From Piromyces finnis finn (taxonomy: Eukaryota > Fungi > Neocallimastigomycota), in NCBI GenBank assembly GCA_002104945.1, contig MCFH01000011.1:868001-932000 (forward strand): a DNA stretch of 64,000 nucleotides. The letters are read 5' to 3'. The translations under genes were made by a program, and so were the position numbers. The notes under the pieces are model-generated. The model searched no databases. It was not told the origin of the DNA and worked only from the letters and a program-made list of their open reading frames with translations. Every line of letters starts with the position of its first letter. Positions within the stretch are counted from its first letter, which is position 1. Positions 1-64,000 of this stretch are shown here, piece by piece.

Positions 1-6
1 TTCTTT

Positions 7-96
7 CTATATAAAAGAATCCAAATCCTCTCTACATAATAGGAAGTATAATTCTCGTTTCCATATATGAAAATTAGATCTATCAAATAAATCCAT
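7..96 (-). pseudogene. Possible Ty1/copia Gag N-terminal fragment (stop at 7-9; may continue beyond the window)
   Basis: Manual translation MDLFDRSNFHIWKRELYFLLCREDLDSFI* resembles the copia Gag N-terminal pattern (FDGxNFxxWKxxMxxxLxxxDLxxxI). Short and judged by eye only. Confidence 0.3.
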
Positions 97-654
97 TGTT
101 CTTTCATTATAAAAATTCATTCTACCTTTTTTTTAGTATAATTTTAAACTATTCAAAATTTCCATAATTACACGTAGATCTGTTTATATTAATGATGAGA
201 GAAAAGCATGTTAATATTAATTAATTACATTTAATTAGTTATCAATAATTAAGTACATATACATGTACATTCTATATAATGCGCCATAATATATTAACTA
301 CTGGGTTTATTATCTAATAAATATTATCGTCCAAAAAGATAAGAAAAAATTACCAAAAAGATTTACGATAAAGGTAGTTTTAATACTTTATTTATAGATG
401 AATAGTATTATAACTTTTTTTTTTATTTTAACAATTAGTTTTATATAGTTTCAATCCCTTTAGTTTTTTCTAATAACCTATTTTAGGTATCAATTACCAT
501 TGATATCTCTAATTTTAATATCATTATCAATTCCTTTTTCTTTTTTTTTTATTATTATAAAGTAAATTATTATTACTATTAATTACTAATATTATTATAC
601 TTAATAAGAATTAAAATATATTCTGGTTTACTTTTATTTTTAAAATATTATAAT

Positions 655-730
655 TAATTATTATAGGTTATAATTTTTGATTTATTATTACTCTAATTAT
701 TATTATTATTATTATTATTATTAATATAAA

Positions 731-773
<43 letters not shown>

Positions 774-797
774 GATTATTATTATTATTAATATAAA

Positions 798-833
<36 letters not shown>

Positions 834-870
834 CATCATCATCATTATTATTATTATTATTATTATTCTA

Positions 871-936
<66 letters not shown>

Positions 937-971
937 CTAATTCTTATTATTATTATTATTATTATTATTAA

Positions 972-1054
<83 letters not shown>

Positions 1055-1083
1055 TAATTCTTATTATTATTATTATTATTATT
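655..1083. repeat. Long interrupted (TTA)n microsatellite
   Basis: About 430 bp of TTA triplets with recurring interruptions (e.g. TTCTAATTCTTATT twice, ATCATC). Confidence 0.95.
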
Positions 1084-2952
1084 AATCCAACGGCTTTTTT
1101 ATTTATTTAAAATCGCATAAAATTAATTTTTTTTTTAAATTAAAAAATTCCAAAGGCACAATACTAAAAAACTACTTTTTATCTTTTCTTCCCATAATTT
1201 TGGAAAAAAAAAATAAAAAAGATTAAATTCTCCATTTTTTTAATTATTTATTAATTAAATATTTATTGATAATTTTATATTAAAATAATAATCCTTTTCC
1301 TTTTCCTTTTTTTTTTTTAAAAAAAAAAGGAGAAAGATTAGAATGAGGTAGGTAGAAGAAAATGAAGAAATGAGATTATGGAAGGTATGGGTCAATTGGA
1401 TTATCAACAACAACAACAACAACAAAAAGATACTTAAAATATTTAGATTCCAAAAACTTTAATTTTTTATTATATAAAAACCATTCCACACAATACAATT
1501 TTTTTTTTTTTTTTGAAAAAAATCATAGTCAAATCATATGGATTGATGTGAAACTTTTTCTACTTTCTTTTCTTTAGTAAAAATATACATTCATTCCCTA
1601 ACAATATTATATTTTGTACTATACGATGAGGTTGTGAATGATTTTTAATTCATCCTTTTTTGAATTCACCATTAAAAAATTAAAATTCTCCGTGTCACGT
1701 TTTATTTTTTTCTTTTTTTTCTTTACCCCTTCGTTATTTAAATAGAAAAAAGTATGACTTTTTTTTTTTTGTTTAGCAAACTTTTTTTATGATTTATTAT
1801 TTATTTAGATTAGGGGATGCTAGCTTTTTTTCCTTTAGTATACAAATAAATAGTGTCATGATCATATTATCATATTATCATAAAACCAAAAAAGTATTAC
1901 ACATTATTACAACTATTACAACACAATAATAAAATCATAAATCATATTTTTCTCTAACCGGTAAAAATACTTTTTTTTTTTTTTTATAAAATTTAAAAGG
2001 TATTCAAAAGAAATCCAAAATATAAAAAAAAGAAATATGGAATTAAATACTAATACTAAAAAATACTATTCATCTTCATCTTCATCTACACCCACCACAC
2101 TACACTACACCATTTAATATTTTTTTATCTAAAAAGAAGCGCCATTTTTTTAATATATAATAAATTAAATATAATATTTATATATTATATACAAAATTAC
2201 TATGCTAACTTTATTACTATTATTATAAATTAAAAATCTAAAAGTTAAATAGTATTATCTTTTATTATAATATAAATTAAAGTTTTATTTCAATTTTAAT
2301 ATTAAATAAACTTTGTATTATCTCCATTTAATATTTTTAATATTATTAATATTATTCAATTTAAACAAATATAGAAAGTGTCCAGGAAATAAAAATATTA
2401 TTCAAACTGTATTAATTATTATATGTCATTTTGTCATACTTAAAAAGTAATGGGATAGGTTAAACTAAAAAAAATGATTGTACAATATAAATTAAAATTT
2501 AATTTTTATAATAAATAAAGTTTTGAATCCTTTATCTAAAGTTAAATTAATTATAATATTAATTTTTATTTTTAAGAAATTAATTTAAAAAAAAAATGAC
2601 AAAAGTCATTAATGCAAAACATAAATTAAAACTTTAAAATGAAAAAGATATAAAAAATCCATATTTTCTTTTTTTTTTTATTTTTTTTTTTTATATTTAA
2701 AAACTATTATAAAATAATTATAAATATATTTTGAAAATATATTTAAAAGTTTTTTTTTTTTATTGTAAATACATATTCAATATTCAATACAAAAAAAAGA
2801 AAGTTGTTTATTAAATTTGATATTTAATTAAACACTACAAAAGTATAAAGAGGAAAAAGAGGAAAAAAAAAAAAAAAAAAAGCAATTAAAATAATAATAA
2901 AATCTCATAAAATAATAAATATTAAAAATAATTAATATACATAATACACATA

Positions 2953-3075
2953 ATGAAAAAGTTTACTATTTTATCAGTAGTTTTAGCTGTTACTGGTAAA
3001 TCTATGGCAGATTGCTGGTCTTCTACTATGGGATACCAATGTTGTAAAAGTTGTTCAGTCATTGCTGAAGATAGT

Positions 3076-3165
<90 letters not shown>

Positions 3166-5428
3166 CAATTAAATAATAATAATAATAATAATAATAATAA
3201 TCAATTAAATAATAATTAATATTGAATAACTTTTTTTAAAAAATAATAAATATTATAAAGGTAAATGGGGTTTTGAAGACAAACACTGGTGTGGTATTGT
3301 CGATGAAGTTTGTAACCAAATCAAGGAATCATGTTGGTCACTTCCAGGTAGGTTTCAATGCAATAATGAGTAGATATAATGAAAAAGGGAAAAAATTAGA
3401 AAAGAAAAAAATATATAATATTAATAAATTATTTTTTTTTTATAAATACTAAAAGATTACCCATGTTGTAAAAATACTAGTCTTGTTGTTGCTTCTGATG
3501 CACAAGGTGACTGGGGTTATGAAGATAATCAATGGTGTGGTATTGTAAAGGATGCTGTTAAAAATGACTGTTGGTCTCTTCCACATTACCAATGTTGTAA
3601 GGGTAATGAAGTTGTTTTCACTGATCATAACGGTGACTGGGGTTTCGAAAATAACCAATGGTGTGGTATTGTTAAAAAAGCTGATGATGATACCAACAAA
3701 AATGAAGATAATGATGTTGAAATACCAGTTAATGTTGATGCTGTTCCACAATTCTCTATGGAATCTGGTTACTATGAAAATGTTGATGGTTTAAGTTTAA
3801 CCTTAAATACTGAAGAAGGTACTGTCTTATATACTCTTGATGGTACTGATCCAACAACTTCATCCACTGCTAAGGTCTTTGGAGATCCAATAAAAATGTA
3901 CGATAGAACTATTGATGAAAATGTTTTAAGTAAATATCAACATGAAGATAAGAGTCCATACACCATTCAATTAAAGAACCAATATAAGGCTAATAAATTA
4001 AACAACGATAAAGCTACTATTGTTCGTGCTGTTACAAAGTTAGCTGATGGTTCTTTCAGTCCAGTTGTTTCTAAAACATACATTGTCATGAACAAGGATA
4101 ACCTTAAATTCTACTCTGATATTCCAGTTGTTTCTATAGTAACTGATCCAAGTAACCTCTTTGACAAGGACAAGGGTATTTATATTGCTGGTCAACAATA
4201 CATTGATTGGATGAACGGTCCAGATTACGATCCATACAAGAGTGAATGGGATGACAATAACATTGCTAACTTCTTCTCCAAGGGTAAGGAATGGGAACGT
4301 GATGCTTCTATCACTCTTTTCGTTGATGGTAAGGAAGTTAAATCACAAGATGTTGGTATTCGTATTAAGGGTGCTTCCACCAGAAATTCTCATATTAAGA
4401 GTTTCAACGTTTTTGCTCGTAAGAAGTATGGTGAATCCAAGTTTGAATATGAATTAATTAAGGATAATAAGAATATTGTTACCAATGAAACTATTTCAAA
4501 GTATGATTCATTCAGTCTTCGTCATACCAATTGGTTTGATAGAATGAGAGAATCTGTCGTTCAACACGGTCTTAAGGATTATCCAGTTGTTGCTACTTAC
4601 GATAACAACAAGACTTTAGTTTTCATTGATGGTGAATTCTGGGGTTTATATGAAATTATGGAAAAATCCTCAGCTTACTACATTAAAACAAACTACGATA
4701 TCCCAACTGATAATGTTGCTTTAATTAAAAATACTGTTTTAGAAGAAGGTACTGATGAAGATTTTAAGGACTTTAAGGATCTTGTTAATTTCTGTAAAAG
4801 TAATGATCTTACTAAGGAACAAAACTACAACTACGTTGCTCAAAAGATGGATCTTGAAAGTTTAATTTTCAACTATGCTACCGGTTTATACCTTGGTATT
4901 TGGGATTGGCCAAACAGAAACTACCTTGTTTACAGAAACAATGGTGAACCAATTGAAGGTAATCCATACGCTGATGGTAAATGGAGATGGGGTTCTTTCG
5001 ATTTCGATTATTCTATTGGTCTTACTTATGACTCTTTCGGTGGAGTTAAGGGTTACGCTCACGATTCCTTCAGAAAGTTCCAAAGTAAGAAGAACGAATT
5101 CCCAACTCCAATCTTTAGTGGATTAATGAAGAACAAGAAATTCTACAAGAGATTTGCTGAAGTTATGCAACTTATGAGTGAAGAAGTTTTCAACCCAGAA
5201 AAGATGAAGAAGATTATTGAAGAACAAAAGGAAAACTTCTTAAAGTACATTATTAAGACTGACTGGAGATGGTACAATGGTACTCCAACTATGGATTATG
5301 AAACCTTTGTTTCTATGCAAACCAAATACTATGGTGGTGGTTATGATGAAATGACTGAATTCTTTGAAAACCGTCCAAAGTATGCCTACAAATTTATGGA
5401 AAGTACCTATGGAAAAGTTGAAGAGTAA
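2953..5428 (+). CDS. cotH: Secreted cellulosome-type protein: signal peptide + 3 fungal non-catalytic dockerins + CHB_HEX_C/Fn3-associated-like domain + CotH kinase; 3 exons (2953-3079, 3261-3347, 3456-5428), 728 aa
   Basis: GT-AG introns 3080-3260 and 3348-3455 restore one frame of 2187 nt. Three dockerin repeats (CWS..GY.CC..WG.E...WCGI). PQFSMESGYY..LYTLDGTDPT domain start. CotH motifs IRIKGASTR, YEIMEK, DWPNRNY, W.SFDFDYS. Confidence 0.92.
3081..3217. repeat. (AAT)n microsatellite starting at the intron 1 donor of the CotH gene
   Basis: G|GTAATAATAAT... The repeat begins with the T of the donor GT and produces the poly-Asn ORF in the track. Confidence 0.9.
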
Positions 5429-5864
5429 TTTTAATTTTTCAAAATGAATAAAAAAAAAAAAAATTTAAATTATTAAAAAGTAAAAAAAAAAAAAAAAAAA
5501 TACCATTAGTTAATAAGTGAAAATATAAAATATACAAAATTTAATTTGTAAAATAGAAGAGTAAAGCAAGCAAATAAATAAAAATAAAAATAAAAAAAAA
5601 TAGTAAAAATTTATTAAAAAAAAAAAAAATAATAATAATAATGGAATCTAAAAGTTTATCTTGATTCAGTGTAAATTTTAATTTTTTTTATTTGTTTTTT
5701 AATTTAAATTTATATTGTTAATAATGATAATAAATTGCTAATAAGAATGATAATCATGATGATAAAGCTTATTACAAGCATTAGAAATTGTTTATTATGT
5801 TTTTTATATAATATAAAGATAATATTATAATATATATACTTTATATAGAACTTAAAAAATTATA

Positions 5865-5965
5865 AGACAGGCCAGGAGGGCCAGCGCAACCAATGGAGAT
5901 CATAATTTTGTTCCATGACAAAATTTTGATCTTTGGCTCGGTGTCCCATTGGAAGTCAAATACAA
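5865..5965. ncRNA. Candidate structured ncRNA (unassigned GC-rich hairpin island)
   Basis: GC-rich island in very AT-rich intergenic DNA. 14-bp stem 5898-5911/5918-5931 (1 mismatch) nested in CCAATGG/CCATTGG (5890-5896/5946-5952). I recognised no snRNA, tRNA or 5S signature. Confidence 0.3.
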
Positions 5966-6330
5966 TTATTATACTTCAGTATGATAGTGGCTTTCTTACT
6001 TTAATTAAAATTACTAGAATACATTGTACCCAATTTTTATTCATTTGTGTTTATTTAAACATATTTTTTTTATTTTTATTTTTATTTTTAATTTTTTATT
6101 ACATGTATTATAATTTTAATTAAATTAATAATAAAGTTTAAAAATACTTGATGCCTTTAAAAAAAAAAAAAAATTTAAAATTATAATCTTTTAATGGTAT
6201 ATATTTTCAGAAATAATTTTTAATTATTTATACACATCAAAAATAAAAACTATGAAATAAATAATACAATGGAATATTATTAAAAGTATACGTTTACACC
6301 TCTTTTTTGTCATTATCTTTATTGATGTTA

Positions 6331-6370
<40 letters not shown>

Positions 6371-8527
6371 TCTTTTTATTATTAAATTCAATAATATTAA
6401 CATTTAAATTTTATTGGTCAAAAATTTATATTTAACCAATAATATAAAATGGATTAATTTATATAAATTTCAAAAAAAAAATGGTTAAGTCATTTCCTAA
6501 TATGGAAATAAAAATAGGAATAATTTTTTTTTTAAAAGAGTAAAATGACATTTTAAAAGGATTGTTAATGTAAGAAGTATCTTTTTGATAGCAAGTTAAA
6601 TACAAGAATACATTATCTTTTTTTATAATTATGCTATTTATTTTATTATAATAATAATAATAATGTAAATTATTCTATGTAATTAATCATTCATTAGACA
6701 ATCTTTAAAAAAAAAAAGAGAATAATTATAAAAAAAAAGTAGTAACATAAAAAGGTATTTTTTATAACTTTATACATGTTTTTTTTTTTTTTTACTTTAT
6801 AATTTGATAAATTTAATAGTTAAAAATTTATTATATATACATATATTTTGTAATAAAAGTATTCAAAAATAAAAGAAAAAATAGAATATAAAAGTGTATA
6901 TTTCATTAAATTATTATTCTATATTTTATTACATTACTAATAGATAAAACCATTATGTGTTTTTCAAAAAAAAAAAAACTGAGAAATTAATAATAGTAAA
7001 AGTAGTAATAATAATAATAATAATAATAAATGATCTTTGTTTTTTTATATCATATTAAAATCTATATATTGAAAGAACATTAAAAAACTATTTTATATTT
7101 AATAATTAAGATGACCTTTTTTTTTTTTAAAAAAAAAAAAAAATTATTTTAAAATTCACATATAATTATTTTATTTAAATATTTTAAATATTCAATAAAA
7201 AAAAAAGATATAAAGGTAAAATTATAATTTAAAACTGATATATATACAAATGTAGTATTATAGGAGAGTGTGTATTGATTGATAATATTATATAGCTATA
7301 TAGTAGTAAAGGTGGTGTAAAACTATATTGAATAATTATTACATCAATAATGATATAAAGAGATTTAAAAATTTTTTTTGATAATTATTATTTTCTATGA
7401 TAACTACTTTTTTATACGATATTTTTAAATGTAGTCTAAGAAAAATAAAAATGTTTATGTTATTGTGTTAAAACGTTTGTCTGTAAGGGAATATATAGAA
7501 TATATAAATGCATCTCAGGATAATGTAATTGTTTAAAATATTATATAATTAAACATTATAATAGGTATAAATGTAACCTTGGGAAATTATACATTTTTTA
7601 ATATGGGAGCAAAGTTAGAATTAAAGTTTTTACTATATTCTCAATAGTTTTTTTCTTTTTTATTCATAATAAATAGTGAAAAAAAAAAGTCTGCTAAAAG
7701 TTAATAACATACCTACTTTTTAGGCGTTTAAAAAGTTATATGTGATAACGATGTATTTTTTTTTTTTTTTTGATTGTCCATAGTATTTTTTGAAAAGAAT
7801 TAAACGAGTCAGGCAGTCAATACTTTTTTATTTTTTTATAAATATTATTTAATTATATTTATTATTATTATTATTATTTTTTTTTTTTTATATATAAAGT
7901 CATAGTAATATTTAAATATACATTTTTTTTTTCTTCTTCTTTAAAAGTATATTAAAAACTAACTATACTATAACATAAAAAAAAAAAAAAAAAAAAAACA
8001 ATAAAAAGTAAACACTTTTATTATATAAAGAGAAAGAGGAAAAAAAAAATAAAAAATAAAATAAAAAAAAAAAAATAAATGTATAATTCAATTTGAAAGG
8101 ATTTATTTAATTATAATTATATTTTTATTATTTTATTAAAAATATAAAATTCATTCTTTAATTGTTTTCATTTACTTATTACTATTATTTTTTTATAATC
8201 AATAAAATTAAGTATTGATATTAATAATAATAAAAATAGAAAGAAATATATTAAATAGCAAGATAATAATATATTTTCTTTTCCTTTTCTTTACATTAAA
8301 TTATTAGTTTTTTTTTTTTTTTCTTTCTTTCTTTCTTTCAAATTTCATATACTCTTTTTTATTATATTGACTCATTTTAAATAATTACATTGATTAAAAC
8401 AATAATATTAATAAAAGTAAAAATAAAAATTTAATTAATTGGGATAGCAACACAATAATAACAACAATAATATAGTCACCCTCTTTTTTTTTTCTTTTTT
8501 TTTCTTTTGCGTTAATATACAATAATC

Positions 8528-10849
8528 ATGGATATAGATAATTTAAGTTATTTACAATCACCATTAAAGGAAAAAGTACAACAATTACTTAATCAGTCAT
8601 CTTTAAATGACGACCAAAAATACACTATTAATGAAGTATTAGATTATTTCACAAAAAAATTACAACAATGTGAAGAAAAATTTAATATTAATATTCTTAA
8701 TAATATAGATGATACTATATTAGTTAATGGAGAATTAATACATAATAGTAAAAAAAGACCTTTCAATTCAATGGTTCAAGAAAGTGATGATGCCATGGCC
8801 ATTGATAGTATACCTGTTACACCAATTTCCAACAAATTATCTTCCTTTATCAACTTACCTATTGGAAAAAAACCATTATTTAAATCTTACCTTTATAATG
8901 TTAATTATATCATCCATGATGTATCTTTCATGAATCCAAGACGTTTATTTAATCTAGTAATGACTCAAGAATGCTTCATTGTTATATATCCAAAGGAAGA
9001 AAATAATATTGAACTTGTTATACCATACGAAGCAATTTCGGAAATAATATGTGTTCCAGTTCCAGAAACAGCAACTAAAAAATGGTGTGTTTCAATGGTA
9101 GTAGATAAAAATTATCAACCTAAAATAATTAAAAAACCACCAATTGACTTCACCATCACAAATAAAAAAGGTAATAAAAAAAATACTAGAAAAAGTGTAA
9201 ATAAGAAACCACTTTCCACCGATGACACCAACCCACCGCCTACTGTTACCGCTACGAATCATGAAATTTACATTTTTAAATTTGATGATAATAAAAGTTT
9301 AAATATATTTGAAACTAATTCATCTGGTGTCGCAACAGACCAAGATATATTGGATAACTTTGGTCTTAAAAAGGTGGACCCAGCCATTTGCAATAAAAAA
9401 TATCTTTTTGATTTATTTAAAAAATATATATGGCCAAATAGTGAAAAGGAAATATTAGAACCCAATCCTTCAATATTTGTTTCTAAGAAAAAATCAATGT
9501 CTAGCCATACCAAAAATAAAACACATACCTTTCATATTAATTGTTATTATAAAGCTAAAGAAGGTTATCTTTTCCTTCTTAATGAAGGTATATTCTTTGG
9601 AGCTAAAAAACCTTCTCTCTATTTCCCAATGAATAATGTTCTTTCTATTAAAGTCACAAATGTTACAAGTCGAACTTTTAATTTAAATATTCGTCGTCTT
9701 CAATACACTGCGGAGAGTCAAGAATTATTAAGTAAAAAAATAAAATTAGATAAGGAAAATAGTCAACAACAACAACAACAACAACAGCAGCAGCAAGAAG
9801 AAGAAGAGCAACAACAACAACAACAAAATAATACTGAAGAAGAAAATTATGAATTTTCAATGATCGATAGTGTTGAATTTGATGCTATTATGGATTATAT
9901 AAAAAAACATAAAACAGAATGGTCTACTAATCGTAATGGTGAATTTGGTATGAATACAGAAGAAATGGAAAATACAGAACAACAAAATGATGAAGCTGAT
10001 AGTAAGGATGAAGATAAAAGGTCAAACAATAAGAAATCTGTCAAGGGTAAAGCAAATAGTAATGGTAGAAATGATGAGTTACAAAATATTATGACCTTTG
10101 TGGATGAGGATGAAAGTAATGATGAAGATTACAATCCAGATGATGATAGTGATTCTGAAGATAGTGATGAAGATTCTGATATAGATTTAGATAAAAATCA
10201 AGAAAAAATAGATATGGAAAACGATAAAGAAGTATTAAAATCCATGAATGAAGGAAATAAAAATATAGAAGAAAGTGATGGAAATAATGATGCACCAAAA
10301 TCATTAAGAAGTCGGAAGCCAAGAAAGAATTCTGTTAAAGCAAAACTTGTAGAAAAATCTGAAGAAAATGACACACCATTATCCCCAATGATGGAGGATA
10401 AACCAGAAGTAGGCGAGGATGAAGAAATTAGTGCAATTAGTTCTAATGTTGAAGAAATTTCCTTATCTTCTGCAGATCCTACTCCTTCATCCACAAAACG
10501 TTCAAAACGTAAATCTTCCAATCCAAGAAAAGTATCGACCACCGCAAATAAAGGAAAATCATCAACCACCAATACAAAAAGAAGATCATCAAAAAATTCA
10601 AAAATAGATAATAATGATACCAATTCTTCATCTCAAGAAAAGTCAATTAGAAATACTACCACTACCACCACCACCACCACTACTACTACTACTACTAATA
10701 GTAGTAGTAATAATGATAACAATAAAAAGAAACAACTTACTATAAGTGATCTTTTTAATAAAACTGCCAATAAAAACAAAATATCTTCATCTATACAAAT
10801 TGAACATGAAGATGAGGATGAAGAGGAGGATGAAATCTTGTTTGAATAA
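8528..10849 (+). CDS. RTT106: Histone chaperone Rtt106-like protein (PH-fold domain + acidic/low-complexity C-terminus), 773 aa
   Basis: Intact ORF. FHINCYYKAKEGYLFLLNEGIFFGAKKPSLYFP..VTSRTFNLNI matches the Rtt106-type PH domain. Poly-Q and D/E-rich tail. Confidence 0.72.
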   Translation: MDIDNLSYLQSPLKEKVQQLLNQSSLNDDQKYTINEVLDYFTKKLQQCEEKFNINILNNIDDTILVNGELIHNSKKRPFNSMVQESDDAMAIDSIPVTPISNKLSSFINLPIGKKPLFKSYLYNVNYIIHDVSFMNPRRLFNLVMTQECFIVIYPKEENNIELVIPYEAISEIICVPVPETATKKWCVSMVVDKNYQPKIIKKPPIDFTITNKKGNKKNTRKSVNKKPLSTDDTNPPPTVTATNHEIYIFKFDDNKSLNIFETNSSGVATDQDILDNFGLKKVDPAICNKKYLFDLFKKYIWPNSEKEILEPNPSIFVSKKKSMSSHTKNKTHTFHINCYYKAKEGYLFLLNEGIFFGAKKPSLYFPMNNVLSIKVTNVTSRTFNLNIRRLQYTAESQELLSKKIKLDKENSQQQQQQQQQQQEEEEQQQQQQNNTEEENYEFSMIDSVEFDAIMDYIKKHKTEWSTNRNGEFGMNTEEMENTEQQNDEADSKDEDKRSNNKKSVKGKANSNGRNDELQNIMTFVDEDESNDEDYNPDDDSDSEDSDEDSDIDLDKNQEKIDMENDKEVLKSMNEGNKNIEESDGNNDAPKSLRSRKPRKNSVKAKLVEKSEENDTPLSPMMEDKPEVGEDEEISAISSNVEEISLSSADPTPSSTKRSKRKSSNPRKVSTTANKGKSSTTNTKRRSSKNSKIDNNDTNSSSQEKSIRNTTTTTTTTTTTTTTNSSSNNDNNKKKQLTISDLFNKTANKNKISSSIQIEHEDEDEEEDEILFE

Positions 10850-11224
10850 GCAAAAACATATATATATATATATAATAATATAATAATATATATTTATTAA
10901 TATAATAAATATATTTTATACCTTTTTATCTCTATTTATCTAATTATATAACCCTATTATTTATACTATTTCAATATTATATCCTACTATTTTTTTTTTA
11001 ATGTAATACATTTAAGTTTCTATTGTACATGTATTTTTAATTTTAATAAATAATAATAAATAAGAATTAAAATATTTGAATACACAAAAAAAAAAATTCT
11101 TTCTATATTAAAACTTTTTTTTTTTTTTTTTTGTATTCATATCATATACTCGTCTCGTTAGAATACAAAAACTTGGGAATGAAATTATATATAATAAAAC
11201 TTTTAATTTTGTAAAATATATATT

Positions 11225-11227
11225 TTA

Positions 11228-11326
<99 letters not shown>

Positions 11327-11328
11327 TT
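11225..11328. repeat. (TTA)n microsatellite
   Basis: About 100 bp of near-pure TTA triplets between converging genes. Confidence 0.9.
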
Positions 11329-11411
11329 AATTTATTTATAAAATTAGATAGGATGTGGGTATAATATTAAAATAATATATATATAACTCTAATTATATTT
11401 ATAATTATAAC

Positions 11412-11443
<32 letters not shown>

Positions 11444-11583
11444 CAATGATCTATAAAAATAAAAATAAAATTTTGGTAAAAATAATCTAATGTATTATAG
11501 GTATTATGAAATTTTGTAATCACTATAATTTTATTTTCTAGTTTGTATCTATCACACTTTTCATTTTTCTAATGATTTCTTTT

Positions 11584-14500
11584 TTAATTGGATTGATGAA
11601 TAAAAAGTTTATTTTCATTAAGAGCACAAAGGTAATTTGAATCCTTTATGGTACATACATCAACATCTAAAATAGGCCCTTCTTCATAGGACTGTATTTC
11701 CTGACAAAGAGAATGAACCCCTAAAGAATTTTCATCATTCCAACTAATTTGCCATATACATATCTTTTATTGTAAAAATGATAATTAGTAAATGAAACTA
11801 TTTATTATTATTATTATTATTATTTTACTTTATAAATAATTAAAATTAATGTTAGCATTTATTATTTCATTTGATGATAACTTTACCGATTTTGCATGGA
11901 CATCACTTACAATAGCATAACAATTATCAGTATTAAGTTGAGTATACAATGCTGCTTTAGTAATTAGATTTTGTTCATTACGTGCAACAATACTATGACG
12001 TTTTTTGAAAAGGCTATCGGGGTCATAATTTAGGTAGCCAATGGTATATACAGTAGCAAATTTATTAGCTATGGGTGTACCTTTTCGAGAAGTGACAATA
12101 CATTGGTTTGAATGAATATCATAATTTAAAGAAGTAATGGAAGCTTTTTTTTTTTTTAAAAAAAAAAAATAAAATAAAATAAAAAAGTTAATAAATCTCA
12201 TGAATATAAATAATTAATGTATGATATATAAAAGTAATATGTAAATAATATATATTATTTAAAGTATAAGTATATAAATGAATATATTGAAAAAAAAAAT
12301 TACTATGTTCTTCATTCCAACTTAAAAAAGAGTAATTTTTGTTACTAGTGGTTAAAAATTTTGTATTGTCCGAAGACGGTAGATGATATTGATCACTATT
12401 CATATTTCCTTTTCCATCCAATGGGCTACTTGCAATATCTGATAAAGAATTATCTCTATAGGACGGAATATTACTGGTTGGTGGTTCATTTGGATTAGCA
12501 TGAAGATTTGTATTTTCAAAAAAAGTATCAGAAGGTGTATTATCAACCAGTGATGGTTGATGATTTCGTTTACAAAAAAATATTTCATCAAGAGAGGCTC
12601 CCAGTATACCATCATAACATTCGCTTAATTGTGAATTAAAAGTCTTTGTTTCTTGTTTTGATATATAAAATAAGGAATGTACAGGTTTTCCTTTAATATG
12701 ACTTTCATTTGAACTTGAAATGATATCTAATGGCTTATTTAACTGACGAAGATCATAGGTATTGATTTGATTATTTGATAAACCAACAAAGAATTTATTT
12801 TCATCTTTCTTTGACCCTTTGAAATTTATATATTTATTATTTATTATATATACAAAAAAAGTTTATTTTTTAAACCATGTGATATAATTAACATCATTAT
12901 TAACTATAATTATCATGTTTTTTTTCTAAAAAAAAAAAAAAATTGAAATACATACAACAACAACTCCAACTTGGAGAATCCACATTAACCCTAATAATAT
13001 TAATAATATTATTTTAACATAAATGAGAATTATATAGGCATTCATTTTTATTATTATAGTAAATATCTTTGTTTAGAATACATCAAGAATACTTACGATG
13101 ATATTATATTCTTTTTATTAGCTGAATAAAGTTTAACGGTTCTATCCATTGAAGCTGTTAACAAGATATCTTTATAGGTATTATACTTTAAATCCTTAAT
13201 TTGTCTTTTATGAAGATTGATATAATCTACGGCCATATTAGTTTCAAGATTTATACCAAGAACCCCATGTTCATCTATACTTTTACTTTTTGTTACTATT
13301 GTTAAATTTTAATTTTGTGTAATTTTAAGATATAAATTAATAAATTATATTTTTGTGATAATGATATTAATATTGTTATATAATTCTTATATGTACCATA
13401 TATTATATTATCTTTGTTATTGAAAGTAAATACTTTTGAAATATTACGCTAAATATATATATATATATATTTATAATAGTAAGTTTTTTTTTTTTAAAAA
13501 AAAAAAAAAAAGGATAAAAAGAAATAATTTTAAAATTCAATTTCTTTACATTTTATTATTTTTGAATTATAATTTTATAATTATTAATTTAGTACACCTA
13601 CTTTATTAGAAATTTTCCAGGTTGATATTAAAGAAAATTTTTTCATTAGATAGTTTTGTTGTTGAGGATTCCAACGAAGTTTTCGTAATTGACTTTCATA
13701 ACTTTGAATTGCAATTTTTGTATCTTTTACCTCTTGCAATATATTGTTATAACTTTCTATTACACTATTATATTCTTTTTGAGTTTCTAATTTCTGCCGC
13801 TTAACTGCCTTATAATCTTCTTTTTCTTTTTCTAATTCTTTTTCATCAATTATCATATACTTTGAATAAACTGGGTATATTTCTTTTATACTAGCAAATT
13901 TACTATAAAAAAAAAAAAAAAAAAAGATTTGTATATTAATATAGATAAGAAATATTTATATTAATATAAAAATAAATGAAATTTTATATATATATATATT
14001 TTTTTTTTTAAAAAAAAGAAAGAATTGATGCTTACCCACAAATTGGACATCTTGTTTGGTTGTCTTTATGTTTTGTATTAAGCCATTCTTTGATACAACT
14101 GTTAGGTGTATATATAAATTTATTATTAAAAAATTAAAGTAATAAGATTTTGAAATTTATTTTATTAAATACCATTTTCCAAAGACATGGCCACCTATTA
14201 ATTTAATATTTATATTTGTATATTATATAATTATTCCAATAGGAATATAGAGTTAATATAATAATTAAACGCTATTATAATTATAATAATTAAAAATAAT
14301 ATATAATGATAAAAAATTAAAAAAATACATTTCAAAGAAGAAATCTGATGTTCTCCGGTCGAATTTAAAGGTCTAAAACATATTATACAATCTTCAGTCT
14401 ATAAAGCATTTAATAAGAGAATTGCATATGTACGACATATAATTATTATAGAAAATTATGAAATTTCAACATTTTATTATTAATATTACAATTATATATA

Positions 14501-14661
14501 TTTAAAATAAAATATGTCCATTAAGAATAAAATAAAAAATTTATTTATTTTTTTACAATTTCATCTGTATATTGATCTTCCTCTTTCTCTTCTTCGTTAT
14601 CTTTTTCTTCCTTCTTTTTTATATTTTTTTCTTGTTGAAAAATTTCACATTCCAATGACAT
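11584..14661 (-). CDS. RFWD3: RFWD3-like RING finger/coiled-coil/WD40 E3 ubiquitin ligase, multi-exon (internal exon limits not all resolved)
   Basis: Spliced micro-exons give CIICFRPLNSTGEHQISSLKCGHVFGKCCIKEWL..RCPICGKFASIKEIYPVY, the RFWD3-type RING. Coiled coil at 13584-13856. Last exon ICIWQISW..GPILDVDVCTIKDSNYLCALNENKLFIHQSN* resembles the RFWD3 C-terminus. ATG at 14661. Confidence 0.8.
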
Positions 14662-16007
14662 TTCGAATTAATTTTTACATTAAAATAAAATAATTATATG
14701 AAAAAAAAAAAAAAAAAAAAAAGATATTTAAATTATTTTCATTGTAATTTTATTGCCAAAGAAATAATTATATTTCTAAGACTTTCAGGTTGTATGAAAT
14801 ATATTTGAATTTTTATAATAATTAAAGTTAATTATAAAATTTTGATTTTTTAAAATTTTTAAAAGTATAAAAAACGGCAAAAAAATTTATCCTAATGATT
14901 TATATAATCATTTACATTGTATAATTATAAATAAGAGTTAATAAGAGTATGTATAGCATTGATAAAAATCTATTTTTATAAACGATGATTAAAACATAGA
15001 TGCTTTAGCATTCTATAACAATTATTGAAAAGATATTTAAAAATTATTTTAAGGTCTAACATATTATCTCCACAGTTTTAATATTACTCTATTACTTCTT
15101 AAATATTTATTAAGAGAAGAGTCGATCGCTTTATTCAACTGTTGAAAAAACTATTATTTATATAATTTTATTTATATAATTATTGTTAAGTGAAAAGGGC
15201 AATTTTATATATGAAAATATAGAAAATGAAATTTTTATATGAATTGATATTGATATAAAAATAATATGTGACTTGAACATATTATTATATTAGTAATTTT
15301 TCCTAATATTAAATTTATATAGTTTTATTATAATATTAATTATTTCTACAATGTATAAGAATATAATGTAAATGTATGACAAATGTAATATCATTTAATG
15401 TAAAAGAATAATGTAAATGAATGATCCATATAGTTCTAGCCTTATAATTGGACAATTAATTATTAAGTAAGCCTCATTAGTATAAATAGACTAGAATAAA
15501 TATTATTAAAAAGGGCTTCTTGTTTTAGTTAGAATTTTAATATTTGACAAAGACAGAATGTTTTAGTATTTAGACAGAATAGAAATATTGGAACGTTATA
15601 AATAAAATTATTAATAAAATATATATTATTTAAAATTTAATTCTTTCTACAAAAATAAGTTTTTATATAAATATTATTATATAAAAACTTACTTTTGTCT
15701 TTTAATTATTATTATGTATTCTAAATATTAATTATATTAACTATTATTAAAATTTAACTTATTATTAATATTCTAAGTCTTCTTATTTTGTACTAAAAAA
15801 TATTATTCTTTATATTAAAAATTATTTTTATAATTTAACCCAATCAAATATATAAATTTATAAAATATTTGATTTTATGTAAATTATATTTTTATAATAA
15901 ACTATATAAAATTATTTAATAATTATTTTTCTATAATAAAACCTTTTACTAATATCAAATTTATAATATATTTATAATTATTATTTATAAATGTTGATAA
16001 ATAATAA

Positions 16008-16415
16008 TTAAATACAATCGATGATAAGGACATCGAAAACCTTATTTATGCATTCAAGAGAAAAAGTTCTGAAGAAAGAGATGAAAGTGAAGATGAGGAT
16101 CACGTGACTCAGTCGAAGAAAAAGAAACTTCGAGAAAATCCATTACCAATACACACAAAGGCCACTCAGATGAAGGAACAGCAAGAGATTCGAAATGAGA
16201 AAAATTCAAATTTCCATACCACTATTTCCCGCCTGGACATCTTAGACCCTTCGGTTATTGCAGGCAAGAATATTTCCTCTGCTAAGATGAAAAATAAAGA
16301 AGCCAGAAATAAAAGAAGAATTGGTCCGGATATACCAAGTAAACAGGACGAATTAGAAGAAGTTATAGATAGCAAAAAGTCACCCAAAAGCAACTATTAT
16401 GACTTCCTACGTTCT
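16008..16415 (+). pseudogene. Host retroelement relic X, left half (gag-like region) interrupted by insertions
   Basis: Frame is open from 16008 with no ATG and ends ...YYDFLRS at the A-element TSD. It continues in frame at 29013-29016 + 43338. Confidence 0.75.
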
Positions 16416-16824
16416 TGTAAAGAACTAATGTTCAATAAATAAAAACACAAATATATAAAAAGGAAAATAATAAAAGCAAATAAAAATTTTATTATTGAAC
16501 ACTTAACAAAATTATAACAGGTTAGTGTTTAATAATTTTATTTTTATTATAAAATTTTTTTGTTAATAAAAACTCGAATTAAAAATAATTTTTTGAGAAA
16601 TTTCACTCGTATTTATATAAAAATTTTTAAAAGTAAATTTATAAAAATTTTACAACTTAATTTTTTAAGCCAATCAGAAATTATCTTCTTTGGTAAAATT
16701 TCGTTATAAAATATTTTAATAATTAAAAAAAAGATATTAATGAGGTTTCGAACTCGAGTAGTTCAAACCAAGGTCTTAGTTACTAACCACTAAGACAGGT
16801 TACTAATTTCTATGATTCGTTACA
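16416..16824 (-). repeat. Family A 3' LTR (409 bp; 361-bp internal deletion)
   Basis: Same termini as the 770-bp LTRs. Deletion junction at GTTAT microhomology. Confidence 0.93.
16725..16804 (-). promoter_or_regulatory. tRNA-like Pol III module in U3 of the family A LTR (also present in the other two LTRs)
   Basis: A-box-like TGTCTTAGTGG (16797-16787), B-box GTTCGAAAC (16753-16745) 44 nt downstream, and T8 (16732-16725). Confidence 0.5.
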
Positions 16825-16923
16825 TGGTCCTCCTCCAGGATTCGGATACCAGACGAATCAACTAAATTTATTTGTTACTTTATTATAAGAGAAATAATTG
16901 AAACGAGTGAATACATTTTGAAA

Positions 16924-16954
<31 letters not shown>

Positions 16955-17023
16955 TGAATATTAAATTATAAATATATTTTTTCATTTTTTATTTTCTATT
17001 CTCTTTTTCTCTTATCAATTACT

Positions 17024-17068
<45 letters not shown>

Positions 17069-17077
17069 TAACTATTA

Positions 17078-20000
17078 CTAATGTGAATTATTAAAGTTTT
17101 TAATTAGTTCATCGCAGTTTAAATTACTTTCAGGTTCCCAAGATGCTTCTGAAAGCGGATAACCTTTCCATTTTATTAGATATTGAATCTTCCCATAATG
17201 CTTTCTTTTATCAAGTATTTCTTCTACTTCGTATTCTTCTTTTTCATTTACTATTATAGGTGGAGGTGGATCTTTGATTCTTCCAAAACTATCTTCATAA
17301 TACGGTTCTAGGTTTGAAACATGAACAATTGGGTAAATCTTCAGCGATTTTGGTAATTCTAATTTATAAGTGAGATTAGAGATTTTACTAATTATCCTAA
17401 ACGGGCCAAGTTTCCTAGGATTAAATTTTTTATTTCCTTTATGAATTATCAAGGAGCTATCCAACCATACTTTGTCACCAGTCTTGAATGTCGGAGGTTC
17501 TTGTCTATACTTGTCGGCGTATTTCTTTTGAACTTGGATGGCCTTCTTTAAGTTTTCTTTTAGTTTCTCCATTAGGTCTTCAAAGTCTCTTGTAAATTCT
17601 TCAGCTCTTGGAACATTCGTTTGGTCAGGAATTACCGGAGAGTATTTTGGGTGATAACCATAATTTAGGAAGAATGGTGAGAATTTTGTTGAGTCTTGAA
17701 CAGCATTATTGTAACTGAATTCTGCCAATGGAAGAAAGTTGATCCAATTTGTTCCTTTATAATTAGAAAAGCATCTTAAATATTGTTCAACAACGGAGTT
17801 TACCCTCTCCGTTTGGCCATTGGATTGATGATGATATGGTGAAGAATATTTAACATTGACGTCCAAAGATTGGCAAATAGATTTCCAAAATTTCGAAGTG
17901 AATTGCGCGCCTCTATCGGAAATAATTTCAGAGGGGAGACCGTGAATTTTGAAAATATAATTCAAAAAAGCAAAAGCAGTATCAGAAGCAGAAGGAATAC
18001 CTTTAAAGGGAATGAGGTGGCACATTTTAGTAAGGCGGTCAACTACAACAAGAATAGTGTTAAATCCATCAGAAGGAGGGAGGTCAGTAATGAAATCCAT
18101 AGAAATAGAAGCCCAAGGATGGTCACTAATCTCAAGGGGTTGAAGTAAACCATATGGTTTATGACGAGAAGGCTTGGAGCGGCAACAAATCTCACAAGAT
18201 CGGATATAATTCTTAACATCAATAGAAATGGATGGCCACCAAAAGTCACGAGAGATCAAAGAAATAGTTTTGCGGATACCAAAATGACCGGCAGAGGGGG
18301 AATCATGACAGAGTTTCAAAACGGAGGGACGGCATTTTAAAGGGACATAGATTCTATTATCAAAAAGAAGAAAACTATTACTAAGAGAGAATTTATTACT
18401 TTGTGGATGTGGAGCTGGGAGATTCTTATTTTCAAGAAAATTGCAAATGTCAATGTAAAAAGAGTCGTTCACATATTCAGATAATATTTCATCATTAAGA
18501 GAAGAAATGGAACAAATCAAAGCGCAGAAATTCTCAGGGCGTAAAACCGAAAAAGGAGCATCAGAAGGAAGAGAGGAATCTATATAATCAGGTCTTCGTG
18601 AAAGCGCATCAGGTTTACCATTTGATGAACCAGAGCGGTAGAGAATTTTAAAGTTAAATTCGGAAAGGAAAAGGGCCCAACGAACGAGACGTTGTGACAT
18701 TTTTTCCGGTTTCTTTTGATATAGTAAGTTTCGATGATCTGAATAAATAGTAAACGGGGTTAAAGCACCTTTGAGAAAATGTCGCCAAGTCTCAAGAGCA
18801 TTAACAATAGCTAAAAGTTCTTTATCGTATATAGGATAGTTTCTTTCAGCGGAAGTAAGAGATCTTGAATAGAAAGCGACAGGATGGATCATTTTATCAT
18901 CAGGAGATTTTTGAGACAGAACTGCTCCTATAGCAAAGTTGCTAGAGTCGGTTTCAACAATAAAGGGAAGATCACGATTTGGATGAGACAGGATGGGAGC
19001 AGATGAAATTAATGATTTAATGGTATTAAATGCATCAAGAGCTTCAGAGGAAAAATCAAATTTAACGTTTTTACGAAGTAGTCTGTGAAGGGGTTGTGCA
19101 ACTTTGGCAAAATTAGGAATAAACCGACGATAGTAGTTGGCTAGGCCAATAAAAGATTGAACTTCCTTGACACTGGACGGAACTGGCCAATTAATAATAG
19201 CAGAAACTTTATTGGGGTCCATATGTATACCTTCAGAGGATATACGATGACCAAGGAAATCAATAGAGGAAACAAAGAATTCACACTTTTCAAGCTTAGC
19301 ATAAAGACCAGCATTTCTTAAGCGATCCAGGACTTCGATAACGTGCTTAATGTGGGATTTATGGTTTTCAGAAAAAATAATTAAATCGTCAATATATGAA
19401 TAAACAAAAATCCCTAGAATATTTTCCAGAACATCATTGATAAAATGCTGAAAAACAGCCGGGGCGTTTTTCTGTCCGAATAGCATTACCAGATATTCAA
19501 AGTGGCCGAATTTGCAGGTGAAAGCTGTTTTATATTCATCACCCTTTTTGATTCGGACCAAGTTATATGCTGATCGTAAATCCAATTTTGAGAAGATTTT
19601 CGCTTTACCAAGATGCTCTAGCATATCTTGAATCAGAGGTAGAGGATAGGAATCTCTAATGGTAATTTTGTTGAGTTCCCTATAATCTTGACAAAGACGG
19701 AGTTCACCATTCTTTTTAGGAACGAAAAGTACAGGCGCACCAGCAGGAGATTTGGATTTCCTAATGAAACCCTTTTTGAGGTTTTCATCGATATAATCCT
19801 TCAAAACTCTTGTTTCTTCGTCTGTTAGTGGGTAGATTGGTCCATAAAATAGCTTGGCATTTTCGATTAGGTTTATTTGGCAATCATAAGGACGATGAGG
19901 TGGTAATTGATCAGCAGAAGATTCGCTAAAGACGTCCATATATGATTCTAATTCCTTCGGAAGTTTAGTAATAGGATTTGAGTCTTTAAGAGAGTTTTTT

Positions 20001-21442
20001 GGTGAATAAGTGTCAACTTTAGAAAGAGATATATTAGAAGCCATGACAGTACAAGTCTCTTGTGATAAAGGATCGTTAACAGATTCATTGTTAATTAAGA
20101 CAGATTTAGAATGATTTTCTTTGGGATTACGAGAATGAGATAACTTAGAATTTGAAAAAGAAGATTTAGATTTGTCAATAAAAATAGGCAAAGAAACGGA
20201 AGAAGGGTTATTGCAATCAGTAGAAAAAACAGAAGTTTCCTGATGGAATTCGGGAACATTCGAAGGGAGAGTCATACAATGATCCAAGCAATATGAAGAA
20301 CCAAAGGATAATTTATTATTTTCAAAGTCAATACTTGGATTATGTTCCTTAAGCCAACGTAGACCTAGAATACAAGGATATACAGGTAGATCAGTAACGT
20401 AAAAGACAGTACGGCATAGGTGATCCATGTAGCGAAGATTAAGAGGTGGAGTAACTCCGAACAGTTTTTGGCTACCACCAATACCGAATACGTTGGGTAA
20501 ATCTTCTTCATAGTGGTAGGGAATATTGTGATCGTTGCAATAGTCGACATCTATTAGATTAAGTGTAGAACCGGAGTCTATAAGAATTTTTGTGTCTAGT
20601 TCAAACGATAATTTAAAATCTGAGGTTACCCTATCTTGTTGATTTTTCTTGGAATTGGTAGAATTATTTTGTAGAGAAACTAAAGATTCGAATGCTGAGT
20701 TTTTATTTCTTCTCTTATGACAATCTTTCAGTTGGTGTCCTGGAGATCCACAATAGACACATAAGTTTTCCTTACTTCTTCTTTCTTTTTCTTCCTTGGA
20801 TAACGGACCAAAGTATCTTTTCTTCTTGGGATGTTCGTTTAGATTTGTGGAAGCCTTTCTGGAGCCATTGCTGGAATTAGAACTTGGTCCCTTAGAATTT
20901 TTGTCAAAAAATAATCCCCTGGTAGCAAGTCTGGAGTCTATTCTAGCTGCAATAGTTTGGAGGGAAAACAAATCTCTTGGTCCTGGGAACATCTCTAATA
21001 TCTTCATTGCAACTTCTTGGTTGAGCCCAGCGATAAAAGCATCCATCTTAGCCTCTTCATTCCAGTTAGATTCATCAGAGTATTTGTTAAATTCAAGGAT
21101 GTATCCTCTGATGCCGCCCAAACGATGTTGCTTGAGAGTACGTAGCATTTGATTGGCTACGTAGACTGCATCATTGTTCCCATAGAACGCCTTTAGTCTT
21201 TCCTTGAATGCTTGGTAGTTGGTCAGACATGGATCATGGTTGTCAATAAGCGTAGCGGCCCAATTTAATGCATTTCCATAAAGGCGAGAAATCAGGTAGA
21301 TAACCTTGCTCTCTTCATCTTGATATCTTTCGGGATAAAGGAGAAAAACCAGTTCTATTTTGGCTAAGAAACCTTTGAGATATTTTCTGTCTCCTGCGAA
21401 ACCGTCTTTTAGTGAGGCGTTATCAAATATTTGTCCTTCCAT
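17078..21442 (-). CDS. Gag-Pol polyprotein, family A copy 1 (Gag, Zn knuckle, PR, RT, RNase H, IN, chromodomain), 1454 aa
   Basis: CVYCGSPGHQLKDC, LIDSGS, YIDD, TDSS/ELLAI/DH, HHCC + DDE integrase, GPF, chromodomain YEVEEILD..YLIKWKGY..SWEP. Confidence 0.97.
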   Translation of the reverse strand: MEGQIFDNASLKDGFAGDRKYLKGFLAKIELVFLLYPERYQDEESKVIYLISRLYGNALNWAATLIDNHDPCLTNYQAFKERLKAFYGNNDAVYVANQMLRTLKQHRLGGIRGYILEFNKYSDESNWNEEAKMDAFIAGLNQEVAMKILEMFPGPRDLFSLQTIAARIDSRLATRGLFFDKNSKGPSSNSSNGSRKASTNLNEHPKKKRYFGPLSKEEKERRSKENLCVYCGSPGHQLKDCHKRRNKNSAFESLVSLQNNSTNSKKNQQDRVTSDFKLSFELDTKILIDSGSTLNLIDVDYCNDHNIPYHYEEDLPNVFGIGGSQKLFGVTPPLNLRYMDHLCRTVFYVTDLPVYPCILGLRWLKEHNPSIDFENNKLSFGSSYCLDHCMTLPSNVPEFHQETSVFSTDCNNPSSVSLPIFIDKSKSSFSNSKLSHSRNPKENHSKSVLINNESVNDPLSQETCTVMASNISLSKVDTYSPKNSLKDSNPITKLPKELESYMDVFSESSADQLPPHRPYDCQINLIENAKLFYGPIYPLTDEETRVLKDYIDENLKKGFIRKSKSPAGAPVLFVPKKNGELRLCQDYRELNKITIRDSYPLPLIQDMLEHLGKAKIFSKLDLRSAYNLVRIKKGDEYKTAFTCKFGHFEYLVMLFGQKNAPAVFQHFINDVLENILGIFVYSYIDDLIIFSENHKSHIKHVIEVLDRLRNAGLYAKLEKCEFFVSSIDFLGHRISSEGIHMDPNKVSAIINWPVPSSVKEVQSFIGLANYYRRFIPNFAKVAQPLHRLLRKNVKFDFSSEALDAFNTIKSLISSAPILSHPNRDLPFIVETDSSNFAIGAVLSQKSPDDKMIHPVAFYSRSLTSAERNYPIYDKELLAIVNALETWRHFLKGALTPFTIYSDHRNLLYQKKPEKMSQRLVRWALFLSEFNFKILYRSGSSNGKPDALSRRPDYIDSSLPSDAPFSVLRPENFCALICSISSLNDEILSEYVNDSFYIDICNFLENKNLPAPHPQSNKFSLSNSFLLFDNRIYVPLKCRPSVLKLCHDSPSAGHFGIRKTISLISRDFWWPSISIDVKNYIRSCEICCRSKPSRHKPYGLLQPLEISDHPWASISMDFITDLPPSDGFNTILVVVDRLTKMCHLIPFKGIPSASDTAFAFLNYIFKIHGLPSEIISDRGAQFTSKFWKSICQSLDVNVKYSSPYHHQSNGQTERVNSVVEQYLRCFSNYKGTNWINFLPLAEFSYNNAVQDSTKFSPFFLNYGYHPKYSPVIPDQTNVPRAEEFTRDFEDLMEKLKENLKKAIQVQKKYADKYRQEPPTFKTGDKVWLDSSLIIHKGNKKFNPRKLGPFRIISKISNLTYKLELPKSLKIYPIVHVSNLEPYYEDSFGRIKDPPPPIIVNEKEEYEVEEILDKRKHYGKIQYLIKWKGYPLSEASWEPESNLNCDELIKNFNNSH

Positions 21443-22146
21443 TAGAATTAAAAAATATAATTGTTTGAAAATAAAAATTATGTAAATAAGATAAAGTTAT
21501 GTTTGAAGAAATTAAGAAGGAAAAAAAAAAAATTAAATCTTTATTATTATTTATTGATTAAAATATTTTAAATATAGACAAAGAGTCAAATTAAATAGTA
21601 TTGGACCATCAAATATTTAATTTTATTAGTATTCAATACTAGGTCCCTTGTAGCTCTTTGTTGATAACGTAGATATTATCAATTGTTAATATTGGAAATG
21701 AAAATTTTCAATAAAAGGAATTAACGGTATTAGTTTCTTTATTGTCACTTACTTAATTAAGCGGAAAGAAAAAAATAGGTTTAATTCCCCGATTATTAAT
21801 AATATCTAAACAACAAAGTATTACGTATAGGTGTCCAACTATCCACGCTAAGGGAGTTATTGAATCCTAACTTCTTTGTTATTTTATTATATTTTTCAAA
21901 AAATAATAAATAAAATTTAATTTTATTTATTAAAAGTAGAAAACGTTTTATTAGAAAATGAATTTTTTCTTTATTATTAAATTAAGCGTCCTGGCGCTCC
22001 CCTTATAATAACTGTGGGTTTTACTTTTGTTTTCAGTACCCTTATTGTTAAAATAAGCTTCACTGACTTACTTAATTTTTTAATAAATTAAAAATTCTTC
22101 CTTTTTTAAACACTAAGGTGTTATTATATATTTTAGGAGTTTTTAT

Positions 22147-22916
22147 TGTAAAGAACTAATGTTCAATAAATAAAAACACAAATATATAAAAAGGAAAATA
22201 ATAAAAGCAAATAAAAATTTTATTATTGAACACTTAACAAAATTATAACAGGTTAGTGTTTAATAATTTTATTTTTATTATAAAATTTTTTTGTTAATAA
22301 AAACTCGAATTAAAAATAATTTTTTGAGAAATTTCACTCGTATTTATATAAAAATTTTTAAAAGTAAATTTATAAAAATTTTACAACTTAATTTTTTAAG
22401 CCAATCAGAAATTATCTTCTTTGGTAAAATTTCGTTATTTTTATGATTAAATATTATTATTATAATATTTTATATAACACCAACACTTTATAAATAAATA
22501 TTTGTATAATATGTATATATATTATTTTATATTTATTTATTATTATTTATTTATTAATATTTGTTATTAATATTTATTATTATTTAATACAAGTTATTTA
22601 ATAATGTCTTTTCTTATATTATGAAAAGAACTACATTTTAATAATAGTAAAAAATATATATTTATATAATATTAAATAAAATTATACTTTTCATATAATT
22701 AATTTAATTAATACATAAAAATTTAAATAATATATAATTATATAATTAATTAATAGTAAATAAAATATAAAATTATTTCATTATAATTTTAACAGTTATA
22801 AAATATTTTAATAATTAAAAAAAAGATATTAATGAGGTTTCGAACTCGAGTAGTTCAAACCAAGGTCTTAGTTACTAACCACTAAGACAGGTTACTAATT
22901 TCTATGATTCGTTACA
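22147..22916 (-). repeat. Family A shared middle LTR (770 bp)
   Basis: PBS on one side and PPT on the other. No TSD. Confidence 0.95.
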
Positions 22917-23015
22917 TGGTCCTCCTCCAGGATTCGGATACCAGACGAATCAACTAAATTTATTTGTTACTTTATTATAAGAGAAATAATTGAAACGAGT
23001 GAATACATTTTGAAA

Positions 23016-23046
<31 letters not shown>

Positions 23047-23115
23047 TGAATATTAAATTATAAATATATTTTTTCATTTTTTATTTTCTATTCTCTTTTT
23101 CTCTTATCAATTACT

Positions 23116-23159
<44 letters not shown>

Positions 23160-23168
23160 TAACTATTA

Positions 23169-26100
23169 CTAATGTGAATTATTAAAGTTTTTAATTAGTT
23201 CATCGCAGTTTAAATTACTTTCAGGTTCCCAAGATGCTTCTGAAAGCGGATAACCTTTCCATTTTATTAGATATTGAATCTTCCCATAATGCTTTCTTTT
23301 ATCAAGTATTTCTTCTACTTCGTATTCTTCTTTTTCATTTACTATTATAGGTGGAGGTGGATCTTTGATTCTTCCAAAACTATCTTCATAATACGGTTCT
23401 AGGTTTGAAACATGAACAATTGGGTAAATCTTCAGCGATTTTGGTAATTCTAATTTATAAGTGAGATTAGAGATTTTACTAATTATCCTAAACGGGCCAA
23501 GTTTCCTAGGATTAAATTTTTTATTTCCTTTATGAATTATCAAGGAGCTATCCAACCATACTTTGTCACCAGTCTTGAATGTCGGAGGTTCTTGTCTATA
23601 CTTGTCGGCGTATTTCTTTTGAACTTGGATGGCCTTCTTTAAGTTTTCTTTTAGTTTCTCCATTAGGTCTTCAAAGTCTCTTGTAAATTCTTCAGCTCTT
23701 GGAACATTCGTTTGGTCAGGAATTACCGGAGAGTATTTTGGGTGATAACCATAATTTAGGAAGAATGGTGAGAATTTTGTTGAGTCTTGAACAGCATTAT
23801 TGTAACTGAATTCTGCCAATGGAAGAAAGTTGATCCAATTTGTTCCTTTATAATTAGAAAAGCATCTTAAATATTGTTCAACAACGGAGTTTACCCTCTC
23901 CGTTTGGCCATTGGATTGATGATGATATGGTGAAGAATATTTAACATTGACGTCCAAAGATTGGCAAATAGATTTCCAAAATTTCGAAGTGAATTGCGCG
24001 CCTCTATCGGAAATAATTTCAGAGGGGAGACCGTGAATTTTGAAAATATAATTCAAAAAAGCAAAAGCAGTATCAGAAGCAGAAGGAATACCTTTAAAGG
24101 GAATGAGGTGGCACATTTTAGTAAGGCGGTCAACTACAACAAGAATAGTGTTAAATCCATCAGAAGGAGGGAGGTCAGTAATGAAATCCATAGAAATAGA
24201 AGCCCAAGGATGGTCACTAATCTCAAGGGGTTGAAGTAAACCATATGGTTTATGACGAGAAGGCTTGGAGCGGCAACAAATCTCACAAGATCGGATATAA
24301 TTCTTAACATCAATAGAAATGGATGGCCACCAAAAGTCACGAGAGATCAAAGAAATAGTTTTGCGGATACCAAAATGACCGGCAGAGGGGGAATCATGAC
24401 AGAGTTTCAAAACGGAGGGACGGCATTTTAAAGGGACATAGATTCTATTATCAAAAAGAAGAAAACTATTACTAAGAGAGAATTTATTACTTTGTGGATG
24501 TGGAGCTGGGAGATTCTTATTTTCAAGAAAATTGCAAATGTCAATGTAAAAAGAGTCGTTCACATATTCAGATAATATTTCATCATTAAGAGAAGAAATG
24601 GAACAAATCAAAGCGCAGAAATTCTCAGGGCGTAAAACCGAAAAAGGAGCATCAGAAGGAAGAGAGGAATCTATATAATCAGGTCTTCGTGAAAGCGCAT
24701 CAGGTTTACCATTTGATGAACCAGAGCGGTAGAGAATTTTAAAGTTAAATTCGGAAAGGAAAAGGGCCCAACGAACGAGACGTTGTGACATTTTTTCCGG
24801 TTTCTTTTGATATAGTAAGTTTCGATGATCTGAATAAATAGTAAACGGGGTTAAAGCACCTTTGAGAAAATGTCGCCAAGTCTCAAGAGCATTAACAATA
24901 GCTAAAAGTTCTTTATCGTATATAGGATAGTTTCTTTCAGCGGAAGTAAGAGATCTTGAATAGAAAGCGACAGGATGGATCATTTTATCATCAGGAGATT
25001 TTTGAGACAGAACTGCTCCTATAGCAAAGTTGCTAGAGTCGGTTTCAACAATAAAGGGAAGATCACGATTTGGATGAGACAGGATGGGAGCAGATGAAAT
25101 TAATGATTTAATGGTATTAAATGCATCAAGAGCTTCAGAGGAAAAATCAAATTTAACGTTTTTACGAAGTAGTCTGTGAAGGGGTTGTGCAACTTTGGCA
25201 AAATTAGGAATAAACCGACGATAGTAGTTGGCTAGGCCAATAAAAGATTGAACTTCCTTGACACTGGACGGAACTGGCCAATTAATAATAGCAGAAACTT
25301 TATTGGGGTCCATATGTATACCTTCAGAGGATATACGATGACCAAGGAAATCAATAGAGGAAACAAAGAATTCACACTTTTCAAGCTTAGCATAAAGACC
25401 AGCATTTCTTAAGCGATCCAGGACTTCGATAACGTGCTTAATGTGGGATTTATGGTTTTCAGAAAAAATAATTAAATCGTCAATATATGAATAAACAAAA
25501 ATCCCTAGAATATTTTCCAGAACATCATTGATAAAATGCTGAAAAACAGCCGGGGCGTTTTTCTGTCCGAATAGCATTACCAGATATTCAAAGTGGCCGA
25601 ATTTGCAGGTGAAAGCTGTTTTATATTCATCACCCTTTTTGATTCGGACCAAGTTATATGCTGATCGTAAATCCAATTTTGAGAAGATTTTCGCTTTACC
25701 AAGATGCTCTAGCATATCTTGAATCAGAGGTAGAGGATAGGAATCTCTAATGGTAATTTTGTTGAGTTCCCTATAATCTTGACAAAGACGGAGTTCACCA
25801 TTCTTTTTAGGAACGAAAAGTACAGGCGCACCAGCAGGAGATTTGGATTTCCTAATGAAACCCTTTTTGAGGTTTTCATCGATATAATCCTTCAAAACTC
25901 TTGTTTCTTCGTCTGTTAGTGGGTAGATTGGTCCATAAAATAGCTTGGCATTTTCGATTAGGTTTATTTGGCAATCATAAGGACGATGAGGTGGTAATTG
26001 ATCAGCAGAAGATTCGCTAAAGACGTCCATATATGATTCTAATTCCTTCGGAAGTTTAGTAATAGGATTTGAGTCTTTAAGAGAGTTTTTTGGTGAATAA

Positions 26101-27533
26101 GTGTCAACTTTAGAAAGAGATATATTAGAAGCCATGACAGTACAAGTCTCTTGTGATAAAGGATCGTTAACAGATTCATTGTTAATTAAGACAGATTTAG
26201 AATGATTTTCTTTGGGATTACGAGAATGAGATAACTTAGAATTTGAAAAAGAAGATTTAGATTTGTCAATAAAAATAGGCAAAGAAACGGAAGAAGGGTT
26301 ATTGCAATCAGTAGAAAAAACAGAAGTTTCCTGATGGAATTCGGGAACATTCGAAGGGAGAGTCATACAATGATCCAAGCAATATGAAGAACCAAAGGAT
26401 AATTTATTATTTTCAAAGTCAATACTTGGATTATGTTCCTTAAGCCAACGTAGACCTAGAATACAAGGATATACAGGTAGATCAGTAACGTAAAAGACAG
26501 TACGGCATAGGTGATCCATGTAGCGAAGATTAAGAGGTGGAGTAACTCCGAACAGTTTTTGGCTACCACCAATACCGAATACGTTGGGTAAATCTTCTTC
26601 ATAGTGGTAGGGAATATTGTGATCGTTGCAATAGTCGACATCTATTAGATTAAGTGTAGAACCGGAGTCTATAAGAATTTTTGTGTCTAGTTCAAACGAT
26701 AATTTAAAATCTGAGGTTACCCTATCTTGTTGATTTTTCTTGGAATTGGTAGAATTATTTTGTAGAGAAACTAAAGATTCGAATGCTGAGTTTTTATTTC
26801 TTCTCTTATGACAATCTTTCAGTTGGTGTCCTGGAGATCCACAATAGACACATAAGTTTTCCTTACTTCTTCTTTCTTTTTCTTCCTTGGATAACGGACC
26901 AAAGTATCTTTTCTTCTTGGGATGTTCGTTTAGATTTGTGGAAGCCTTTCTGGAGCCATTGCTGGAATTAGAACTTGGTCCCTTAGAATTTTTGTCAAAA
27001 AATAATCCCCTGGTAGCAAGTCTGGAGTCTATTCTAGCTGCAATAGTTTGGAGGGAAAACAAATCTCTTGGTCCTGGGAACATCTCTAATATCTTCATTG
27101 CAACTTCTTGGTTGAGCCCAGCGATAAAAGCATCCATCTTAGCCTCTTCATTCCAGTTAGATTCATCAGAGTATTTGTTAAATTCAAGGATGTATCCTCT
27201 GATGCCGCCCAAACGATGTTGCTTGAGAGTACGTAGCATTTGATTGGCTACGTAGACTGCATCATTGTTCCCATAGAACGCCTTTAGTCTTTCCTTGAAT
27301 GCTTGGTAGTTGGTCAGACATGGATCATGGTTGTCAATAAGCGTAGCGGCCCAATTTAATGCATTTCCATAAAGGCGAGAAATCAGGTAGATAACCTTGC
27401 TCTCTTCATCTTGATATCTTTCGGGATAAAGGAGAAAAACCAGTTCTATTTTGGCTAAGAAACCTTTGAGATATTTTCTGTCTCCTGCGAAACCGTCTTT
27501 TAGTGAGGCGTTATCAAATATTTGTCCTTCCAT
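23169..27533 (-). CDS. Gag-Pol polyprotein, family A copy 2, 1454 aa
   Basis: Translation in the ORF track appears identical to copy 1. Confidence 0.97.
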   Translation of the reverse strand: MEGQIFDNASLKDGFAGDRKYLKGFLAKIELVFLLYPERYQDEESKVIYLISRLYGNALNWAATLIDNHDPCLTNYQAFKERLKAFYGNNDAVYVANQMLRTLKQHRLGGIRGYILEFNKYSDESNWNEEAKMDAFIAGLNQEVAMKILEMFPGPRDLFSLQTIAARIDSRLATRGLFFDKNSKGPSSNSSNGSRKASTNLNEHPKKKRYFGPLSKEEKERRSKENLCVYCGSPGHQLKDCHKRRNKNSAFESLVSLQNNSTNSKKNQQDRVTSDFKLSFELDTKILIDSGSTLNLIDVDYCNDHNIPYHYEEDLPNVFGIGGSQKLFGVTPPLNLRYMDHLCRTVFYVTDLPVYPCILGLRWLKEHNPSIDFENNKLSFGSSYCLDHCMTLPSNVPEFHQETSVFSTDCNNPSSVSLPIFIDKSKSSFSNSKLSHSRNPKENHSKSVLINNESVNDPLSQETCTVMASNISLSKVDTYSPKNSLKDSNPITKLPKELESYMDVFSESSADQLPPHRPYDCQINLIENAKLFYGPIYPLTDEETRVLKDYIDENLKKGFIRKSKSPAGAPVLFVPKKNGELRLCQDYRELNKITIRDSYPLPLIQDMLEHLGKAKIFSKLDLRSAYNLVRIKKGDEYKTAFTCKFGHFEYLVMLFGQKNAPAVFQHFINDVLENILGIFVYSYIDDLIIFSENHKSHIKHVIEVLDRLRNAGLYAKLEKCEFFVSSIDFLGHRISSEGIHMDPNKVSAIINWPVPSSVKEVQSFIGLANYYRRFIPNFAKVAQPLHRLLRKNVKFDFSSEALDAFNTIKSLISSAPILSHPNRDLPFIVETDSSNFAIGAVLSQKSPDDKMIHPVAFYSRSLTSAERNYPIYDKELLAIVNALETWRHFLKGALTPFTIYSDHRNLLYQKKPEKMSQRLVRWALFLSEFNFKILYRSGSSNGKPDALSRRPDYIDSSLPSDAPFSVLRPENFCALICSISSLNDEILSEYVNDSFYIDICNFLENKNLPAPHPQSNKFSLSNSFLLFDNRIYVPLKCRPSVLKLCHDSPSAGHFGIRKTISLISRDFWWPSISIDVKNYIRSCEICCRSKPSRHKPYGLLQPLEISDHPWASISMDFITDLPPSDGFNTILVVVDRLTKMCHLIPFKGIPSASDTAFAFLNYIFKIHGLPSEIISDRGAQFTSKFWKSICQSLDVNVKYSSPYHHQSNGQTERVNSVVEQYLRCFSNYKGTNWINFLPLAEFSYNNAVQDSTKFSPFFLNYGYHPKYSPVIPDQTNVPRAEEFTRDFEDLMEKLKENLKKAIQVQKKYADKYRQEPPTFKTGDKVWLDSSLIIHKGNKKFNPRKLGPFRIISKISNLTYKLELPKSLKIYPIVHVSNLEPYYEDSFGRIKDPPPPIIVNEKEEYEVEEILDKRKHYGKIQYLIKWKGYPLSEASWEPESNLNCDELIKNFNNSH

Positions 27534-28227
27534 TAGAATTAAAAAATATAATTGTTTGAAAATAAAAATTATGTAAATAAGATAAAGTTATGTTTGAAGA
27601 AATTAAGAAGGAAAAAAAAAAAATTAAATCTTTATTATTATTTATTGATTAAAATATTTTAAATATAGACAAAGAGTCAAATTAAATAGTATTGGACCAT
27701 CAAATATTTAATTTTATTAGTATTCAATACTAGGTCCCTTGTAGCTCTTTGTTGATAACGTAGATATTATCAATTGTTAATATTGGAAATGAAAATTTTC
27801 AATAAAAGGAATTAACGGTATTAGTTTCTTTATTGTCACTTACTTAATTAAGCGGAAAGAAAAAAATAGGTTTAATTCCCCGATTATTAATAATATCTAA
27901 ACAACAAAGTATTACGTATAGGTGTCCAACTATCCACGCTAAGGGAGTTATTGAATCCTAACTTCTTTGTTATTTTATTATATTTTTCAAAAAATAATAA
28001 ATAAAATTTAATTTTATTTATTAAAAGTAGAAAACGTTTTATTAGAAAATGAATTTTTTCTTTATTATTAAATTAAGCGTCCTGGCGCTCCCCTTATAAT
28101 AACTGTGGGTTTTACTTTTGTTTTCAGTACCCTTATTGTTAAAATAAGCTTCACTGACTTACTTAATTTTTTAATAAATTAAAAATTCTTCCTTTTTTAA
28201 ACACTAAGGTGTTATTATATATTTTAG

Positions 28228-28237
28228 GAGTTTTTAT
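28228..28237 (-). promoter_or_regulatory. Self-priming PBS of family A (ATAAAAACTC)
   Basis: Abuts the LTR. With the terminal LTR base it is complementary over 11 nt to 28387-28397 in the LTR. TATAAAT lies 42 nt upstream of that site. Confidence 0.75.
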
Positions 28238-29007
28238 TGTAAAGAACTAATGTTCAATAAATAAAAACACAAATATATAAAAAGGAAAATAATAAAAGCA
28301 AATAAAAATTTTATTATTGAACACTTAACAAAATTATAACAGGTTAGTGTTTAATAATTTTATTTTTATTATAAAATTTTTTTGTTAATAAAAACTCGAA
28401 TTAAAAATAATTTTTTGAGAAATTTCACTCGTATTTATATAAAAATTTTTAAAAGTAAATTTATAAAAATTTTACAACTTAATTTTTTAAGCCAATCAGA
28501 AATTATCTTCTTTGGTAAAATTTCGTTATTTTTATGATTAAATATTATTATTATAATATTTTATATAACACCAACACTTTATAAATAAATATTTGTATAA
28601 TATGTATATATATTATTTTATATTTATTTATTATTATTTATTTATTAATATTTGTTATTAATATTTATTATTATTTAATACAAGTTATTTAATAATGTCT
28701 TTTCTTATATTATGAAAAGAACTACATTTTAATAATAGTAAAAAATATATATTTATATAATATTAAATAAAATTATACTTTTCATATAATTAATTTAATT
28801 AATACATAAAAATTTAAATAATATATAATTATATAATTAATTAATAGTAAATAAAATATAAAATTATTTCATTATAATTTTAACAGTTATAAAATATTTT
28901 AATAATTAAAAAAAAGATATTAATGAGGTTTCGAACTCGAGTAGTTCAAACCAAGGTCTTAGTTACTAACCACTAAGACAGGTTACTAATTTCTATGATT
29001 CGTTACA
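28238..29007 (-). repeat. Family A 5' LTR (770 bp)
   Basis: TGTAACG...CTTTACA on the minus strand. Matches the middle LTR. Confidence 0.95.
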
Positions 29008-30086
29008 GTTCTATTGTGTAAAATATTGTATTAATAGAATAATGTATTTAATTGTCACGAATACTAGTGAAATTACAATTTCAAGATCACTTGGAATTGT
29101 GAAATCACTTATGAAAATTCAAAATCAACAAATATTTTATTTTCAAATAAATTATAAAATTTTATTAAGAAATATTTAAAAATTTAGAAAAGGTTAAAAT
29201 ATGACCTTAACCCTTAATAATTTTTATAATAAATAACTTTAACCCTTATCGTTAAAATGGAATAAGAAAAAACACGCGTATCTCCTCAACGAATGACGAT
29301 TTTTGAATAAAAATGTTTTGGTTATAATTAAGTTCGTTAGAAAGCCACGCTCGAGACAAACAACATATCTTAAAATCAGGTCAATATCTCTGCTGGTTCA
29401 CGAGATATTCCAATTTAAAGATATTTTGTTAGCAATGATTAATTGTTTATTCAGAGAATGATCACCCCTGATATATCAAACATAAATCATTCACTCAAAG
29501 TATAAAAATTATTGTTTAATTAAATCAAAATTATTTTCCGGAACTAATTAACTTTATTTTATAATAATTATTTCAATAACATAATTTATAATCTTTGAAC
29601 TAGAGGATTATAATTATTAATATTATATTCAATGAATTATATTATAATTAAGAAATAATTAATATTATGAATATTATAAACAATAGTTATTTTTTAATAA
29701 TTAGGAATAAGTCTTAAGTTTAGTTTAAGTATTATAAAATATATTATGAATATAATCATGTATTGAAAAGTTATTTTATTATTAAATGTAAAATTACAAA
29801 TAGTATAAATAGTTTAGAATAGTTTTATGAATTAAATCTTTGTAAAGATTATTATCTTATTAATACTTAATAAGTATTACTATTAAATAATCTTATTATT
29901 ATATATATTCTTTAAATAAAATAAAAAGGAATTATTTTAACTATAATACATAATATAATTATTCATTTATAAATCAATTAAGATTATTTTAATAAAACAT
30001 TTTTTTTTTCTAACCTAGTTATCTTTTAACCTTTTATTTAATTTAATATTTTAATATTAAATTATAAGTTTAGTAAAACTTTTACA

Positions 30087-30097
30087 ATAATCTTTAC
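30087..30097 (+). promoter_or_regulatory. Self-priming PBS of family B (ATAATCTTTAC)
   Basis: Exact complement GTAAAGATTAT at 29842-29852 in the LTR. TATAAAT at 29804. Confidence 0.8.
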
Positions 30098-30161
30098 CGC
30101 GTTTTTTACCATAACTACCTTAGGAAAAAACTTAATTTAAAAATTTAAAAAAAAAAAAAAA

Positions 30162-31073
30162 ATGACTCAACCAACACCTAAACCAGTTCAACAATTCCTA
30201 AAGCCTCAAGATTTAGAAGAATTTAAGAAAAATCTTTGTGGTGAACTAGACAAGTATATCACTCAACAATTGGATAAAAATACCACCTCCTTGTTAGAAC
30301 GTATGGATGCTATGTTAAAGGAACTTAAGAGTCGTGCTAATTATACTGAAACCGAGGAATCTTCTACTGATTATGATGAAGATCATGATGTTATAATGCG
30401 TAATAGAACCTATCCTATCAAACAAGTACCAGATCCAGGATTCTTTACTGGTGATACTACTCAGACTGAGTTATTCTGCGAACTCTGCCAAGCTACCTTT
30501 AAAACTCCACCTAACAATCAACTATCTGAAGAAGTAAAAATTAACTTTGTTGTTGTTAGATTACGTGATTCTGCCAGAACTTGGTATCATATTAAATATA
30601 AAGATGGTATTACTCCTATGACTATGAACGAACTATTAAGTGAATTAAACAAAGCTTTTTCAAATGTTACCAGTACCAAATTAGCCATGATTCAATTAAT
30701 AGAATTAAGACAAGCTTATGGAAAAGTGAACGATTATATTAACAAATTTAGAGATTTAAGTCGTTGTTTAGAGATAGATGACATTAGTCTTTCACTAATA
30801 TTTTTAAATGGTTTACATCCAAAATATAAGAATGAAATTAAGAAAGCTGATATTTTACCTAACACTTTAAGTGAAATGGTTACAAAGTGTATAATTTTTG
30901 AAAATTCTCTTGCTACTAATAATAAATTAAATATCAATAATAATAATAATAAAAATCAACATTACAATAAGAGAAACAATAGGAAATTCAATAAGAATAA
31001 AACCCATTATCAAAATTCAAACAATAATAATAATTATGTCAATAAAGTTCAAAAAATGAACTCAAAAAACTAA
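30162..31073 (+). CDS. Gag, family B, 303 aa
   Basis: PDPGFFTG..RLRDSARTWY..LRQ..VNDYINKF..FLNGL capsid pattern. Asn-rich tail, no Zn knuckle. Confidence 0.9.
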   Translation: MTQPTPKPVQQFLKPQDLEEFKKNLCGELDKYITQQLDKNTTSLLERMDAMLKELKSRANYTETEESSTDYDEDHDVIMRNRTYPIKQVPDPGFFTGDTTQTELFCELCQATFKTPPNNQLSEEVKINFVVVRLRDSARTWYHIKYKDGITPMTMNELLSELNKAFSNVTSTKLAMIQLIELRQAYGKVNDYINKFRDLSRCLEIDDISLSLIFLNGLHPKYKNEIKKADILPNTLSEMVTKCIIFENSLATNNKLNINNNNNKNQHYNKRNNRKFNKNKTHYQNSNNNNNYVNKVQKMNSKN

Positions 31074-31108
31074 GAAATGAACTCTCAAGAGAGTCTAAGA
31101 GAGTTCAT
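31064..31108 (+). promoter_or_regulatory. -1 programmed ribosomal frameshift signal
   Basis: A AAA AAC at 31064-31070, 6-nt spacer, perfect 10-bp stem ATGAACTCTC/GAGAGTTCAT (31077-31086/31099-31108). The -1 frame is open into pol. Confidence 0.85.
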
Positions 31109-34100
31109 AATACAAAAATAATACATTACAACTTTCCTACATATGACTCTAAAATAAATAAAAAATTGCCTACAACATTTTTCAACTTAAAATTTTTTAT
31201 CCCAATTAAATTAAACAAACTTTATGATTTAAAAAATTCAATTAATAAAAATCAATACAATTTAATTTTAGATAGTGGCTCATATTGCAACTTTATTTCA
31301 ATCAACTTGGTCAATAAATTAAAACTAAAACCACACAAATTATTACACTCAATTGAAATAAATGGAATTAGTGGTTCAATATTTATTGATACATACACCT
31401 TCTTATATTTTAAGACTACTATCTATATTAATCATTCAAAATTTTTAATTACTTTTAAAGAAAAATTTCTAATTATTAAAAATCTTCCAACAGATTTGTT
31501 ATTAGGCAATAAATTTTTACACAAATATCAACTACATTTTAATTATAATAAAAATTTTGTATATTCAAGTTTAAATTTTAACAATTTTAAAAAATTAAAT
31601 TCTAATAAAATTATATATAAAATTAATAAAAACCGATTGAATAAATCCAAAAATTTAAAAATTAAAACCATTAATCATAATAAATTAACTTCCAATACAT
31701 CTTTTAATAATTTGAAAAATTACTCTAAACCAAAATATCAAAATTTCAGCTATAATTACCTTATTCACTCATTTTTAGCTAATAGTGAAAAAGATTATAA
31801 TACTGATGATGAAGATGATAATGAAGAAGACTTCAAATTAGAAGAAGTACCAGAACCATATCGTGATTTAGCGGAAGTTTTCAGCAAGGTTAAGGCTGAT
31901 AAACTACCACCACATAGGCTAACGGATTGTAAAATCGTTTTACAAAAAGATGCTTCTTTACATTATGGTCCTATATATCCTCTATCTGAAGATGAATCCC
32001 AAGTTCTTAAAGAATACATAGATGAAAATCTCAAGAAAGGATTCATTAGACCATCTGAATCTCCAGCTGGTTATCCTGTTTTATTTCAGAAAAAGAAGGA
32101 TGGATCGTTACGTCTTTGTATTGATTACAAAAAATTAAATGCAGTTACAATTCGCAATTCTTACCCACTTCCTCTAATTACTGATATTATCGAAAGAGTG
32201 AAAGGTGCTAAATTTTTTTCAAAATTAGATCTTCGTTCTGCTTACAATTTAGTGCGTATTCGTGAAGGAGACGAATATAAGACAGCTTTTAGAACTAAAT
32301 ATGGTCACTATGAATATTTAGTAATGCCTTTTGGTTTAAGAAATGCCCCTGCTACATTTCAATCATTTATTAATTCAGTATTACGCCCTTATTTAGAAAA
32401 ATTTGTTATTTTATATTTAGATGATATTCTGATTTACTCGGAAACATTAGATGAACATATACAACATGTTCGTACTGTTCTCCAAACATTGCTCAAAAAT
32501 AATTTATTTGCTAAATTAAAGAAATGTGAATTTCACAAGCCAGAAGTTGAATTTTTAGGACACGTTATATCAGGCAATGGTATATCTACTGATCCAAAGA
32601 AAATTAAATCTGTCCAAGAATGGCCTACACCTAATTGTGTAAAAGATGTTCAACGCTTTGTTGGATTATGCAACTATTATAGAAGATTTATAAAAGATTT
32701 TGCTACTATTGCTAAACCGCTTCACAATTTAACAAAGAAAAATACTAGTTTTAATTGGAATGATAAATGTAATAACTCATTTTTAGAATTAAAAAAGAGA
32801 CTAATCTCTTCACCTATTTTATTACATCCAGATCCAACCAAACCATTTATTGTCGAATGCGATGCTAGTAATTTTGCCATTGGTTGTATACTTTCTCAAA
32901 AGGATGAAGATAACAAATTACATCCTGTAGCATATTATTCAAGATGTTTAAACAATGCTGAATTAAATTATTCAATTACTGAAAAGGAACTTTTAGCTAT
33001 AAAATGTGCATTTTCTACCTGGAGACATTTATTACTAGGTGCTAAATACCAAGTAACCGTTTTTACTGACCATAAAAACCTTCTATACACCTTAGGTGGT
33101 AAAGTCGGAAACCAACGTCAACATCGTTGGCATTTATTTTTCCAAGAATATAATTTTCAATTAATATACCGCCAAGGAAGAAAAAATGGTAAACCTGATA
33201 GTTTGTCAAGAAGACCTGATTACGAGAAAAATAATGTTGAACCTAAACCAGAACATATATTAGATTATAAAAACGTTCCCGATACTCCATGTTTTGTTGG
33301 TATTGTTGGTTCTCTCATTGATCAAATAATAGAAAATTATAAGGATGATGAAAATGCGAATAATATTTATCTTTACTTTAGTCCTAATAATGCTAATCAA
33401 GGTTACTTTTACAGACCTTTCAGAAAAATGGAAAAATTTAAAATAAAAAATAATTTAATTTTATATAATAATTTAATTTATGTACCAGAAAAACTTCATG
33501 TAGATATTTTAACCAGGTACCATGATAACGCTACTGCTGGACATTTAGGTATTCGAAGAACTGAAGAACTAATTAACCGTAATTTTTGGTGGCCCAAAAT
33601 GCATCAAGATATCATAAATTTTGTCAATTCTTGCGAACAATGTTCCAGAAATAAAGTTAATAGACATAAAAGATATGATCTTTTAAGACCTTTAGAAATT
33701 CCTGATCGCCCTTGGAAATCTATTGAAATCGATTTTCTTTGTGGTCTCCCTGAATCAAAAAGGTTTTCCGTTATAATGGTTGTTGTAGATCGCTTTTCAA
33801 AAATGATTCACCTTATTCCGTTCAAAGAAATACCTACAGCTGAAGAAACTGCCAAAGCTTTCCTAAAAAATATTTTTAAACTCCATGGACTACCTACAGA
33901 TATTTATACGGACAGAGGAACACAATTTACTAGTGCTTTATGGATAGAAATTATGGAAAAATTGCGTGTTAAGCCAAAAATAGCTACCACAGATCACCAT
34001 GAGACCGTTGGTCAAGTAGAACGTTGTAACTCTTTCATTGAACAATATTTACGTTGCTATTCAAGAACATTTTTCCACGATGACTGGATTGAATGGTTAC

Positions 34101-34771
34101 ATCTAGCTGAATTTGTTTATAATAATACTGTTCATGAATCTACAAAACAAACTCCATTTTTCATTAATTATGGATTCCACCCACCTATGGATGATGTCTT
34201 TTTGTTTCAAGGTTCTGATTCAAACTTTAAATACATTAAAGATGTTAGTAAAAATTTCCTTTTAGTTAAAGATGTTTTGCTTAGATCTCAAGATTTATAC
34301 AAAAGAGCTGCCGATAAGAAAAGAATTATTGCTCCTGAATTGAATGAAGGACAAAAAGTTTGGATTCATGCACCTCCTGCTTTTGCTACTACTGAAAATG
34401 CCAAACTAGCGCCTCGTAAGTATGGTCCTTACAAGGTTTTAGAAGTTTTAAACAATGGTAATTATAAAATAGATATTTCAAAATCACCTTTTCCAAAACA
34501 CCACCCTGTATTTCACATATCGGAACTTGAACCTTATGTATCTACGCCAGATAAATTTAAAAATAGATTTAAATATAAAGAAACTAATGCAGAAATTATA
34601 GAAATTGGTGACTTTAGGACAAATTATAAAGAAAAACGCTACGAATATAAAATTCGTTATAAACACCGCCTAAGTTGGCACTGGGTTCCTGCTACAGTAA
34701 TAGAAAGTAACCCAAGATATCAAGAATTATTAATTCAATTCAATAAAAGTATTAGAAAACACAAAATCTAA
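31064..34771 (+). CDS. Pol, family B (PR, RT, RNase H, IN, degenerate chromodomain), expressed by -1 frameshift
   Basis: ILDSGS, MPFGL, YLDD, CDAS, HHCC/DDE, GPY. The TTG start in the track (31166) is not required because the frame is open from the slip site. Confidence 0.93.
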   Translation, partial: KKLRNELSRESKRVHNTKIIHYNFPTYDSKINKKLPTTFFNLKFFIPIKLNKLYDLKNSINKNQYNLILDSGSYCNFISINLVNKLKLKPHKLLHSIEINGISGSIFIDTYTFLYFKTTIYINHSKFLITFKEKFLIIKNLPTDLLLGNKFLHKYQLHFNYNKNFVYSSLNFNNFKKLNSNKIIYKINKNRLNKSKNLKIKTINHNKLTSNTSFNNLKNYSKPKYQNFSYNYLIHSFLANSEKDYNTDDEDDNEEDFKLEEVPEPYRDLAEVFSKVKADKLPPHRLTDCKIVLQKDASLHYGPIYPLSEDESQVLKEYIDENLKKGFIRPSESPAGYPVLFQKKKDGSLRLCIDYKKLNAVTIRNSYPLPLITDIIERVKGAKFFSKLDLRSAYNLVRIREGDEYKTAFRTKYGHYEYLVMPFGLRNAPATFQSFINSVLRPYLEKFVILYLDDILIYSETLDEHIQHVRTVLQTLLKNNLFAKLKKCEFHKPEVEFLGHVISGNGISTDPKKIKSVQEWPTPNCVKDVQRFVGLCNYYRRFIKDFATIAKPLHNLTKKNTSFNWNDKCNNSFLELKKRLISSPILLHPDPTKPFIVECDASNFAIGCILSQKDEDNKLHPVAYYSRCLNNAELNYSITEKELLAIKCAFSTWRHLLLGAKYQVTVFTDHKNLLYTLGGKVGNQRQHRWHLFFQEYNFQLIYRQGRKNGKPDSLSRRPDYEKNNVEPKPEHILDYKNVPDTPCFVGIVGSLIDQIIENYKDDENANNIYLYFSPNNANQGYFYRPFRKMEKFKIKNNLILYNNLIYVPEKLHVDILTRYHDNATAGHLGIRRTEELINRNFWWPKMHQDIINFVNSCEQCSRNKVNRHKRYDLLRPLEIPDRPWKSIEIDFLCGLPESKRFSVIMVVVDRFSKMIHLIPFKEIPTAEETAKAFLKNIFKLHGLPTDIYTDRGTQFTSALWIEIMEKLRVKPKIATTDHHETVGQVERCNSFIEQYLRCYSRTFFHDDWIEWLHLAEFVYNNTVHESTKQTPFFINYGFHPPMDDVFLFQGSDSNFKYIKDVSKNFLLVKDVLLRSQDLYKRAADKKRIIAPELNEGQKVWIHAPPAFATTENAKLAPRKYGPYKVLEVLNNGNYKIDISKSPFPKHHPVFHISELEPYVSTPDKFKNRFKYKETNAEIIEIGDFRTNYKEKRYEYKIRYKHRLSWHWVPATVIESNPRYQELLIQFNKSIRKHKI

Positions 34772-37475
34772 TTCTTTAAATTGCATTTCATCAATTTTAT
34801 TTTTTTAAAAATTTATTAATATCTTTCACTAACATTATGTTTTATTATAATTTGTATTACTCATCTAATACATTTCAACACAAATTTCAAAAATTTTTTT
34901 TTATGAATGTTAAATTTCAATTCAATAATTTTTGATCCAACAATTTTATCAATTTATTTAATTTAAGACACAAAATTTTTATAATGAAAATTAAATATTT
35001 AAAGAGAATAATTTTCAATTTATTTTAGCAGTACAATTACAAATATTTATATGTTGTTAATGCTTATTTTATTCTCTATTCAATAGTATCAATTTCAATA
35101 TTGTCACCATCTCGATCGATCATTAAAATCAATAGTCTTCAGTGACATTTTTTCAAAAAGTTTAGTTCAAAATTTTTTTTTGTATTTAATGAAAAAATTT
35201 TTTATTATTAAAAATTTTTCAAAAATTTCAAAAAATTTTTTTTTCAAAATCATATTAATTAAAGTTTATTTGATCAATTTTTGAAATTTCAATTATTTTA
35301 GCAAATGTTAACATTTTTCAAAAATAAAAAGTGTTTCAATATCCTAGGAATAATATTTCTTATTCAAATTTTAATTTTTCGTACGAATTTCAATTTTTTC
35401 ACTCAATGATCAATTTAAATTTCAACATTTCTTTCAAAAATTTTATGAATTTGACTGAATGTTACACAAGAAAATGTTTTTTAATTTTATTTCATATATT
35501 GCAATATATTCAACATATTATATTAAATATATTCTTTATTTAGTTACCATTTTATTTCATGTTACACATACAACTATATATTGGTTTATATTTAATATAT
35601 ACTACTTCAATTTATTTCAATTATACTTTATTATACAACTTTATTTTATATTATTTCAATCGCCTGGTATTCGATTTTTTTTGGCGGAGCGATGTCACGA
35701 ATACTAGTGAAATTACAATTTCAAGATCACTTGGAATTGTGAAATCACTTATGAAAATTCAAAATCAACAAATATTTTATTTTCAAATAAATTATAAAAT
35801 TTTATTAAGAAATATTTAAAAATTTAGAAAAGGTTAAAATATGACCTTAACCCTTAATAATTTTTATAATAAATAACTTTAACCCTTATCGTTAAAATGG
35901 AATAAGAAAAAACACGCGTATCTCCTCAACGAATGACGATTTTTGAATAAAAATGTTTTGGTTATAATTAAGTTCGTTAGAAAGCCACGCTCGAGACAAA
36001 CAACATATCTTAAAATCAGGTCAATATCTCTGCTGGTTCACGAGATATTCCAATTTAAAGATATTTTGTTAGCAATGATTAATTGTTTATTCAGAGAATG
36101 ATCACCCCTGATATATCAAACATAAATCATTCACTCAAAGTATAAAAAATTATTGTTTAATTAAATTAAAATTATTTTCCGGAACTAATTAACTTTATTT
36201 TATAATAATTATTTCAATAACATAATTTATAATCTTTGAACTAGAGGATTATAATTATTAATATTATATTCAATGAATTATATTATAATTAAGAAATAAT
36301 TAATATTATGAATATTATAAACAATAGTTATTTTTTAATAATTAGGAATAAGTCTTAAGTTTAGTTTAAGTATTATAAAATATATTATGAATATAATCAT
36401 GTATTGAAAAGTTATTTTATTATTAAATGTAAAATTACAAATAGTATAAATAGTTTAGAATAGTTTTATGAATTAAATCTTTGTAAAGATTATTATCTTA
36501 TTAATACTTAATAAGTATTACTATTAAATAATCTTATTATTATATATATTCTTTAAATAAAATAAAAAGGAATTATTTTAACTATAATACATAATATAAT
36601 TATTCATTTATAAATCAATTAAGATTATTTTAATAAAACATTTTTTTTTTCTAACCTAGTTATCTTTTAACCTTTTATTTAATTTAATATTTTAATATTA
36701 AATTATAAGTTTAGTAAAACTTTTACATTAATACGTATTTAAAATAATGTACAATGTATTGAATTAATGTACCGTAAATCTTTACAAAATTTATATCACA
36801 ATACATTAACATAAATCTATGTGAAATTTAATTTTATGATAAGATAAAGTTTTTGATGATAGAATAAAATTTTAAATTAAATAAATTTTAACCAATAAAT
36901 ATTTTAGATAATAAAAAATTTTTTTATAAACTAAGCCTCAAAATTAGAAATAAATAAATTGAATATATGTTTGAAATATAATCAACCATATAGTAAATAA
37001 ATCAAAACTTTATTTTAAGTTTAGAAAATTCTTTAGTAAATAAATTGAATTTAAATAGTTTAATACAAATAATTTCTTTTAATAAATGTATAAATATAAA
37101 CAATGTAAAATTATAATATTAAAACATGTATATTAGAATTTATTCAATTTATTTAAAAAGTATAAATAAAGAAAATTTTTCAACTATTGAAACGATAGTT
37201 GGAAAATCGTATAGGTTAATTTTGTTTAGATAAATTAACATTAGTTTATAATTAGTTTATAGTTTAGATTAATAATTTTAGTTTTAAATAAATATAAATT
37301 GATTACCTAGTGAGGGCTCTGGTAAAATATCCTTCACGGTAAAGTAATCAACGGTTGTTTAGTTAGTATAGTTTTAAAAATAAATAAATAAATAAATAAA
37401 AATTATTATTAAAAATAATTAGTTTAATTGTTAGTTTAGTGTTGTATACAAACCTGAACTTTAAAATATTTTACA

Positions 37476-37486
37476 ATTTTCCAACT
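37476..37486 (+). promoter_or_regulatory. Self-priming PBS of family C (ATTTTCCAACT)
   Basis: Exact complement AGTTGGAAAAT at 37197-37207 in the LTR. TATAAAT at 37161. Confidence 0.8.
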
Positions 37487-37534
37487 TATTAGAATAGGAA
37501 GTTCACCTTTGTATACCAATAGTAATAGAAAATA

Positions 37535-37572
<38 letters not shown>

Positions 37573-37626
37573 TATAGTGAGAATTTAATAATAGAATTAA
37601 ATTCGGGGATTATATAAAATATATTA

Positions 37627-37665
<39 letters not shown>

Positions 37666-37984
37666 TTTGTTAGAAATTAATTTTAGTTAATTTCGGGGTA
37701 TTTTATAATTATTTGGTATAGAATAATTTGTTGTTAAAATAGTTTAATAGTTAATAATCAATAAATAGTAATAATAAAAATATATTAGTTTGGTTAATAA
37801 CTAGTTGTTAGTTTAGTAGTAGTAAATAATAAAAAGGTTAGTATAGTATAATAATAAGGTTGTTAAATTATTTATTTAATATAAGAATATAAGAATAAAA
37901 TAATTAGGAATAGTCAAGTTGAATAGTATAAATAATTGGGATATTAAATATTGGTTGACTATTTGTTGTTTATTAAGTAGTAAT

Positions 37985-40900
37985 ATGAATACTAGATATA
38001 GAATGTTAGACAACCGTGACGATGGAATAGCTGGAGCCAGTGACGCAGGCTCTGAGGCGAGTTCCATGATGGACATTGAGGATGAGACTGGTAAAAGCGT
38101 TAACACCAGGGGAAGACTCATCCCAAAACCTCCAAGATTTTCAGGAAAAAGAAGTGAACTTCTTTACTTCCTGGCAAGATTGGAGAAATATTTCAAATAT
38201 AACTTAGAAGAAGATGCTACCAACGCCTACAAGCTGGATATCTTGGGATGCTACCTGGAAGGAACCGCCGCCGAATGGTTTGCCGACTTGGAAAGAGAAG
38301 AAAGCCCCCTGTTGAACTCCTATGAAGATTTTATTGAGGCAATGAAGGCTCGCTATAAAACCTGTAACAGTGCCGATGTAGCCAACAGTCGACTTGCAAA
38401 ATTGAAGTCAAGTCAATTCAAGAACGTCATGGACTACTGCGAAGAATTTGAAAAGATGGCTAGAGACTCGTCTTTTAACGATGAAGCGAAAATCCATTTC
38501 TTTATGGAAGGTTTACCAACTTCAGTCAAGGAAAAAGCTAAGCTCCTTTACCCAAGAATTAGGAAGTTAACTGAGTTAATTAATGTCGTTGCTGCCAATG
38601 TAGAATTAGAATGGAAAGTCTTTGGAAAAGATCCTATGGATGTCGACGGAAAGAAGAACCGAAGATATAACAGAGACTTAGGATCAAGGTACCTCTCTTA
38701 TGGTGTAAAATATAGAAATTATGTAGACCAAGAAAGCCCCACTACCTCAGCTAAGCCTAGAAAATGTTTCTTCTGCAAAAGGACTGGACATGTTAAAAAG
38801 GATTGTCCTCAACTTAAGGACAAGGTTATAAATAGACCAAAAGCATTCATGGCTACTACCGCTGGAAGAAGAATGTTAAATGTTTATGACATTCTATTAC
38901 AAGTCAATAATGGAGTGTATCTTAAAGCTCTTGTGGATTCTGGTTCGGACTTAGACTTTTTGGATTGGAAAGCCGTGGACAAGTACAAGATCCCATTCCA
39001 AAGAATGTTTAAGGATAAGTTTGTTGAAGGTATAGGTGGTAATGGATTCTTGAAGTATGAAACAATTCCTTTAATCATGAACATCAAGAATCATAAAGAA
39101 TCCATTCAATTCTACCTTACTGATCTTCCTTCTGGTATTTCTGTCATTCTGGGTAAGAATTGGTTAAGAAAACACGATCCTACAATTAGCTTTAAGGATC
39201 AAACTCTTGAATTCAAATCCGAATTCTGTTCTTTGAATTGCTGTGCTACTCCAGAAGACATGAAAAGAAGAAATCAAGAAGCGCAATTGGCCAAAGAAGA
39301 AGAAAGAAGAAAAGAAAAGGAACTCGTACAAGAAATACTTAACAATTATAAGAATAGTTTAAAAATTAGAGAAAGTGAAATTAGGAATAAAGAAAATAGA
39401 AAAATTATAGATAAAAATAAAAATTCATGTATTAAAAAGAAATGTAGTAAAAATTTAAAATTAAATAAAAAGAATGTTCAAAAGTATATTGTATGTAGTG
39501 TTCTTTCAAATGATGAAAATAGTGGTGAAGATGTTAGAGAAAATATTGTAGAAATTCCAGATGTATATAAGGAATTTGAAAATGTATTTGATGAAGTTGA
39601 GTGTAATGAACTACCTCCACATCGAATATACGATTGTAAAATAAGATTGAAAGATAAAGATAACTTATTTTATGGTCCTTTATACCCTCTAACAGAAGAA
39701 GAAAGGAATACGTTAAAGGAGTATATTTCTGAAAATCTAGAAAAAGGATTTATAAGACCGTCTACTTCACCTGCTGGAGCACCTGTGCTATTTGTTAGGA
39801 AAAAGGATGGAACTTTAAGATTGTGTGTTGATTACCGAAGACTCAATGAAAACACAATCAGGGATTCATATCCACTACCTCTCATATCTGAATTATTCGA
39901 TAGATTAAGAGAAGCCAAAGTTTTTACTAAACTTGATCTCAAGTCTGCTTATAATCTAGTTCGAATAAATGAAGGTGATGAATATAAAACTGCATTTAGG
40001 ACAAGATTTGGTCACTTTGAATATCTTGTCATGCCGTTTGGATTAAAAAACGCTCCTGCAACTTTCCAACATTTTATCAATGATGTTCTCGGGGAATACT
40101 TGGATGAATTCGCCTTTTCTTATATTGATGATATTCTTATCTATTCGAAAAACTTGGAAGAACACCGAAAGCATGTAAAGAAAGTTCTTCAAAGATTAAA
40201 AGAAAATGGTCTTTATGCGAAACTTAGCAAATGTGAATTTGAAACTTCAGAAACTACTTTCTTAGGGCATGTTATCTCAGATAAAGGAATCTCTATGGAT
40301 CCAAAGAAGGTTAAAGCTATTATGGAATGGCCTGTACCAACATCTGTTAAAGAAGTGCAATCATTTATCGGATTATGTAATTATTATAGAAGATTTATTC
40401 CAAACTTTGCTAGTATTGCTAAACCGTTACATAATCTAACTAAGAAAGATGTCAATTTTCATTGGCCAGAAGAATGTAATGAAGCTTTTTGTATATTAAA
40501 GAAATTCTTTACCGAGGAACCAATTTTAATTCATGCTGATCCTGAATTACCTTTTGTGGTTGAGACAGATGCAAGTAATTTCGCAATCGGTGCCGTATTA
40601 TCTCAAAGATTACCGGATAATAACGAGCTTCATCCAATTTGTTATTATTCAAGGGGATTGACTAAATCGGAAAAGAATTATCCTATTTATGATAAGGAAC
40701 TTTTGGCTGTTATTGAAGCTTTGAAACAATGGAGACACTACTTAGAAGGAGCCAAGCATCAATTTATGATCTATACGGATCATAAAAATCTTACCTTTCC
40801 TAGAAAGCCTGAACTATTGTCGCAAAGACAAATTCGCTGGAATTTGTTTTTGACCCGTTATGATTTCAAAATACAATATAGACCGGGTAAAGAAGGTGGA

Positions 40901-42487
40901 AAACCTGATGCTTTTTCAAGACGTCCTGATTATGAAGAAGATAAAAGTAATAAAGAAGACGAAGAAGCCTATTCTTGCTTGACAGTTAAAGAAATCGAAG
41001 ATACTTTATGTCTTGTGTCTATTCAAGGGAATCTCAAAGAAGATTTAATTAAAGAAATTAAAGAAGATGAAGAAATTAAGGAGTTAATAAATATTCTACA
41101 AGGAAAATCTACCGCAAGTAAGAAGTATAAGAAGTTAATGAAGAATTTTAAGTTAAGCGAAGAGGGAATTCTTTTGTATAAAAGTTTAATTTATGCACCA
41201 AAGAAAATGAGAGATATAATAATCTCAATGCATCATGACAATCCAATTCATGGTCATTTTGGTATTATTAAAACAAAAGAATTAATTACAAGAAACTTTG
41301 TTTGGATAAACATGACTCAAGATATAGTTAAGTTTATTGCTTCTTGTAAAGTTTGTGGAGCTGCTAAGGTTGATCGTCATAGACCTTATGGACTTTTACA
41401 GCCGCTACCAACTCCTGAAAGACCGTGGTCTTCTGTTTCTATGGATTTTATAACTGATTTGCCAAAGTCAAAGGAAAAAACAGTTATAATGGTTGTTGTG
41501 GATAGATTAACGAAGATGGCCCACTTTATTCCGTTTAGAATGATTCCTACTGCTCAAATTGCTGCTGATGTTTTCTTTAGAGAAGTTTTTCGTTTACATG
41601 GTCTACCTGATGAAATAATATCGGATCGAGGAACCCAGTTTACTTCAGAATTTTGGCAAAGATTATGCACTTTGTTGAACATAAAGCACAATATCTCGAG
41701 TGCTCATCATCCTCAAACAGACGGGCAGACTGAACGTGTAAATAGTATTTTAGAACAATTTCTTAGATGTTATATTAACAAAAGAAAAGATAACTGGATG
41801 AACCTTTTGCCTTATGCTGAATTTGCGTATAATAATACACTTCAGCAATCCATAAATCAAACACCATTCTTTGCAAATTATGGGCAAAATCCAAGATTTA
41901 GTACCGAAATTCCTGCTGATAGCGACAATAGAAGAGCTAACAGGCACGCCTCTCAGATGCAAGATAATATTAAATTTTTAAAGAAGAACTTAGAAAAAGC
42001 CAAGAAAAGATATAAGAAGTATGCCGATTGTATTAGACTTATTGGACCTAAGTTAAAGGTTGGTGACTTAGTTTGGTTAAAGCGTCCTGACTTACTTCCT
42101 AAAGGACCTCCAAAATTAACAAATAAGAAACTTGGACCATTTAAGATTATTGAAAAAACAGGACCCGTTTCTTATAAATTGGAACTACCAGAAAGTTTAA
42201 GATGTCATCCCGTTTTCCATATTTCGAACTTAGAACCTTATGTTGAAAGAGAAGTTGAAGTGAATGAATCAACTTCTAGAATTCCAAACATTGCTACCGA
42301 TTCTGCTGAAGGAAGAATTCCATTGAAGATAGTTAGTGAAAAAGTTATTAATGGAACTAAGTACTACTTTATGGTTTGGAAAAACTTATTACCTTCAGAA
42401 AGTACATGGCTTAAAGAAGATGAAATCGATGACCCTCAATTGATCCAGGAATACCTTAAATATAAGTCGCTCAGGGGCTCGACTTAA
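37985..42487 (+). CDS. Gag-Pol polyprotein, family C, 1500 aa from first ATG
   Basis: PKPPRFSG, CFFCKRTGHVKKDC, LVDSGS, MPFGL, YIDD, TDAS, HHCC/DDE, GPF, chromodomain-like YYFMVWKN..ESTW. Confidence 0.96.
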   Translation: MNTRYRMLDNRDDGIAGASDAGSEASSMMDIEDETGKSVNTRGRLIPKPPRFSGKRSELLYFLARLEKYFKYNLEEDATNAYKLDILGCYLEGTAAEWFADLEREESPLLNSYEDFIEAMKARYKTCNSADVANSRLAKLKSSQFKNVMDYCEEFEKMARDSSFNDEAKIHFFMEGLPTSVKEKAKLLYPRIRKLTELINVVAANVELEWKVFGKDPMDVDGKKNRRYNRDLGSRYLSYGVKYRNYVDQESPTTSAKPRKCFFCKRTGHVKKDCPQLKDKVINRPKAFMATTAGRRMLNVYDILLQVNNGVYLKALVDSGSDLDFLDWKAVDKYKIPFQRMFKDKFVEGIGGNGFLKYETIPLIMNIKNHKESIQFYLTDLPSGISVILGKNWLRKHDPTISFKDQTLEFKSEFCSLNCCATPEDMKRRNQEAQLAKEEERRKEKELVQEILNNYKNSLKIRESEIRNKENRKIIDKNKNSCIKKKCSKNLKLNKKNVQKYIVCSVLSNDENSGEDVRENIVEIPDVYKEFENVFDEVECNELPPHRIYDCKIRLKDKDNLFYGPLYPLTEEERNTLKEYISENLEKGFIRPSTSPAGAPVLFVRKKDGTLRLCVDYRRLNENTIRDSYPLPLISELFDRLREAKVFTKLDLKSAYNLVRINEGDEYKTAFRTRFGHFEYLVMPFGLKNAPATFQHFINDVLGEYLDEFAFSYIDDILIYSKNLEEHRKHVKKVLQRLKENGLYAKLSKCEFETSETTFLGHVISDKGISMDPKKVKAIMEWPVPTSVKEVQSFIGLCNYYRRFIPNFASIAKPLHNLTKKDVNFHWPEECNEAFCILKKFFTEEPILIHADPELPFVVETDASNFAIGAVLSQRLPDNNELHPICYYSRGLTKSEKNYPIYDKELLAVIEALKQWRHYLEGAKHQFMIYTDHKNLTFPRKPELLSQRQIRWNLFLTRYDFKIQYRPGKEGGKPDAFSRRPDYEEDKSNKEDEEAYSCLTVKEIEDTLCLVSIQGNLKEDLIKEIKEDEEIKELINILQGKSTASKKYKKLMKNFKLSEEGILLYKSLIYAPKKMRDIIISMHHDNPIHGHFGIIKTKELITRNFVWINMTQDIVKFIASCKVCGAAKVDRHRPYGLLQPLPTPERPWSSVSMDFITDLPKSKEKTVIMVVVDRLTKMAHFIPFRMIPTAQIAADVFFREVFRLHGLPDEIISDRGTQFTSEFWQRLCTLLNIKHNISSAHHPQTDGQTERVNSILEQFLRCYINKRKDNWMNLLPYAEFAYNNTLQQSINQTPFFANYGQNPRFSTEIPADSDNRRANRHASQMQDNIKFLKKNLEKAKKRYKKYADCIRLIGPKLKVGDLVWLKRPDLLPKGPPKLTNKKLGPFKIIEKTGPVSYKLELPESLRCHPVFHISNLEPYVEREVEVNESTSRIPNIATDSAEGRIPLKIVSEKVINGTKYYFMVWKNLLPSESTWLKEDEIDDPQLIQEYLKYKSLRGST

Positions 42488-42498
42488 GAAGAGGGGCA

Positions 42499-43332
42499 TG
42501 TAAAATATTGTATTAATAGAATAATGTATTTAATACGTATTTAAAATAATGTACAATGTATTGAATTAATGTACCGTAAATCTTTACAAAATTTATATCA
42601 CAATACATTAACATAAATCTATGTGAAATCTAAAGTTACGATAAAATAATGTATTACAATACATTAACATAAATTTATGTAAATTTAATTTTATGATAAG
42701 ATAAAGTTTTTGATGATAGAATAAAATTTTAAATTAAATAAATTTTAACCAATAAATATTTTAGATAATAAAAAATTTTTTTATAAACTAAGCCTCAAAA
42801 TTAGAAATAAATAAATTGAATATATGTTTGAAATATAATCAACCATATAGTAAATATATCAAAACTTTATTTTAAGTTTAGAAAATTCTTTAGTAAATAA
42901 ATTGAATTTAAATAGTTTAATACAAATAATTTCTTTTAATAAATGTATAAATATAAACAATGTAAAATTATAATATTAAAACATGTATATTAGAATTTAT
43001 TCAATTTATTTAAAAAGTATAAATAAAGAAAATTTTTCAACTATTGAAACGATAGTTGGAAAATCGTATAGGTTAATTTTGTTTAGATAAATTAACATTA
43101 GTTTATAATTAGTTTATAGTTTAGATTAATAATTTTAGTTTTAAATAAATATAAATTGATTACCTAGTGAGGGCTCTGGTAAAATATCCTTCACGGTAAA
43201 GTAATCAACGGTTGTTTAGTTAGTATAGTTTTAAAAATAAATAAATAAATAAATAAAAATTATTATTAAAAATAATTAGTTTAATTGTTAGTTTAGTGTT
43301 GTATACAAACCTGAACTTTAAAATATTTTACA
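42499..43332 (+). repeat. Family C 3' LTR (834 bp)
   Basis: TGTAAAAT...TTTTACA. 55 bp longer than the reconstructed 5' LTR (779 bp). Confidence 0.93.
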
Positions 43333-43337
43333 TATTG

Positions 43338-44043
43338 TCATGCGAGGCAAAAATAAAGAATATAATATTTTTGATGCCCTAAATAATACTAACGCTGATA
43401 TCTCCTCTGCGCAATTGCTTGCAGTCAGTCCTATCATCAGAAGACTTTGTGCTAAAGGTTTAAAACTTGATCCAAATGACGTTAAAAAAATAAACGCCAT
43501 TAAAAATATGGATCTTAATGATGATGATATTAATTCATTTATTAATATCATTAATGAAAATTATAATAATAACGATAATGATAATGATGTTGAAGATAGA
43601 GACGATGATGATAATATCAATATAGCAGATAATGAAATTAATGTCATTAATAAAGTTAACATTGCTTCTGTCATTGGTTCAATTGATAATAACATTGTCC
43701 GAGTTTTAGTAGATACTGGTTCTGATGTTAATGTTATTACCAAATCCTTCTTTAATTTAATTACAGCAAATCATAATATTACACATTTTAAGAGAACTTT
43801 CTTTAAATTAGTTAGCAAACAAGTTATTTCAATCAAGCTGTTAATTTAACTCTTAAATTCAGTGATTTAAAGATCTATGCATTATTCTGGATTCTAGAAG
43901 ATGAAGATTCATGTTATGATATTATATTAGGTCGTCAATCTCAAAAGGATCATAGATTATACATTGATCCTGATGATGATTCTCTCTACATGAAAACTAA
44001 TTCATCTGCTATTATGGTTGCTCGTCCTTCAAATTTCAAATAA
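43338..44043 (+). pseudogene. Host relic X, right half: gag-linker + aspartic protease with a frameshift; no RT follows
   Basis: YNIFDALNNTNADISSAQLLAVSP..VLVDTGSDVNVI. A second frame gives AVNLTLKF..YDIILGRQSQKDHRLYIDP..*. Confidence 0.78.
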
Positions 44044-44065
44044 AATAAAAATAATGTTTCAAACA

Positions 44066-44594
44066 TGTAAAGATATCAAACGCCTCAACTTGATATCTTT
44101 AATGTAACTTAAGCCATAAGTATTATTGTTTAAGTTACACAAATTATATTCAGAAAAAGAAAATGAGACATAATTTATTTATTAATAATTAAAGTTTAAA
44201 ACAAAATAAATTATTAATTTATTTTTAATGTTTAACAAGTAAATTAAAATTCTCAATTTAAATCCCTAGTTTTAGTATTGTTTTTTTCATAGAAATAGAT
44301 AAATAATATATAAATAATAAATGATTAATATTTCAATAATACATGGGCACATATTCAAATTGAATAGTACTTAATTTGAATTGCCAATTGTATTTTACTA
44401 AAAATAGTTATAGTTTAAATATTTATTAATAATTAAGATTTTAGTGTAGATTTTAAATAATAATATATAAGAAATAAATAGTTATAATATAATATAAATG
44501 TATTTAGGAAAAATATAAATAGAAGATATTTTTCATCATTTTATTGATGTAATTTTATTAATAAAATTTCTATTATAATAAAAGATATTTTATA
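44066..44594 (+). mobile_element. Solo LTR, family W
   Basis: Starts TGTAAAGATATC and ends TTTTATA (CA->TA). Flanked by AAACA at 44061-44065 and 44595-44599. Related copies at ~46967-47223 (-) and ~47680-48009 (+). Confidence 0.65.
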
Positions 44595-45075
44595 AAACAA
44601 TTTTTTATTTTATTTTTCAAATTTTGTGTTATTGTAATAGAATAGATATCCTAATCTATTCTTTCTGTGTCAACATTACAAAATATTTCAATAATTCATT
44701 ATTTCAATCCATCAAATATTAATGAATCACAATTTAATTCATCCAAAAATAATATTAAAACTCAAAATCTTTATTCGACTTTTAACAATAAAAACAAAAT
44801 TCCATATTCAATTAAATTTCGACATTTATTTATATTTAAAAATAAATACTTTTATTCAAAATATCACATTTTTCATTCAAATTCCAGCAAATTCCCAAAA
44901 AGAATTAGAAACGATTTACTTATTAAATATTAAATTAATAAGTCAAATCTTGTCGGTCTTGATGAGGCAGAAAAAACGCCAATTATTCACGAAAAATGCT
45001 ACAAAATCAATATATTTAAGTACAAAAATAATATTCGATTTAAACCAACATTTAAACTTCAAAAATATAATTACT

Positions 45076-46236
45076 TGTAATGAAGTATATCTAATGATAA
45101 GGGTTAGACTAGAAAATCATTAAGGTTAGTGTAAAAGTATAAAATTTAAAACAGATTTTATACTTAAAACAAAATAATTTTTATTAACACAAAAATAAAG
45201 AAATAAAACATTAAATTTTTATTTTAAGAAAACATTTTATTTAAACTCTTAAAAATATTATTAACTATATAATAGTTAATAATTAAAAAATTGAAAATAA
45301 CAATTACATCGATTTAACAAATAAAAATTACATGTATTTATATTTTTTCATAATTATATTCTAATATATTATTCTATTTAAATAAACATATATTTAATAT
45401 AAAATAAACAAAACTAATTTAATTAAATAATAAAATAACAGAACTAAACTAAACTAATTCATTATACTTTTAATTCAATTTGAGTAAACTCAAAATTGAA
45501 TAAAGCCCATGTATTTTCTATAAATTAATTTAATATTATCAATACTATTCTTAATATATTTCCTATTGAAATATAAATAAATCTATTTTTAAAACTAAGT
45601 TAAAATTATTAAACTATTCTAAATTTAAATAAAAAAGTATAATCTATTCTAAAATTAAATAAAAAGTATTTAAAAAATATTTTAATTATTTTAAATATTT
45701 GAAATATTTAAATTTAATTAAAATTCTTTTATTCCTTAAATTTAAATATTTATCTTAATTTAAATTTTACGGAATTATTATAAAATAATTTATTATTAAA
45801 TTATTCCATAAAATTTACTCAAAAATTTTATAATCAGTTTTACTAAATATTAATTTATTATTTAATAATTAATAATTAATTATTAAATAATCTAAAGATA
45901 TATATTATATCTTTACAGTTAGATTAATGAAAATTTCATAATTATATTTTTATAACCAATCATTAAGTAATTAATTCACTTATCAAATTGTATTAAAAAA
46001 AAATAATTTTCATGTATAAAAGAGAGAATAAGAAAGATAAAATAGTTTTTTAGTGTTTTTATTAATAATTAATAAAAATTAGTTTTTTTTGTTTCGCCTT
46101 TAGTTTGATAATACACTGACCTAGCGAGTTAGTCGTATTATAATAATAAATTTAATAAATAAACATTATTAAAAAATATATATATATATTTGATACATTG
46201 GAGTGTGTGTGTTTATTATTATAATATTTCGTTACA
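45076..46236 (+). mobile_element. Solo LTR, family Y copy 1 (368 bp net), interrupted by Z
   Basis: TGTAATG...CGTTACA. TSD TTACT at 45071-45075 and 46237-46241. Confidence 0.92.
45130..45917. mobile_element. Solo LTR-like element Z (788 bp) nested in Y copy 1
   Basis: TGTAAA...TTTACA termini. TSD GTTAG at 45125-45129 and 45918-45922. A degenerate relative lies at ~47300-47560. Confidence 0.85.
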
Positions 46237-46486
46237 TTACTTAAATATTAACAGCAATAAGAAGTTACATTCAAGGAAAAAACGAAATAAGCAAAATAAC
46301 ATAATCACAAAATCATCAAATAATTCTTTTAAAAATATGTATTTCGATTGATATTAACAGCACTTCAGGGAACAACATTGACTTATTTTTCCACTAGACA
46401 AGGAATAAAGTTTCGTACTCTCACATTTAAATCAATAGTTTGTCAAGAAATATCGTGGCACGAGGTAAAAATGGCAGGTGGGTTAG

Positions 46487-46852
46487 TGTAACGAAATATT
46501 ATAATAATAAACACACACACTCTAATGTATCAAATATATATGTATTTTTTTAATAATGTTTATTTATTAAATTTATTATTATAATACGACTAACTCGCTA
46601 GGTCAGTGTATTATCAAACTAAAGGCGAAACAAAAAAAACTAATTTTTATTAATTATTAATAAAAACACTAAAAAACTATTTTATCTTTCTTATTCTCTC
46701 TTTTATACATGAAAATTATTTTTTTTAATACAATTTGATAAGTGAATTAATTACTTAATGATTGGTTATAAAAATATAATTATGAAATTTTCATTAATCT
46801 AACCTTAATGATTTTCTAGTCTAACCCTTATCATTAGATATACCTCATTACA
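46487..46852 (-). mobile_element. Solo LTR, family Y copy 2 (366 bp)
   Basis: TSD GTTAG at 46482-46486 and 46853-46857. Nearly identical to copies 1 and 3. Confidence 0.92.
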
Positions 46853-46966
46853 GTTAGATAAAAAATTATTAATGTTAAATTAGGTTTAGCAAAAAAAATA
46901 TAAAACAGTAATTGTATTGAGTGTGTTTTATTATAATATTTCGTTACAATTATCAATAAAATATTT

Positions 46967-48005
46967 TAACTATTTTAGTAAAATGAAATAGGCAGTTCAA
47001 ATTAAGTATTATTCAATTTGAATATGTGCTCATGTATTATTGATATATTAATCATTTAATAATTATATTATCTATCTATTTTTATTAAAAAAATATTAGA
47101 ACTAGTGTTAGAAATAAAGTTCATATTAAAATTAAATATAAGCTAACTCTATGTGGCTTGTAATAATATTTATGGCTTAAGTTACATTAAATATATCAAA
47201 CTGTGACGTTTGATATCTTTACATAGATTAAATATAGTCCATGTATTATCTATATATTAATTAAATATTGATATAATATTTATATATTTACTATTAAAAA
47301 AATGCTAATTTAAAACTACGTTAAAGTTATTAAACTAATTTTAATTAAATAAAAGCTTTTGATTTAATTTGAATATTTAAAATATTTAAATTTAATTATC
47401 CATTAATTTAAATATTTATCCTAGTTTTCATTTTAATTATTATTTAATTATTTCATAAAATTTATTTAATGTTTTTTTATAAATAATTTTCTATTAAAAT
47501 ATCAAAATTATTATTTAATAATTATTAATTATTAAATAATTTAAAGATATATTATATATTTTTTAAATCTAACCAAGGAAAAGAGAATGACAAAAATTTA
47601 AATATTATTGAATTTATCTTCCTTTGTGTGAACTAGCCTACAAGTCTCTATGATAACTATGATTTTAATCCTTGTTGTTGAAATATATCAAACGCCACAT
47701 CCTAATATATTTAATGTAACTTAAGCCACAAATATTATTGCTTAAGTTACATGAATTATATTAAAGAAAAAGAAAATGGGACATAATTTATCTATTGATA
47801 ATTAATGTTTAAAACAAAATAAATTGTTTATTATTAACGTTTAACAAATAAAATTTCTCAATTTAAATACCTAGTTCTAATATTTTTTTAATAAAAATAG
47901 ATAATATAATTATTAAATGATTAATATATCAATAATACATGGGCACATATTCAAATTGAATAATACTTAATTTGAATTGCCTATTTCATTTTACTAAAAT
48001 AGTTA
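46967..48005. repeat. Inverted pair of W-family LTR fragments (arms 46967-47105 and 47871-48005)
   Basis: About 135-bp arms that are reverse complements with few differences. Both are homologous to 44066-44415. Confidence 0.8.
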
Positions 48006-48049
48006 TAGTTGTAAAGAATGTGCCTTTAATAATAATAAAACAAATTATA

Positions 48050-48229
48050 ATATTTACTAAATAACTTAGTAATACTCACACTTTAAAAATATTCTGTAAA
48101 TTAGTAATTTATAAAAATATTATTAAAAACACATAAATTTAACTTAATAAATTAGTGTTTAATATTATTTATTAATAATTTACAGAATATTTTTAAAGTG
48201 TTAATATTACTAAGTTATTTAATAAATAT
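48050..48229. repeat. 180-bp foldback hairpin (53-bp arms, 3 mismatches)
   Basis: 48050-48102 versus the reverse complement of 48177-48229. The interior is also partly palindromic. Confidence 0.85.
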
Positions 48230-49244
48230 AATAAAAAGAACAACGGGATTAAGTTTAACCTGTAGGCAGGCTTTGAGCTATTATACTTTGAATAAGGAAA
48301 TAAGGGAATCCGAGGTACACCACGTACAAGGCACTGTAATAAGTAAGCTAGCATGTGATTTATAGTTATTATCTTTTGCTGTTTGACTATAAACCGAAAA
48401 TAGCCGGAAATGCCTTACTTTAATAAAACAACATTTCTTAATACATTTTAAAATTAATTTTTCTAATAAAACAATTTCTAATTTTGATAATTAATTGTTA
48501 AAACAATTTATTATATAAATTTAAATTTTTGAATTTGCCGGTTTTAGAAGAGTTGATTCTAAGAGCGGGACTTATTCTATTTGACGATAACTAGATAGTA
48601 TACAAATAATTCGCACACTATTTCGGGTATCAACTGTATATTATGGATTCACAATATAGTAGATGATGTAAATTGTCAAAGGTAATAAGTTCTTGTTTCG
48701 GGAAATTTTCACGTTCTTACTTGCTTAATTCTTTTATTTACACTCTTAAATGTGTACCAAGTTTATAAGTCTTAAATTTCTGTTTATTTATTTATTTATT
48801 ATTATTAAAAATTTGCAACTTTTCTAATTCTTTATTCTCAAGCTATTTTGAGAAAACTATTTTGATTAGTGATTAGAAAATTGTGCAAATATTTTTAACT
48901 ATATTTTTATAGATTGTATAAATCTAACGGACTTTAAACCAAAAATAAAAATTTATTGAATATAATGTTTGTTTTTATAAAGTATTTTTTATAAGTTGTA
49001 GTAAACTTAACGGATTTTAAACCAAAAATAGAAATGTGTAAAATAAAACGAATAAATGAAGTAAAAAAACGAAAGTAAAAACGAAAAATTTAAATTTAGA
49101 AAAAACTGGATTTTAAAATAGTACATTTTTCTTTCTTTTATACATGATTATAAATTTAAACTATTAATATGATTACTAACTATTACTAATAAGAATTTTA
49201 AACTTTAATAAAATATATTAGCTTTTAATTAATTTAGTATTTAA

Positions 49245-52200
49245 CTAATCAATTTGGTCTTGTGATTTTCTATGACGTTCTTCGGTTAAATCAATTTCGA
49301 TTTGGAAGTTCGAAGTTTTTCTTTTCTTTATTTCATTACTAATAGCGGAATCGGATGTTGGAAATATTTCCTTAAGTTCATTATCTATTGTAACGAAATA
49401 TTATAATAATAAACACACACACTCCAATGTATCAAATATATATATATATTTTTTAATAATGTTTATTTATTAAATTTATTATTATAATACGACTAACTCG
49501 CTAGGTCAGTGTATTATCAAACTAAAGGCGAAACAAAAAAAACTAATTTTTATTAATTATTAATAAAAACACTAAAAAACTATTTTATCTTTCTTATTCT
49601 CTCTTTTATACATGAAAAATTTTTTTTAATACAATTTGATAAGTGAATTAATTACTTAATGATTGGTTATAAAAATATAATTATGAAATTTTCATTAATC
49701 TAACCTTAATGATTTTCTAGTCTAACCCTTATCATTAGATATACTTCATTACATCTATAATTAAGGCAGTTATTCTTTTATCAATATTTTCAATCTTGCG
49801 GTTGGTTTCTTCTATGAGTTTCCATAAGTCATTTAACTGTTTTTCCGATTTATTAACTTTTTTTGTTAATTCTATTCGCTCAGCCTTGGGATTTAAGTCG
49901 TATCTAAGGTCGTTGATTTTTTGGTTGAGTTTCTCGAACTTTCTCTTAGTTTCTGATTGTGTATTGCCATTTTGCATTGAATACATTTCTTCTTTGATCT
50001 TCTTTATTTCTATATTAAACTGTTCTTTTCTATTGAGAACTTCCTTGAGGTCTTCACATCTTAAGTTAATTTGTTTCTTGTATTGCTTTTCAAAATATGA
50101 GTTCTCTTCTAATAAGTCTATTATTTGTTCTTTGAGACTTTTAAATAATGCGTCTTGATTCTTGTACCATTTTGAAAGGTATTCTTTTAACTCTGTTTGT
50201 TTATTATTTTCAAGTAACGAATTTATTGTAGCTTTAAAAACTTTGAAGTCGGTACTTTCATTTTCTGTATTTTCTTTAGTTGAATTTTCTTTATCCTTTA
50301 TTTCGATTGCATTTAAGATAAAATCTAAGGAGTTGACTTCTTCGATATTGTTTACTTGTTGATGATTCCGATTAGAAACATTGCTTAGGTTGTTATTAGT
50401 GTTATTATCTTGTTCCATATTTATAAATCTTGAAAGAAGGTCGGCTATTTGATTGTCTTTACCTTCAATATAACAAGGGATTACGTTAAAATTACAAATA
50501 TTTTCAAATAAACGTAACTTCCTATTGGTTTCGACTTTCGATCCGGAATTAATATAGATCACGAGATTCTTATGATCGGTAGCACAGTATATTTTTTGAC
50601 CTTGTTGAAGTAAGAGTCTGTAATGGAGTAGTGTTTCTGATAATGCTAATAGTTCCCTGTCGAATGTAGAGTATTTTTTCTCTGTTGAATTAAGTTTTCT
50701 AGAGTAGAATCCTATGGGTTTTAAATATTTTTTAAGTTTGGTTAGGTTATTATTTTCGATTTCAAAGGTGTTCATAGCCTCATTTAATTTAATTGGAGGG
50801 TTAATGTCTTCACGATTCTTGGCTTTATCGGAGTTATTATTTTTGCGTCCATTATGTCCGTTATACGTCCATTTCTTATTATCAAATAGATTTTCGATTG
50901 TTTCTCGATTGATATTACTCTTGTATACGTTATTTGAAACGTAGTTTTGAACATGTACATGGGGGGCCTCCGCTTGGAAAATAGCGGTTCCAATTCCGAT
51001 TTCCGAGGCGTCGGTTAGGATAAGGATGTCGTGGTTAGGTTTGAAAGGTGCTAAATCCGGAAGGTTAGGTAAAAGATTTTTAAAGTAAATGAGTTCATCA
51101 TCCATTTCTTTAGTCCAGGTAGTAGTTTTGTTAGATAATCCGAGAGAAATGTTTCTGGTTTTTTCAGTAAAGTTTTTTACATAATCTTTGAAATAGTTAA
51201 GAAAACCGTATAATTGTTGATATTCCTTCTGAGCGTAGCATTTCTTGATGTCTAATTGTTTATTAGAAATAGGGTGGATTTTTTCGAAACCTATTTTGTA
51301 TCCAAGATATTCGAATTCTTCTGGGAAGAAAAGACATTTTTCCAATTTGCAATAAAAGTGGTTTTCTTTAAATTTATTAAGAGTAAAAGCACAAAGTTCT
51401 AAACATTCTTCCTTGCTTTGGGCGTAGATATGAATATCATCCAGGTAGATATCGATTCCTTTATTAAGATATTCTTTAAGTAGTAGATTGAGAATAGATT
51501 GAAAAATTGAAGGGGCTGTAGATAAACCAAAGGGTAGGACTTTCCACTGGTAGGTTTGGTTCTTGAAGCGAAAGCTTGTTAAGAAACGGTATTTGGGTTC
51601 CAAAAATATTTGATTGTAGGCGTTTCTTAGATCCAAAAGAATATGATATTTGTATTGTGCAGCTCTGTGCACTAATTCAATGATTTTAGGTATTGGATAG
51701 TTGTTATGGTGGAGACAGTTATTGACCATAACATAATTGAAAACTGTTCTGAAGGATCCATCCTTCTTTGGTACATTAAAGACGTTGCAAGCCGAGCTGG
51801 CTCTTGTCCTTTCTATCTTTCCATTTTCTTCGAGTTCCTTAAATTCTTCTTCTAAGGCGTCTTCCTGTCCTTTATCAAGTTTTATGTGAGGCATCATTGG
51901 GAGCCTCTTTACCTTTTCCTTATCATAGGGGAGGTAGGCATTTAGATTGTTGTTTCTTCTATCAAAGATCTTACCTTTAGGCGGAGATTCAAAGACTTCT
52001 TTATAGGTTTGTAACTCTTTTGGTAGGTTACTTATTTCTTTAATTATGAATTCCTCGAGACCCTTCTTATGGTCGGTGGAAATTATGAAACTTTGATTGT
52101 CCTGTTTCTGTTTTAGAAGTTTTTGTTCGATTTTAAATTTTTCATTTGCAGATAAGGTAATTGATTCTGTGTTGTGAACCTGATTGTTATTTTTCTTTGA

Positions 52201-55200
52201 TTTAGTTGATTTCTTGATGACAATATTTCCGTTACTATCTAAATTTTCTTTGTCCCATGATTCATCTACTACATATTTCCTTTTTTGGAGTAATTCTCTG
52301 AATTCTTCTTTTCTGTTACTTTCTTGATTAAGAAAATATGGGAAATAGCTGGCATTTAAGTGAAGTTTCCTCATTTTAAATAAGAGATCATCATTTAATA
52401 TTATCTTATCGTAATAAAAATTTTTCTTTTGATGATTTGGAGGGCCATTTATTGGCATAATACTTAGCTTGATGTTGGTAAAGTAAAATATACCTTTCTT
52501 AATTTCGATTCCGATAGTTAAGTAACAATATTCTTTAATCTCAGTTATCGTTTCTCCTGATTGGATTGTATGTGTTAAATTATTGGGGTATTTCTTGATA
52601 TTAAGGTTAGAGAGTATGTTCTCTCCAATGCAATTTCCGGCTGATCCAGAGTCTAATAATACTATCCCGTATCGAGCGTTATGTTTATTATCGATGATTA
52701 ATGCCTTATTATAGTGCATCTTACCACCGAAACGAGGGTTATTGATGTATTTTGAATTCTTGATGGTTTCCATAGTATTATGGATATATTCTTTAGTAAG
52801 CATTTTCTTTTGTTTGTAATCCAGACTGTTGTCTAAAACACTTTCCTCTGTGTTATGAGATAATTTTTGCCTCCCGATGTTGTTTCCTGCTTTATTAGAT
52901 TTTTTATTCTTGTCTGAATAATTTTTGACAACTGTTTTCTTCTTTTCAGTATATTTAAAGTTATTCTTATTTTGATTAGGTGTATTCTTTGGATTACTGA
53001 TGAAAGATTTTAAATCTTCTTTCATGCTTTTATTACCTTCCTGTTCCGCGATTGTTTTGAATATTGTAGTAATGAATTCTTTGTATATAATCTTGTTCTC
53101 TTCATCTTGTTCCTCATAGTCTTCCCTTGGATCTCTTAATGGTAATTTGGGGAGCTTTTTGAGGTATTGTTCGGCGAAGGTGTTCGGTAAAGATTTCGAG
53201 AGTTTAGTAAATCTGCTGAAATAGAATTTATTAATATTGTTTCCTATTTTTTCGATATTTTCAAGAAGATTTTCTAAGTTTTCAATATTGAGGTTATTAA
53301 TTCTTAACGATTTCCATTTGGCTTCTTGTTCACTAAGAGATAATTCGCAAAATTCATTCTCGAATTGATAGATAAAGTTGTTTAATTTTTGCCAAGTTGT
53401 AGACTCATTCCATGCGAGTTCCTTGTTGTCTAATTTTGTTTTATACGTTTTTTCGTACCATTGGCGTACTTCCTTGCCCCCTCTGGAAATGATAGCATCT
53501 CTAATTTGGATTTCAGTTACTTTGGGGCAGTAGGCTTGTAAATAAGTTTTGAGACTAAGTAAGAATTCATAGCCATTATTTTTATCCGTGTACCTTGGTG
53601 CTCGTATGTTAAATAAAGTCCTGAACCCTGATATATTCGTCTGAACCTCAAGGGGTAAGTCTTGAAATTCCACTGGGCGAAAGGGTACGACTGGTGAGAC
53701 CTTGGTGTTAAAGATTCTTGGGTGCGTTTTATAATGGTAGTATTGCTCACTTTTTGAGCCTGTACTAAAGTCGGGTTTAGTTTCTTGGAGGAGTTGTTGA
53801 AACTTGTGGCGATTTTCGGTTTCAGGCATGTTGAAGACTTTGGTGCGGTGGAATTTGATATCGAAGTAATTCTGTTTGGCGTCTTCGCTTTTGAAATGAC
53901 TGTTGAATTTATTTGTGAGTGATGATGGATCTTCTTGGTTCTGAAAGGAGGAAGAGGCTTGAAAGTTATGGTTAGTACATTCTAAATGGTTAATTCTGTT
54001 GTTGAAGTTATTTTCCTGTTCTTCGAACCTTTTATCTATTTTCTTGTTTTGTTCTTCCTCTCTTTCGTCAAGAGTAGAATGTCCTACGAAAGATTTACTT
54101 CTAAATTTGGATATGTTACTAAGGGAAATATCTTCAGTGGGATTACTGAAACAAGTATCCATTAAGTAACGTTCATTAATTAGGGTATTAATAATCTTCT
54201 TGCATTTATCATTTTTTGGAGTTATGGTTACTTCGAGGGTGTCAGGGTTGATGTCTGCCTTAAAGAGTCTCTTGGTTTTAGAGTTTGAATGGAATAAGGA
54301 TTTGTATTCCTCTTGGACATTGTCTATTTCGAGATGTTTAACATCATTTAATCTCTTCTTGATAGTAGTAATTTCCTGTAGACAATCTTTAATCTGTTCC
54401 TCCTTAACTGAAGCTTGTAGTTGTTCATATTTATCAAGTACTTCTTCATATAATTTTCTAAGTGTAGTGATTTTTTCTATAATATCAGGATTATTTTCAT
54501 CATTGAGGTGTTCCATTTCTAAGGATTTAAGACGTTCCTGAAGTTGTGTTTGAATTATAGCGTGATTTTCTAATGTTTCTTTGAAATCACTAATGTTTTT
54601 AATAAATTGATCTTCTACTTTTCCACTCATGTGGTAGTTCATAACTAATTGACTTTGAAGATTTTGTATAGCCTGTTTGGAGTCGATTCTAGTGGCCTGT
54701 AGTTTTTCGGCCATTTCGTTCTTTATAACGGTCGATATATTATTGATATACGCTTGGCTGTCCACTGTTTGTTGAGTGACCTTTTTGATTTCATTTTCTA
54801 AGGTAGTGATCTTTTTTGTTAATTGGGAAATATTTTGATTAGTATTTTCAATTGATGACTGTTGTTTAGTCAGTCCGTCTTCTAGTGGGACAAGATCACT
54901 TGTTTTGGCTGTTTTTAACTGGCTTATTTGGAGTTCTTCCTTAACCTCGTTCACTGCTAAATTGAGATCCGTAGGTTTTACGGTATTAATATCGATAACG
55001 TTCGCTAAGTTTTGCACTTGATAGCTATCTGCTTTATTTGCGATGTCTGTTTCTAAATGTTGTAGTTTTTTGTTCTGTTCAGATATTGAGGTTTGTAAGG
55101 TAGCATTTAAAGTAGCAGTGAGGTTCATAAACTGAGCTTGTATCTGTTCCATGAAGTTACTCATCATGGTTTGCATTTTGGACTCAAGCTCTTGCTTGTT

Positions 55201-55521
55201 ACTGTTGGACTCAGTTTTGAGTTCCTTATAGATATTATCCATTGAAGATAGGAGAGTAGCACCATTGTTACTTGGATCATAATTAAATATTTGGGCATTA
55301 CCTCCATAAGAATTCTTGATTTCGGATTCTAAGGTTTTGTTGTTCTCTATTTCGTCTGGGAGGTGGTTGATATAGTCGTCGACACCAGACATATCGGATT
55401 TTGATTCTTTTTCAGCTTTCTCGATTTCCATCGATTGGACTTTTTCTGAAGACTTTTCTGAATGTCCTTTTGTTACTTCTTCTTCTGAGATGGGTTGTTT
55501 TCCTTTCTTGGTGTTATCCAT
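49245..55521 (-). CDS. Integrase-less retroelement polyprotein (coiled coil-Gag/CA-like-PR-RT-RNase H-coiled coil); now ends at 49735 (1928 aa) because of a solo-LTR insertion, originally ~1968 aa
   Basis: LLDSGSAG (~52650), LPFGLSTAPSIFQ, YLDD (~51440), TDAS..ELLAL..TDH..ADLLSR. No HHCC or DDE after RNase H. Removing 49389-49753 restores the frame to TAG at 49245-49247. Confidence 0.9.
49389..49753 (-). mobile_element. Solo LTR, family Y copy 3 (365 bp) inserted in the 3' end of the polyprotein ORF
   Basis: TSD TCTAT at 49384-49388 and 49754-49758. It supplies the terminal codons VMKYI*. Confidence 0.93.
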
Positions 55522-56358
55522 TACGAGATATTGAATTTGAAGTGTTATTGAATATAATTGTTTTAAATATAAATAGTAAGGTCTTACTTCTTGCCTTTGA
55601 TTTTTACTTGGTTGGGACTTATTCGTTGCCCTTTGTTGGTTTATTGGGTACTCGGTAAATTTAAAATAATCTAGAAAAAGGGAAAGTTTTTTCTAAATTT
55701 ACCGTTATAAAATAATATTCTTTATAACTCCTATAGTGTGAAGTTTAATTCTTATACATAATACTTCTATGTTCGGATAAAGTTGATATAGGGAAAGAAA
55801 ACTTGTAATAATTTTTATTGCTAACAATAAGTTAGACGCTAAAAAAATTTTTACACCGTTCCTTTCTTTTATTAATTTAATTAATATTTATAATAATTTT
55901 ATTTTATTTATTGATTTTATAAATTTTTGAAATAGTTGTTCCGATGAATTTATTTTAAATCTTATTGAGATTAGCCGAGATCAATCAAATATCGTAAATT
56001 AAAATTTAATTATTAATTAATACTATTATCTTTCCGAAACCTAAATTTTAATTAATTTTGGAAAAGAATAAAAGGAAAGAAAATTTACAAAAAATTATTT
56101 TTTGTGCTTTTATTAACTAATAAAGTAATTTAAATAAAATTATAAAATATTAATTAATAAATTAAAATAAAGAATTTAAAAAAAATAAAAAATATTTTTT
56201 AATATATTAAAAGACAGATTACTTATAGGTGGATATACTCGCCTATTGTGTAAAGAAACGTTTCTATAAGAAATATATATTATTTTTATAGACATTACAA
56301 CCAATAAAAATCTTAGAATTAAATATAATAACAATAATAACTATAATAATAATAGTTA

Positions 56359-58483
56359 ATGATTTTAACAAAAACAATAAATATTTTTAATATTGAACAT
56401 GTTCCCGAATTCCAAAATCGCCATGATTTTGATGATGATGTCGATTTTGAAGACATCAGACCTTTTATGAATAATATAAACAATTTAGACACTATTAATA
56501 ACTACGACATTAATAACAAACAAGACAATGACAAGAACAACTTCTCGAAATGGGTTTACGACTCAGGAGCAGTTGTACATGTCACTAACAACAAAAACTT
56601 ATTATTCAATTTTGTTAAGAATAAGATCATATTATATTGCGCAAATGGGTCCAAATGCTCTTTTGAAGGTTATGAACCTTTACTGGTTATGTTAACAAGT
56701 TTCGTTTAATTCTCAATAAAGTTTTTTATTTTAGCCAGGTTAACAAAAACTTAATTAGTGGTGTAAAATTAGCATACTCTGGTATTGTATGCACCACTAG
56801 AATGGATATTAATAATAATCCTAATCTAACCCTTTATTATGACAATAATATCATCGGTACATATACATTAATTATGGATCATAACACATTCCCAATTGAT
56901 ATATTTAATTCCATAATTAATAAAATACCTTCTAACATTGACAACATTAACAATACTGACTATAACTTATGGTATAGAAGGTTAGTTCATTTTTACAATA
57001 ATAATTTTGACAAACAATTAAAAGTCAATCAATTCAATAATCATAGACGTCCTTTTTGTGATATCTCCAAATTAAAACGACTCTCTCATAATAGAGAAAC
57101 TTCAAAGGCTGAAAAAAATTATGGAAACTCTCCATTCCGATATTATCGGTCCTTTACTAGTCTCTTTCATAGGTAAAAGATTCATTATTACTTTCATTGA
57201 TGAATTTTCAAGGAAAAGCTGGATTTTTACACTTTCTGCTAAGGCCGAAGCTGTTAAAACTATTCTGGAATTTTTCACATTTTTGGAAAATCAATGAGAA
57301 TTTCAATATTAAATTTTTAAATCAGATTACGGGAAGGAATATAACAACAATAAAATTGTTAGCTAATATAAAAGCAAAGGTATCGCTAAAACACTTTCCC
57401 CTCCATATAATCCTCAAAATAACGGCATAGCTGAAAGGTTTAATCAAACACTCATAGATTCTGCAAAAACCATTCTAACTTGGAATAACATTAGTATAAT
57501 GTTTTTGGATTTTGTGGTTAGATTTTCTAAATATGTATATAATCTAATCTCTCATAGTAGTATTGGCTACAAAATTCCTGACGAAGTATTTTTCAATTCA
57601 CCCGTCAAAATTGACCATATTAGAGTTTTTGGGTGTATTGCTTTTTACAAAAATTTTTCTCAGTCAAAATCAAAATTTGATCCCAATTCCATCAAAGGTT
57701 TCGACAAGTCCAATTATTACATTATTATGGATTTCCACGACTACTCATTACACCAGGTTCAGGAGGCAGTATTCTTCGAGGACAAACCAGGAAATCTGGC
57801 CACCAACAATAGGGGAATGAATAGTGGTACAATCAGCAATAACAATCACAAATTTAACCAGTAAACTGGTAGTCATGAGTTCGACTCCGGTATTAATGGG
57901 AAGAAGTCCTATCTATTGGAAATCCAAGAAACAAAGTATTGCCACCAGTACAGCTGAAGCTGAATATATAGCTACATCGGAATGTTTAAAACAAATATTA
58001 TGGATCAAAAATATCATTAATGAACTATTTGGAATTAATAAGACCGTAACAATATATACGGATAATCTACCAAGCTTGAGAAGTATAGAAAATGAGAACT
58101 AAACACGAAATTAAAACATATAAGCATAAAATATCACTTCAACAAACATTATATAAATAATAAAGAAATTCAATTAAAATATATAGACACAAATAACATG
58201 CTAGTAGACACACTGACAAAATTTGTTAATGGAAATAAAATGACCAACTTCCCAAACCAAATTTTTAATTTTAAAAAGTAGGTTTGAGGGGGAATATTAA
58301 AATAATTTAGAATAATTTAATATAAAATAGTATAAATATAAGATAAGCCACATACTTGATATAAAGTATGTAACACCACAAATTAAGTTATAAAAATAAA
58401 AATGTAAAATTTATTAAGCCTTGTAATTACCTTTATTAAATTTTATTTAATAAATAAAGTTATATTAAAACCTAAACTCAACA
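56359..58483 (+). mobile_element. Degenerate Ty1/copia relic (PR, GAG-pre-IN, IN, RNase H; RT deleted), with probable 3' LTR 58295-58483
   Basis: KWVYDSGAVVHVTNNKNLL; LWYRRLVH; FIDEFSRKSW, NGIAERFNQTL (frameshifted); SPIYWKSKKQS..STAEAEYIA..YTDN. PPT GAGGGGGAA followed by TATTAA..TCAACA. Confidence 0.85.
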
Positions 58484-59951
58484 AATTTTAACAATTATTA
58501 TTACTATTATTTTTTTTATCATTATTATTTATATATACATACATATATATATTTTAAAGAAAATGAGGATTTATTGTATGAATTTTATTATAAAAGTTTA
58601 TATAATATGATTATTATAATAAAATTAATTGATGGGCTTATTATAAAATAAATAAAAAGAATACTTAATTTGATTCAGACACTTAAAGGGTTAGAATAAA
58701 AGAAAAATATAAGTTTTTTAGCGATAAACAATTTGAGTAATGTTCATAAACCACTTATTTATATATATGTCTTTTCTATATCATTAATGATATTATTAAT
58801 AATATTCACAATATATTTCTTATTAGAATATATAAATTTGGTTTTAATTAAAAAAAAATAATATAATCACCACAGTACAATTTAATTTGTATTATTTTAT
58901 TCAAAATTTAAATCTTTTTAACCATCTATATATTAAAATTTTTAATAAGGAATAACAATGTATTTTATTTTACTATTCAAAATTAACTAAAATTATAGTT
59001 AAGAATGTATGGTAGTTAAAAAGTAAATTTATCATTTATTAACATTTATAAAAACATGGTAAATGAAATAATCTGATAATCAAAAGTTACACATAAAAGT
59101 ATAATTAGTATTATTTCCTTCTTTTAACTATAAATAGGTTTATATAAGATTCATTTTATTCATTTCTTTTAAACACCAAACTATAAAACGGAAATGACTA
59201 CACTTTTATTCTTTAAATAAACTATAGTATATTATTTGTATTTATACTTATATATGAAAATTTGTATTTTTACAACTTTTTAACCAATAATAAAAAGTTA
59301 TTGAATATAAAAATGGTTAAAACACAAAATTAAAAAATGAATTTAGTATGGAGTTCAATTAATACTAAAGTGCTATTCATGATTCTTTAATAAATTATAT
59401 GTAGTATCAAAGTGTTATTAATGATATAATCTATTTCTCTAAAGTAAATAATGTGAAACTCTCTCTTATATTCGTGTGTATATAACAAAAAAGACAGTTA
59501 AATATTACATATAAATAATATACACTCATATTATTTATTATTGTTTTATTTTATTTTATTTTTTTTTTTTAATAGATTATCGAATGAAATAATATTTTTA
59601 ATTATTACAACGAAACGAAAACGTAAATATATATATTTTATCTTTTATTATTATTATTATTATTTTTTTTTTTTTTTTTTTTTTTTTTTTGTGAATGTAG
59701 TTAAATTTATAATTATAAAATAAAAAGAAATTATTACATTTCTTTCTTCTTATATATTATATTATATTATATTATATTATATTGTACAATTGCCACTTCC
59801 TTTTATACTATTATTGTTGTTATTATCGTAGAGTTGATTATAAGGTTTAATAATTACTATTAATAAAAATATTTATGTTTATATATCTTATATTTTATAA
59901 CTGTTTTTTTTTTTTTTAAAAAAAAAAAATTATAATGTAATATTCATTGAT

Positions 59952-60977
59952 TTATGAAGCATCTTGTGGATTTTGAATAACAATAAGAATATATTCCTTA
60001 TCTTTTTATTTTATCAAGAAAAAGGGAAATGAAAATTATAAATTTATTTAAAAACAAAATATTATATATATAAAAATAAAAAATAAATATTTAAAAAAAT
60101 CATTAATGTTTTCATTAATAAGAATTTAAAATACTTTTTATTATTATTTATTAATCCAATCTTACCTGGAGCAACCATAATTTCGTGTTTCTTTGACCTT
60201 ATTCTTAAGAAAGTTAAATCATTCTATATTATTGTAATTTATTATTATTATCATTATTATTTTATTTTTGTTGTTTCATTTTATTTTTGTATAGATCATG
60301 TAATATATTTATTATTTAGTGATTCATAAATAAAAAATATAAAGAATGCATTAATATTTTATTATAACTTAAATAAATAATAACAAATGTATCATTTATT
60401 TTAAAAGTAAATAAATATATATATTTATATATACTTGTGGATCAAGATCTCTAACAACGCTTCTAGCCTTTGAGGCTAATTGTGTAATAAGAGCTGAATA
60501 TTGTACAGTTAAATTATTATCGATAGTGGAACGAATTGGGATACCATCACTATTCACTATAACAATACCTTCAACACCTTTATGAGATTGTAATCTTTTA
60601 ATAGTTTCTTCAACTTCAGACTAATTAAATAAATGAATGATTATATTTTAATTTAAAAAGAAAAAGAAAAGAAAAAAAAAAAAAAGAAAACGTGATTTAT
60701 AAAATGATGACAATCAATAAAATATGTTGTTTTGATGAGAATTGGCCATTTATCATGAATATATAAAAAAAAAAAAAAAAAGAGTGAATCCATTTATAAA
60801 TTACATATCATATATGAACAATTAATATAAAAAAGAAAAGTATGTTAATAATTTTGTATTGAGTTATTTTCTTTTGCTTTTATTTTTTTTTTTATTTTTT
60901 TTTTTTTTAAATGAATCTTTCTCAATAATAAAAATAAATATAAATAAATATTATAAAAGATTTTATAGTTTTACCAT
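59952..60977 (-). CDS. DYNLRB: Dynein light chain roadblock-type, 98 aa, 4 exons (60975-60977, 60435-60620, 60166-60223, 59952-60001)
   Basis: [73 protein letters not shown]. All junctions are GT-AG. The ATG-only first exon is inferred. Confidence 0.93.
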
Positions 60978-61794
60978 TTTTTGAGTAGTTTAATAAAATA
61001 AATGGTTTATATATAAAGTGTCTTTTTTTTTTTTTTTACTTTAAAAGCTAAATATTAATTTGTATAATGTTTTATTTATATAAATATACTTTATAAAAAA
61101 AAAAATACTTTATTTTTGTTTTATATTAATTATTATTATTTTCTATTTAATAGCATTTATTTAATAAAAAATATTTAATTTAAAATATTTTTTTAAAAAA
61201 TTAATATATTAAAATTTTTCTTTTAAATGAAAATTTTATTTTATATATAAAAGTGCTTTGTTTTTATTTATATATATAATTCGAACATATAAACTGTATA
61301 AAATATGAATTTTTCATAATAATAAAAGAAAAAAAAAAAAAACAATTAAAAATAGAAAAGAAAAAAAAAAAAACTTTGTTAATTTTTATTTCAATATTTT
61401 ATTAAGTTCTTTATAGATTATCAATTGCTTTTTAATCTGTCATTGTTTCCTGGTATTAAAAAATAAAAAATACTTAATTCCATAAAAGTATGAGTTAGAT
61501 AATAAGTATAATCATTTGTTATTAATAAAAAAAAAATATAATAAATATTATAATATTAAATAATAATATTAATAAAAACATAAAATATAAATAAAATTAA
61601 GAATGCAATGTTGTTTTGTAATGATATTATAAATAAATTAATAAAATTAGTGTTATGTTATTTTTCAAAAAAAAAAAAGTAGGGGTTAAAAAAAAAAATA
61701 GTATATATTGATGATGTTAATGATATTAGTTGCTTTTTAAAGTTGACTAATGAAAAAAAAAAAAAAATAATTTTAATATTTAGTATTATTGAAA

Positions 61795-64000
61795 TTAGAT
61801 TGATGAATCTTCAACCAATGAAAGATAGGTATAATCTAAATGTTGTTTATACATTATACGATCCGTTTCCGATAGATTTGGATCTTGTAATTTATGTTCT
61901 AAATAGTTAATCATTTTTTTATGATCTTTTAATTTTTCAATTTGAGCTTCCATCTTATGGCTGACATTTGAGTCAGGTGACTCACCGCTATGAGATACCA
62001 TAGATAAGCATTCCTGTGGAAATGCACCAATACAATTGGTTGTTTTATTTTTACCTACACGCCATCCATCATTAAAATATTGCATTATTTCAACAACATC
62101 ACCAATATTTAATTCTATTTCACTCTCATTTTGTGGTATATACTTTTGTTTACATACATAATAATATAGAGTTTGATAATTAGTTATGTTATTATTTTCA
62201 GTTTTAGAGTTAGTATCATTTGAATTTAAATTACTATGTATAGATATATTACCATTATTTGAGAGTCCTGAATTGTCAACATATGATTTATTATTTACAT
62301 GTAATGATGAACTTGAAGTCATTGAATGAATTGACTTACGAGATAAATTATTCTTATTCTTTTGTTGGCGTTGTTGAATAAGTTGATTGGTGTAAGAAGT
62401 TTCATTGTTTGAATTATATTGATTCATTTGTGATGGTAAATGTGAAGAAGGATAGGGTTGTGAATTACGTGGATAATACGTTGGACTATATATGTCATCT
62501 GCTGTTAATCCTCCGCTTGATTGATTACGCTTATTTAGTATCTGTTCATTAAAATTACTACTAATACTATTATTACTACTATTGCTTTTATTACTATTAT
62601 TATATGAAAAATCATTCAAAAAGTTTCTATTGTAAGGTATGGATAAATGGTTATTCATTTTATAACTTGAAGTTTTAGTGGTTAATACAGGTTGAGTCGT
62701 CACTATTGGTGAGAAACTACCGACTTCTCTTGGATCAGGTTGATTAAATGGTATTGCAATTGCAGGGAGTTCAAATGGTGAAAGTGGTGGAATAGTAACA
62801 ACTGTAACCGGTGGCTTTTGATTTTCATAATCATCTTCTTCACGTTCATAATTAATATTTGGAATATGATCTTCCATTTGTTCTTCATCTTCATTTTCAG
62901 ATGGAGTTGAAACTGAACGTTGATGATGATGATGGTAACTTTCAATGGAATCTTCATCTTCCTGGTAATATTGATCTTTTTCTTCATCTTCTTCACAATT
63001 CAGCATGTTTTCATTAATATTATTAAAATTATCATAATTTTTGGAAATATTATGATGATTGTCTTCTTTTTCTGATGTTTCTTGAAGATTTTCATATGGT
63101 GATGAAGTAAATGATTGTTTTGAGAATGAATAATTTTGTGATTGATGAAGTGAGTTTGAATTAGAATGATGATGTTCTTGTTCCGTTTGTAATTTTGGTT
63201 CACTATATTCTCTTGTTTTATAATATTCCTCTAGATAATCTTCATCTATAGGTGGTTCACTAAGATTATCTTCGTGACGATGATGGCTATCAAGTTTGGT
63301 AGGTAAACTATGCTCTGTTCTTCCTTCCATACTATTCTTTTTGTAACTTTCATTCAATGATGGGGTAAAATGAGGGAGAGATGAAGATGATGAAGAAATA
63401 GATAATGAAGAAACAATACTATTCTTTTCTTCCAATGTTTCCTTATATTCTTCAACTTTATTGTAGAATGGCATCTTTTCATAGTAGGATGAATTTACAT
63501 AATAAGGTTCTTGATAATATTCTTTTTCCTTTCCATTATAATCAGACGCTGCTATGGAGGATGAAGCAAGAATATCAAAATTATTTTCTTTTGTTCTCTC
63601 TTTCTCTTCATTCACATATTTATTAACGGTAATATTATTGATGCGTTCATTAACAGTAGGATCAAAATTATTTATTGGTACATTGTTTAATTGTAATGAT
63701 TTTATACTATATTTGCTGATGTTGGTAGTTCCATGTGTACTTGAATTTCCATTAACATTTGACTGTGAGTATGACAATGAATCTAAAGCATTGTTATCAT
63801 GATTTGTATTAGTATGTAAATTTGGAATATAATAGGATTTAGGATGATGCATTTGTGATTGGCTTTCATTTGATATTTCATTCTTTTCTTCTTTTGATAT
63901 CTTGTTTAATGAAAGATCATCAGCAACTGGAAGTTGATCTTCTAATGGTAATTGATCAAATGATTGATAAGTTTCTCTTTTTCCCTTTTCCGGTAAAGCA
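61795..64000 (-). CDS. SH3-domain protein with low-complexity N/S/E-rich body; 5'-partial
   Basis: The frame stays open from 63852 to the window edge. SH3 motif KYIPQNESEIELNIGDVV..DGW..G..GAFP near the C-terminus. Confidence 0.8.
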   Translation of the reverse strand, partial: ALPEKGKRETYQSFDQLPLEDQLPVADDLSLNKISKEEKNEISNESQSQMHHPKSYYIPNLHTNTNHDNNALDSLSYSQSNVNGNSSTHGTTNISKYSIKSLQLNNVPINNFDPTVNERINNITVNKYVNEEKERTKENNFDILASSSIAASDYNGKEKEYYQEPYYVNSSYYEKMPFYNKVEEYKETLEEKNSIVSSLSISSSSSSLPHFTPSLNESYKKNSMEGRTEHSLPTKLDSHHRHEDNLSEPPIDEDYLEEYYKTREYSEPKLQTEQEHHHSNSNSLHQSQNYSFSKQSFTSSPYENLQETSEKEDNHHNISKNYDNFNNINENMLNCEEDEEKDQYYQEDEDSIESYHHHHQRSVSTPSENEDEEQMEDHIPNINYEREEDDYENQKPPVTVVTIPPLSPFELPAIAIPFNQPDPREVGSFSPIVTTQPVLTTKTSSYKMNNHLSIPYNRNFLNDFSYNNSNKSNSSNNSISSNFNEQILNKRNQSSGGLTADDIYSPTYYPRNSQPYPSSHLPSQMNQYNSNNETSYTNQLIQQRQQKNKNNLSRKSIHSMTSSSSLHVNNKSYVDNSGLSNNGNISIHSNLNSNDTNSKTENNNITNYQTLYYYVCKQKYIPQNESEIELNIGDVVEIMQYFNDGWRVGKNKTTNCIGAFPQECLSMVSHSGESPDSNVSHKMEAQIEKLKDHKKMINYLEHKLQDPNLSETDRIMYKQHLDYTYLSLVEDSSI

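Follow-up and report, generated by a model that had tools for sequence, protein, structure and literature searches.

The 64-kb stretch of Piromyces finnis DNA analysed here (hereafter the window) carries a retroelement copy with protease, reverse transcriptase (RT) and RNase H, and its lack of integrase is a property of the whole family to which it belongs, not of the window copy alone. On balance we favour the reading that this copy is a member of a low-copy Ty3/gypsy-like (Metaviridae-like), LTR-type family of gut fungi that has no integrase, primes its own reverse transcription and inserts by an integrase-independent route. The original prediction had proposed a new retroelement class. The element is an unusual offshoot of a known, Ty3/gypsy-like class, because its RT is far closer to Ty3 than to other types and because a terminal repeat adjoining a polypurine run and complementarity of the self-priming type are both present. 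The features of the copy, all on the minus strand except the nested solo LTR, for which no strand is given, are as follows.

48712..55760 (each end +/- about 50 nt), minus: whole element copy including one nested foreign solo LTR, based on DNA homology to P. finnis copies, which starts just upstream of the 5' arm and reaches the 3' arm
55685..55701, minus: 5' arm of 17 nt, lying in the leader 164-180 nt before the ATG; putative self-priming-type primer-binding site, exact reverse complement of 49091-49107
49245..55521, minus: polyprotein gene, first base to stop; mechanical ORF 49735-55521 (1928 aa) plus a 46-codon piece beyond the insert
53842..55521, minus: N-terminal region, aa 1-560; acidic, N/Q-rich, long coiled-coil-like helices (AF2), without known domain (no Pfam match)
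52822..53754, minus: helical region in Gag position, aa 590-900, about 11 predicted helices; capsid homology unproven
52312..52734, minus: retropepsin-like protease, aa about 930-1070 (D-S-G at aa 957-959); LLDSGS and IILNDDLL conserved in the family, beta strands in the model
51202..52008, minus: RT, aa 1172-1440 (YLDD), motifs conserved; Pfam RVT_1 and Ty3 RT 4ol8 matches
50422..51201, minus: connection and RNase H, aa 1441-1700; D-E-D-D intact, low-complexity insert of about 80 aa
49245..50421, minus: C-terminal helical tail where integrase normally sits, aa 1701 to end; all-helical prediction, with the nested solo LTR inside it
49389..49753: nested solo LTR belonging to another family (TGTAA..TTACA), flanked by 5-bp target duplications (49384-49388, 49754-49758)
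49316..49329, minus: polypurine run, 14 purines long, within the gene's final codons; putative primer site for the plus strand (PPT), shared by the window, L001, L013, L014 and L016
48712..49313, minus: terminal repeat of the family, 3' copy (equivalent to an LTR; end approximate), from homology with the repeat flanking L016 on both sides
49136..49142, minus: TATA-like box (TATAAAA) upstream of the 3' arm; conserved in 4/4 aligned 3' regions and 7/7 3' ends compared
49091..49107, minus: 3' arm, 17 nt, about 140 nt past the true stop, with the conserved TATAAA box about 30-50 nt upstream of it; putative transcript 5' end

We infer both bounds of the element, and neither is sharp: the 3' bound is set about 25 nt past AGTGTAAAT, a conserved motif lying ahead of the end in relatives, and the 5' bound follows L001 and L016, in which family homology continues for about 55 nt beyond the 5' arm on its upstream side.

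A single polyprotein interrupted by a solo LTR

Each element of the family has one polyprotein, about 1970 aa long, in which a long helical N-terminal region is followed by the helical Gag-position region, retropepsin, RT, RNase H and a helical tail of about 270 aa. An open frame of 1928 codons does exist on the minus strand (49735..55521), but the gene is broken once by the insertion of a solo LTR, its true span being 49245-55521. The stop described as natural is supplied by this LTR (365 bp, TG..CA, with a perfect 5-bp target duplication), to which the last 19 nt of the frame belong. Beyond the LTR the frame is open for 46 further codons, still without integrase; these are conserved in relatives lacking the insert, with 67-83% identity where the same piece is contiguous with the tail. 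The nested LTR is absent from relatives at the same position, and would have come from an ordinary, integrase-using element that hit the window copy later.

The enzymatic core agrees with what had been read from the sequence at the outset. Pfam RVT_1 matches aa 1250-1410 (E 2.8e-29), and the Pfam RT_RNaseH and RT_RNaseH_2 models match with E 5e-17 and 1e-18, respectively, the match being split by the low-complexity insert (about 80 aa). Relatives conserve, as does the window copy, YLDD, the D-E-D-D residues of RNase H and the protease D-S-G with its downstream IILNDDLL; the protease gave no Pfam match at E<=1 and is identified by motif only.

The structure models (AF2) of polyprotein regions are of low confidence (pLDDT 41-44). 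In the N-terminal region, helices are modelled at aa 87-411 (pLDDT 55-70 in parts), so the coiled-coil-like character predicted for it is borne out as long helices in the N-terminal 90-410 aa, at low to moderate model confidence. Its homologues number only three in 5.8 billion clusters, all of them from Piromyces finnis. The tail is predicted to be all-helical, with helices of up to 76 residues (pLDDT 50-77), and holds a single Cys and a single His; neither a CCHC nor an HHCC zinc motif was found, in keeping with the reported lack of a zinc knuckle.

The segment previously called capsid-like did not fare as well. About 11 helices are predicted at aa 650-841 (pLDDT below 50), and this helical content is its sole support: no Gag or capsid domain was matched by Pfam in 8 family members scanned, a PDB profile search with the region returned nothing, and hhalign against Ty3/gypsy Gag alignments gave a probability of 0.5%. 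One sub-threshold Caulimovir_coat_dom match (17 bits vs a cut-off of 27) was lost in a scan of the longer aa 1-1170 piece, and none appeared in 7 other family members.

Integrase is absent from the whole family

Relatives with 70-81% aa identity are found at nine or more Piromyces finnis loci and in metagenome contigs; the family is also present in a second assembly (GCA_002157105.1), and a search recovered family fragments at 45-70% identity. Near-full or partial P. finnis copies lie at loci L001, L005, L013, L014, L015 (two copies) and L016. The copies are non-syntenic and nested among other transposons, and many are truncated, frameshifted or rearranged; they fall into multiple diverged lineages, each with few disabling lesions. 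The search for genomic copies returned a multi-copy family of low copy number, without integrase.

All relatives that reach the end of RNase H (the window, L001, L013, L014, the two copies in L015, and L016) continue into the same helical tail and then stop, and integrase is absent from every relative reaching that point, in P. finnis loci and metagenome contigs alike. The initial claim, that some 270 aa of tail occupy the position of integrase, holds across the family, and, as also claimed, no tyrosine recombinase ORF was found in any copy or flank. The tails are 60-77% identical in the P. finnis proteins P0185-P0187. Synonymous sites being saturated, selection is given as pN/pS and not as a proper dN/dS: pN was 0.07-0.23 and pS 0.61-0.99 in all six polyprotein regions, with pN/pS of about 0.17-0.26 in the N-terminal region and about 0.2 in the tail. 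These comparisons, made on sequence, show purifying selection on every region of the polyprotein, the N-terminal region and tail behaving like the enzymes, so that neither a deletion peculiar to one copy nor host domestication accounts for the family. The idea that the window copy might derive by deletion from integrase-bearing relatives finds no such relative above 36% RT identity among 1.84 billion representatives, and a tail conserved family-wide. An integrase-bearing master element could exist in genomes other than those sampled.

The statement that no integrase ORF lies nearby has to be corrected. A degraded Ty1/copia PR-IN fragment occupies 56359-58263 on the other strand, 0.8-2.7 kb upstream, and three further Ty3/gypsy elements (four large integrase-domain reading frames) lie at 16.4-43.3 kb. 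Neither the Ty1/copia fragment nor these Ty3/gypsy integrases are part of the integrase-less element.

Terminal repeat, primer arms and mode of insertion

No LTR pair flanks the window copy, as originally noted, but one 3' repeat of roughly 0.6 kb was identified by homology to L016. No matching sequence occurs from the 5' arm upstream to the window end, and the missing 5' repeat is a feature of the window copy; in one-repeat copies, about 55 nt of family sequence lie upstream of the 5' arm. L016, the one relative in which the repeat is seen on both sides, is an internally deleted copy. Its terminal direct repeat, which matches over 343 bp (98.8%) and a further 83 bp (100%), begins 2 nt past the polypurine run, with ATCGAAC and not TG, so that the 5' end is not of the TG..CA type. 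The 3' repeat copy of L016 is truncated, which makes the repeat end approximate and leaves the adjacency of repeat and primer site unproven.

The reported absence of a tRNA-type primer site was upheld, no TGG-type site being seen in the leader on reading by eye; no tRNA genes were found in the 64-kb window. By analogy with self-priming Ty3/gypsy elements, the two arms are putative primer-like complementarity in place of such a site. Their core motif occurs 3 times in 64 kb vs 0.32 expected, and in four lineages the complementarity is exact, extending over 17, 24, 20 and 20 nt. Next to the core, the bases vary from lineage to lineage and match within each, amounting to co-variation in all four. 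Where L013 naturally stands head to tail, a domain of 580 nt (z -5.2) is closed by the arms. Distance to the TATA box is the sole basis on which the RNA 5' end is placed at the 3' arm.

Tf1 and Tj1 are self-priming elements (PMC4600332), and Tf1 deprived of integrase inserts by annealing at primer-site homologies, leaving truncated elements as well as tandems with one LTR in common (PMC11042837). Like Tf1, Tf2 and Tj1 of fission yeasts, the family is fungal, of Ty3/gypsy type and built on a single ORF, with a primer site, putative in the family, complementary to a repeat segment downstream of the promoter, and its copies show the same architectures as integrase-independent Tf1 insertions. Unlike the family, which is entirely without integrase, Tf1 encodes and normally uses a chromodomain integrase; for the family, self-priming and the RNA ends are deduced. 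The complementary segment of Tf1 is 11 nt, whereas the arms of the family are 17-24 nt and separated by about 0.3-0.6 kb.

On the reading that we favour, the element's own PR-RT-RNase H would reverse-transcribe packaged RNA. The minus strand would be self-primed as in Tf1/Tf2/Tj1, the 17-24-nt segment at the RNA 5' end, placed there by its position just downstream of the repeat's TATA box, pairing exactly with the leader site, and the plus strand would start at the conserved polypurine run adjoining the repeat. Because the element is without integrase, the cDNA would enter the genome through host recombination or annealing, the integrase-independent route shown experimentally for Tf1. Tandem head-to-tail, truncated and one-terminal-repeat copies with junction microhomology would be the outcome, and the window copy may be such a one-repeat copy.

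The copies themselves are of these kinds. Those of L013 are head-to-tail, L014 and one L015 copy are 5'-truncated, and the window copy and L001 have the 3' repeat only. L016, the only insertion with both junctions readable, sits in a repeat; its target duplication is 14-25 bp long, and each junction shows microhomology. Head-to-tail copies, truncations and this duplication with microhomology suggest integrase-independent insertion.

Affinity and alternative origins

RT-RNase H of the family scores 185 bits with the Ty3 RT (4ol8, E 1.6e-53), 89 with a caulimovirus-type 'Enzymatic polyprotein' (8r0s) and 66 with foamy-virus pol. With Ty3/gypsy elements (Metaviridae, e.g. yeast Ty3) the family further shares the PR-RT-RNase H order, YLDD and ADLLSR-type motifs, and a polypurine run adjoining a TATA-containing terminal repeat. 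Unlike them, it has no integrase, chromodomain, zinc knuckle, tRNA-type primer site or detected Gag/capsid homology; it carries the 560-aa helical N-terminal extension and the 270-aa helical tail, its copies are one-repeat or head-to-tail, and the duplication is 14-25 bp, not 5 bp, in the one readable case. Its RT is about 31-36% identical to that of any integrase-bearing element, the closest of which, ordinary Ty3/gypsy RTs, reach 36% or less; none closer was found among 1.84 billion representatives.

That the copies are endogenised remnants of an episomal, pararetrovirus-like virus of anaerobic fungi is a minority view, which we hold unlikely. Its DNA would be circular or terminally redundant with one repeat-equivalent per unit, and the copies in chromosomes would have arisen by accident through host repair. 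The lack of integrase in every copy, the unit-length copies with a single repeat (window, L001) and the head-to-tail junctions in L013 fit such a virus, as do the high diversity, low copy number, few lesions and purifying selection typical of repeated endogenisation; the TATA box, being upstream, would place the two arms within a single long hairpin of the leader. Caulimoviridae likewise have PR-RT-RNase H without integrase, integrated copies that are often rearranged or tandem and, possibly, a long structured leader. However, the RT resembles that of Ty3 far more than caulimovirus-type pol (185 vs 89 bits), the host is a fungus, and the movement protein, zinc-knuckle coat and tRNA-Met primer site are all absent. 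The single coat-domain match lies below threshold and was not reproduced. In L016 the direct repeat stands on both sides, right after the polypurine run, as a linear two-LTR cDNA would give, and tandem and one-LTR copies are also expected from integrase-independent insertion of an LTR retrotransposon.

We also regard as improbable a non-autonomous Ty3/gypsy branch that lost its integrase and is inserted in trans by the integrase of co-resident elements. The family has LTR-like repeats and a PPT, and potential donors are at hand in the three Ty3/gypsy elements of the window (four integrase-domain frames), with LTR pairs 99.3-99.98% identical. Against this stand the 36% ceiling on RT identity to integrase-bearing relatives, the non-TG repeat start and the 14-25-bp duplication of L016; conservation of the tail under selection across deeply diverged lineages would be unexpected for a recent deletion derivative.

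A DIRS/Ngaro-like relative, whose tyrosine-recombinase gene was lost or never shown in these copies, is very unlikely. Such elements and the family alike have no DDE integrase, carry an RT-RNase H remotely related to that of Ty3/gypsy, and bear inverted complementary segments close to both ends. In a crude NJ tree the family forms a long branch of no clear affiliation, beside the RT-RNase H-tyrosine-recombinase protein P0014; P0014 scores 56 bits vs 150-185 for Ty3-type RTs, and the grouping is most likely long-branch attraction. DIRS elements are without protease, which the family has; it lacks a tyrosine recombinase, in copies and flanks, and a methyltransferase, its arms are only 17-24 nt, and L016 combines a PPT-adjacent direct terminal repeat with a target duplication. 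Finally, the domesticated host gene derived from a retroelement that had been entertained earlier, in spite of a long intact frame and purifying selection that extends to non-enzymatic regions, was rejected, given nine or more non-syntenic loci in one genome, many truncated, frameshifted or rearranged, with other transposons as flanks, conserved retroelement cis signals and a window copy broken by a solo LTR.

Two further copies of the nested solo LTR are present in the window (98% identity), each with its own 5-bp duplication. The 5-bp duplications of the window's solo LTRs contrast with the 14-25 bp at L016.

Reading frame, enzymes and a nested solo LTR

The window is extremely AT-rich (GC 15-37%) and holds a nest of retroelements beside host genes, among them a CotH-domain gene and an SH3-domain gene. 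Its content is like that of a Piromyces-like anaerobic fungus, an origin with which the CotH gene agrees. The element under study (48712..55760, minus strand; hereafter the window copy) carries, as originally predicted, one uninterrupted long frame of 1928 codons (49735..55521, minus strand). Pfam places RVT_1 at aa 1250-1410 (E 2.8e-29) and also recognises RT_RNaseH and RT_RNaseH_2, the RNase H match falling in two pieces with a low-complexity insert between them. The closest solved structure for the RT-RNase H region in the PDB comparison was the yeast Ty3 RT (4ol8; 185 bits, E 1.6e-53), followed by an 'Enzymatic polyprotein' chain (8r0s, 89 bits), foamy-virus PR-RT (66 bits) and HIV RT (~30 bits). 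'Enzymatic polyprotein' is the customary name for caulimovirus pol. Against the chromovirus of the same window, identity was 31% across 354 aa. The YLDD motif of the RT and the four RNase H carboxylates, thought to be intact, are indeed kept in the relatives, as are the D-S-G of the proposed protease and a downstream IILNDDLL; the protease itself is without a Pfam match.

The stop that closes this frame had been taken for a natural one. It belongs instead to a nested unit of 365 bp (starting TGTAA and ending TTACA) that contains the last 19 nt of the frame and has two further copies in the window.

Three solo LTRs belonging to one family (~365 bp, TGTAA..TTACA; 98% identical); a perfect 5-bp target duplication of its own flanks every copy
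45076-46239: copy holding a further nested insert of ~780 bp
46487-46852: second copy
49389-49753: copy nested in the gene of the element

The duplications and its recurrence identify the 365-bp unit as a solo LTR from a different, integrase-using family, of which no internal part was found within the window. Past it the gene piece, translated separately, is open for 46 more codons, which are 67-83% identical to the ends of the relatives and form there an uninterrupted continuation of the C-terminal tail. Since these codons are open and conserved, the gene was broken once, by insertion, and spans 49245-55521; at its true end, 49245, it is still without an integrase.

Pfam gave no integrase match on the element. 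In agreement with the claim that none follows RNase H, the tail that occupies this position is predicted as wholly helical and holds a single Cys and a single His, likewise in all relatives; every copy reaching the end of RNase H runs on into the same tail, and none has an integrase or recombinase. Neither a Phage_integrase-type match in the frame (Pfam) nor any further ORF inside the element (window copy and L001, an almost full-length relative) pointed to a tyrosine recombinase, and the predicted lack of a Zn knuckle held, CCHC and HHCC patterns both being absent. AlphaFold2 models, built on 8-sequence alignments, had a mean pLDDT of 41 and 43.5 and were used for secondary structure alone. 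At this low confidence they predict very long helices at aa 87-411, about eleven shorter helices at aa 650-841 (the Gag position) and strands across the protease region. The tail (aa 1723-1927) is predicted to consist exclusively of long helices (pLDDT 50-77) and does not resemble the alpha/beta integrase core, so the objection that it might fold as a divergent integrase fails, as far as model evidence goes. The supposed capsid-like segment found no support in Pfam (8 members), in the PDB profile search or in hhalign against Ty3/gypsy Gag; a single sub-threshold match to a Caulimovirus coat domain (17 bits against a cut-off of 27) was not recovered on rescan. The N-terminal 560 aa have just three homologues among 5.8 billion clusters and the tail has six, all from P. 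finnis. The N-terminal and C-terminal regions, both predicted to be helical, are two domains kept under selection.

A family of diverged copies

The family (the element and its relatives) was found by exhaustive search alone, covering 1.84 billion representatives. This search returned family fragments at 45-70% identity and beyond those nothing above ~36%, the long high-scoring matches being gene models that fuse several ordinary integrase-bearing Ty3/gypsy copies. With the whole frame as query, a length-restricted word-based protein search gave RT-level matches alone (<=30% identity) and a metagenome scan gave no relative. Genomic copies, whose lookup had been recommended, were present at nine or more P. 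finnis loci (GCA_002104945.1), near-full or partial, and family fragments also occur in GCA_002157105.1 and in metagenome contigs. P. finnis database entries for pieces of the family are labelled hypothetical proteins only.

Copies at the fetched contig loci
L001: almost full length; one in-frame stop, one frameshift
L005: 3'-truncated and frameshifted three times or more
L013: two partial pieces
L014: 5'-truncated; two frameshifts
L015: two copies, one 5'-truncated, the other extending past the locus boundary and carrying one frameshift or more
L016: large internal deletion; foreign insertion in the upstream repeat, downstream repeat truncated

Identity of these copies, to the window copy as well as to one another, is 70-81%. 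Codons were compared piecewise, every piece inside one frame and in-frame stop codons skipped. Across six regions, non-synonymous differences per site (pN) were 0.07-0.23 (N-terminal region 0.14-0.21, tail 0.15-0.20) and synonymous ones (pS) 0.61-0.99; because synonymous sites are saturated, selection is given as pN/pS (~0.08-0.37) and not as dN/dS. Judging from these comparisons, lineages so diverged that show so few disabling lesions must have evolved as functional coding sequence almost up to the time of each insertion. With synteny also lacking, this excludes a single decayed deletion derivative, the fate envisaged had integrase-bearing relatives existed; no close relative with an integrase was found, and the tail is common to all copies that reach it. 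A database protein with a long N-terminus and an integrase finger (P0012) was considered as an integrase-bearing cousin and rejected: it aligns over RT-RH alone, at 23%.

Remoter members, at 17444-18747 of L001 and on the metagenome contigs L002 and L006, show 26-47% identity in the Gag-position and protease regions and 61% in the RT; they suggest that the family is wider than the P. finnis copies. In L002 an RNase H end lies shortly upstream of an N-terminal region, possibly a further head-to-tail arrangement. Of the RT phylogeny that had been proposed, a crude NJ tree of the RT core was made and used solely to show that there is no close affiliation; it is star-like, the long branch of the family drawing in other long branches, and gives no clear placement. 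Among these long-branch neighbours, and touching the element in no other way, is a set of ~1088-aa proteins from large ENA contigs (P0014-P0029). The one scanned (P0014) has RT, RNase H and weak, sub-threshold tyrosine-recombinase (phage-integrase) matches in one chain, an architecture that would be DIRS/Ngaro-like.

Terminal repeat, putative self-priming and proposed route of insertion

In every comparison of the window copy with the P. finnis copies, DNA homology ends at the identical point, ~150 nt past the true stop. The bounds of the window copy are approximate, to about +/-50 nt.

Cis elements of the window copy
55685-55701, minus strand: 5' arm (leader segment)
49316-49329: polypurine run of 14 purines
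48712-49313: terminal repeat (3' copy), end approximate
49091-49107, minus strand: 3' arm (3' segment, in the terminal repeat)

The 3' arm (17 nt) is the exact reverse complement of the leader segment, and exact arm complementarity extends over 24, 20 and 20 nt in three other lineages. The arms of all four share the core TAGAAAAAACT; the bases flanking it vary among lineages, yet agree within each. In L013 both arms lie on one natural stretch and close a 580-nt domain (z -5.2). A TATAAA box precedes the 3' segment by ~30-50 nt in seven of seven 3' ends, and in each of the five copies compared there, the polypurine run falls inside the final codons of the gene. By-eye reading of the leader revealed no tRNA-type (TGG-type) primer site, and an Rfam scan of 47900-56400 gave no match.

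Within L016, which is internally deleted, a direct repeat starts 2 nt past the polypurine run and is found again ahead of the leader; its two copies match over 343 bp (98.8%) and 83 bp (100%), and the foreign insertion interrupts the upstream one. On the strength of this repeat, a terminal repeat of roughly 0.55-0.6 kb, holding the ORF end, the TATA box and the 3' segment, was ascribed to the family. A two-sided repeat was seen in this one relative. The arms form a putative primer pair of the self-priming kind, in which case the RNA would start where the 3' arm lies within the repeat and finish downstream of the AGTGTAAAT motif. Ty3/gypsy elements that self-prime from a site complementary to their own repeat are known (Tf1, Tj1; PMC4600332), and the layout found here, with a polypurine run beside the repeat, a promoter in the repeat and a complementary leader site replacing the tRNA site, is like theirs (PMC4600332).

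As predicted, the window copy has no LTR pair; like L001, it has the 3' repeat alone. No second repeat was found within 8-9 kb upstream of either copy, exact and relaxed self-comparison for LTRs around the window copy gave AT-rich noise alone, and in neither copy did short terminal direct repeats or target duplications rise above shuffles. Upstream of the leader segment, both retain at most ~55-60 nt of family sequence. In L013 the order is head-to-tail: gene 3' part, repeat, leader, gene 5' part. Both junctions were readable in L016 alone, which sits in a common repeat; 14-25 bp of that repeat are duplicated at the junctions, with 5-7 nt of microhomology at each of the two. An integrase-type duplication of 4-6 bp was not found there, in contrast to the 5-bp duplications of the integrase-made solo LTRs of the window. 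Two observations at L001 were withdrawn: a 5-bp AAGAT duplication, since L016 shows both AAGAT and the ~55 nt ahead of the 5' arm to belong to the element, and a split host protease, the downstream "protease half" of which was unsupported.

We consider it moderately probable that this integrase-less family, which had been proposed as a new class, is an offshoot of the Ty3/gypsy-type LTR retroelements that makes its own cDNA and is inserted by host recombination; what survives of the proposal is the PR-RT-RH set with a conserved non-integrase tail, family-wide. Its own PR-RT-RH would make the cDNA, probably self-primed, and without an integrase insertion would depend on host recombination. With Metaviridae the element shares the type of RT and RNase H and the PR-RT-RH order; it differs in having no DDE integrase (HHCC finger and rve core) downstream of RNase H. 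Long direct repeats stand on both sides of L016 and on the 3' side alone of the window copy and L001, and the Gag position shows helices in a low-confidence model and no CCHC. The self-complementarity of 17-24 nt, co-varying in four lineages, would be of the Tf1/sushi type; the integrase with its C-terminal chromodomain is lacking. Laboratory work on Tf1, Ty1 and retroviruses has demonstrated insertion without integrase (PMC11042837). It is commonly viewed there as a side route. Tf1 deprived of its integrase inserts through annealing at primer-site homologies, giving truncated elements and tandem elements with one common LTR, and the architectures seen among the copies of the family match these (PMC11042837).

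A pararetrovirus-like episomal replicon would likewise yield one-repeat and head-to-tail copies. We regard it as unlikely: the affinity of the RT (89 bits to the caulimovirus-like chain against 185 to Ty3) and the two-repeat copy in L016 weigh against it, and the movement protein, zinc-knuckle coat and tRNA-Met primer site of Caulimoviridae were not found in the element (Pfam, CCHC scan and by-eye leader reading). A related and equally unlikely view is that the copies are what a reverse-transcribing, virus-like agent of anaerobic fungi left behind in the chromosomes: pararetrovirus-like yet descended from Metaviridae, this replicon would multiply from an episomal or tandem template with no integrase, and its helical N- and C-terminal domains would act in the particle or in transmission. 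We know of no pararetrovirus-like agent outside plants and animals, and such a replicon, if true, would be the first. It is also doubtful that a foreign integrase mobilised the copies in trans, as the repeat does not start with TG, the duplication in L016 is long and no close integrase-bearing relative was found. DIRS-like ancestry is very improbable: a tyrosine recombinase ORF is lacking, the complementary arms are merely 17-24 nt long, and the direct repeat and target duplication of L016 are contrary to DIRS. Finally, the domesticated gene that had been offered is hardly credible and, given diverged lineages with few lesions and no synteny, therefore effectively excluded; the copies are truncated and rearranged, and no single syntenic orthologous locus without mobile termini was found.

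In practice the integrase serves to define LTR retroelements. To judge by the saturation of synonymous sites between branches, the integrase-less family described here seems to be a natural lineage that has done without one long enough for deeply diverged branches to form, with protease, RT, RNase H and the two helical domains all under selection over that time. If this holds, it would offer a natural system for studying how retroelements persist solely by host recombination, a form possibly intermediate between LTR retrotransposons and pararetroviruses, and two new protein domains with a role perhaps replacing integrase or nucleocapsid function. Annotation pipelines based on LTRs or integrase will miss such elements.

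Neighbours in the window

Other features of the window
510-1084, 3081-3258, 11199-11340: related satellite-like short-period arrays, 80-97% identical across the three places
3758-5428: CotH kinase-domain ORF, with chitobiase/Fn3-associated domains ahead of CotH
16412-29007: chromovirus tandem array built of 6.2-kb units, 99.98% identical, that share LTRs (LTR-internal-LTR-internal-LTR)
17078-21442, 23169-27533, minus strand: two identical intact 1454-aa ORFs of this array (Gag-PR-RT-RH-IN-chromodomain)
29053-36732, 36728-43336: two young Ty3/gypsy elements, large frames with integrase domains in both
44069-44419, 47681-48015: ~350-bp repeat, direct copies 85% identical and 3.6 kb apart; partial inverted copy at 46967-47105
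48045-48234: inverted repeat between the 3' end of the element and the ~350-bp repeat; 75-nt arms, 88% complementary, 40-nt spacer
56359-58263, plus strand: degraded Ty1/copia fragment; separate short ORFs hold a protease beta-barrel, a pre-integrase domain and an integrase SH3-like domain

The Ty1/copia fragment lies antisense to and upstream of the element, and L001 has a counterpart in the equivalent position. We considered this integrase fragment as part of the element and rejected it: the two fragments are 30-39% identical, against 75% for the element, and the arrangement was therefore taken as coincidence. One of the two young Ty3/gypsy elements has 1040-bp LTRs (99.7% identical) and separate gag and pol ORFs, and in the other the LTRs measure ~0.7-0.8 kb (99.3% identical) and a chromodomain sits in a 1522-aa ORF. 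The ~350-bp repeat, of which 82-85% identical copies occur at several P. finnis loci (L013, L014), may stem from an old non-autonomous element whose two LTRs it would form, with two of the solo LTRs lying in between. CotH genes with chitobiase/Fn3-associated domains are typical of anaerobic gut fungi.
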